From NCBI GenBank assembly GCA_035650735.1, contig DASRGZ010000010.1, positions 1 through 39,483 on the forward strand: DNA of 39,483 bases. Reading direction: 5' to 3'. Made by a program: the position numbers and the translations under genes. The notes under the pieces were generated by a model. That model was not told where the DNA came from, ran no database searches, and saw nothing but the letters and a program-made list of their open reading frames with translations. This document shows positions 1 through 39,483 of the stretch, piece by piece; within the stretch, counting starts at the first letter, position 1, and each line of letters begins with the position of its first letter. The DNA is from Chthonomonadaceae bacterium (lineage in GTDB: Bacteria > Armatimonadota > Chthonomonadetes > Chthonomonadales > Chthonomonadaceae).

Positions 1-2
1 CG

Positions 3-533
3 CATGGCAACACGATGGCGGCGCTGGCCGTCTGCTTCAAGGAGGCGCTGACCGCAGAGTTCCGCCAGTACGCGCGCCAGATCGTCGCCAACGCCAAGGC
101 GCTGGCCCAGGCGCTCCTGGAGCGCGGCTTTGTCCTCGTTACCGGCGGCACGGACAACCATCTGATCCTGATTGATGTGATGAAGTCCCGCCATATCCCC
201 GGCAAAGCCTACGCCCGCGCGCTCTACGAGGCCGGTCTGGAGACCAACTTCAACTCTATCCCCAACGATCCACGCAAGCCCTTCTCGCCCAGCGGCCTGC
301 GCATCGGCACGCCTGCCGTGACCACGCGCGGCTTTCAGGAGCCGCAGATGGTCCAGATCGCCGACTGGATGGACCGCGTTGCCGCCGCCCGCGCCAAAGA
401 AGGCGTCCTGTACGGCAAAGATAGGGACGGAACCGAGTACCGGTTTGACGAGACGGCGCTGCGCAAGATACGCGCCGAGGTGCGCGACCTCTGCACCAGC
501 GGCCAGTTCCCCGTCCCCGGCATAGATATTTAG
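3..533 (+). CDS. glyA: Serine hydroxymethyltransferase, C-terminal part (5' truncated by window edge)
   Basis: Motifs LVTGGTDNHL, N.N.IPND and SGLRIGTPAVTTRGF; the frame is open from base 3. Confidence 0.95.
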   Translation, partial: HGNTMAALAVCFKEALTAEFRQYARQIVANAKALAQALLERGFVLVTGGTDNHLILIDVMKSRHIPGKAYARALYEAGLETNFNSIPNDPRKPFSPSGLRIGTPAVTTRGFQEPQMVQIADWMDRVAAARAKEGVLYGKDRDGTEYRFDETALRKIRAEVRDLCTSGQFPVPGIDI

Positions 534-556
534 AGCCGGACTCCCGACCTTTCTAA

Positions 557-664
557 CCTAACCCCCCGGCCCCCTTTCCTACAAGGGAAGGGGGTGACCC
601 GGCTTGGGATGGTTGTGGCCCTCACCCCCTATCCCCTCTCCCAAATACTAGGAGAGGGGGAACC
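557..664. repeat. REP-like palindromic repeats (CCCTCACCCC/CCTAACCCCC ... CCCTCTCCC-loop-GGGAGAGGGG family)
   Basis: Two hairpin units at 557-596 and 619-664; the same family recurs at 22446-22628 and 33983-34190. Confidence 0.8.
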
Positions 665-705
665 GAGAAGCCAACGCTGACTCTCCCCTCCCCTAGAATT
701 GGGGA

Positions 706-915
706 TCGCTAGGTGTCGCTAGAGGGTGTTATGCCCTTTTTTGCCTGCTTCGAGAGAGGACTTGGAGGCTGATGACCGCTTGGTACTCGCTAAAAAGCGA
801 GCCCAAAGCCTCTAATGAGCGGCTGGCCTATCTCCTCAAGAGGACCCAAGTGCATCCCACGCTCTAGGTGTCGCTAGGCGGAGGCGCCAACCATTGCAGC
901 GCCGACCCTGGCAGT
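706..915 (+). mobile_element. Short non-coding element (TCGCnAGGTGT...CCATTGyAG..CCGACCCTGGCAGT) inserted in a REP-like palindrome, itself interrupted by a MITE
   Basis: Same ends and core as 22524-22611 (+) and 34003-34099 (-). Confidence 0.65.
719..867. mobile_element. 149-bp MITE with imperfect 16-bp TIRs and a 6-bp target duplication (GTGTCG)
   Basis: CTAGAGGGTGTTATGC (719-734) vs reverse complement of 852-867 CTAGAGCGTGGGATGC, 13/16; GTGTCG at 713-718 and 868-873; equivalent empty site at 22524-22546. Confidence 0.7.
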
Positions 916-1063
916 GGGAAGGGGGTGGGGGCCTCTCTTCTTTCCCTAACGGCATTGGAATGCGCGCGACCTGGAGGGTCCCACGGGCGCATCTGAGCCT
1001 TTTGTGATAAAATGGAAACACTTTTCCCGCTTACACCGCCTAATAGCTGGTTAGCGAGGAAGG

Positions 1064-2329
1064 ATGGGGCGTATGGGCCAGGCACGCGAGGACACATTTA
1101 CAGTCGAGGCTTTCCAGGAAGCCCTGCGCCGGGGCGATCCGGCGGCCTGCCGCCGATTGGCCCAGTTGGCAGGCGAAGCCAGACAGCCGGGAGCGGCGGT
1201 CGCCACGCTGTGCGAGTTGGTCAAGCCGCCGCGCAGCCTGCGTCAGCGTTTCCGCATGCACCGTGAAGCCTGGCGCGGGGCCCGCATAGAAGCCGTCCGC
1301 GCCCTCGGCAAGATCGGCGACCGGACGGCGCTGCCCTCGCTGGCGCGTGCGCTGCTCGATTTCGATCCGCTGGTGCGCGAGGCCGCACATGCCGCCCTGC
1401 GCTCCTATGGGACTGAGATCGTCCCGTTCCTGCTGGCGCTTCTCGGAGATAAGTACGACCGTTCGCCCGAAGAGCTGAACTGGTCGCTGGAAGGCATGAA
1501 GGCGCTGCTCGCCCTCCTCGGCGCCCTGAAAGCCCGCGAGGCGACGCCGTGTCTGGTGCGCGTCCTCACCGGCAAGCTGCCCTATCCCCCCTCGCGCTGG
1601 GGCGACGGCGACGTGCAGCGCGCCTTCTACTATACGATGCTCCTGATCGTCGCCGGGGCGCTGCTCGGCTTCTCCACGAGCCCTGCCGAACTGCCGGCCC
1701 TCTTCTTCTGGACCATACTGGCCAGCCTGATCGCCTTCTTCACCATCTTCCCGCTGTTCTACCTGTTCATCTCCCTGCCCATCGGCTCGCTTCAGGAGGC
1801 GCGCGAGCGCCGTGACCTCACCCTGGTCGCCGCCGACGCGCTGGCCGGCATTCAGGACAAGCGCGCCCTGCCCGGCATCGTCGAGGCGGCGTTCGGGTCG
1901 GGCCGGAGCGTGCGTGGGTCGGCGCAATGGACTCTTCTGCATCTGCTGCCGCTGCTGGGGCCGGAGGATTTCGGGGCGCTGCCTCCTGAAACGCTGCATC
2001 GCCTGACGATAGCACTTGACCACTCCAGCCCGCGCCTGACGCTGGCTATCCTGTTGGCCCTGGAGTTCGTGGGAACCGGGCAGGCGGTCGCTCCCGTGCG
2101 GCGCTTGATGAATCGCAGCCTGGCGCCGGAGATACGCCTGGAGGCAGCGCGCATCCTTCCTATCCTGGAGGCCCGTCAGAGCCAGGAACAGGCCGCGTCC
2201 TCGCTCTTGCGCGCTGCGGGCATGCCCCCTGCCGCGCCCGAACACCTTCTGCGTCCTGCGCACGGCCCTTCCGATGCCGCACCCGAACAGCTTCTCCTTC
2301 CTGGCCATGCCCCCACCAACGGGGCCTGA
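1064..2329 (+). CDS. HEAT-repeat membrane protein with two central TM helices and C-terminal LLR(P) repeats
   Basis: HEAT-like motifs (RIEAVRALGKIGDRTALPSL, VREAAHAAL, AADALAGIQDKRAL), a hydrophobic middle and an SLLRA..HLLRP..QLLLP tail. Confidence 0.8.
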   Translation: MGRMGQAREDTFTVEAFQEALRRGDPAACRRLAQLAGEARQPGAAVATLCELVKPPRSLRQRFRMHREAWRGARIEAVRALGKIGDRTALPSLARALLDFDPLVREAAHAALRSYGTEIVPFLLALLGDKYDRSPEELNWSLEGMKALLALLGALKAREATPCLVRVLTGKLPYPPSRWGDGDVQRAFYYTMLLIVAGALLGFSTSPAELPALFFWTILASLIAFFTIFPLFYLFISLPIGSLQEARERRDLTLVAADALAGIQDKRALPGIVEAAFGSGRSVRGSAQWTLLHLLPLLGPEDFGALPPETLHRLTIALDHSSPRLTLAILLALEFVGTGQAVAPVRRLMNRSLAPEIRLEAARILPILEARQSQEQAASSLLRAAGMPPAAPEHLLRPAHGPSDAAPEQLLLPGHAPTNGA

Positions 2330-2489
2330 GGACAAAAGGAATTCGGCTCTCCTGAGGGCAAGCCCATCGGTCAGCAAGAGCGGCTCCGAGGCGTGAGGAC
2401 AAAAGGAGCCTGGTTCCCTCTCTCTACAGCCCGCAGAAAACCTCTGGCTCAGAACCCCGGCTCTATCGCGTCGCTTTCCAAATTCTCCG

Positions 2490-2518
2490 TTGACATTTTA
2501 CATGGACAGAAATATAAT
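2490..2518 (+). promoter_or_regulatory. Consensus sigma70 promoter of the Fur-family gene
   Basis: TTGACA (2490-2495), 17-bp spacer, TATAAT (2513-2518). Confidence 0.85.
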
Positions 2519-2582
2519 GCTGCTATGAGTTGATTTTCCAGTGCTTACCGCACCCGGTGAGCACATAAGGAAGCGCACCGGC

Positions 2583-3014
2583 ATGGAAACCGACAACGCC
2601 CGAATTCAGGACTTCGCACGGAAACTGGCTGCGCACGGATACCGCCTGACCCACCAGCGGCTCTGTATCCTGGAAGCCTTGCTCACTGCCGACAACCATC
2701 CCACCGCTGGCGAGATATATACCCGCGTCCGGCAGCTTTGCCCGCGCACTTCCCTGGGCACCATCTATCGCACGTTGGAGACCTTCAAGGAGATAGGGGA
2801 GGTCAGGGAGCTACAGTTCCGCGACGGCAGCAACCGCTACGACGGCATCCATCCGAGGGCGCATCCTCACGTTATCTGCACGCATTGCGGCCATATCGAA
2901 GACCTCACTCTAGAGAACCTGTATGCCCTGGAGGCGCAGGCGTCGCAAGCCTCCGGGTACCAGATTCGCGATAGCCGCGTCGAGTTCTACGGCCTTTGTA
3001 AGAACTGCCAGTAG
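2583..3014 (+). CDS. Fur-family transcriptional repressor (PerR-like)
   Basis: RLTHQR, HPTAGEIY, SLGTIYRTL, HPHVICTHCG and C-terminal GLCKNC; ATG 2583 preferred over GTG 2541. Confidence 0.9.
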   Translation: METDNARIQDFARKLAAHGYRLTHQRLCILEALLTADNHPTAGEIYTRVRQLCPRTSLGTIYRTLETFKEIGEVRELQFRDGSNRYDGIHPRAHPHVICTHCGHIEDLTLENLYALEAQASQASGYQIRDSRVEFYGLCKNCQ

Positions 3015-3059
3015 TTCGCCCACCAGGGCCGGGGTGTCTGGCAGTCTGTTTATGTCTGC

Positions 3060-3106
3060 TAATAAGAACTGTTCTCTTGTTTCTCAAAAGAGAACAGTTC
3101 TTATTA
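3060..3106. promoter_or_regulatory. Perfect 19-bp AT-rich inverted repeat (terminator or paired Fur/PerR-type operator)
   Basis: TAATAAGAACTGTTCTCTT (3060-3078), 9-nt loop, AAGAGAACAGTTCTTATTA (3088-3106). Confidence 0.55.
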
Positions 3107-3424
3107 CAGGATCGTGAGGCCGGCTTGATTCTGCTTTGTACGGCCAGGCCCCGCTCGGACCTGGTCATCCGAACTCACCGGCGACTTGCCATGCGCGCTC
3201 ATCGTCTGGCCTGCAAGCTGCCTACGCCACGCGCCTGAGCGGCGTGGCGGCTATGCCCTCTCGGTGTGGAGCGCCCCTGCGCCATGGGACAATGCTTTAG
3301 GAGCACAGCCAGCGCTTATTCTATCGGCGTGGAGCGTGAAGCGCGTCCTCTTCGCCTCCCGGCCCTGGCGCTGGGGCGACGGAGATATGGCTCCTGGTAC
3401 TCTCGGCCCGAAGGAGGTAACGTT

Positions 3425-3811
3425 ATGAAAACCGCTTTGACAGCCTTTGTGCGGGCCGTACATCTGCAAGCCCTTTGGATACGCGACTATATTGAAAGTG
3501 GCAGGCTGGACCAGGCCCGAGAGTGCGCCCTGGCCCTGCACCTGCGCGCGGCCCATGCGCTGCCCTGTCTCCGGGAAACCCTCCTGCCTGCCTCACGAGA
3601 ATCGGACACGGAGGTGCCTCTTCCGCTGCTTGGCAGCGAAAAATCCCGGGCGCTGGCCAAAGCGCTGCGCGATGCAGCCGAATGCGCCCAGGCCGTGGAT
3701 CGAGAGCGCCACATTCCTTATGCCGGCTCGTTCGGTGAATATCTTGAAAGTCTGGCCGTTTGTGTGGAGGAAGAAGTTTACGGACCGAAGGGCCTGCGCG
3801 GCCTCGAATAA
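3425..3811 (+). CDS. Hypothetical 128-aa helical protein
   Basis: Strong RBS AAGGAGGT upstream of ATG 3425, in frame with ORF 3266..3811. Confidence 0.65.
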   Translation: MKTALTAFVRAVHLQALWIRDYIESGRLDQARECALALHLRAAHALPCLRETLLPASRESDTEVPLPLLGSEKSRALAKALRDAAECAQAVDRERHIPYAGSFGEYLESLAVCVEEEVYGPKGLRGLE

Positions 3812-3992
3812 CGCCGACCCACCGCCCGAAGGGTAGAGGAATAACCCGCCGGAAACCCGAATAATCTCCTTAGCAGAAAGTAATAAGAAATCGGCAGGCC
3901 GCAGAGAACACGGTGCGCCCACGCGCGATTCAGATCCAGTCTGGCGTAGTCTAGCGGCAAAATCTGGCGGAAGGAGAGAAGAAGGCAGGAGC

Positions 3993-5009
3993 ATGGTACG
4001 AGTAGCGGTAATCGGGATGGGACCTATTGGGAATCTGCATGCCCGGATCTATCAGGAGAATCCTCTCGCCCAGTTGGTAGGCGTGTGCGATATTCAGGCG
4101 GAACGGGCTCAGGCTGCGGCTGAACGGCTGGGGGTGCCTAGCTTCCTGGATGCTTGCGAGATGTTGCAGGCTCTCCGGCCCGATATGGTCAGCGTCGCCA
4201 CCGGCGGCTATGAGTATGGCAGCGACCACTACCTGCCGACCATGCAGGCCCTGGAAGCCGGCTGCCATGTGCTCTGCGAGAAGCCCATCAGCAACGAGAT
4301 CGCCCAGGCCGAAGAGATGGTGGCGAAGGCGCGCGAGAAGAAGCTGTGTCTGGGGGTCAATTTCAACCACCGCTTCACTCCCGCCGCCCGGCTGGCCAAG
4401 CGGTGGCAAGAGGAAGGCCGTCTCGGTCATCTGCTGTTTATCAACATGGGCATGTGGATTTACAACCCGGTGGAGAGCTCGCCTTATTTCCAGCTCAAGG
4501 CCCTCCATCCCCATACGGTGGACATCATGCGCCATTTTTGCGGGGATGTCGAAGCGGTGCAGTGCTTCGCCACCAAAGCCCCAGGCCGCGCGATCTGGTC
4601 CACGGCCCAGTTTAACCTCCGCTTCAAGAACGGTGTGGTCGGTTCTCTAACCGGCAGCTACGATATCAAGCGGGGGCATCCGATGGAGCGCTGCGAGGTA
4701 GCCGGCACGGGAGGGCGTTTCGTGCTGGAAGACATGTACCGCGAAGTTACGCTCTACCCGGCGGATAGCCTGGAGAAAACCGTCTATACCAATCCCGTTT
4801 TTGGAGGGATGCAAAGCTTCGACGATACGTTCCGGAACCGGCTGCATCGTTTCCTGGAGCAGGTAGCCGAAGGGGATGATCCAGAGCAGATTGACGGCTC
4901 CGGGGCCGATGGCCTGGCAGCGCAGAAGGTGCTCGCCGCGGCCATTGAATCCCTGAACACAGAAACCGTCGTCTATGTGGACTCGCTCCGAGCAAACCAA
5001 CAGCGCTAA
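3993..5009 (+). CDS. Gfo/Idh/MocA family oxidoreductase
   Basis: VAVIGMGPIG Rossmann motif, HVLCEKP, GVNFNHRF; RBS AGGAG. Confidence 0.92.
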   Translation: MVRVAVIGMGPIGNLHARIYQENPLAQLVGVCDIQAERAQAAAERLGVPSFLDACEMLQALRPDMVSVATGGYEYGSDHYLPTMQALEAGCHVLCEKPISNEIAQAEEMVAKAREKKLCLGVNFNHRFTPAARLAKRWQEEGRLGHLLFINMGMWIYNPVESSPYFQLKALHPHTVDIMRHFCGDVEAVQCFATKAPGRAIWSTAQFNLRFKNGVVGSLTGSYDIKRGHPMERCEVAGTGGRFVLEDMYREVTLYPADSLEKTVYTNPVFGGMQSFDDTFRNRLHRFLEQVAEGDDPEQIDGSGADGLAAQKVLAAAIESLNTETVVYVDSLRANQQR

Positions 5010-5031
5010 AATTGTCTACGGAAACCCGGCT

Positions 5032-5317
5032 GCGCCCGGCCCTAAAGGACCGGGCTGCGGACGGCAAGCCCCCTGAAGGGGGCTAACCGCTCATACGCTT
5101 AAACCGCCTGTCGTCACGCGTCCGCCGCCGCCGCGCAGCCCGCCGTGCTAACCGCTCATACGCTTAAACCGCCTGGCCCACGACAGGCTCAGACGGCAAG
5201 CCCCCTGAAGGGGGCTAACCTCCCTTCTTGTAGTCCCGAGATGGGGCTAACCCGCCTCTGACAGCCCCATTTATGGGACTTGCCGCCCGCAGCCCACTCG
5301 TTTACGGGTGGGCGGCC
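5032..5317. repeat. BIME-like mosaic of REP palindromes between convergent genes
   Basis: Inverted pair 5032-5085 / 5262-5317; exact 29-bp direct repeats at 5060-5088 / 5192-5220 and 5082-5110 / 5147-5175. Confidence 0.8.
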
Positions 5318-5340
5318 AGAAGGGACCGTTTGATGGTCGC

Positions 5341-6402
5341 TCAGGCATCCGGCGTGGCGAAGTGGCAGGCGGCGAAGTGGCCGTTGCCGAGCGCGCGCAG
5401 CGGTGGGACTTCGCGGGCGCAAATGTCGGCGGCCAGAGGGCAGCGGGTGCGGAAGCGGCAGCCGGAGGGGATTTTGACCGGGCTGGGCATGTCGCCTTCC
5501 AGCGGGCGGCGTTCCCGACGCCGGGCCGGGTCGGCCACCGGGACGGAGGCAAGCAGCGCCTGCGTGTAAGGGTGCTTTGGAAAGGCAAACACGCGGTCGG
5601 CAGGCCCCTGCTCCACGATAATTCCCAGGTACATCACGGCCACCCGGTCGCAGATGTGCCGGACGACGGAGAGGTCGTGGGCAATGAAAAGGTAGGCGAG
5701 GCCGCGCTGCGTCTGCAACTCCTCCAGCAGGTTGAGTATCTGGGCGCGGATAGAGATGTCGAGCGCCGAGATCGGCTCATCGAGGATAAGCAGTTGGGGG
5801 TCGGTGGCGATGGCGCGGGCGATGCCGATCCGCTGCCGCTGCCCGCCCGAGAACTCGTGGGGATAGCGCGTGACGAAGTCAGGCCGCAGGCCGACCGCCT
5901 CCAACAGTGCCCGGGCGCGCTGCCAGCGTTCCCGCCGCGTGGATCGAGAGCGCCCGGCGGAGCCGTCGCGCCCGTGCGCGTGCAGCGGCTCGGAGACGAT
6001 GTCGCCGACCATCATGCGCGGGTCGAGGGCGGCGAACGGGTCCTGGAAGACGATACCCATGTGACGCCGCAGTTGGCGCAGCGCCTCGCCTTGCAGGGTC
6101 CTAATATCCACGCCGTCGAGTCGAATAGTTCCCGCCGTCGGCTCGATCAGGCGCAGGATGGCCCGTCCCGCCGTGCTCTTGCCGCAGCCGCTCTCGCCGA
6201 CCAGCCCGAGCGTCTCGCCCCGGTGAAGGGTCAGATCAATGCCGTCCACGGCATGAACCGTTTCGCGCACGGAGCGCCAGCTTTCCCACCGCGTCACCAC
6301 AAAATGCTTGACCAGCCCGCGCACTTCCAGCAGCGGCTCCGTCTGCGAGCAGGGGCCGCCCATTAATCCCACGGTCTCACTTTCAATCGGTTGCTTATTC
6401 AT
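5341..6402 (-). CDS. Oligopeptide/dipeptide ABC transporter ATP-binding protein (OppF/AppF-like)
   Basis: [32 protein letters not shown] and GCRFRTRCP...ACH. Confidence 0.95.
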
Positions 6403-6484
6403 TTGCCGAAAGCAGCTTCTCTTTTAACGTTCCGCGAATAGATCGGTGTCTTGGCACGTAGTATATTTAACAGTGATAATCGGC

Positions 6485-6592
6485 CTTGCAACGGGTATTA
6501 ATATAGTACCGACACTGCCCCGCCGAGGCTGCGGGCATGGAGGTAGTCTATCAGAGCTTGCAACGGGTATTAATATAGTACCGACACTGCCC
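6485..6592. CRISPR. Candidate orphan mini-array: two identical 36-bp repeats and one 36-bp spacer (alternatively a duplicated promoter)
   Basis: CTTGCAACGGGTATTAATATAGTACCGACACTGCCC at 6485-6520 and 6557-6592; no cas gene in window. Confidence 0.35.
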
Positions 6593-6674
6593 GGTAATCC
6601 CTCCCAACGGTGTTGACGTATCTCCTCAGCAGCAGGCTGCGTGAGATTGATCCACACGGCTGGGAGTGTCTACC
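6593..6674. mobile_element. 82-bp MITE with IS1-like ends, copy 1
   Basis: GGTAATCCCTCCCAAC...GCTGGGAGTGTCTACC; 8-bp TSD CACTGCCC (6585-6592 / 6675-6682); 81/82 identical to 10425-10506. Confidence 0.85.
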
Positions 6675-6768
6675 CACTGCCCCGCATGGGCATCGATCCT
6701 TAGCCGCGTCATGCGGCGAGATCGCTTCCGCGGCCGTCCGCCCGGCCACTCTCCTGGGAGGTAGAGAC

Positions 6769-7734
6769 ATGAGACTGCGTCCCTTTGCGCGTTTGCTGCC
6801 GAGTTGGGCCGTCGCCCTGGGCCTGCTGGCCGGCCCGGTATTGCCCGTATCTGCCCAGGGATTGCGTTTTCGCGGGATGTCCGGGGGCTTTCGCTTTGCG
6901 CAGCGCCCCGTATTTTCTGGTGGGGCCTTCTTCCGGCCCCGATTTTCGACCTTCTCCCTGCGCTTCAATACGGGCGGATTTCATTTTGGCTTCCATCGGC
7001 ACTTCCACCGCCACTTCTTCTCTTACCCGTACTTCGATTACTCGTACCTCTATACGTATCCGCTCTATACGTATAGCTACTACCCGTTCTATCCGTTCTA
7101 CAGCGAGCCCTACTCCAGCTACTACAGCCCGTCCTATCCCAGCCAGACGACCTACATTATCCCGGTGCCGATCTATCTGGGTGAGAGGGAGGCTCCGCCG
7201 CGCTCGGTAGGGCCGCGCTCCGAGGAGCGCCAAGCTCCCGCGCCGCCTTCCACAGAACCGCGCTCTGAAGAGCGCAAGACACCCCCGCCTTCGACAGAGC
7301 CGGGCCCCGAGGAGGAGAGCGATTACTATCTCTACAAACCCCCCAGGCGCTCCGCGGTGCCCTCGCAGGAGCCGGGCCTGAAGCAGGCGATCTCGGAGAT
7401 CGAGACGGCGTTCCGCAACGGCGATATCGTCCCGTTAGAGCGGCATATCCTCCCGACGAAGACGCTGACGGTTACGGCGCGTGGGCGCGCTCCCTATTCT
7501 CTGACGGGACGCGCCTACCTGGATCAGACGCGAGCGGCCTTCAAGGAGATGGGAACCGTCCGCTACGACCTGGATCAGGTCGAGCCTGCCGGAGAGAATG
7601 CCTGGTCGGTATCGGGCACCCATGTCCTGCGCAGCAAGGAGGGCAAGACGCAGCAGTTCCGCGTCGGCTTTGTGCTCAAGAAACAGGGCGATACCTGGAT
7701 TATTACTGAGGCAAGCGCGGCCCCGATCCGATAG
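6769..7734 (+). CDS. Secreted hypothetical protein: F/H/Y-rich low-complexity region, Pro/Glu linker, C-terminal NTF2-like domain
   Basis: RBS GGAGGT before ATG 6769; signal peptide ending VSA-Q; C-terminus FVLKKQGDTWII is typical of NTF2/DUF4440 folds. Confidence 0.75.
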   Translation: MRLRPFARLLPSWAVALGLLAGPVLPVSAQGLRFRGMSGGFRFAQRPVFSGGAFFRPRFSTFSLRFNTGGFHFGFHRHFHRHFFSYPYFDYSYLYTYPLYTYSYYPFYPFYSEPYSSYYSPSYPSQTTYIIPVPIYLGEREAPPRSVGPRSEERQAPAPPSTEPRSEERKTPPPSTEPGPEEESDYYLYKPPRRSAVPSQEPGLKQAISEIETAFRNGDIVPLERHILPTKTLTVTARGRAPYSLTGRAYLDQTRAAFKEMGTVRYDLDQVEPAGENAWSVSGTHVLRSKEGKTQQFRVGFVLKKQGDTWIITEASAAPIR

Positions 7735-7756
7735 CAGCCACAACCAGAAGCGAACA

Positions 7757-7788
7757 ACGGACGAGGGCCGTTATCATCCCTCGTCCGT
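7757..7788. terminator. Hairpin between convergent genes
   Basis: ACGGACGAGGG, 10-nt loop, CCCTCGTCCGT (11-bp stem). Confidence 0.55.
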
Positions 7789-7808
7789 CAAGCCAGATTA
7801 GGCGAGTC

Positions 7809-8969
7809 TCAGGCGGTTGCGGCCAGCAAAGGCGAGCCTTCCGGGACGCCTTGGGGCAGGAGCCGATACTGGGTGGTGCGGCGCATGGGCGTGTAGCCCG
7901 CTTCACGGATAAGCCGCTCGATCTCCTCGATGGGCATGGTGAAGGCGCACCCGGCGGAGGAGACGACGTTCTCCTCCATCATAGTGCTGCCGAAATCGTT
8001 GAGGCCGTAGCGGAGGGCGACCTGGGCCACCTTCGGCCCCTGCGTTACCCAGGACGCCTGCATGTGCGGGATGTTGTCCAGCATCAGGCGGCTGACCGCC
8101 ACCGTCCGCAGATAGTCAAAGGCGGAGGCGCGCTCTCCCTGCAATTCCGTGCCGTCCGGCTGGAACGACCAGGGAATGAAGGCCGTAAAGCCGCCTGTTT
8201 CGTCCTGTAACTGCCGCGTTTTCACCAGGTGCTCGATCCGGTCTTCCACCGTATCCACCGATCCGTACATCATCGTGACGGTCGTGCGCAGGCCCGCTTT
8301 GTGCGCCTCGCGCATACAGTGGAGCCATTCCTCGGCGGTGTCTTTGTAGGGGGAGATGATCTCGCGCACGCGGTCGGTCAGGATCTCGGCGCCGCCGCCG
8401 GGCACGCTGTCGAGTCCCGCCGCCTTTAAGCGCTGGAACATCGCGGCCAGGGAGAGCTTACTGATCTTGGCGATATAGATGAGTTCGGCAGGCGAGAAGG
8501 CATGTAGGATGACGCCATAAGCGCCGAATCGCTCCTTGATGGCGTGCAGGAGGTCTTCGTACCATTCGATCTTGAGCTTGGGGTTTAGGCCGCCCTGCAT
8601 TAAAATCTCAATGCCGCCCAGATCCACCATCTGCTGAATTTTGTCGAAAATCTGCTCGCGGGTGAGGACATAGCCCTCCTCGTGGCCCGGCACACGATAG
8701 AAGGCACAGAATTTGCAGCGCACCCAGCAGACATTGGTGTAGTTGATGTTGCGCCCGACGACGTAGGTGACGATGTGGTTGGTGTCGGGATGGAGCCGCT
8801 CGCGCACATGGTTGGCCAGAAAGGCCAGTTCCGGCAGATTGGGGTGGTGGAACAGGCGCAGGCCGTCTTCGGCGGTCAACCGTTCGTTGGCGAACACCTT
8901 ATCGGCGATGTCGTCAATGTTGCGTCTTAGATCACGTTCCAGGAGCGCCATCTGTCTCTCCTCTGTCAC
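7809..8969 (-). CDS. mqnC: Cyclic dehypoxanthine futalosine synthase (radical SAM, CofH/MqnC family)
   Basis: RNINYTNVCWVRCKFCAF, SVPGGGAEIL, TGGFTAFIPW, SWVTQG, NDFGSTMMEENVV. Confidence 0.88.
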   Translation of the reverse strand: MTEERQMALLERDLRRNIDDIADKVFANERLTAEDGLRLFHHPNLPELAFLANHVRERLHPDTNHIVTYVVGRNINYTNVCWVRCKFCAFYRVPGHEEGYVLTREQIFDKIQQMVDLGGIEILMQGGLNPKLKIEWYEDLLHAIKERFGAYGVILHAFSPAELIYIAKISKLSLAAMFQRLKAAGLDSVPGGGAEILTDRVREIISPYKDTAEEWLHCMREAHKAGLRTTVTMMYGSVDTVEDRIEHLVKTRQLQDETGGFTAFIPWSFQPDGTELQGERASAFDYLRTVAVSRLMLDNIPHMQASWVTQGPKVAQVALRYGLNDFGSTMMEENVVSSAGCAFTMPIEEIERLIREAGYTPMRRTTQYRLLPQGVPEGSPLLAATA

Positions 8970-9143
8970 ACAGGGACAGGCCGTTTTCGCCCGCTCTTGC
9001 CTCCATTATACCCCACGCGCCTATGCCGCAAGAGACGGAAGGAACCTGGGCTTCCGCGCGGGAATTGCGCCGCCGAAAATAGAGTATACTTCTTCCTAAC
9101 GAAGATTCAGATAACGTCGAAATTCAGAGAGGAGCCTATTTCA

Positions 9144-10202
9144 TTGCGCGAAGAATCGTTTGCGTTTCTCAAAAAGCTGGTAGATACGCCGGGGCCGTCC
9201 GGTTATGAGCAGCAGGTACAGAAGGTTTTCCGGGAGCAGGTGCGCTCCTATGTGGAGGATGTCAGCACCGACATCATGGGCAACGTCATCGCCATCAAAA
9301 ATCCCGAAGGCCGTCCGCGTGTGATGCTGGCTGGCCACTCAGACGAGATCGGGTTCATCGTCCGCTATATTAACGAGGACGGTTTCCTCTACTTCGGCCA
9401 GATCGGCGGGCATGACGTCATTGTCACCGTTGGCCAGCGCGTCTACGTGCATACCAAGAATGGGCCTATTCTGGGCGTGCTGGGCCGCAAGGCCATCCAT
9501 CTGCTGGAGCAGGACGAGCGCAGCAAAGTCCCCAACATCAACGACCTCTGGATCGATATCGGCGCGGGCAGCAAGAAAGAGGCCGAGGAGCTGGTCGAGA
9601 TAGGGGACTGTATCACCTATGCCCAGGATCTGCAGCGGCTGCAAGGCGAGCGCGCCACCGCGCGCAGCTTCGACAACAAGATGGGCTGCTATATAGTGGC
9701 CGAAGCGCTGCGCCTGCTGGCGGACAGGCGGCTCTCCTGCGGCGTCTATGGCGTGGCGACCGTGCAGGAAGAGGTCGGCCTGCGCGGGGCGCGCACGTCC
9801 GCTTTCGGCATTGATCCGCTCGTGGGCCTGGCGGTGGATGTCGGTCACGCGATGGACTATCCAGGCGCAGATAAGAAGCGGGTCGGCGATGTCAAGCTCG
9901 GCGGCGGACCGATCATCGCGCGGGGCGCCAACATCAACCCGAAGGTCTTCGGGTTGCTCATCCAGACCGCCAAGGATCTGGAGATACCCTACCAGATCGA
10001 GGCGGCGCCGGGCGGAACGGGCACGGACGCCAACGCCATGCAGATCAGCCGGGCAGGCATGGCGACGGGCTTGATCTCGGTGCCGCTGCGCTACATGCAC
10101 ACGCCCTGCGAGGTCATGTCTCTGGACGATATCGAGAATTCGGCACGACTGATGGCCGGTTTCGTCGAGCGCGTCACCCCCGATATAGACTGGATCCCCT
10201 GA
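9144..10202 (+). CDS. M42 family metallopeptidase (TET aminopeptidase-like)
   Basis: PGPSGYE, MLAGHSDEIG, FDNK, TVQEEVGLRGA, GTGTDA, RYMHTP; TTG 9144 follows RBS GAGGAG. Confidence 0.92.
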   Translation: MREESFAFLKKLVDTPGPSGYEQQVQKVFREQVRSYVEDVSTDIMGNVIAIKNPEGRPRVMLAGHSDEIGFIVRYINEDGFLYFGQIGGHDVIVTVGQRVYVHTKNGPILGVLGRKAIHLLEQDERSKVPNINDLWIDIGAGSKKEAEELVEIGDCITYAQDLQRLQGERATARSFDNKMGCYIVAEALRLLADRRLSCGVYGVATVQEEVGLRGARTSAFGIDPLVGLAVDVGHAMDYPGADKKRVGDVKLGGGPIIARGANINPKVFGLLIQTAKDLEIPYQIEAAPGGTGTDANAMQISRAGMATGLISVPLRYMHTPCEVMSLDDIENSARLMAGFVERVTPDIDWIP

Positions 10203-10424
10203 GGGGCAGTAACTACTATCACCTTGTCACAAAATAGGGCAGGAGAAACGGGCGCCCGAAGCCAATTAGGCTAAGGGGCCTGCGCAAATGCGCTCTCCTG
10301 CCCATGCGCGTTTTCCGTTATACCCTCGGCGCCAAAAAGGACCACAGAAGCGTGGATTGGCTTGCGTGGTCCTCCGGAAAGCGGGTAGGCGCAGCCGATA
10401 ATTCCCTGCGACCTGGCAAACTCT

Positions 10425-10506
10425 GGTAATCCCTCCCAACGGTGTGGACGTATCTCCTCAGCAGCAGGCTGCGTGAGATTGATCCACACGGCTGGGAGTG
10501 TCTACC
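10425..10506. mobile_element. 82-bp MITE with IS1-like ends, copy 2
   Basis: One mismatch to 6593-6674; flanks CAAACTCT (10417-10424) / CAAACTCC (10507-10514). Confidence 0.85.
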
Positions 10507-10548
10507 CAAACTCCTGTGCCAACGTTATAAAGATCAGGGAGGACATCT

Positions 10549-11904
10549 TTGGCCCGAATCAATCCGCTTGTTCGCTATACGCTCTGCCTGGCGCTGCTCG
10601 GCCTGACCCTGGTGGCGGGGATCTATCTTCTCAAGCATAGTCGGGCGATGTTTCTCGGTCAGGATGGACGGGCGCTCTTTTATGGCGCGCGCCTGATCTG
10701 GCAAGGCAAGAACCCCTACGACGATCCCGCGATTGTGGCGGAGTGGAGGCGGGATGGGAGTCCGGGGCTATTCCGGCCGGGGCTGCCCGCGAGCGTCTAT
10801 ATCTACCCGCCCGCCTTTGCCCTGCTGATGGCGCCCGTGCTCTGGATGCCGGGCCGCCTGGGCATTCCCGCGCTGATAGGGCTGAGCTTTCTAGCGCTGC
10901 TTGGGCTCCTGCTGCTGCTGTTCAAGACGGCCAGAGCGCCCTGGAGCCGGGAACTGCGCCTGGGGTTTGTCCTCTTCGCGCTGCTGATGCGGCCCGTCTT
11001 CCACGTGCTGATCTTTGGGCAATCCACGCTGCTGATCGGTGCGCTGCTGGCAGCGGGCCTCTATGCGCTTTCGCGGCGGCGGGAAGGATGGGCGGGCCTC
11101 TGGATGGGGCTGGCGCTGATGAAGTTCACGCTGGCGCTGCCCTTTGTGATGGTCCTGGCGCTGCGCCGCCACTGGCGCGCGGCGTGCGTGGCCGTGGCGG
11201 TGTTTGCCGGCCTGAACCTGATCTTTACGCTGCCTATCGGCCTGCCGACCGCGCTTGCCGGCTACGAGCACGTGATCGCCGTGACGACCGCCCCCAATCA
11301 GTCCAACGATTCCGCCGGCTCAACGCTCTGGGATAACGCCTACAACATGGTCCATGCCAAGCGCTTCCTCTATTTTGTGCTGGGACCCAATCGCCCACTG
11401 GTGGAGCGGCTGCACCTGGCGCTGGCGGCGCTGGCGGTGGGATTGTTGGCGTTTGCGCTGCGGCCCCGCCCGAACAAGGAGCCGGCCTTTGCCAACCCGC
11501 TGGAGATCGGCCTGACAACGGCCGCCGGCCTGATTCTCTTCTACCACCGCTACTACGACCTGGCCTGCCTGCTGTTTGTGGCGTTTGGCCTGATAGAATA
11601 TCGTCTGCGCTGGCCGCGTCGGCAGCCTGTGGCCTGGACTCTGGCGGCCCTCACGACGCTGGCGCTCTCCTTCGATTCCGTGAGCACCAGTGGCAGCCTG
11701 GCTCCCCGTCTGGCCGCGCTGCTGGCCCGGTTCGGCATCCTGCCGTTCGGCTATTACAATTCGGGATTGTTGTTGTTCCTGTTCGGAACGCTTCTGTGGA
11801 TGAACTATCGAGATCGCGCTTACGACCGTCATACGACGGTTATCGAGGAACCGGACACCGAGGCGGTTGTGGAGGAACCGGCGCGCGCGGCGGTCTCGAC
11901 CTGA
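10549..11904 (+). CDS. GT-C membrane glycosyltransferase, GT87/DUF2029-like
   Basis: Polytopic; D...FY.GA, NPYD, YIYPP, FGQ, LMK and H.YYD motifs. Confidence 0.8.
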   Translation: MARINPLVRYTLCLALLGLTLVAGIYLLKHSRAMFLGQDGRALFYGARLIWQGKNPYDDPAIVAEWRRDGSPGLFRPGLPASVYIYPPAFALLMAPVLWMPGRLGIPALIGLSFLALLGLLLLLFKTARAPWSRELRLGFVLFALLMRPVFHVLIFGQSTLLIGALLAAGLYALSRRREGWAGLWMGLALMKFTLALPFVMVLALRRHWRAACVAVAVFAGLNLIFTLPIGLPTALAGYEHVIAVTTAPNQSNDSAGSTLWDNAYNMVHAKRFLYFVLGPNRPLVERLHLALAALAVGLLAFALRPRPNKEPAFANPLEIGLTTAAGLILFYHRYYDLACLLFVAFGLIEYRLRWPRRQPVAWTLAALTTLALSFDSVSTSGSLAPRLAALLARFGILPFGYYNSGLLLFLFGTLLWMNYRDRAYDRHTTVIEEPDTEAVVEEPARAAVST

Positions 11905-11920
11905 GAGGGCTTCGCTTCCT

Positions 11921-13486
11921 ATGTTTCCCCGCAAGCTCGCGGTTCCCATTGCGATTCTGGCGCTGCTTGCCGTCGTGGTGCAGGTGTATGCGACGCGCGG
12001 AGGCATTCACATCGCCGCCGACTCGGTCAACTACATCGGCGCCGCGCGGCATCTGCTCCTGGGCGAGGGCTTGCAGGATGTCATCCTGACGCTGGACGGC
12101 AAGCCCATGCCGCTGACCCATTTCCCGCCGCTCTATCCCCTGCTGCTGGCCGGGATCGGGCTGTCGGGAATAGAGATTCCCACGGCGGCGCGCTGGCTGA
12201 ACAGCCTGCTGTTTGGCGTCAACGTCGGCCTGGTCGGGCTGCTCGTGGCCCATTACACGCGCCGCTCCCCGTTCTTCACGCTGCTGGGCGCGTTTTTTAT
12301 GCTGGCGTCCGTGGATATGCTCACCATTCATTCGGTCGCCTTCACGGAGCCGCTGTTTATCTGCCTGACGCTGCTCACCCTGTGGCTGCTGGCGCTCTAT
12401 CTGGAGAGGCCGCGCTGGACGCTGCTGCTGGGGGCGGCAGGCTGCGCCGCCTGCGCGCTGCTGACGCGGTACGTGGGCGTAGCGCTGATCGCGGCGGGCG
12501 CTCTGGGGATCTGGTGCCTGAGCTGCGCGGCGCTGCGGCAGAAGCTCCAGGAGATCGGGCTTTATGTCGGGGTCGCTGTTTTCCCGATGGCTCTGTGGGC
12601 GATCCATAACAAGCTCGCCGGGGGAAACGCGACAGATAGAAAGGCCGGGTTCTATGCCTTCCCTGAAGAGAATCTCCGGCTGGGGCTAAAAACCATCGGA
12701 ACCTGGCTGGTGCCGGGCAGGGTGGCCGGTATCTTCAGCGGCCTGCTGGTACTGGCGTGCATTATCGGCTTGATCGTATGGCATCGCCGACTTGCGCGGC
12801 AGCAGGAGCGCCCAACGCGAGCAGCGCCGCGCCCGCTCCGGGCGCTGCCCGGTTTGCTTATCCTTTACCTGGCGGTCTACAGCGCGACCCTGATTACCTC
12901 GATCCGCTTCTTCGATCCCCTGACGGCGCTCGACCTACGCATTCTATCGCCGATCTATGTGGGAACGCTTCTCCTGGTACTCTGCCTCGCCTATGACCTG
13001 GTTTCCTGGAGCGACGCGCGCCGGGCCTCGGCCGCCGTCTGCGCTATCGGCCTGCTGCTGGTCGCCAAGCATCTAGCCGGGGCCGTGCTTTGGGGCGTAA
13101 AGACCCGGCACGGCGAGGGCGTCGGCTATGAGAGCGCCGCGCTGCGCCAATCCCGGATCATCAGCCGACTAGAGACGCTGCCGCCAACCACGCGCATCTT
13201 CTCGAACGGCCCGGACACGATCTATATATTGACCGGCAGACTGGCCTCCTACCTTCCCTATAAAACGCGCTCCGGTTATCTTTCGGATGTGGCCGTGATG
13301 GCCCGCCAGTTGGCCGCCCAACGCGGCGTCATTATCTATCTGAATCCGGACGTCTTCATGGAGCCCGAGATCAGCCTGCAATCGCGGCAGCGTGCCATTG
13401 TCCTGCCGCAAGACCTGACAGCGGTGATGCCGCTGCATCTGCTGGCCTTAGAGCCAGAGGGCGCGATCTACCAGTTGGGAAACTAA
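11921..13486 (+). CDS. GT-C membrane glycosyltransferase, ArnT/PMT (GT39/83)-like
   Basis: DSVNY...ARHL, HFPPLYPLLLA, FTEPLF, LTRYVG; polytopic. Confidence 0.8.
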   Translation: MFPRKLAVPIAILALLAVVVQVYATRGGIHIAADSVNYIGAARHLLLGEGLQDVILTLDGKPMPLTHFPPLYPLLLAGIGLSGIEIPTAARWLNSLLFGVNVGLVGLLVAHYTRRSPFFTLLGAFFMLASVDMLTIHSVAFTEPLFICLTLLTLWLLALYLERPRWTLLLGAAGCAACALLTRYVGVALIAAGALGIWCLSCAALRQKLQEIGLYVGVAVFPMALWAIHNKLAGGNATDRKAGFYAFPEENLRLGLKTIGTWLVPGRVAGIFSGLLVLACIIGLIVWHRRLARQQERPTRAAPRPLRALPGLLILYLAVYSATLITSIRFFDPLTALDLRILSPIYVGTLLLVLCLAYDLVSWSDARRASAAVCAIGLLLVAKHLAGAVLWGVKTRHGEGVGYESAALRQSRIISRLETLPPTTRIFSNGPDTIYILTGRLASYLPYKTRSGYLSDVAVMARQLAAQRGVIIYLNPDVFMEPEISLQSRQRAIVLPQDLTAVMPLHLLALEPEGAIYQLGN

Positions 13487-13504
13487 TTTCCTTTCGTATC
13501 CTGA

Positions 13505-13534
13505 GCGCCCATCCCTTTATGGGTGGGCGGCAAG
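13505..13534. repeat. Single REP-like hairpin related to the 5032-5317 family
   Basis: GCCCATCCC-TTTAT-GGGTGGGC followed by GGCAAG, compare GCCCACTCG-TTTA-CGGGTGGGC near 5292-5313. Confidence 0.55.
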
Positions 13535-13553
13535 AAGTTACCGTGCACACTTT

Positions 13554-15086
13554 ATGAAGGTCATGACGGAAAAACGAAAGCGTCCCCTCCGGCTGCTGCT
13601 GGCGCTGCTGCCGTTATTCGCTCTGCTGGGCGATGGGCCGACCGGAGCGCAGAGGCCGCCCTCGGTGCGGGCGCGTATCTTGCTGGCAACCGTCAGCGCC
13701 AACTACCGGGACGGACTGGAGCGCCTGGCCCGTGAGTACGAGCGCCTGCATCCGGAGATTGAGGTTAAGGTTCAGGTACAGCCTTCCAACGGCTACGAGA
13801 CCTGGCTGCGAACGCAGATCGGCTCCGGCTCGGATTCGGCCCCGGATATATACAACGTCAACTACACGGCAGGCTTCTATGAGCGCGGCCTGCTGGTCAA
13901 CCTCACGCCGTTTCTGGCGAAGGTCAACCCCTATACCGGCAAGCCCTGGCGCGACAATCTGGACGCGCAGTTTCTGGAAAAGTACAAGATCGGCGGGGAT
14001 GTTGCCTCTATTCCCCTGGACTTCATTGAGATCGCTTTCTTTTATAACAAGAACATCTTCGACCGCCTGGGCCTGAAGCCGCCACGCACCTGGGAGGAGA
14101 TGATCGCCGGGGCGGAGAGGATACGCAGGGCGGGCTATATTCCGTTCGCCGTTCCCGGTGACGCCGATTCCTACTGGTCGGGAACGGTGGGGTGGGTGTT
14201 CCGCTTCGTCACCGATGCCTACATGCGCGACCGCGTGCCTCTGGTGCTGTCGCAGCCGGGCGATTGGGACTACGACGCGCGGCGCAATGCCCATTTCCGG
14301 CTGAACTTGACGGACCCCTATAATGATGCTACGGTCGTGGTCAGCCCGGAGCGGTTCCTGGCGGCGATGCGGGACGGCGTGATCCGCGTGGACGGCGAGC
14401 GTTTTCGAGAAGCCTACCAGAAGATCGCGGAGTTTGCGCGGTACTGGGAGCGCGGCTTCAACGGCACGAGCGCCAATTCCGCCTATCAGTTGTTCCTGAC
14501 GCAGAAGGCGGCGATGATGATCAACACCTCCACGACCATCGCGCAGCTTGACCGGGACATGGGCGACCTCTATCCGCAAGACCGCTTCCACTGGGACGTG
14601 TTTCCCATCCCGCCGATGACGCAGTCGCGCTTCCACATTCCGCCGTTCCGGGGCGTAGGCGGGGCGGGCGTGGTCTGGGGCGTGGTGAAGAAAAGTCCGG
14701 AACAGGTCGCCCGTGTGGTAGACTTCCTGATGTACACAACGACCCCGCACGCTGGACAGGTCCTGGTGGAGGAGGCGGTGAAGGCGAAGCAGCCCATCAA
14801 CGGCCCGCTGCTGATTCCGGGCGCGAAACTGCCGGAGGTAATGGAGCGGCACTTTGCGGCGTTTCGCGGGCGCGGCTTCGAGAAGCTGAGCTTCCGAGGA
14901 CTAAACGACGAGCAGGAGTCGGTGTGGAAATGGACGGTCTGGGCGCAGCGGTATCTGGATGGGCGCGTCTCGCTGGACGAGTGCCTGTCGCGCTATGAGG
15001 CCCTGATGCAGGAGGCTGTGCCGCGCGTCGTCCACACCATGAACTACGACATGAACCCGGCCACGAAAGACCGACCGCGTTCTTAA
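13554..15086 (+). CDS. Carbohydrate ABC transporter substrate-binding protein
   Basis: Signal peptide; YERLHPEIEVKV, APDI, FFYNKNIFDRLGLKPPRTWEE, FLTQKAAM. Confidence 0.9.
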   Translation: MKVMTEKRKRPLRLLLALLPLFALLGDGPTGAQRPPSVRARILLATVSANYRDGLERLAREYERLHPEIEVKVQVQPSNGYETWLRTQIGSGSDSAPDIYNVNYTAGFYERGLLVNLTPFLAKVNPYTGKPWRDNLDAQFLEKYKIGGDVASIPLDFIEIAFFYNKNIFDRLGLKPPRTWEEMIAGAERIRRAGYIPFAVPGDADSYWSGTVGWVFRFVTDAYMRDRVPLVLSQPGDWDYDARRNAHFRLNLTDPYNDATVVVSPERFLAAMRDGVIRVDGERFREAYQKIAEFARYWERGFNGTSANSAYQLFLTQKAAMMINTSTTIAQLDRDMGDLYPQDRFHWDVFPIPPMTQSRFHIPPFRGVGGAGVVWGVVKKSPEQVARVVDFLMYTTTPHAGQVLVEEAVKAKQPINGPLLIPGAKLPEVMERHFAAFRGRGFEKLSFRGLNDEQESVWKWTVWAQRYLDGRVSLDECLSRYEALMQEAVPRVVHTMNYDMNPATKDRPRS

Positions 15087-15101
15087 ATAGGAGAAATACG
15101 T

Positions 15102-16091
15102 ATGCTTTGTTTTGGTCTTCGCGGCCAATCTATGCGCCGAATCTGCCGCCGAATCGTTCCCTGGTTCACGGCGGCGATGGTTCTCTCTTTGCTGTTTGGC
15201 TGCCAGAGTCAGCGGGCCTCTTCGGCAGAAACCGTGACCGCAGGCAGCGCGCTGTCTGTCCAGAGCCGTCCCTTGCCCGCCCTCGTCCCGGCGCAGAAGA
15301 TCGAGCCGGGCATCGTCGTCCATGAGGTCTCGCTGCCGCGCGGCCAGAGGACGAGCAAGGTCTGGATTTACCTGCCGGAAAAACCGGCTGCCGGAAAGCT
15401 GCCCGTTGTGCTGATCGCCCCGGCGGGGAGCCGCATGTTTCATGGGATGGCGCTAGGCGAGGGAGATCGCCCTGAACATCTACCTTACGTTCGCGCCGGG
15501 TTTGCCGTCGTCGCCTATGAGATAGACGGCAACGTCGGCGACCATCCAGACGAACAGGAGATTCTGGCGGCGGCACGCGCGTTTAAGAGCGCGGAGGCCG
15601 GGCTAGCCAATGCGCGCGCGGCGCTGAACTATGCGCTGGCGAAAGTGCCGAACCTCGATCCCACGCGCATCTATACGGCAGGCCATAGCTCGGCAGCAAC
15701 GACCTCGCTGCTGGTTGCGGAAAACGAGCCGCGCGTTCAAGCCTGCATCGCCTATGCTCCGGTGTGCAATGTCGTGAAGTTTCTGGGCGACAGAGTTATT
15801 AATATGTTTGACCAGAGGATTCCCGGATTCGGCGACTTTATCAATCGCACCTCGCCGGACACACATATCCAGAAGCTGCGCTGCCCGGTCTTTCTCTTCC
15901 ACGCGGACGATGACTCCGTCGTCTCCACAGAGGAGGTCGCCACCTTTGCCGAGGAACTCAAAAAGACAAATCCGAACGTGACATTCGTGCAGGTTCCCAC
16001 CGGCGATCATTACGAGTCGATGATTCAGCAGGGAATACCGAAAGCCATCGCCTGGCTCAAAAGCCTTCCCGCAAAAAGCGCCGCTCGGTAA
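15102..16091 (+). CDS. Alpha/beta hydrolase (S9/dienelactone hydrolase-like), probable lipoprotein
   Basis: Lipobox LLFG-C; DPTRIYTAGHSSAA, PVFLFHADDDSVV, GDHY. Confidence 0.85.
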   Translation: MLCFGLRGQSMRRICRRIVPWFTAAMVLSLLFGCQSQRASSAETVTAGSALSVQSRPLPALVPAQKIEPGIVVHEVSLPRGQRTSKVWIYLPEKPAAGKLPVVLIAPAGSRMFHGMALGEGDRPEHLPYVRAGFAVVAYEIDGNVGDHPDEQEILAAARAFKSAEAGLANARAALNYALAKVPNLDPTRIYTAGHSSAATTSLLVAENEPRVQACIAYAPVCNVVKFLGDRVINMFDQRIPGFGDFINRTSPDTHIQKLRCPVFLFHADDDSVVSTEEVATFAEELKKTNPNVTFVQVPTGDHYESMIQQGIPKAIAWLKSLPAKSAAR

Positions 16092-16144
16092 TTGGCCCCA
16101 AGATGAACAAGAGCTGACCTTCTGCCCGGCTCTCCAGGAAAACG

Positions 16145-17032
16145 ATGCTACGACTGATCTGGCGATACAGGCTCTCGTACCTGTTTCTGCTGCCGACCTT
16201 TCTGTTCCTGGCCGTGTTCAACTACTTCCCGGCTCTCTCCGGGCTGTATCACGCCTTCACGGAATGGGAGACGGGCAGCAGCGCGCGCTTCATCGGCTTG
16301 GAGAACTTCCGGCGCATGGCGCAGGACGAGTTCCTGCGGCTCAGCATCGTTAATCAAGTCTGGCTTTTGGTCGCAAACTTGCTCAAAACCCTGGTCGTAC
16401 CGCTGGCGGTGGCGGAGATGCTATTCCATCTGCGGTCGCGCCGCGTGCAGTACGTCCTGCGGACGCTGTTTCTCGTGCCGATGGTTGTGCCGGGGATGGT
16501 GGGCGTGCTGCTGTGGGGATTCATCTACGACCCCAACATCGGCCTGCTCAACAACGCGCTTACCGCCATCGGCCTCAAGGGGCTGACGCGGGCCTGGCTC
16601 GGCGACTGGCATACGGCGCTGCCCGCGCTCGTCGGCGTCGGCTTCCCCTGGATCGGCGGGCTGGCCCTGCTGATCTACCTGGCGGGGCTGATGTCCATTC
16701 CGCAGGACGTGCGCGACTCCAGCGCGGTAGATGGCGCGTCGGACTGGCGGCGCTTTTGGGCCATAGACCTGCCGCTGCTGCGCGGACAGATGAAACTGCT
16801 GGCCGTGCTGACCATCATCGGCACGTTACAGGATTTCGGCAGCATCCTGGTCTTAACGGGTGGCGGGCCGGGCCTGGCGACGCACGTGCCCGCGCTGCAT
16901 ATGTATTACCAGGCGTTCCGGTTCGGGCACTATGGCTACGCCTCCGCAATCGGGTTCGTGCTGTTTCTGGTGATCCTGGCGTTCACGGTGGCGAACATGA
17001 AGCTGGCGCAGTCGGCAGTCGAACTGGGGTGA
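16145..17032 (+). CDS. Carbohydrate ABC transporter permease 1
   Basis: FIGLENF, YLAGLMSIP..DSSAVDGAS (EAA-like loop), LTGGGPG, YGYASA. Confidence 0.93.
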   Translation: MLRLIWRYRLSYLFLLPTFLFLAVFNYFPALSGLYHAFTEWETGSSARFIGLENFRRMAQDEFLRLSIVNQVWLLVANLLKTLVVPLAVAEMLFHLRSRRVQYVLRTLFLVPMVVPGMVGVLLWGFIYDPNIGLLNNALTAIGLKGLTRAWLGDWHTALPALVGVGFPWIGGLALLIYLAGLMSIPQDVRDSSAVDGASDWRRFWAIDLPLLRGQMKLLAVLTIIGTLQDFGSILVLTGGGPGLATHVPALHMYYQAFRFGHYGYASAIGFVLFLVILAFTVANMKLAQSAVELG

Positions 17033-17044
17033 GCATGGCCGTTC

Positions 17045-17147
17045 CAGGCTGGCTTCACGAGAGGGCGGCAAACAGAGGGTGTCGGGAGCAGGGTGTCGGG
17101 GGTCGGAAAACCGTTCACACAGGCTGGCTTCATAAGAGGGCGGCAAA
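17045..17147. repeat. 28-bp direct repeat (2 mismatches) flanking short GGGTGTC-type heptamer repeats
   Basis: CAGGCTGGCTTCAyrAGAGGGCGGCAAA at 17045-17072 and 17120-17147. Confidence 0.65.
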
Positions 17148-17150
17148 GGC

Positions 17151-18035
17151 ATGGCGCAGAGCGTTTCCGGGTTAAGGCGTTCGGGCGGACAGGCATTGCT
17201 CCTGGCAGCATTAGTAGGGCTGTTGGGGCTGTCGCTCGTGCCGTTCGGGATGATGGTCGTGATGTCCCTGAAGAGCAACGCCCAGATTTTCGCCCATTTC
17301 TGGGAACTGCCGCATCCGGCGCGCTGGGACTTCTACGCGCGGGCCTACTCTGCGCTCGTCGGCTACATCCTCAACACGCTGATTGTGGCGGCGGCGACCG
17401 TCCTCGGCGTGCTGGTCCTCTCCTCGATGGCCGGCTACACTTTCGCCCGCCACCGCTTCCCCGGACGCGAGGGACTGTACTACCTCATCCTGGCCCTGCT
17501 GATGATCCCCGGCGTCCTGACCCTCATTCCCACGTATGCCCTGGTCAAAGCCATTCAGCTTCCGGCCCTGCATATCGGGGCGTGGACCTTCGGGCCGTTT
17601 GCGCTCTTAAACACGCGCTGGGCGCTGATCCTGCCTTATATCTCCGGCGGGCAGGTCTTCGGCATCCTGCTCTGCCGCAGCTTCTTCCAGTCCTTGCCGG
17701 AGGAACTGTTCGAGGCGGCGCGGCTGGACGGCGCGGCGGAACTCGACGTCTACCGGCGCATCGCCCTGCCGCTCTCCCGACCTATCCTGGCGACCGTCGC
17801 CATCATGACGGTACTCTCCGTCTATAACGACTACATCTGGCCGCTGGTCGCCCTCAGCGATAGCTCCCTTCAGACCTTCTCCGTCGGCGTGACCAAGTTC
17901 GCGGGCGAGTTCAACCTGGACTACGGCCCGACGCTGGCCGGTTACGTCCTGGGCAGCCTCCCATTGCTGCTGCTGTTTGCCCTCGGAATGCGGCAGTTTA
18001 TCCAGGGCATCACCGCCGGGGCGCTCAAAGCCTGA
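17151..18035 (+). CDS. Carbohydrate ABC transporter permease 2
   Basis: AGYTFARHRFPGR, LPEELFEAARLDGA, NDYIWPL, QFIQGITAGALK. Confidence 0.93.
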   Translation: MAQSVSGLRRSGGQALLLAALVGLLGLSLVPFGMMVVMSLKSNAQIFAHFWELPHPARWDFYARAYSALVGYILNTLIVAAATVLGVLVLSSMAGYTFARHRFPGREGLYYLILALLMIPGVLTLIPTYALVKAIQLPALHIGAWTFGPFALLNTRWALILPYISGGQVFGILLCRSFFQSLPEELFEAARLDGAAELDVYRRIALPLSRPILATVAIMTVLSVYNDYIWPLVALSDSSLQTFSVGVTKFAGEFNLDYGPTLAGYVLGSLPLLLLFALGMRQFIQGITAGALKA

Positions 18036-18062
18036 CTCCATCCAAAAGGAAATGGTGATACG

Positions 18063-19847
18063 ATGATGCGGTGCGATCCTCTGTCTCTCCTCCTGACCTG
18101 CGCGATGGTTCCTCTCTTCCTGATAGCCGTGACCGGAACCGCCTCCGCTTCCAAGCCCAAACCCGACGCGCGCGATACCTATAGCGATACCTGGACGGCC
18201 ACCGATGCCCTGGGCCGCACGCTGCCCGGTTTTGCGGAGTGCGGCCCGCCGCGACCGGGTAAGTTCGTCGGTATTTTCTACTTCCTCTGGCAGGACAAAC
18301 AGCACGATAACGGCCACCTCTACGATAACTCGAAGCTGCTGGCGGCCAACCCGACCCATCCGCAGTACGGGCCGGAACACGCCTTCCACTGGTGGGGCGA
18401 GCCGCATCTGGGCTACTACCTGTCCAACGACGAGTTTGTTATTCGCAAGCACGCGCAGATGCTGGCGGATGCGGGCGTGGATGTGATCGTCTTCGATGTG
18501 ACCAACGCCCTCACCTACGATGAGGACTACCTGACCCTTTGCCGGGTGTACGAGCAGATACGCAAGACCGAGCGTGCGACGCCGCAGATCGCCTTCCTGG
18601 CCAACACGGACAGCGCGAAGGTCGTGCGGCATCTCTACGAAACGTTCTACTCCAAAAACCTCTACCCCGACCTCTGGTTCCGGTGGAAGGGCAAGCCGCT
18701 GCTGATGGCCCCCTCGGAGGGGCTGAGTCCGGAGATCAAGAACTTCTTCACCCTCCGCCAGTCGTGGGCCTGGACCGACCCGAACGGCTGGTTCGGCAAC
18801 GGCAAGGACAAATGGCCCTGGCTGGACCACTATCCGCAGAAGCCGGGCTGGCATGACGCGCCCAACAAGCCGGAAGAGATCGCCGTCTGCACCGCCCAGC
18901 ACGCGACCTCCAACATCGGGCGCAGCTTCCACGACGGCAAGGAGCCGCCGCCCGATCAGATCGCGCCGGAACAGGGCCTCTGCTTCGCCGAGCAGTGGCG
19001 GCGCGCCCTGGAGGTAGACCCGGAGTTCGTCTTTATCACCGGCTGGAACGAGTGGATCGCGATGAGGTTTGTCGGCAATGGCGGTGAGCACTTTCTGGGG
19101 AAGACGCTTAAGGCGGGCGAGACGTTCTTTGTGGATCAGTACAACCAGGAGTACAGCCGGGACATCGAGCCGATGCGGGGCGGGCATAGCGACAGCTACT
19201 ACTACCAGATGGTCGCCAACATCCGCCGCTTCAAGGGCGTGCGCCCGCGTCCCAAAGCCTCCGCTCCGAAGACGATCCGCATAGACAGCGGCTTCCGGCA
19301 ATGGAACGAGGTCGGGCCGGAGTTTCTGGACGATGTGGAGGATACGGCGCATCGCAATCATCCAGGGTGGGGCGGCACGGGGCCTTATATTAACACGACC
19401 GGGCGGAACGATTTTGACGTGCTGAAGGTAGCGCGCGATAACACGTACCTCTACTTCTACGTCCGCACCCGCCAGCCGATCACGCCGCCCGAAGGCGAGA
19501 ACTGGATGCTGCTCCTGATCAATAGCGATGGCGATGCGCACACCGGCTGGGAGGGCTACGACTTTATTCTCAACCGTACCCGGCGGGACGCCTCCACCTG
19601 TGTTCTGGAGCGGAATGTGGGCGGCTGGAAATGGGAGCCGGTGGCCGACGTGCCGTTCAAAGTCGTCGGCAGGGAGATGCACCTGGCCGTGCCGCGCGCC
19701 GCGCTGGGGCTGGAGCCGCACAAAGGCCCGCTCCACCTCGAGTTCAAATGGGCGGATAACGTTCCCGCCTCCGGCAACATCCTGGACTTTATAGACCAGG
19801 GCGATGTCGCCCCGAATGGGCGCTTCAACTACCGCTATGAGGAATGA
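18063..19847 (+). CDS. Secreted putative glycoside hydrolase (GH99/GH71-like TIM barrel plus C-terminal beta domain)
   Basis: Signal peptide; VGIFYFLW, HWWGEP.LGYY.S.D..VIRKHAQMLADAGVD, GKPLL, FITGWNEW, DIEP. Confidence 0.65.
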   Translation: MMRCDPLSLLLTCAMVPLFLIAVTGTASASKPKPDARDTYSDTWTATDALGRTLPGFAECGPPRPGKFVGIFYFLWQDKQHDNGHLYDNSKLLAANPTHPQYGPEHAFHWWGEPHLGYYLSNDEFVIRKHAQMLADAGVDVIVFDVTNALTYDEDYLTLCRVYEQIRKTERATPQIAFLANTDSAKVVRHLYETFYSKNLYPDLWFRWKGKPLLMAPSEGLSPEIKNFFTLRQSWAWTDPNGWFGNGKDKWPWLDHYPQKPGWHDAPNKPEEIAVCTAQHATSNIGRSFHDGKEPPPDQIAPEQGLCFAEQWRRALEVDPEFVFITGWNEWIAMRFVGNGGEHFLGKTLKAGETFFVDQYNQEYSRDIEPMRGGHSDSYYYQMVANIRRFKGVRPRPKASAPKTIRIDSGFRQWNEVGPEFLDDVEDTAHRNHPGWGGTGPYINTTGRNDFDVLKVARDNTYLYFYVRTRQPITPPEGENWMLLLINSDGDAHTGWEGYDFILNRTRRDASTCVLERNVGGWKWEPVADVPFKVVGREMHLAVPRAALGLEPHKGPLHLEFKWADNVPASGNILDFIDQGDVAPNGRFNYRYEE

Positions 19848-19935
19848 GGGCTGGCTGTGTCCGCGAGAGGAATTATGGACCTACACCGGAGCCAAGTAAG
19901 CTGACAGAGAAACCAGTTAACAGTCGCCCCCTGCC

Positions 19936-20120
19936 CTTGCCGGGCATTGAAAATACCCGGCTTGAGGGCCTACGGCCAAGCGCCCTCGCGGACGCCCTGT
20001 CGCGGCAGGTTCTTCCTGCTCTACGAAGGCAGCCACCTGCCGATAGGCCGGTTGTTCCGTCCGGTAGGACGGTTGGCGGCAGAGCCGCCCTAGAGCCGGG
20101 TACTTTCAGTGCCCGGCAAG
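19936..20120. repeat. Inverted pair of 27-bp REP-like palindromes
   Basis: CTTGCCGGGCATTGAAAATACCCGGCT (19936-19962) vs reverse complement of 20094-20120, 25/27. Confidence 0.8.
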
Positions 20121-20212
20121 CGTCTATGAGAACACTGTATGTCCAAGATCGACTAAACTGGACATATCCGGTATGCTATCTTTACGGAATGACTGGCAGA
20201 AAGGATAACCTG

Positions 20213-20513
20213 ATAAACGTACACCTGACCCCCCGAACTCGAACAGATCATACAAAGCCAGGTACAAAGTGGACGCTATAATTCCGCGAGCGAGGTCGTG
20301 CGCGAGGCCCTGCGGCTGATGGAGGAGCGCGACCAGATCAAAGCCATGCAGAAAGAGGAACTCCCCAAGAAGATTGAGGCAGGGCTTAAATCGCTGGAAG
20401 AGGGCAAAGGTGTTGACGGTGAAGCCGTGTTTGCCCGTATAGAAGCCGAACCTGATGAAGAAATCCGCGCCGAGGACCAGAAAGCTGAGCGGGAACGGAA
20501 CAGGCATAACTGA
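20213..20513 (+). pseudogene. ParD/CC2985-family antitoxin, frameshifted, no toxin partner
   Basis: (I)NVHLTP / ELEQIIQSQVQSGRYNSASEVVREALRLMEERD; ATA in place of ATG at 20213; +1 shift in C6 run 20229-20234. Confidence 0.8.
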
Positions 20514-20538
20514 AACGCTATATCCTTACGTCAGTCCC

Positions 20539-21270
20539 TTATCCGTCGGTGCGGATGTCGCGCAAGTACTTGCAGTGCCCATCGAGGAAGAGGCGGTTGC
20601 GTCCGCCGAAGTGGACGGCATGGCCGCGCAGATTAGCAGGGATCGACTTGATCGTACGGGGGAAATAGGGGTCTACGGCCAGTTCCACATCGGCAGGGCC
20701 ATCCGGCATCCCGGCTTGGGGATTGTTGGCCGCGCGCAGATCGTCCACCGCCTGCAACTCGGTCTTGCCCCAGAGGTCGTCGAGCGGGATGGGATCGTCC
20801 GGGCGGTCGAAGCGCCAGAGCCAGTAGTAGGTCGTGGGCGCGTCCGGGGCCGGAGAGATTTTCTGGGCAACCTGGGGAGCGTTTCCAAGCGCAGAGCCGG
20901 CCACGCTGGGGCATATCCAGAGGGCGTCATTGTGCGTGTAAGGGGAGAGCACGACGGCGGCCCAGCCCGCGCGGGGATCGGAGGGCGGCCACGACGTCCA
21001 GGGACGGTAGCCGCCCGGCAGGCTCAGCTTGAGGTCGCGCCGATCCGGCAGGCGGTCGTCATTATCCTGCACGTAGAGGGCGAAGGCCATGCCGATCTGG
21101 CGCAGATTGCTCAGGCAGGCGGTCTGACGTGCCTTCTCGCGGGCCCTGGAGAGGACGGGAAACAGGATCGCCGCTAGGATCGCAATAATGGCGATCACGA
21201 CGAGCAGCTCGATCAGGGTGAACCCTCCCAGGCTCTTTTTCCACCCGGAGGAATGAAATCGGCCAGGCAT
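20539..21270 (-). CDS. Prepilin-type N-terminal cleavage/methylation protein with DUF1559 and H-X9-DG motif
   Basis: [30 protein letters not shown]...[22 protein letters not shown]. Confidence 0.92.
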
Positions 21271-21307
21271 ACTTGCCCTCTTTCTTCAAAAGCATAAGCG
21301 GGAACGA

Positions 21308-21790
21308 TCAGCCGGCGTGACCGGCAGCTTTAGTGGGCACAATGTTGATGGTGCCGTCCATCTCCAGCACGGCAAACCGGATGTCTTTCAGGTCGGCTTG
21401 CTCGCGCTCTCGCAGCGCCTCCTGCACATCGGCCTGCGTGAGCCCGGCGCGGCGCAGGTTCTCTTCAATAAAGTGGCCGTTCTGGATCAGCAGCACCGGC
21501 CCGGCCAGGATAAGATGGCGCAGCCGTCGAGAGCGCAGGCAGAGCAGCGTCAAAACCCGATTAATGAGGAGTAGCGTGGTAGCGCTGACCAGTCCGGCCT
21601 GCAAGCTGGTATTGGCGTTGACCATCGCCGTCTCCACTGCGCTGCCCAAAATGATCACCACCACCAGGTCCACGACCGTCAACTGCCCCAGGGTGCGCCG
21701 GTTTAACGCCCGCAGCGCGAAGATCAAGAAAAGATAGATGGCGGCGGTGTGCAGCGCCACAGGCAGCAGCGGCATCCAGAACGAGCGCAT
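21308..21790 (-). CDS. DUF421 (YetF-like) membrane protein, paralog 1
   Basis: LR..RRTLGQLT..D, PVLLIQNG, LRE, FAVLEMDGTINIVP. Confidence 0.9.
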   Translation of the reverse strand: MRSFWMPLLPVALHTAAIYLFLIFALRALNRRTLGQLTVVDLVVVIILGSAVETAMVNANTSLQAGLVSATTLLLINRVLTLLCLRSRRLRHLILAGPVLLIQNGHFIEENLRRAGLTQADVQEALREREQADLKDIRFAVLEMDGTINIVPTKAAGHAG

Positions 21791-21885
21791 ACGTTTTCCC
21801 CAAAAAGCTTCCCAAGCGCGCGGCCCAGGAACAAACGGCCCGCGAATTTACGCTCCTATATCTGACTCCCGTATCCATAGGAGAC

Positions 21886-22434
21886 GTGCCTATGCTAAAT
21901 CACTGGCTGAATGAGGTCTTATCGCATCCGACGCCCCTGGGCGCGGCGATTATCGTCGGGAGGACGAGCCTGATCTATCTGTTCCTTGTGGCCGGGCTGC
22001 GGCTGCTGGGCAAGCGCGAGCTGGGCCAGATGAACATCTACGATCTGGTGCTGCTCATCGTGCTGGCAAACGCCGTTCAGAACGCGATGGTCGGCGACGA
22101 TACCACGCTCGGCGGCGGGATTATCGCCGCCCTGACGCTGCTGATCCTCAACCGCTTTTTCACGCTGGCCCTGACCCGCTCGCCAAAGCTGGAACGCCTC
22201 ATGTGCGGCGAGCCCGTCCTGCTTGTCAACGACGGACAGCTCCTCACAGACCGCATGCGGCGCGAGGGCATCACGCGCGAGCAGGTGATGGCGGCGCTTC
22301 GGGAGCATGGCCTGAGCCAGCTGGACCAGGTCCATATGGCCGTGCTGGAAGTGGACGGCACGATCAGCGTGGTTCCCCGCGAGGCTGAAGTGCATAAAAC
22401 GCGCCATCACTACCGGGCGCTGCGTCTGCCCTAA
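21886..22434 (+). CDS. DUF421 (YetF-like) membrane protein, paralog 2
   Basis: LRLLGKRELGQMNIYD, GEPVLLVNDG, AVLEVDGTISVVP. Confidence 0.9.
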   Translation: MPMLNHWLNEVLSHPTPLGAAIIVGRTSLIYLFLVAGLRLLGKRELGQMNIYDLVLLIVLANAVQNAMVGDDTTLGGGIIAALTLLILNRFFTLALTRSPKLERLMCGEPVLLVNDGQLLTDRMRREGITREQVMAALREHGLSQLDQVHMAVLEVDGTISVVPREAEVHKTRHHYRALRLP

Positions 22435-22445
22435 CTTGAACATAG

Positions 22446-22628
22446 CCCTCACCCCCTGCCCCCTCTCCCACAGCGTGGGAGAGGGGGCAGGGGGAAGCCG
22501 GGTCCCTCCCTTCCCTTTTAGGGTCGCAAGGTGTCGCGAGGCGGAGGGCCGAATTATTGCAGGCCCGACCCTGGCAGTGGCCCGAACCATTGTAGGGCCG
22601 ACCCTTGCAGTGGGGGACGGGGGTTAGG
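22446..22628. repeat. REP-like palindrome cluster containing the TCGC...GGCAGT element (22524-22611)
   Basis: CCCTCACCCCCTGCCCCCTCTCCCA-CAGCG-TGGGAGAGGGGGCAGGGGG, then an interrupted CCCTTCCC hairpin ending GGGGGTTAGG. Confidence 0.8.
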
Positions 22629-22664
22629 TAAGTCCGCGCAGGGAGGGCTGAGGAGCTTAGCGCT

Positions 22665-23192
22665 ATGACCCGCGCATTTGTCTGGTTTCTCTCTCTAATT
22701 AGCGCCCGGACGGCAATTGTCCTGCTCTTTTTGATCGTGGGGCTGCGGGTGCTGGGCAAGCGCCAGATCGGGCAGATGAACATCTACGATCTGGCGCTGG
22801 TGATGGCGCTCGCCAACGCCGTTCAGAACGCGATGACCGCCGGCAAGGGCGATCTGTCCGTCGGCATCGTTTCGGCGGGGACGCTGCTGCTGATCGGGGC
22901 GGCGCTGACGCTGGTGTTCGTGCGCCTGCCCAGGCTGGAGGAGCGCCTGGTCGGCACGCCGACGCTGCTCATCAATGACGGACATCTTCTGCGGGACCGC
23001 CTGCGTCGTGAGCGCGTGACCGAGGAGGAGGTCATGGCGGCGCTGCGCCGGCATGGGCTTACCGATCCCGGCGAAGCGCTAATGGCCGTGCTGGAGGTAG
23101 ACGGCACGATCAGCGTGGTGCCTAAGACGGCACCGCACCGGCGCACCCGTAAGCGCGTAGCGTCCGGCAAAGCCACCTCACCCCATCCCTAA
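22665..23192 (+). CDS. DUF421 (YetF-like) membrane protein, paralog 3
   Basis: LRVLGKRQIGQMNIYD, GTPTLLINDG, AVLEVDGTISVVP. Confidence 0.9.
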   Translation: MTRAFVWFLSLISARTAIVLLFLIVGLRVLGKRQIGQMNIYDLALVMALANAVQNAMTAGKGDLSVGIVSAGTLLLIGAALTLVFVRLPRLEERLVGTPTLLINDGHLLRDRLRRERVTEEEVMAALRRHGLTDPGEALMAVLEVDGTISVVPKTAPHRRTRKRVASGKATSPHP

Positions 23193-23294
23193 TCCGCAAT
23201 GCACTCCAGGGCAGGATACGCGGAATGGGAGGTCGAAGAAGACGCTGAGTACGCCAGTGCTCGTTGTGCTTGTCGCCTTAAAAGGAGAGAGTAA

Positions 23295-23918
23295 ATGGGC
23301 AAAGTTACCGCGAACATGTCCATATCGCTGGATGGATTTAATTGCCGGACCCAATGATGGCCCTGAGCGGGGCCTGGGCGATGGCGGCGAGCGGCTCCAT
23401 CAGTGGCTGTATGAGCTGGCGACCTGGCGTGAGCCCCACGGCCTCACCGGCGGCCAGGCCAATCGTGATGCTGAGGTTCTTGAGGAATCATTCCAGAATG
23501 CAGGGGCCGTTGTGGTGGACAGACGATTGTACGACCTTACGCGGGGGTGGGGGGAGAACCCTCCCTTTCGTATGCCGGCATTTGTACTTACGCATGAGGC
23601 GCGGGAGAAGGTGGCCAAGGAAGGGGAACGACATTTACCTTCGTCACGGATGGTATTGAAAGCATCCTACAGCAGGCGAAAGCAGCCGCAGGTGACAAAG
23701 ATGTCGCGATAGCAGGCGGCGCGAGTGTCATTCAGCAGGCTTTGCGTGCCGGGCTGCTTGACGAAATAGAGCTTCATCTTGTGCCCATACTGCTCGGCGG
23801 CGGGATAAGATTGTTCGATCATATTGGCCCGAAGCAGATTGAATTGGAGCGCACCAGGGTGATCGAGTCCCCTGAAGTCACGCATCTTAAGTTCCGCATC
23901 CTCAAGGAGAAGTCCTAA
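23295..23918 (+). pseudogene. Dihydrofolate reductase / RibD C-terminal family protein with two frameshifts
   Basis: MGKVTANMSISLDGF / IAGPND...LHQW...FVLTH..KEG / TTFTFVTDG...GDKDV.IAGGA...LLDEI.LHLVPILLGGG.RLF; +1 near 23340, -1 near 23625; RBS AAGGAG. Confidence 0.85.
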
Positions 23919-24011
23919 CGCCGCCTTTGCCGGGCCATGAAAGACCCGTCTGAGTGGCCCGGCTGGATGCGGACGAGACGAGTCATTTATGGCCCGGCTG
24001 CATAACGGGAG

Positions 24012-25949
24012 TTATGTCTTATTGGCGGAGCGGTCCGAGCGCTCCTGGAGAGGAGAGGCGATGCGGTTGAGGCGGCGCAGCGTGCGCTGTAGCGAGATGT
24101 TGCGGGTCGCCTTGTGCGCCTCCTCCAGTCGGCGCGCATGGGCCGAGAGCAGATCGCTGCGCGTGATAATCCCGGTGACGACATAGGGATTGGCCTGCGA
24201 GACGACCGGAAGCCGGCCCACGCCTTCCCGCACCATGTGGTCTGCGGCCTCGCGCAGCGTGTTCTCCTCGAAGATGACCGCCGGCGGGCGCTTGATCAGT
24301 TCGCCTATCCGGCTTTGCGGCGACCGGGCAGGCTCCTGCAAGTTGCGCCGCGTCACCACGCCGATCAGCCGGCCCTGCGCATCCACCACAGGATAGCCCT
24401 GATGCTGGGCTTCCGGCACGCCCGAATCCATCCACGCGCGCACCTGCTCCAGCGTGTCCTCCGCCGAGAGCGTCACCACCTCGCGGGCCGCCGCATCCCG
24501 CACGAGCACCTGCGCCAGGAAGTCGGCGGCGTACTCAGCTGGGACACGGATGCCACGCCGGGCGATCTTCTCGGTCATGATGGTGTTTTCCATCAGCAGG
24601 GCCGACACGAAGTAGGAGGCCGCGCACCCGGCCAGGAGCGGCAGCAGGCCCATCGGCTGAAGCGTCGTCTCAAAGGCGAAGACGACGGAGGCCAGCAGCG
24701 CCCGCGAGGCCCCGGCAAACAGGGCGGCCATTCCCACCAAAGCCGCCACGCGCACGTCAATGCCGGCGTGGGGCAGGAGCGCCGCCGCGAGGCCGCCCAC
24801 CACGGAGCCGAACCCGCCTCCGATGGTGAACAACGGAGCCAGCGTGCCGCCGGAGGTACCGCTGCCCAGCGAGAGCGCCCAGGAGATCAGCTTCATCACG
24901 CACAGGAACAGGACGGCCTGCCCGACCAGCGTGCCGGAGACGATATGCTCGATGTTATCGTAGCCGACGCCCAGCGTGTGCGGGGCGAAATAGCCGACGA
25001 GGCCAACCGCCAGTCCCCCGAGAGCGGGCCACCACATCCAGTGGATGGGCAGATGCTCAAAGCCGTCCTCAATGGCATAGACCAGCCGGGTCACGCCGAC
25101 GGCGGCCAGCCCGGTCAGCAGTCCGAGGAAGATATAGAAGGCGAAGGCGGAGCCGCTTGGCGGCCCCAGATGCGGCATGGGAAAGACCGGCTCCGAGCCG
25201 GTGAACATATAGCGGACGCTCGTGGCCACCGCGCTCGCCAGCGCCACCGGGATGATCGAGCGTGCCCGGAACTCAAACAGCAGCAGCTCGACGGCCAGGA
25301 TAACGGCGGAGACGGGACTGCCGAAGGTCGCGGTCATGCCGGCTGCCGCGCCTGCCGCCAGCAGTATCTTGCGCTCAACGGCGGTAGTGCGCAGAAGCTG
25401 GCCCACCAGGGAGCCGACCGCGCCGCCGGTGGCGATGATCGGGCCCTCCGCGCCGAAGGGGCCACCAGTGCCGATGGCGATGGCGGCAGAAAGGGGCTTC
25501 AGGAACGTCACCCGGGGCGCAATACGGCTCTGGTTGGTCAGCACCTGCTCCATCGCCTCCGGGATGCCGTGCCCGCGAATGGCCTGCGAACCGTAACGCG
25601 CCATGAGGCCCACGATTAAGCCGCCAAGCACGGGCACCAGCAGCACAAAATAGCCCAGGTGGTTATAGGCTGGGGAGACAAACGCTCCTGAGAAGCGTCC
25701 ATAGAAAGCCAGGTTGGTGACCAGCCCGATCAGCGCCGTCAGCGCGCGGGCGATGAGGGCGGCGACCAGAGCGATGCCCATAGCCAGGGCGCTGATCAGC
25801 AGCACGCGGCGATCCACGAGCATGCCCGTGCGGGGCGCGCTCACGCGCGTCAGATCCATATCCATCGAGGGCGCGATGGGCAGCCCGCCGGTGGCGGTGG
25901 GGCGTGTCAGGTTGGGTTGGCCCCGGGACGGGGCGCCATTTTCATCCAT
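24012..25949 (-). CDS. ClC-family chloride channel/antiporter with C-terminal CBS pair
   Basis: GHGIPE, GGPFGAEGP, GTSGGTLAP, two CBS domains. Confidence 0.93.
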   Translation of the reverse strand: MDENGAPSRGQPNLTRPTATGGLPIAPSMDMDLTRVSAPRTGMLVDRRVLLISALAMGIALVAALIARALTALIGLVTNLAFYGRFSGAFVSPAYNHLGYFVLLVPVLGGLIVGLMARYGSQAIRGHGIPEAMEQVLTNQSRIAPRVTFLKPLSAAIAIGTGGPFGAEGPIIATGGAVGSLVGQLLRTTAVERKILLAAGAAAGMTATFGSPVSAVILAVELLLFEFRARSIIPVALASAVATSVRYMFTGSEPVFPMPHLGPPSGSAFAFYIFLGLLTGLAAVGVTRLVYAIEDGFEHLPIHWMWWPALGGLAVGLVGYFAPHTLGVGYDNIEHIVSGTLVGQAVLFLCVMKLISWALSLGSGTSGGTLAPLFTIGGGFGSVVGGLAAALLPHAGIDVRVAALVGMAALFAGASRALLASVVFAFETTLQPMGLLPLLAGCAASYFVSALLMENTIMTEKIARRGIRVPAEYAADFLAQVLVRDAAAREVVTLSAEDTLEQVRAWMDSGVPEAQHQGYPVVDAQGRLIGVVTRRNLQEPARSPQSRIGELIKRPPAVIFEENTLREAADHMVREGVGRLPVVSQANPYVVTGIITRSDLLSAHARRLEEAHKATRNISLQRTLRRLNRIASPLQERSDRSANKT

Positions 25950-26181
25950 CTAAAGTATCCTTCACAAATAGATAACTCCTACTCCACAGCCGGAATTTTG
26001 AGGGCATGTTCTATACTCAGAACTGCCGACAGCTTTGTCTCTATATAAATTATATCCCAATACGATACATTTTGCACAAGCGAAATAGCAAAAATCCTGG
26101 CCCGGCATTTTACGTCGGCAGGAATCGAACGGGCGGTCGGCGAATCAGCGCGCAAATCCCCGTGTTGTTTAGGAGAGGACT

Positions 26182-29100
26182 ATGCCCACGCCCGGCTACT
26201 ATCGCTTTCCGGCGATTTACAAAGATACGGTTGTTTTCACCTCCGAAGATGACCTCTGGACGGTCCCGGCGGAGGGCGGGGTGGCACGGCGCCTCACCGC
26301 CAACCTGGGCCGGATCGCAAACAGCGCCTTTTCCCCGGATGGAGCCACACTGGCCTTCTCCGGGCGCGAGGAAGGCCACAACGAAGTGCACATCATGCCC
26401 GCCGAGGGTGGCCCGGTTCAGCGCCTGACCTACCTGGGCGTCAACAGCCGCGTTCTAGGCTGGACGCTCGACGGCGCAAAGATCCTGTTTGCCAGCGATT
26501 ACGGCAAGCCCTTCGACGGCATCACCTATGTCTACGCCATCGGCCCGGAGGGCGGGGAGCCGCAGCCCTGGCCGCTCGGCCCCGTCGTCAGCCTCTCTCT
26601 GGCCTCCGGCAACCGCATGGTCCTCGGACGCAACAACAACGATCCCGCCCGCTGGAAACGTTACCGGGGCGGCACCGCCGGAGACCTCTGGATAGACGCG
26701 GAGGGCAACGGCGAGTTCCGGCGGTTGATCCAATTGCGGGGCAATATGGCCTCGCCCCTCTGGATCGGCGACCGGATCTACTTCATCTCCGACCATGAGG
26801 GCATCAGCAACCTCTATTCCTGCACGCCCGACGGCGCCAATCTGCGCCGCCACACCCACCATGCCGATTTCTACGTTCGTTTCCCCTCTACCGACGGGCA
26901 GCGCATCGTCTACCACGCGGGGGCCGACATCTACCTCTACGACCCGCAGGCCGATGCCAGCCGCCGTATCGAGATCGCCTACCACAGCCCGCGCGTGCAG
27001 CGGCAGCGCAAGTTCGTGGATGCCGCCAAGTACTTAGAAACTTATGCGCCCCACCCGCAGGGCCATTCCCTGGCCGTCACCACGCGCGGCAAGAGTTTTA
27101 CCCTCGGTAACTGGGAAGGCCCGGTCATCCAGCAGGGAGGAGAGAACGCCCCGGTGCGCTACCGCCTCACCCGCTGGCTCAACGACGGGCAGCGCGTCGT
27201 CACCGTCGCCGACGTCAACGGGGTGGACACGCTGGAGATCCACTATGCGAGCGGCGACGCCACAAAGCCGCCGGTGCGCCTGGAGGGGCTTGACATTGGG
27301 CGGCCCTACAGCCTGGTCATCTCTCCCACGCACGATCACCTGATCCTCAACAACCACCGCAACGAAGTCCTCTTCGTGGATCTGGCGGAGAAAACGGCGC
27401 AGATCATAGATCGCAGCCCGTTCCACCAGACCTGGGGCATGGACTGGTCGCCGGACGGCCACTGGGTCGCCTACGACTTCGCCGACACGCAGTACACGCG
27501 GGCCATCAAGCTCTGGGACCGCGCGACCGGCCAGGCGTACGCCGTCACCGAGCCTGTTCACTCCGATTCGCTGCCCGTCTTCGACCCGGAAGGAAACTAT
27601 CTCTACTTTCTGGGCCGGCGGGACTTCAATCCCGTCTATGACAACCTGCATTTTGATCTTAGCTTCCCGAGGGGCGTGCGGCCTTACCTGATCACGCTGC
27701 GCGCCGATCAGAGTTCGCCCTTCCTGCCGACGCCGGAGCCGCTTGCCGAGCCGCCCAAGCCGGAGGAGAAGTCGCTCGCGCCTACGCCGGAAGAGGAGGC
27801 GACCGGCGAGGCGACAGCGCCCGTCACGACTACGCCCAAGCCGGTCGTCATTGACCTGGAGGGGATCGCCAATCGCGTCGTGGCCTTCCCGGTGCCGGAA
27901 GGGCTCTATGGAGACATCGGCGCGCTCAAGGACAAGGTGCTGTTTACCTCGTTCCCGGTGGAGGGGGCGCTGGAGGAAGATTGGAGGCAGGGCGAGCCGG
28001 AGCCCAAGGGCACGCTGGAGGTCTACGACTTCAAGGAGCGCAAGCACGAGCCGCTGATTACCGGCGTGGGTGACTTTCAGATCTCGAAGGACGGCACAAC
28101 GCTGGTCTACCGTGCGGGCCAGAAGCTGCGCGCACTCAAGGCCGGGGAGAAGCCGGACGAGAAGACCGCCCATGAGCCGCCGGGCCGCAAGAGCGGCTGG
28201 ATCGATCTGGGACGCATTAAGGTCTCCATCCTCCCCGGCGTGGAGTGGCAGCAGATGGCGCGGGAGGTCTGGCGGCTGCAAAATGAGTACTTCTGGACGC
28301 CCGACATGTCGCGGGTGGATTGGAACGCGGTCTGGGACCGCTATTCTCCGCTGATCGAGCGCGTGGGCACGCGCTGGGAGCTCTCCGATCTGATGTGGGA
28401 GATGCAGGGCGAACTGGGCACCTCGCACGCCTACGAGTTCGGCGGCGACTACCGTCCGGAGCCGACCTATCCGCAGGGCTTCCTCGGCGCCGATTACGCC
28501 TACGACCCCGATTCGGACTCCTACCGTATCACCCATATCGTGCAGGGCACGCCGGGCGACCGGCGGGCCAACTCGCCGCTCAACGGTCCCGGCGTCAACG
28601 TCCGGGTGGGGGATAAGATCAGGGCCATCAATGGGCGGCGGGTAAGCCGGGAGGTCAAGCCGCAGGAGCTGCTGGTCCATCAGGCGGAAAGCGAAGTGAC
28701 GCTGACCGTCGAGGATGCCGAGGGCAAGGCGCGCGATGTGACGGTCAAGGCGCTCCGGTCAGAGTTTCCCGCGAGATATCGCGAGTGGGTAGAGGGCAAC
28801 CGCCGTGCGGTGCATGAGGCGACGGGGGGGCGCGTCGGCTACGTCCATATCCCGGACATGATGGGGCACGGCTACGCCGAGTTCCACCGTCTGTATCTGA
28901 CCGAGGTTCGCTTTGACGCGCTGATCGTGGATGTGCGGTTCAACCGGGGCGGCCATGTCTCGCAGCTTATCCTGGAGAAATTGGGCCGCAAGCGCCTGGG
29001 CTACGATGTCTCGCGGTGGGGCCAGCCGGAGCCGTATCCGAGCTATTCGGTGGCCGGCCCGATGGTCATGCTGACCAACCAGTTCGCCGGCTCGGATGGG

Positions 29101-29460
29101 GACATCGTCAGTCACGGCTTCAAGATGATGAAGCTGGGGCCGCTGATCGGCACGCGCACCTGGGGTGGGGTCATCGGCATCTCGCCGCGCAACCGGCTGG
29201 CCGATGGCTCAATGACGACGCAGCCGGAGTACTCGTTCTGGTTTACGGACGTGGGCTGGGGCGTCGAGAACTACGGCACCGACCCCGACATTGAGGTGGA
29301 CTACGCGCCGCAGGACTATGCGCGCGGCTGCGACCCGCAAATGGAGAAGGGTATTGAGGTCATCCTGCAACTGCTGGAGGCTAACCCGCCGCTGAAGCCC
29401 TCCTTTGAAGATCGCCCGAACCTGGCGCCGCCGCCGCTCATGCCGGTCCGCCGCAAATAA
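26182..29460 (+). CDS. Tricorn protease homolog (S41; beta-propellers plus PDZ)
   Basis: WKRYRGGTAG, GELGTSHAY, GYVHIPDM, DVRFNRGG, AGSDGD, GTRTWGGVIG, VENYGTDPD. Confidence 0.95.
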   Translation: MPTPGYYRFPAIYKDTVVFTSEDDLWTVPAEGGVARRLTANLGRIANSAFSPDGATLAFSGREEGHNEVHIMPAEGGPVQRLTYLGVNSRVLGWTLDGAKILFASDYGKPFDGITYVYAIGPEGGEPQPWPLGPVVSLSLASGNRMVLGRNNNDPARWKRYRGGTAGDLWIDAEGNGEFRRLIQLRGNMASPLWIGDRIYFISDHEGISNLYSCTPDGANLRRHTHHADFYVRFPSTDGQRIVYHAGADIYLYDPQADASRRIEIAYHSPRVQRQRKFVDAAKYLETYAPHPQGHSLAVTTRGKSFTLGNWEGPVIQQGGENAPVRYRLTRWLNDGQRVVTVADVNGVDTLEIHYASGDATKPPVRLEGLDIGRPYSLVISPTHDHLILNNHRNEVLFVDLAEKTAQIIDRSPFHQTWGMDWSPDGHWVAYDFADTQYTRAIKLWDRATGQAYAVTEPVHSDSLPVFDPEGNYLYFLGRRDFNPVYDNLHFDLSFPRGVRPYLITLRADQSSPFLPTPEPLAEPPKPEEKSLAPTPEEEATGEATAPVTTTPKPVVIDLEGIANRVVAFPVPEGLYGDIGALKDKVLFTSFPVEGALEEDWRQGEPEPKGTLEVYDFKERKHEPLITGVGDFQISKDGTTLVYRAGQKLRALKAGEKPDEKTAHEPPGRKSGWIDLGRIKVSILPGVEWQQMAREVWRLQNEYFWTPDMSRVDWNAVWDRYSPLIERVGTRWELSDLMWEMQGELGTSHAYEFGGDYRPEPTYPQGFLGADYAYDPDSDSYRITHIVQGTPGDRRANSPLNGPGVNVRVGDKIRAINGRRVSREVKPQELLVHQAESEVTLTVEDAEGKARDVTVKALRSEFPARYREWVEGNRRAVHEATGGRVGYVHIPDMMGHGYAEFHRLYLTEVRFDALIVDVRFNRGGHVSQLILEKLGRKRLGYDVSRWGQPEPYPSYSVAGPMVMLTNQFAGSDGDIVSHGFKMMKLGPLIGTRTWGGVIGISPRNRLADGSMTTQPEYSFWFTDVGWGVENYGTDPDIEVDYAPQDYARGCDPQMEKGIEVILQLLEANPPLKPSFEDRPNLAPPPLMPVRRK

Positions 29461-29478
29461 CCGAACAAGCTAAATGCC

Positions 29479-29592
29479 TCAACAGGATGAACAGAATTAC
29501 TCAGGATTTACAGGATTAGGGCTAGAGAACAATTCACATTGATTATCAGTAGGGGTTTGTTCGTCCTTTAGAAATCCTGTTCATCCTGTTGA
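29479..29592. repeat. Inverted repeat element of the (A)CAGGAT-unit type between convergent genes
   Basis: TCAACAGGATGAACAGAATT (29479-29498) vs reverse complement of 29573-29592, 19/20; extra CAGGAT units inside. Confidence 0.75.
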
Positions 29593-29626
29593 AAGGTTTT
29601 TCTGGCGGGTGGTGGATTATGGAGGT

Positions 29627-30421
29627 CTAGTCGTTTGACGTGCGGCATAGGAATTCGCGCGCCAGGGCCGCGTTTTCCTCCACCATGTTGTCCTTGTCGC
29701 CACGGTGCATCCCAACGTTGACGACGTCGCCGGGCTTGATGTTTTCGAAGGCGTACTCGAACGCCATCCGTGCATCAATCCGACCGGCGCCCATGATCTT
29801 ATAGCCGATACAGGGTTTTTGGATCTCTTGGATGCAGGCCACCGCCCGAAGCATGTCCGACAGGCTGAACTTCTCGCCTTGCCCGTTGTGGATGCTTCCG
29901 CAGGTAAAGAATGGGACGGCGTGGAAGTCGGTAATGTCCAGAGAATCCACCCATCTATGCGCCTCCGGGGTGTGGCCCGCACAACCGACAGGGACGCCCA
30001 AGCTACGCGCATGATTGCACCAGCGGCGCAGCGTCGCCTCGTCCTTGCGGCAGAAGAGATTGTCCACCTGACCGCCATGGATGTAGAGCGCCTTGCACCC
30101 GATCTCCACCACTTCGTCGAGGGCCGCCTCCATAACGGGCTGGAGGCGACAATTAACCTGGGCGATCCACTGGAGCTTTCCCCCGCCCCCTAGATATTCG
30201 CGCACTGCCTGGACCACATGCGGGCTTTCGTTGTTGGTGATCATCGTATTGATCCCGGCTGCCTCGGCCCGACCCCAGGTCTCAAGAATCCGATCCACGG
30301 TGTGATAGGCCACCATCTCTCGATCGCGTACCGCGTTCTGGTGACTGAATCCCCCAAACGGGTTGGCACCCAGAATCAGGCGCGTCACCGTGAGTCCGCA
30401 AAAATTGACTGTCGGCAACAT
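29627..30421 (-). CDS. Aldo/keto-reductase-like TIM-barrel protein
   Basis: LPTV.F.GL.VTRLILG.NPF, AGINT, KPCIGYKIMGAGR, AFEYAF, VNVGM. Confidence 0.7.
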   Translation of the reverse strand: MLPTVNFCGLTVTRLILGANPFGGFSHQNAVRDREMVAYHTVDRILETWGRAEAAGINTMITNNESPHVVQAVREYLGGGGKLQWIAQVNCRLQPVMEAALDEVVEIGCKALYIHGGQVDNLFCRKDEATLRRWCNHARSLGVPVGCAGHTPEAHRWVDSLDITDFHAVPFFTCGSIHNGQGEKFSLSDMLRAVACIQEIQKPCIGYKIMGAGRIDARMAFEYAFENIKPGDVVNVGMHRGDKDNMVEENAALAREFLCRTSND

Positions 30422-30752
30422 AGTCGTGTTCCTCCCTCCAGTATCGCTACATATGGGCTAGTAATACCGTTACAGATGGCTGGCTCTTTTGAGCCTTCGA
30501 TGATCAGGAAAACCACTCTCCTCTCTAAATTCGAGGTGCGGAGCTCTACTTCCTGTCTCTTTGGCAGCGTCTTTTACATTACGTGTTGACGTGCATAAAC
30601 CTCCGACGCGAGCGTGGAGGATTAGGAGGCAAGCAGAGTGAACTGTCCTGCCGGATGCGCCGTTGCCTGATTGAGGTCGTCTCTATAGCGACCGGTGGAG
30701 GCAATGAGGACGCTCCTCAAATATCGCACTCGTAAGGAGGCAATGCCCTATC

Positions 30753-31727
30753 ATGCTGCGCCTGGATAGCCATATGCATTACATGGGCGACACGCCCGAG
30801 TCCCGCGAACTGCTGGAGCGGCTGGACCTGAAGATGATGAACATCTGCGTGGCCGAGGACGCCAACGGCCAGTGGAGGGAGCAAGCCGACTGCTATGCCC
30901 AACTGGCTCGGGAGTTCCCGAATCGGTTCGCCTGGTGTACCAGCTTCGACCTGCCCCGCTTTGACGATCCGGGGTATGTGGACGCCGTGATCGCCGGGCT
31001 GGAGCACGACTTTGCCGAGGGCGCGGTGGCCTGCAAGATCTGGAAGAACTTCGGCATGGGAGTGCGCAAACCGAGCGGTGAGCATATGTTGCCCGACGAT
31101 CCTCTGCTGGAGCCGATCTACGCGTTCATCGCCGACCGCGGTAAGACTCTGCTCATGCACATCGCCGACCCGCTGGACGGCTGGCTGCCTCTCCGCGAAG
31201 GATCGGCTCACTACGGTTACTTCAGCAAGAATCCGGAGTGGCATCTGTATGGCCGGACGGACTATCCCTCTCATCAGCAGCTAATAGATGCCCGCGACGC
31301 GGTGGTGGCGCGTCATCCGAAGTTACGGGTGGTGGGCGCGCATCTAGGCAGCCTGGAGCACGACGTGGATGAGGTCGCCCTTCGTTTCGACCGCTACCCG
31401 AACTTCGCCGTTGATATGTCGGCCCGTCTTCTCGATCTGGCGCTTCAGGACCCGAAGAAGGTGCGCGCCTTTTTCCTCAAGTACCCGGATCGGGTGCTGT
31501 TCGGGGCCGATATGGGCACCTGGGGCCAGGCTTCCGCCAAATCGCCTGAGCAGCTTGCGGCCAGCATGAACTACATGGCCAACTCCTATGAGGAGCATTT
31601 TCGCTACCTGGAACGAAGCGAGATGACTATCGTGCAGGGCCGCGAGGTGGCGGGTATCGGGCTGCCGGCGGAGGTATTGGACAAGGTCTATCGCGACAAC
31701 GCCCGGTGCTGGTATCCTGGCGTATAA
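30753..31727 (+). CDS. Amidohydrolase_2 family protein
   Basis: DSHMH, CKIWK, LMHIADP, VVGAHLG, PDRVLFGAD, YRDNA; RBS AAGGAGG. Confidence 0.88.
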   Translation: MLRLDSHMHYMGDTPESRELLERLDLKMMNICVAEDANGQWREQADCYAQLAREFPNRFAWCTSFDLPRFDDPGYVDAVIAGLEHDFAEGAVACKIWKNFGMGVRKPSGEHMLPDDPLLEPIYAFIADRGKTLLMHIADPLDGWLPLREGSAHYGYFSKNPEWHLYGRTDYPSHQQLIDARDAVVARHPKLRVVGAHLGSLEHDVDEVALRFDRYPNFAVDMSARLLDLALQDPKKVRAFFLKYPDRVLFGADMGTWGQASAKSPEQLAASMNYMANSYEEHFRYLERSEMTIVQGREVAGIGLPAEVLDKVYRDNARCWYPGV

Positions 31728-31785
31728 CCGAAATCGGGACAGATAACGATGGTTCCCCGGGTTTGGCGGGCACCAGAAGCCGACC

Positions 31786-32706
31786 TTACTTCAGACCCAG
31801 GGCTATCAGTTCCAGGAAGCGCGCCTGGTCTACGGCTAACACCAACTCGGCGTTGGGTGCGCATTCCGTCAGGCCATACCAATCGATGACCGTTTGACCG
31901 CGCGTGAACTGGCCCGCTAATTCGATCTGGACATACCGCGTTTCCGACTGCTGCACTATCTCGGGTTCCATTGCCACCGCCATCGCCAGCGGGTCCGGCT
32001 CCAAGAGAACCGCTGGCTCCGACACCGGCGCGGCTAACCACTTGTGCAGCGTCCTGCGAAAGAACTCCGCGCGGGGTGAGCCGCCCCCACACAGCCCTTC
32101 GACCTGATGGGGAAGCAGGCCATGCGCCAGGGTGGTTTCCCAAGAGACCAGGGTCAGCCTGGGCCACCGGGAAAACACAATGGCGGCGGCTTCCGGATCG
32201 CAGTAGAAGTTGAACTCGGCGGCTCGTTCCCAGGAGTTCCCTTTGGCGTGGATGGCCCCGCCCATGACCACCAGGCGCTTGTATTTCTGGGGCAGGCTGG
32301 GGTCCAGACGGGTGGCCAGGGCAAGGTTGGTCAGCGGGCCCAGGGCTACCAGCGTCAACGCGCCAGGAGCTTGGTTTGCCAGGCGGATCAACGCCTGGAC
32401 GGCATGTTCCGAGGCGGGCTGACGGGGCGAAGGCGGATAGCCGCTGTCACCGAGTCCGTCCGTGCCGTGGGAGATAGCCCGGCGTGGGGTCGGGATCACC
32501 AGGGCATCTTCGCATCCTGGGAACACTGGCACTTCTGCGTCGATCACGTCGAGAATAATCAGGGCATTGCGGGTGGCCTGCTCCAGGGAGACGTTGCCGG
32601 CGACGGTGGTGAGGGCTTCGACCTGCGCGTGGGGGTGGGCGAAGGCCATCAGGAGGGCATGGGCATCATCCACGCCGGGGTCGGTGTCAATGACAAGGCG
32701 GTGCAT
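31786..32706 (-). CDS. Inosine/uridine-preferring nucleoside hydrolase
   Basis: IDTDPGVDDA, TTVAGNV, HGTDGLG, LGPLTNLA, MGG...GN, AEFNFYCDPEAA. Confidence 0.93.
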   Translation of the reverse strand: MHRLVIDTDPGVDDAHALLMAFAHPHAQVEALTTVAGNVSLEQATRNALIILDVIDAEVPVFPGCEDALVIPTPRRAISHGTDGLGDSGYPPSPRQPASEHAVQALIRLANQAPGALTLVALGPLTNLALATRLDPSLPQKYKRLVVMGGAIHAKGNSWERAAEFNFYCDPEAAAIVFSRWPRLTLVSWETTLAHGLLPHQVEGLCGGGSPRAEFFRRTLHKWLAAPVSEPAVLLEPDPLAMAVAMEPEIVQQSETRYVQIELAGQFTRGQTVIDWYGLTECAPNAELVLAVDQARFLELIALGLK

Positions 32707-32784
32707 GCGAGCCTCCTATTTCCACCGAGCCGATGATTCGAGGGATATACGAACTCCAGGGGCTGACCCGGTGGCTGGTCCTGT

Positions 32785-33951
32785 CTAACTAATCCTGTCT
32801 GAGAAGCGGCGGACGGCCTGCGCGAAGAGGTCGGCGGCGCGCTCTAGCTCCGCTTCGGTGGTGCCGCGCCCCAGCGTAAAGCGCACGCCGCTGGAGGCCA
32901 GACTGTCCGGCAGGCCGATGGCTTTGAGCACGTGCGAGGGCTCGATAGAGCCGGAGGAGCAGGCCGAGCCGCTAGAGGCCGCCACACCCAGGCGATCCAG
33001 GCTCATGAGCAGGGTCGCCCCGGCCGCGCCCTCCACGGAGACGTTGACATTGTTGGGCAGGCGCAGGGTCGGGTGGCCGTTCAGGCGCAGGCCGGGGACG
33101 GCCTGGCGCAGCAAGGCGAGGAAGCGGTCGCGCAGGGCCGTCAGGCGGGCGGCGTCGGCGGCGCGGCGCTCCCTGGTCAGTTGCGCGGCCCGCCCGAAGC
33201 CGACGATGGCGGCGACGTTCTCCGTTCCGGCGCGCTTCTCCCGCTCCTGCGCCCCGCCATGCAGGATCGGTGAGACCTTCGTTCCCTGCCGGATATAGAG
33301 CGCGCCGATGCCCTTCGGCCCGTAGATCTTGTGCGCGGAGAGGGTCAGCAGATCGCAGTCGAGCGCGCGCACGGCGATGGGCAGCAGTCCCGCCGTCTGA
33401 ACCGCGTCCGTGTGGAATTTTGCGCCGCGCGCATGGGCCAATCGGGCAATCTCGGCGATAGGCTGGATCGTGCCGATCTCGTTGTTGGCGTGCATCACGG
33501 AGACGAGCGCCGTCTGATCGGTGATCGCCTCGGCGACGGCCTCCGGGGAAACCAGGCCGTCGCTATCCACCGGAACTATCGTCACCGCATAGCCCTGCTC
33601 CTGCAGGAAGTGGGCGGTATGCAGCACGGCATGATGCTCCATCGCGGTCGTGACGAGGTGGTTACGCTCCGGCGGGGCGGCCAGCATCGTGCCGATCAGG
33701 GCCAGATTGTCCGCCTCGGTGCCGCTGCCAGTAAAGTAGATTTCGCTGTAATCGGCCTGGATCAATGCGGCGACGGCATCACGGGCGGCATCCACCGCCG
33801 CGCGGGCCGCGCGCCCATAGCGGTGGATGCTGGAGGGGTTGCCGTAGGAGGCCGGGCCGCCGAGATAGGGCAGCATGGCGGCGGCTACCTCCGGGTCGGT
33901 CGGCGTCGTGGCGGCATGATCAAGATAGATAGGCAAATCGTTCGCGCTCAT
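32785..33951 (-). CDS. Cysteine desulfurase (IscS/NifS group I)
   Basis: IYLDHAATTP, GNPSS.H, GTEADN, ANNEIG, HTDAVQ, SAHKIYGPKG, SSGSACSS; ATG at 33951. Confidence 0.93.
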   Translation of the reverse strand: MSANDLPIYLDHAATTPTDPEVAAAMLPYLGGPASYGNPSSIHRYGRAARAAVDAARDAVAALIQADYSEIYFTGSGTEADNLALIGTMLAAPPERNHLVTTAMEHHAVLHTAHFLQEQGYAVTIVPVDSDGLVSPEAVAEAITDQTALVSVMHANNEIGTIQPIAEIARLAHARGAKFHTDAVQTAGLLPIAVRALDCDLLTLSAHKIYGPKGIGALYIRQGTKVSPILHGGAQEREKRAGTENVAAIVGFGRAAQLTRERRAADAARLTALRDRFLALLRQAVPGLRLNGHPTLRLPNNVNVSVEGAAGATLLMSLDRLGVAASSGSACSSGSIEPSHVLKAIGLPDSLASSGVRFTLGRGTTEAELERAADLFAQAVRRFSDRIS

Positions 33952-33982
33952 ACCTCTATTATACACAACTGCCGTGAAAATG

Positions 33983-34190
33983 GCCCTCACCCCCTGTCCC
34001 CTACTGCCAGGGTCGGGGCTACAATGGACTGCCAGGGTCGGCAAGGGTACGGCCCTTGCCGACCCTGGCTACACCTTGCGACAGCCCTCCGCCTGGCGAT
34101 CCACGCTGCGGGAGAGGGGGAACGGAAAAGCCGGGTCCCCCTTTCCCTAGCGAGGGACGAGCGGATAGGGAAGGGGGACGGGGGGTTAGG
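33983..34190. repeat. REP-like palindrome cluster containing two nested TCGC...GGCAGT elements (34003-34099, minus strand)
   Basis: GCCCTCACCCCCTGTCCCCT-[insert]-TCCACGCTGCGGGAGAGGGGG ... CCCCTTTCCCTA..TAGGGAAGGGGG..GGGGGTTAGG. Confidence 0.8.
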
Positions 34191-35001
34191 TCAGTTGACG
34201 CAGGCCGAGGAAAGCGCCCATGCGTGGGCAGCCGGGAACGAGGCGGTGGCTGAAGAAGAGATCGGTGTCGCGATGCGTGCGCCAGGGGGAGCGGGCGATA
34301 TTCGGCTCCGGCACGCCCGCCAGGCGCAGTTGGTGGCAAACGGCGGCGGTCAGATCAAGCGTCCAGTGGCCGGGCCGTGTGGGAGTGAAGACGCCTGGCG
34401 CGGCGGCATCGTGAGGGTCAAAAGCGGCGTGAACGCGCTCGTCTACCTCGTAGCCGTCCGGGCCAATGCCGGGGCCGATGGCAGCCAGGCACGCCTGCGC
34501 CCGCGTGCCAAACGCCCGCGCCATCGCCTCCAGCGTGCGCAGCGCGATGCGGCCCGCCGTGCCCCGCCAGCCGGAGTGCGCCAGGCCGATGGCGCGATGG
34601 AGAGGGTCGAAGAAGCAGATGGGAAGACAGTCGGCGATGGTGATGCCGAGCAGCAGTCCCGGCGTTGCCGTGACCAGCGCATCGCAGCTCGGAATGGCGG
34701 TCTCCGGAGAGAGCGCGCCCGCTCCCTGGTGCTCCTCCCCGACCACCGCAACCTCTGCGCCATGCACCTGTGCCGGAACCACCAGGGACTCCACCGGAAA
34801 ATCGAAGAGCGCGCACGCGGCCTGCCGGTTACGCCGCACGACCTCCCGACGCGCCTCCACCGAGAACGAGAGGTTATAGGCGTCTGCCGGCTCGCCCCGT
34901 AAGGTCACGCCCTGCGCTAGAAAGGGAAACTGCTCCAGGCTCCGCGCGGCAGCATAACGGCCTGCCGGCGTGCTAACCAGATGCCAGCCATTTTCCCCCA
35001 A
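34186..35001 (-). CDS. pgeF: Peptidoglycan editing factor / purine nucleoside phosphorylase (YfiH/PgeF)
   Basis: NLSF, QVHG, DALVT, ADCLP, HSGWRG, AIGPGIG, YEV, FFSHR; probable TTG start at 35001. Confidence 0.9.
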   Translation of the reverse strand: MGENGWHLVSTPAGRYAAARSLEQFPFLAQGVTLRGEPADAYNLSFSVEARREVVRRNRQAACALFDFPVESLVVPAQVHGAEVAVVGEEHQGAGALSPETAIPSCDALVTATPGLLLGITIADCLPICFFDPLHRAIGLAHSGWRGTAGRIALRTLEAMARAFGTRAQACLAAIGPGIGPDGYEVDERVHAAFDPHDAAAPGVFTPTRPGHWTLDLTAAVCHQLRLAGVPEPNIARSPWRTHRDTDLFFSHRLVPGCPRMGAFLGLRQLT

Positions 35002-35005
35002 CGCC

Positions 35006-35797
35006 TTACCGATTCCTATGCTGCCGACCGTCGAGCGTTGCCTGCTTCTGCTCCTGGCGCACGAGTCGGACAAATCGGGGCAGCAGCAGCACCTTGTTGA
35101 TTTTACGGGGGTTTACCAGGACGCGCCAGAGCCACTCCAGGTGGAACTTTTGCATCCAGGCTGGGGCGCGGCGCGTTCTGCCGGAGAGGACGTCGAACGT
35201 CCCGCCCACGCCGATAAGCACCGGCACGCCCAGCTCCTCGCGGTGCGCGGCGATCCACTTCTCCTGTTTGGGAATGCCCATCGCCACGCACAGCACATCC
35301 GGCTGCTGGCAGCGGATGTCCTCCAGCACGGCCTCCATCTCGCCCGGCCCGAAGAAGCCGTGATGCGTGCCGACGATCTGGGCGCCCGGATACCGGGCCT
35401 GCATTCTCGCCGCCGCCTGCTCCGCCACGCCCTCCGCCGCGCCCAGGAAATAGAGCCGATATCCGCGCTCCGGCGAGAGGGCGCAGAGCCGTTCGACGAT
35501 CTCGACCCCGGAGACGCGCTCGCGCAGCGGCGTTCCGACTTGCTTCGCCGCCCAGAGGATGCCGGCGCTGTCGGGCGTGACCAGATCGGCGGCGGCAACG
35601 AGGGAACGCAGCTGGGCGTCCTCCTGCGCCATCACCAGCATCGAGGAGTCGGCGGTGATAATGTGATGGGGCGTGCCGGAGCCAATAAAGCGGTCTATTT
35701 GGGCCAGCGCCGCGTCCATATCTACATCATGGACGGGCAGGCCGAGAATAGAGATGGCAGGCAGCGGGTTGGGCTTCAGAGGCAATACGGGTGACAT
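35006..35797 (-). CDS. WecB/TagA/CpsF family glycosyltransferase
   Basis: PDSAGI.WA, ERVSG, YFLGA, HHGFF, VAMGIPKQEKWI, GVGGTFD, RAP.WMQ..HLEWL.R. Confidence 0.93.
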   Translation of the reverse strand: MSPVLPLKPNPLPAISILGLPVHDVDMDAALAQIDRFIGSGTPHHIITADSSMLVMAQEDAQLRSLVAAADLVTPDSAGILWAAKQVGTPLRERVSGVEIVERLCALSPERGYRLYFLGAAEGVAEQAAARMQARYPGAQIVGTHHGFFGPGEMEAVLEDIRCQQPDVLCVAMGIPKQEKWIAAHREELGVPVLIGVGGTFDVLSGRTRRAPAWMQKFHLEWLWRVLVNPRKINKVLLLPRFVRLVRQEQKQATLDGRQHRNR

Positions 35798-35854
35798 GGC
35801 TTCGTTGGGCTGAGAATGTAATCTCTTCCGTCAAGGCGCGTCTGCTTGACCGAT

Positions 35855-35883
35855 AGTATAGCGTGCATAATCCAGTCTGTCAA
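35855..35883 (-). promoter_or_regulatory. sigma70 promoter for the WecB-pgeF operon
   Basis: Minus strand TTGACA, 17-bp spacer, TATACT. Confidence 0.75.
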
Positions 35884-36065
35884 CCGGAAGTATACCCTAA
35901 ATTGCCAGTAATATTGCGTGGTAAAGAAAATCATTCCCAGGACGGCCCCACCACTGCCCTTTGTTCCCGGCTCTCCTGGTAAGGATTCTGTAGGCCCTGC
36001 GCACCGTCGGAACCCACCGCTGTCCTTGCCTCCCGACTGTCTCCAATGCCCGGCCCCGGCGTTGC

Positions 36066-36094
36066 TTGACATCCGGCGGGCGCCGTTCTATACT
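36066..36094 (+). promoter_or_regulatory. sigma70 promoter for the K+ channel gene
   Basis: TTGACA (36066-36071), 17-bp spacer, TATACT (36089-36094). Confidence 0.75.
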
Positions 36095-36130
36095 GTCTGC
36101 ACAGGAACTTACCGGTAGATAGGGGAGGGG

Positions 36131-38068
36131 GTGGACAGGCGCATCCAGAGTCCGCCGTATTCCTTTTACAGCCTGCTACAGGCCAGAGCCATGCGTACAC
36201 AGCCCCACCGTAATTTGAATAACCATGTCATTATCTGCGGCCTGGGCCACGTCGGATATCGGATCGCGGAGCTGCTGCACGCGCTCTGCGTGCCGTTTGT
36301 CATCGTTACCCGCGACATCCGCCCGGCCTGGCGAGAGACTACCCAGGCCAGAGCGGCCCGTTACATCGAAGGCGACGCCCGCTCGGAACGCTGCCTGCGC
36401 GAAGCCGGCATCGAGACGGCGCGCGCCATCCTTATTGTTACCGATGATGACCTGATCAACATCGAGACGGCGCTCGACGCGCAGCGGCTCAACCCCAAGC
36501 TTGCCATCATCGTGCGCGTCTTTGATCGCTACCTGGCCGACCGCATCGGGCGCGAGACGAGCGTTCGCAACGTGCTCAGCCCGGCGCTGCTGACCGCCCC
36601 CGTGTTCGTCGCCGCCGCGCTGGGCGAGGAGATAGCGCGGGCCTTCGCCATCGGCGGCTGTCATCTCAACGTGGCGCGTCTGGCTTTCACGGCCACCACG
36701 CCGGGTCTGGGCGAGCCTATCGGCGCCTTCTGCGCCCAGCATAACCTCATCCCGCTCGCCCTGGTACGCTCTCGGGGCACGCCGACAGCGTCCGCCGCTC
36801 CCGCGCCGTGGCGCGTCTGCCCCGCTGCCGGGCCGCAGGAGGAGGCAGCGATTCCCCCGGAGACGGCGTTGAGGGCGGGCGATGCGCTGATCGCAGCCGC
36901 CTCCGGCCCGGCGACGGAGCGCCTGCGCCTGGCCGGGTACCTGCCTCCCAGGGATACGGCCCATGCAGGGAAGAGCCGCCTGGGAGCGCAACTGCTCGCC
37001 CTGCTCCACCGCCCACTCTTTCCGGCCAGCACCTTGCAGCGCGTCTGGCGGCGCACCCCCCGCGTCCTGCGCGCGGCGTTCCTGGCGCTGCTGAGCCTGA
37101 TGATGGTGAGCGTCTTTGTCTTCCACGCGGCGCTGCCCGGTTCGCCTCGCTGGATCGACTGCTTCTATTTTGTTATCACCATGATGACGACCGTAGGCTT
37201 TGGCGACTATAACCTGAGCAACGCGCCCGATTGGCTCAAGCTCTACGGCTGCGGCGTCATGATCGCCGCGGTCACGCTGGCCGCCATCGTGTTCGGCATC
37301 ATCACCGACTACATTGTGGCCGTGCGCGTGGAGCAGGCTCTGGGCCATCGCACGACCAGCTTGACCAACCATATCGTCGTCATCGGGTTGGGTGATGTGG
37401 GCACCCGGGTTGCGGAGGAGCTGCATCGCAGCGGCGAACCGGTCGTCGCCATCGAGCGGCACCCTGATCACGAGTCGGTTCCGGCGTTGCAGGATCAGAT
37501 GCACGTCATCATCGGCGACGCCAACCGCGATAGCATCTTGCAGCAGGCCAACGTTGCCAGATCCCGCGCCGTCATCGTCACCACGACCAACGACCTGGAC
37601 AGCCTGCGCATCGCCCACCAGGCGGAGATGATCAACCCCAAACTGCGCAGCGTCATTCGCATCTATGACTCGGAACTGGCGGATAAGCTGGGCGTCGGGC
37701 TGGGGATCGACCGCGCGGTCAACGCGGCGGCGACGGCGGCGGCGACGTTCGTGGCGTGTGCGCTTCAGCCGGGGGTAGAGCAGGGTTTTACGCTCGGCAA
37801 GCGCCTCCTGGCACTGCGCTGGCTCGCGCCGGAGGAGATCACAGAGAGGGGACTGGCCGGCGCGACCATCGGGGCCTTGCGGGCACAGGGAATTATGGTG
37901 GCGTTGCGGCGTACGGAAAGCCGCAAGGGGGTGCAGGCAATGCCCGTCTCCGAAACCGAAACCATCGCCCCCGACGACCATCTGCTTCTCCTGGAGGAAT
38001 ACTATCCCACCACGCACCGTTTCGGCCCGCCGCAGATTGCCGTCTATACCGATGGCGATCCCCGCTAA
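36131..38068 (+). CDS. Potassium channel protein: N-terminal RCK(TrkA-N), 2-TM pore, second RCK domain
   Basis: HVIICGLGHVG..GDAR, YFVITMMTTVGFGD filter, HIVVIGLGDVG..GDA; start GTG 36131 or ATG 36191. Confidence 0.88.
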   Translation: MDRRIQSPPYSFYSLLQARAMRTQPHRNLNNHVIICGLGHVGYRIAELLHALCVPFVIVTRDIRPAWRETTQARAARYIEGDARSERCLREAGIETARAILIVTDDDLINIETALDAQRLNPKLAIIVRVFDRYLADRIGRETSVRNVLSPALLTAPVFVAAALGEEIARAFAIGGCHLNVARLAFTATTPGLGEPIGAFCAQHNLIPLALVRSRGTPTASAAPAPWRVCPAAGPQEEAAIPPETALRAGDALIAAASGPATERLRLAGYLPPRDTAHAGKSRLGAQLLALLHRPLFPASTLQRVWRRTPRVLRAAFLALLSLMMVSVFVFHAALPGSPRWIDCFYFVITMMTTVGFGDYNLSNAPDWLKLYGCGVMIAAVTLAAIVFGIITDYIVAVRVEQALGHRTTSLTNHIVVIGLGDVGTRVAEELHRSGEPVVAIERHPDHESVPALQDQMHVIIGDANRDSILQQANVARSRAVIVTTTNDLDSLRIAHQAEMINPKLRSVIRIYDSELADKLGVGLGIDRAVNAAATAAATFVACALQPGVEQGFTLGKRLLALRWLAPEEITERGLAGATIGALRAQGIMVALRRTESRKGVQAMPVSETETIAPDDHLLLLEEYYPTTHRFGPPQIAVYTDGDPR

Positions 38069-38141
38069 ACCATTGGGCCGACAGGGGTCTTAGCCTGCCG
38101 ATGTTCACAGCAAAAACGGCAGGCAATTTTTATTTGAGGGC

Positions 38142-38170
38142 TTGACATATTCTATATTATCGAATATACT
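38142..38170 (+). promoter_or_regulatory. sigma70 promoter with overlapping palindrome (probable PadR operator)
   Basis: TTGACA, 17-bp spacer, TATACT; ATATTCTATA-T-TATCGAATAT (38147-38167) is a 9/10 inverted repeat. Confidence 0.75.
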
Positions 38171-38202
38171 TCAGTGTATAACAAAGAGGGGAGGAGACAT
38201 CC

Positions 38203-38568
38203 TTGGATGATGAGCGGGAGCTATTGAAAGGGAACACGCCGACCCTCGTGCTGGCGATACTGAATGAGGGGCCGCAACATACCTATGCCATCGGGCGGGC
38301 CATTGCAGAGCGAGCCGGCGAGGCACTGAAGTTCAAACGCGGCACGCTCTATCCGGTGCTGCACGCGTTGGAAAAGGATGGGCTGGTCGTGGGGGAGTGG
38401 GAGCACCTGGAAGGCGAACGACCGCGCCGCATCTACACCATCACCGAAGCGGGCCGCGCGGAACTGGCGCGTCGAGTGGAGGTCTGGGATAAGTTTGCCC
38501 AGGCGATGAACGCGCTCATTGCCCAGGCTCCGCGCTTGGGAGACCTACCGCGTGAGCAGCCAGCCTGA
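38203..38568 (+). CDS. PadR family transcriptional regulator
   Basis: ELLKG, GTLYPVLHALEKDG, RRIYTITEAGR, W..F..AM; RBS GAGGAG. Confidence 0.93.
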   Translation: MDDERELLKGNTPTLVLAILNEGPQHTYAIGRAIAERAGEALKFKRGTLYPVLHALEKDGLVVGEWEHLEGERPRRIYTITEAGRAELARRVEVWDKFAQAMNALIAQAPRLGDLPREQPA

Positions 38569-39256
38569 ACGGCATGCCTCTGCGTCTCAACCGGCGCCTG
38601 TGGACGCACAGGAGCAGGTGCAGGACTACCTGGACTATCTGTGCGCTCCGCTGCTTGGCATCGTGCCCTATGCGGTCCGCCAGAGCTTCCGTCAGGAGGC
38701 GGAGGCGCATCTGTGGGCTATCGTCGAGGAGTACCAGGAGCAAGGTCTGCCGGAGGAGAAGGCGCTGTACGCCGCGATGCAAGAGCACGGTGACCCGTCC
38801 TTAATCGGGCAGGCGTTTGTGGAAGCCTGGAGCGAGAAAGCGCCGCGTCGCAGTCTGGCACGGCGCATAGGGCCGGCTACCTGGCGGGCTTTTGGCTTTT
38901 TCGGAGTTGCCTCCGCCCTCTGTCTGCTGACGCTGGAGATCTATACGCTCAACGCACGCAAGCCAGATCTTCCGCTCTTTCTCTTTGTGCTTGCACCGGT
39001 AGCCCCTGTGGCGGCGGGCTGCCTGACCGGGCTGACAACGTCGGCGCAGGTTGCCGCCGGCACGTGCCGCGCGCTGATCTTTCTCATCTTGCATATGGCA
39101 GTGATAAGTCTGCTCGTGTTGCCGCGCACGGAGATCGCGTTCTTCACGCTATTTCAACTATTGTACTGGCTGCCCATGGGCTGTCTGAGCGCCGCCATCA
39201 CCTCTCTGTTCCTGCGGTGGCGTCAGCGTCAGCGTTTTCCTTACGTGGCGCGCTAA
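38552..39256 (+). CDS. Permease-prefix/HAAS-domain membrane protein (PadR partner)
   Basis: DYLD.L...E..AHL...EE...GL.EE.A..AA..HGDP followed by 4 TM helices; GTG start overlaps padR end. Confidence 0.8.
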   Translation: MSSQPERHASASQPAPVDAQEQVQDYLDYLCAPLLGIVPYAVRQSFRQEAEAHLWAIVEEYQEQGLPEEKALYAAMQEHGDPSLIGQAFVEAWSEKAPRRSLARRIGPATWRAFGFFGVASALCLLTLEIYTLNARKPDLPLFLFVLAPVAPVAAGCLTGLTTSAQVAAGTCRALIFLILHMAVISLLVLPRTEIAFFTLFQLLYWLPMGCLSAAITSLFLRWRQRQRFPYVAR

Positions 39257-39343
39257 CGTTGGCAGCAGTCGCCTCGTGAATACCACGCGCGTCTAGCGCG
39301 CGGCGGCTTAACAAACTTTAAGGAGCAAATCTATGGTACTGAG

Positions 39344-39483
39344 TTCACTGCCGTACACTTTTTGGAAGGAGGGCGTAGAGGTTGCCGCATTGGGTACTCT
39401 AGTGCTTACCACAGACACTGGAGAACCTAAAATGAGCGACAACCTCACCCGTTATTGTGCCATAAGAGATGCCTTAAAGCGCC
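39344..39483 (+). mobile_element. Probable left end of an IS (IS4-like) with transposase start at 39432, truncated by window edge
   Basis: TIR-like TTCACTGCCGTACACTTTT; RBS GGAGA plus ATG 39432 giving MSDNLTRYCAIRDALKR, which resembles IS4-type transposase N-termini as I recall them. Confidence 0.5.

What the first reader, a model, noticed from the sequence alone, without database searches (positions are those of the whole stretch)
706..915. REP-targeting mini-element with non-inverted conserved ends (three loci)
Seen: a ~60-100-bp non-coding element starts TCGC(t/a/c)AGG and ends GACCCT(G/T)GCAGT, with a GGCGGAGG...CCATTGyAG core. It occurs at 706-915 (+), 22524-22611 (+) and 34003-34099 (-). 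Each time it interrupts the purine-rich arm of the same CCCTCTCCC/GGGAGAGGGG-type palindrome family, right after GGG/GGA and before AGGGG/GGGAAG/GGGGG, always in the same orientation relative to that arm. It has no TIRs and no obvious TSD. Knowledge: IS110-family elements such as IS621, and HUH-type elements, insert site-specifically into REP sequences without canonical TIRs or TSDs. Inference: this is a non-autonomous, orientation-specific parasite of a repeat family, mobilised in trans by an unidentified recombinase or transposase. It is the best candidate here for an undescribed system.
Basis: partly seen in the sequence, partly recalled or inferred. Interest (0 to 1): 0.7.

Follow-up and report, generated by a model that had tools for sequence, protein, structure and literature searches.

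The report
Self-nesting 45-base hairpin repeat
The three loci are copies of a 45-base DNA hairpin that occurs several hundred times in this soil bacterium, always slotted at fixed spots into other palindromic repeats and into copies of itself, so it looks like a very small mobile element related to REP repeats.

Summary
All three loci carry one discrete unit (E): TCGC-N-AGG CGGAGG, a 5-7 bp stem-loop, then GACCCT-N-GCAGT, 44-45 nt long.

- **Abundance and spread.** The 3' box occurs 542 times in this 6.5-Mb Chthonomonadales-like genome. Of 67 other genomes of the order, one has 7 copies and the rest none.
- **Shape.** E is a hairpin, not TIR-less. The closing stem is GCNAGG/CCTNGC, there is an invariant tandem G.A/A.G, and the inner stem covaries (147-158 of 165 paired against about 80-90 in shuffles).
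- **Nesting.** Arrays read H^nT^m. 80 of 96 balanced arrays reduce to one canonical unit when the inner unit is cut out.
- **Hosts.** E sits in one orientation at fixed points in about a dozen other repeat families. It replaces 2-4 nt (usually GA, AA or AG). Canonical empty sites are common; exact "clean" empty sites were not found.
- **Locus 1.** It also holds an unrelated IS630-type MITE.
- **Candidate enzymes.** The assembly has no IS110 recombinase, no reverse transcriptase and no long autonomous copy. It has two RAYT-like Y1 genes, both possibly defective. The cognate REP of one resembles E's closing stem and hosts E in two genera.

Best reading: a REP-class, trans-mobilised hairpin element. 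The driver and mechanism are inferred. It is a new variant of a known kind.

The parts
706..915 (+). E array, locus 1. Head box H1 is 706-713, then TG. Head box H2 is 716-721 plus 867-868, split by a MITE, then TG 869-870. A complete 45-nt unit follows at 871-915 (H3 871-878, tail box 904-915). The architecture is H-H-H-T.
   Evidence: boxes; one search lists 871-915 as an exact unit; one search gives the fold of 871-915
720..866 (.). Unrelated nested MITE, not part of E. The body is 722-864, flanked by a duplicated TA inside CTAG. The ends are an imperfect inverted repeat, GAGGGTGTTATGC... and ...GCATCCCACGCTC.
   Evidence: 43 BLAST rows, about 40 copies at 93-99% identity spanning the same ends
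681..705 (+). Host palindrome, ctx1 type: C-rich arm, loop and the start of the G-rich arm (CTCTCCCCTCCCCTAGAATTGGGGA). E follows directly.
916..933 (+). Rest of the ctx1 host G-rich arm and tail (GGGAAGGGGGTGGGGGCC).
22524..22611 (+). E array, locus 2 (H-H-T-T). The outer unit is split into 22524-22531 and 22579-22611. TG is 22532-22533. The inner complete unit is 22534-22578, sitting at the 'alpha' self-site where CGGA is replaced.
22503..22523 (+). Host palindrome, ctx2 type, 5' part (..GTCCCTCCCTTCCCTTTTAGGG).
22612..22629 (+). Host ctx2, 3' part (GGGGGACGGGGGTTAGGT).
34003..34099 (-). E array, locus 3 (H-H-T-T). The outer unit is 34099-34084 plus 34027-34003, 'beta' self-site, with TG at 34083-34082. 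The inner part is 34081-34028. Its own core is a perfect 17-bp palindrome, GCCAGGGTCGGCAAGGG/CCCTTGCCGACCCTGGC.
   Evidence: (DNA fold -36.5 kcal/mol, z -7.7)
34100..34125 (-). Host palindrome, ctx3 type, 5' part (..CCCCCTCTCCCGCAGCGTGGA).
33982..34002 (-). Host ctx3, 3' part (AGGGGACAGGGGGTGAGGGCC).
555..602 (-). Empty ctx2-type host palindrome in the same arm orientation as filled ones (..CCTTCCCTTGTAGG-AAA-GGGGGCCGGGGGGTTAGGT). The unoccupied site is about 575-577.
22446..22499 (-). Empty ctx3-type host palindrome beside locus 2 (CCCCTCTCCC ACAGCGT GGGAGAGGGG core). The unoccupied site is about 22465-22467.

Best explanation
**What it is.** E is a 44-45-nt, gene-less, REP-class DNA hairpin that has spread, or once spread, as a discrete unit.

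**Shown.**
- It has fixed ends, TCGC...GCAGT.
- Its closing stem is GCNAGG/CCTNGC, with a bulged C and an invariant tandem G.A/A.G.
- Its inner stem keeps pairing through compensatory changes.
- It always lies inside another repeat. The site is either the 3' (G-rich) arm or loop of about a dozen palindromic repeat families, or one of five positions inside another E. It is always in one orientation.
- It replaces 2-4 nt, usually the GA, AA or AG of a G-R-R / G-N-A trinucleotide.
- Repeated self-insertion gives properly nested H^nT^n arrays.

**Inferred.**
- E descends from the cognate REP ('REP4': GTCCGCNAGG-ACG-CYTGGCCG-N-AGGCCC...) of a RAYT-type Y1 HUH gene lineage. The REP4 core hairpin resembles E's closing stem.
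- E is or was moved in trans on single-stranded DNA by such an enzyme, which recognises the hairpin foot and transfers the cut strand into exposed G-N-A steps of other folded hairpins.
- Composite (already nested) units then move as wholes.

**Not explained.** The chemistry that removes the 2-4 target nucleotides.
For: **Discrete unit, abundant, lineage-restricted.**
- 209 exact units and 542 tail boxes, with reversed controls at 0.
- 174 matches in this genome, 7 in G010 and 0 in 66 other genomes of the order.

**Hairpin.** On 165 distinct 45-mers:
- Pairs 15-31, 16-30 and 17-29 are paired in 156, 147 and 158 sequences. Shuffle means are 92, 79 and 79, with maxima of 110, 96 and 94. Three Watson-Crick pair types occur at each position.
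- Positions 11-35 are G.A in 141 sequences and positions 12-34 are A.G in 162.
- Folds agree with this structure.

**Nesting.**
- Architectures are almost all H+T+ (HT 140, HHTT 62, HHHTTT 32 and so on, against TH 10).
- 80 of 96 balanced arrays with two or more levels reduce to one canonical unit. The rejoined outer units are 44 nt (32), 45 nt (79) or 47 nt (1) long and have complementary stems.
- Insertions fall at five positions in the unit. The dinucleotide before the inner unit is TG 99, GA 17, TA 6, other 3.

**Hosts.**
- Filled and empty copies share flanks: 55 against 49 in REP4, and junction tables for three other hosts.
- The same composites occur in several hosts.
- Nearly every copy lies in a repeat context.

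**RAYT link.**
- Two Y1_Tnp genes are flanked by inverted REP4 and REP9, both of which host E.
- Orthologous RAYTs in G001 and G010 carry the same REP4 flank.
- In G010, all six E copies whose context was read sit at one REP4 site, TTGGC-CGAA-GGCCC becoming TTGGC-TG-E-GGCCC.
- In the CCCTTCCCT host, filled sites are enriched for a loop that makes GTAG six nt upstream: 37 of 56 against 20 of 68, Fisher p 6e-5. GTAG is the tetranucleotide that E. coli TnpA-REP needs (PMC3479197, passages read).

**DNA rather than RNA.**
- There is no orientation bias relative to genes: 112 co-oriented against 97 anti-oriented, p 0.33.
- G.T (11) is about as frequent as A.C/C.A (13) in the covarying stem.
- There is no Rfam match on E.
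Against: - No movement was observed. Public runs hold the locus only as contigs that break at E. The joints across 34001/34101 have 23-24-nt sides and extra letters, so they look like paralogous empty sites and not alleles.
- E does not flank either RAYT gene. REP4 and REP9 do.
- RAYT-1 reads HVP where its orthologues read HVH. RAYT-2 is split by a frameshift. The proposed driver may therefore be dead, or the calls may contain assembly errors.
- Y1/HUH transposition as known from IS608 or TnpA-REP does not remove target bases. Here 2-4 nt are always replaced and clean X-Y empty sites were not found.
- E itself carries no GTAG tag. Only 59 of 357 copies have GTAG within 12 nt upstream.
- The GTAG enrichment and the covariation counts are not corrected for shared descent of copies.
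- The central N/N' position of the closing stem pairs in only 87 of 165 sequences, against a shuffle mean of 74.
- The same-genus genome G001 (89% complete, 610 contigs) has a RAYT-1 orthologue with a REP4 flank but no E.
- GC skew is too weak to test a replication-strand bias: 121 against 133.
Confidence: 0.55

Rival explanations
1. **No dedicated transposase.** E spread by a few illegitimate events. After that it moved by gene conversion, homologous recombination or template switching between paralogous repeats. Microhomology-guided copying from a filled repeat into an empty one would carry along neighbouring variants such as TG or A.
For: - Junctions are replacements and differ by 1-2 nt between hosts. 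The base or two before E is changed together with it: CG to TG at self-sites (TG in 99 of 125), and GG to GA in ctx1 (38 of 51 filled) and ctx3 (37 of 78 filled).
- No clean empty sites were found.
- Locus 3 holds a 17-bp perfectly symmetrised arm, as expected from intrastrand templated repair.
- Both RAYT genes look impaired.
Against: - E has the same exact ends in about a dozen unrelated flank contexts and at five self-sites. That needs many independent, precise founder events.
- Simple head-to-tail neighbours are nearly absent (1 strict case), which points to targeting rather than local copying.
- Many identical copies exist (top variants 36, 18, 16 and 16 copies).
Confidence: 0.2
2. **Not mobile on its own.** E is an optional internal module of composite REP/BIME-like repeats. 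Whole composites, host plus E, are what multiply. The apparent 'insertions' are old, one per family.
For: - Nearly all E copies lie inside other repeat families.
- In G010, all six E copies whose context was read sit at one site of one host family.
- Some host+E composites are near-identical in 18-36 copies.
Against: - Within one host family and one site, the E content varies from single units to four nested levels of different variants.
- The same E composite occurs in at least five host families.
- Nesting keeps each outer unit's two halves matched.
Confidence: 0.12
3. **Functional structured RNA.** E is a cis-regulatory or small RNA motif, and the covariation reflects RNA-level selection.
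For: - The inner stem covaries and there is a conserved tandem G.A motif.
- The location is intergenic: 20 of 374 fall inside crude gene calls.
- All three window copies are co-oriented with their flanking genes.
Against: - Genome-wide there is no orientation bias relative to genes: 112 against 97.
- There is no excess of G.U over A.C (11 against 13).
- No Rfam family matches E.
- There are hundreds of copies, nested up to four deep, with no fixed gene neighbours.
Confidence: 0.06
4. **First reader's lead.** E is mobilised by an IS110-family (IS621-like, bridge-RNA) recombinase that targets REP sequences.
For: From general knowledge, IS110-family elements target REPs without TIRs or TSDs. E shows no TSD.
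Against: - There is no DEDD_Tnp_IS110 match in the genome (0 of 14 candidates scored; 97.6% complete). The same search rings in 6 control genomes.
- No long copy with E ends exists.
- E is a hairpin with inverted ends.
Confidence: 0.02

Closest known systems
REP / REPIN elements with RAYT (TnpA-REP, Y1 HUH) genes. Sources: Bertels & Rainey 2011, PMC3116915 (passages read); RAREFAN preprint 10.1101/2022.05.22.493013 (passages read); Messing et al. 2012, PMC3479197 (passages read).
   Same: - Short extragenic imperfect palindromes in hundreds of copies.
- Conserved ends with a variable middle whose hairpin is kept.
- Lineage-restricted.
- Single-copy RAYT-type genes flanked by inverted REPs are present in the same genome.
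- E's closing stem resembles that REP.
   Different: - E is a single hairpin, not a REP doublet.
- E has no GTAG or CGTC tag of its own.
- E does not flank the RAYT genes.
- E is recursively nested in itself.
- E replaces 2-4 target nucleotides.
REPs lodged inside other palindromes (Di Nocera et al. 2013, PMC3733652, passages read). Examples there: T. roseum GTAG-23 within CCGSSCC(n3,4)GGSSCGG targets, of which hundreds of empty copies exist, plus A. variabilis and H. neapolitanus cases.
   Same: A REP-type repeat regularly sits inside another small palindrome, and free copies of the target palindrome exist in a GC-rich genome.
   Different: - The word 'nested' does not occur in that paper's text, and none of the 11 passages read describes self-nesting.
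- E uses about a dozen hosts.
- E sits in the 3' arm as well as in loops.
- The sequences are unrelated.
Small dispersed repeats SDR1-8 of Nostocaceae (Elhai et al. 2008, Genome Res 18:1484). The paper is not held. I saw it only as reference 43 of PMC3116915 and in one passage of PMC5861425. The details are recalled.
   Same: Recalled: very small gene-less repeats with hairpins supported by compensatory changes, found inside other repeats (SDR5 in HIP1, per PMC5861425). Some are nested within copies of themselves.
   Different: - SDRs are 21-27 nt (recalled) and cyanobacterial.
- The sequences and host sites are unrelated.
- No RAYT link has been proposed, as far as I recall.
BIMEs of E. coli (mosaics of REPs), and ERIC/IRU long forms with internal inserts. 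Both are recalled; BIME is also named in PMC3733652.
   Same: Modular, mosaic arrays built from a few short palindromic motifs. Extra segments sit at fixed internal positions.
   Different: BIMEs alternate REP orientation with linker motifs and are not nested. E arrays are strictly nested in one orientation.
IS200/IS605 elements and their hairpin-ended derivatives.
   Same: Single-strand hairpin recognition by a Y1 HUH enzyme, no TIR-type ends and no TSD.
   Different: - Those elements have separate left and right subterminal hairpins and insert 3' of a fixed tetra- or pentanucleotide without loss of bases.
- The one IS605-like element in this genome (C52) has ends unlike E.

Membership tests
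REP/REPIN-RAYT system | Short, high-copy, extragenic imperfect palindrome whose hairpin is conserved | tested here: met
   542 tail boxes. Inner-stem covariation in 147-158 of 165 sequences against shuffle means of 79-92. 20 of 374 copies fall inside crude gene calls.
REP/REPIN-RAYT system | Conserved GTAG (or CGTC) tetranucleotide at the foot of the hairpin | tested here: not met
   E starts TCGC, or TG-TCGC. GTAG lies within 12 nt upstream in only 59 of 357 copies and is supplied by the host. It is, however, enriched at filled against empty sites of one host: 37 of 56 against 20 of 68.
REP/REPIN-RAYT system | A RAYT (Y1 HUH) gene flanked by inverted copies of the repeat | tested here: not met
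   Two Y1_Tnp genes are flanked by inverted REP4 and REP9, not by E. REP4 and REP9 host E, and the REP4 core resembles E's closing stem.
REP/REPIN-RAYT system | Replicative unit is an inverted REP doublet (REPIN) | tested here: not met
   E is a single hairpin. Its arrays are nested in one orientation.
REP/REPIN-RAYT system | Catalytically intact RAYT (HUH plus Tyr) | tested here: inconclusive
   RAYT-1 reads DHVPL where the G001 and G010 orthologues read DHVHL, with the Tyr motif present. RAYT-2 has an intact HIH and Tyr, but its N-terminal 40 aa lie in another frame. Assembly error has not been excluded.
IS110 family (IS621-like) non-autonomous derivative | DEDD recombinase gene in the genome, and long copies with the same ends | tested here: not met
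   PF01548 gives 0 matches. No long copy was found among 96 orphan heads.
MITE (DDE-transposase derivative) | Terminal inverted repeats plus a target-site duplication | tested here: not met
   Subterminal 6-7-nt inverted boxes exist, but there is no duplication. Instead 2-4 nt are lost. By contrast, the MITE inside locus 1 meets both criteria: TA duplication and inverted ends.
IS200/IS605-type hairpin-ended element | Distinct left and right subterminal hairpins; insertion 3' of a fixed tetra- or pentanucleotide without loss of bases | tested here: not met
   E is one hairpin spanning the whole unit. The bases before E vary (A, G, C, TG) and target bases are replaced.
Retroelement-derived repeat | Reverse transcriptase in the genome | tested here: not met
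   PF00078 gives 0 matches and 0 candidates.
Small dispersed repeats (SDR, Elhai 2008) | Very small repeats with a covarying hairpin, lodged in other repeats and in themselves | not testable with these tools
   The behaviour is alike. The paper is not held and the sequences are from another phylum. This is resemblance only.
Rfam RNA families | Match to a curated covariance model | tested here: not met
   No match at gathering scores over the whole window. At E-values up to 10, only weak miRNA-type hits on the neighbouring palindrome at 22432-22527, with none centred on E.

The most novel reading that the evidence does not exclude
E may belong to a widespread but undescribed class of 'hairpin-into-hairpin' mobile DNA. 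These are the smallest known insertion units. They are moved on single-stranded DNA by a reaction that swaps a G-N-A/G-R-R step of a folded target hairpin for the element, a loop- or arm-replacement reaction that loses 2-4 nt. That is unlike any characterised HUH, DDE, serine or tyrosine transposition. Recursion then builds branched DNA junctions. The enzyme could be a RAYT acting in an unknown mode, or something not yet recognised.
Probability: 0.2. Interest if true: 0.8.

Novelty: new variant of a known kind. Interest (0 to 1): 0.55.

Why it matters
How REP-type repeats spread is still unsettled after forty years. This genome offers an unusually readable record:
- a 45-nt unit with exact ends;
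- hundreds of filled and empty sites;
- a strict nesting grammar;
- a consistent 2-4-nt replacement at G-R-R steps;
- a traceable tie to one RAYT/REP lineage present in two genera.

Together these give concrete substrates (E, REP4, GNA-loop targets) for a biochemical test of what RAYT-like enzymes do. If the replacement junction reflects the reaction itself, it points to a mode of single-strand DNA transfer that has not been described.

In practice, such nested hairpins break short-read assemblies: 61 of 448 contig ends here carry an E box. They can also be mistaken for regulatory RNAs.

Tried and rejected
- **Collection scan for E.** Own-genome records are probably hidden. I used the genome search instead.
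- **Rfam.** Nothing on E, either at gathering scores or with permissive E-values around locus 2.
- **Long autonomous copy.** 96 heads without a tail within 150 nt were all decayed tails, chance coding matches or contig ends.
- **IS110 and reverse transcriptase.** No matches.
- **The IS605-like element on C52 (truncated tnpA plus tnpB).** Its ends are not E-like. I did not inspect the second TnpB, on C206.
- **Orientation relative to genes.** No bias. Gene calls there are my own crude GC3-based ORF picks.
- **Replication-strand bias via GC skew.** The skew is too weak in this genome (|skew| about 0.01-0.03). The result was 121 against 133, which is uninformative.
- **Sequencing runs.** No RNA holder is listed. 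The four DNA runs I laid are contigs that stop at the repeats. The joints skipping 34002-34100 have only 23-24 nt on one side and carry extra letters, so I read them as paralogous empty repeats and not alleles. Parts without cover say nothing.
- **Circle-junction proxy.** Strict head-to-tail E-E junctions in the genome number 1. The bare 9-mer GCAGTTCGC (118 hits) is near chance.
- **Clean-insertion model with shifted ends.** No X-Y empty form exists for any tested host or self-site.
- **Orthologous locus in the nearest named relative** (Chthonomonadales MAG, 80% aa identity). Synteny upstream differs, so it is not informative.
- **G019 orthologue of locus 2.** It has an 80-nt spacer where this genome has 271 nt. 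The comparison is between genera only.
- **K-turn reading of the tandem G.A.** The register, with a 1-nt bulge separated from the G.A pairs by a G-C pair, does not fit the k-turn pattern as I recall it. No tool tested this.
- **Elhai 2008.** The paper could not be read because it is not held.
- **One literature search** was swamped by unrelated hits.
Full report
**1. The observation.** Reading the three loci shows the stated ends and core. A scan of the window finds exactly these three places with both a head box (H, [T/G][C/G]GC-N-AGG) and a tail box (T, GACCCT-N-GCAGT).

The window is contig C10 of a 6.52-Mb, 224-contig, 63% G+C assembly. Motif counts in that genome:
- GACCCT[G/T]GCAGT occurs 485 times and TCGCNAGGCGGAGG 436 times.
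- The full pattern TCGCNAGGCGGAGG-N18-30-GACCCTNGCAGT occurs 209 times, against 0 for the reversed control.
- CCGACCCTNGCAGT occurs 542 times, control 0.

The family is real and abundant. All three window copies are intergenic: glyA to a HEAT-repeat gene, between two DUF421 genes, and between a Cu-oxidase_4 gene and a cysteine desulfurase gene.

**2. Anatomy of the unit.** The commonest form is a 45-nt unit, with 44-nt variants (290 and 102 of 394 single units). On the 165 distinct 45-mers:
- Positions 3-8 pair with 42-37 (GC-N-AGG / CCT-N'-GC). Five of these six pairs are invariant.
- The central N/N' pairs in only 87 of 165, against a shuffle mean of 74.
- C9 is unpaired. G10-C36 pairs in 154 of 165.
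- Positions 11-35 are G.A in 141 sequences, and 12-34 are A.G in 162. This is an almost invariant tandem G.A/A.G.
- Positions 13-33 and 14-32 are G-C.
- Positions 15-31, 16-30 and 17-29 are paired in 156, 147 and 158 of 165 sequences, through three different Watson-Crick pair types each. Shuffles give means of 92, 79 and 79 and maxima of 110, 96 and 94. Sliding the partner by 1-2 columns drops the total from 461 to 100-192 of 495.

Two loop types dominate: GAACC[A/G]TTG[C/T]A with a 5-bp stem, and GCCGTAA with a 7-bp stem. E is therefore a hairpin whose ends are conserved and whose inner stem is kept by compensation.

G.T (11) and A.C/C.A (13) mispairs are equally common in the covarying stem, so neither strand is favoured as an RNA. 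Predicted DNA folds of the three window copies reproduce the closing stem and the nested branches. A single unit is not more stable than G+C-matched shuffles (z -0.6). The nested copies give z -1.9 and -7.7. These counts are not corrected for common descent of the copies.

**3. Nesting.** With strict boxes, 417 chains hold at least one H and one T. Their architectures are almost all heads first, then tails:

| Architecture | Count |
|---|---|
| HT | 140 |
| HHTT | 62 |
| HHHTTT | 32 |
| HHT | 30 |
| HHHTT | 26 |
| HTT | 24 |
| TH | 10 |

. Reading the arrays shows that each outer unit is split in two by a complete inner unit.

I tested this by iterative excision. In the 96 balanced arrays with two or more levels, I removed the innermost unit plus the 2 nt before it and put 4 filler letters in its place.
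- 80 of 96 arrays reduce to a single canonical unit. The 16 failures that I looked at are hybrids or decayed boxes.
- The rejoined outer units measure 44 nt (32), 45 nt (79) or 47 nt (1), which matches the free-unit lengths.
- The split falls at five positions: index 8 (29 cases), 12 (17), 15 (4), 16 (44) and 20 (18).
- The two preceding bases are TG 99, GA 17, TA 6, other 3.
- The outer stems stay complementary (for example 5 of 5 in 35 units and 4 of 4 in 24).
- At the two main self-sites, the canonical CGGA (after AGG) or CGAA (start of the loop) is replaced by TG plus the inner unit.

Strict head-to-tail neighbours are nearly absent (1 case).

Locus 2 of the window is an index-8 nest. Locus 3 is an index-16 nest whose inner core has become a perfect 17-bp palindrome. 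Locus 1 reads H-H-H-T once the MITE is removed.

**4. Where E sits.** Of 357 arrays with at least 40 nt of flank, 217 fell into nine contexts defined by regular expressions. The other 140 I read by eye. Nearly all are variants of those contexts or of three or four further repeated contexts. Three rows with unique-looking flanks look like chance box matches. So E lies essentially always inside another repeat family, in one orientation. Comparing filled and empty copies:

| Host | Empty form | Filled form | Counts and calls |
|---|---|---|---|
| ctx2 | ...CCCTTCCCT-nnn-AGGG-AA-GGGGG[C/A]CGGGGGGTTAGGT | AGGG-E-GGGGG | AGGG-E 53, AGGA-E 4; 62 canonical empties of that arm; no filled junction of the other-arm (GGGGGTGA) type among those listed, 38 empties there |
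| ctx1 | CCCCTCCCC-loop-GGGGG-AG-GGG | GGGGA-E-GGG | 38, or G-E 9 |
| ctx3 | GCGTGGG-AG-AGGGG | GCGTGGA-E-AGGGG | 37, plus a GCGCCGGGGG-E subtype 20 |
| REP4, site a | GTCCGC-N-AG-GA-CGCYTGG | ...AG-E-CGC | 55 filled, 49 empty |
| REP4, site b, and ctx8 | GGCC-GN-A-GGCC | GGCC-E-AGGCC, or GGC-TG-E-GGCC | |

Forms in which the two flanks are simply joined (X-Y) do not exist for any of these hosts or for the self-sites. The counts are 0, 0, 0, 0, 0, 0 and two single chance-looking hits, against 62-99 canonical empties.

Hence E replaces 2-4 nt, usually the RR of a G-R-R or G-N-A step. I cannot explain this junction with known transposition chemistry.

The window itself holds an empty ctx2 site (about 575-577) and an empty ctx3 site (about 22465-22467) next to the filled ones.

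**5. Distribution.** The nearest named relative is a Chthonomonadales (Armatimonadota) MAG, 80% identical on the cysteine desulfurase.
- Among 40 relatives, the exact unit occurs only once outside this genome, at the end of a G019 contig. There, 141 nt are 98-100% identical to copies in this genome, while the adjoining rpoB region gives no megablast match. G019 has none of the ctx2 host repeats. A chimeric contig end or a transfer cannot be told apart.
- With 3 mismatches allowed, across 68 genomes of the order, E occurs 174 times here, 7 times in G010 (another genus; 79% complete) and nowhere else. Controls are 0.
- In G010, the six copies I read all have one stem variant and all sit at REP4 site b, with CGAA replaced by TG-E.
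- The same-genus genome G001 (89% complete, 610 contigs) shows none.
- The ctx2 host repeat (137 copies here) is not found in the 40 relatives either.
- Absence in fragmented MAGs is weak evidence, because repeats assemble poorly. Here, 61 of 448 contig ends carry an E box.

**6. Candidate machinery.**
- No IS110-type recombinase and no reverse transcriptase were found.
- There are two TnpB genes. The one on C52 belongs to an IS605-like element whose ends are unlike E.
- Y1_Tnp gives three matches.
  - RAYT-1 (C166:80092-80433, 166 aa) is flanked by inverted REP4 copies.
  - RAYT-2 (C166:12640-12873) is flanked by inverted REP9 copies. REP9 hosts E at GGGCTG-TG-E-GGGCAAGCC.
  - The third match is the truncated tnpA of the C52 element.
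- RAYT-1 reads DHVPL where its orthologues in G001 and G010 (56% identical) read DHVHL. Those orthologues carry the same REP4 sequence downstream.
- RAYT-2 has its first ~40 residues in another frame.
- RAYT-like genes are common in the family: 18 of 24 genomes, 1-8 matches each.
- The REP4 core, GCCAGG-ACG-CCTGGC inside GTCCGCCAGGACGCCTGGCCG, looks like E's closing stem without the inner hairpin. I read E as a derivative of that REP. This is an inference from resemblance.
- One further link: in ctx2, filled sites more often have an xGT loop, which creates GTAG six nt before E. The counts are 37 of 56 against 20 of 68 empties of the same arm (odds ratio 4.7, p 6e-5). GTAG at the hairpin foot is required by E. 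coli TnpA-REP, which cuts at CT dinucleotides on either side of the hairpin (PMC3479197, passages read). Founder effects could produce the same enrichment. Overall only 59 of 357 arrays have GTAG within 12 nt upstream.

**7. DNA or RNA, function or parasite.**
- E's strand is independent of the flanking genes: in tandem gene pairs, 112 co-oriented and 97 anti-oriented, p 0.33. There are 53 convergent and 40 divergent cases (my own crude gene calls).
- No Rfam family matches E.
- No RNA run is listed for the locus, which says nothing either way.
- Many copies are identical. The top variants have 36, 18, 16, 16 and 13 copies out of 394 single units in 200 distinct sequences. This fits recent multiplication or conversion.

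I therefore favour a DNA-level mobile or once-mobile element over a structured RNA.

**8. Comparison with what is known.**
- REP/REPIN-RAYT systems share the small size, the hairpin with conserved ends and variable middle, lineage restriction and the single-copy Y1 gene (PMC3116915 and the RAREFAN preprint, passages read). E fails three of their defining features: it has no tag of its own, it does not flank the RAYT, and it is not a doublet.
- Di Nocera et al. (PMC3733652, passages read) report REPs regularly lodged inside other small palindromes, with free target copies in Thermomicrobium roseum. That is the closest printed precedent for the host relationship. The word 'nested' does not occur in that text.
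- Elhai et al. 2008 (SDR elements) is, as I recall it, the closest precedent for very small self-nesting repeats. I could not read it. I saw only its citation and a sentence on SDR5 in HIP1 (PMC5861425).
- My literature searches found no description of repeats in Armatimonadota, and none of a recursive H^nT^n hairpin grammar with target replacement. That is a statement about those searches only.
- Earlier notes of this scan list similar 'self-nesting hairpin' units in Deinococcales, Poribacteria, Omnitrophota and others. They are unchecked AI notes. They lower my estimate of uniqueness and raise the chance that this is a general class.

**9. Verdict.**
It is wrong on TIRs and on IS110.
- The most likely account is a REP-class hairpin element tied to a RAYT/REP4 lineage, expanded and diversified in this genome, inserting into G-R-R steps of other hairpins and of itself.
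- Shown: the unit, its structure, the nesting grammar, the host sites and the replacement junction.
- Inferred: mobility itself, the RAYT as driver and the single-strand mechanism.
- Unexplained: the loss of 2-4 target bases.

Noticed in passing
window 720-866 (inside locus 1): An IS630/mariner-style MITE. The body is about 143 bp, with imperfect inverted ends, inserted at CTAG with TA duplicated. About 40 copies at 93-99% identity occur in the genome, many at contig ends. I did not look for an autonomous partner.
   Followed up: partly
G000:C166:80092-80433 (L001) and C166:12640-12873 (L002), outside the window: Two RAYT-like Y1 genes, each flanked by its own inverted REP family. One has HVP in place of the HUH motif. 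The other is split by a frameshift after about 40 residues. Orthologues in G001 and G010 are intact.
   Followed up: partly
window 34028-34081 (-): The inner unit of locus 3 has lost the asymmetric CGGAGG side. It is a perfect 17-bp palindrome, as if one arm had been rewritten from the other.
   Followed up: no
L004 = G019:C128:6542-8158 (contig end, upstream of rpoB): A 141-nt E composite that is 98-100% identical to copies in this genome, sitting in a genome of another genus that otherwise lacks E and the host repeat. It could be a chimeric contig end or a horizontal transfer.
   Followed up: partly
for example G000:C40:~5600-5760, C105:~29310, C155 end, C62/C63/C131/C187 ends: A recurrent composite in which a decayed tail (GACGGCCAGT) is followed by a ~30-nt spacer (ATTCGCAACCCTTCCACCTTGATGTTGA) and a new TG-E unit. 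At least 14 BLAST hits, often at contig ends. It may be part of a longer repeat.
   Followed up: no
window 21000-21235: This stretch matches dozens of places (72-89% identity) in both G001 and G019. It is presumably a conserved domain of a multi-copy gene family overlapping the ORFs at 20455-21270.
   Followed up: no
G000:C52:~6200-7900: An IS200/IS605-type element with a truncated ~50-aa tnpA remnant and a 392-aa tnpB. A second TnpB match lies at C206:28007-28204.
   Followed up: partly
window 15500-35400, in runs X1-X3: Contigs up to 9.5 kb from soil (2017) and mine (2024) metagenomes of three studies match the window with 0 differences. Nearly the same strain is present in all of them.
   Followed up: no
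genome-wide, for example window 555-602, 610-660, 22446-22499: The genome carries a whole set of G/C-rich palindromic repeat families, at least a dozen, often adjacent to each other in intergenic regions. One of them (137 copies) was not found in 40 relatives.
   Followed up: partly
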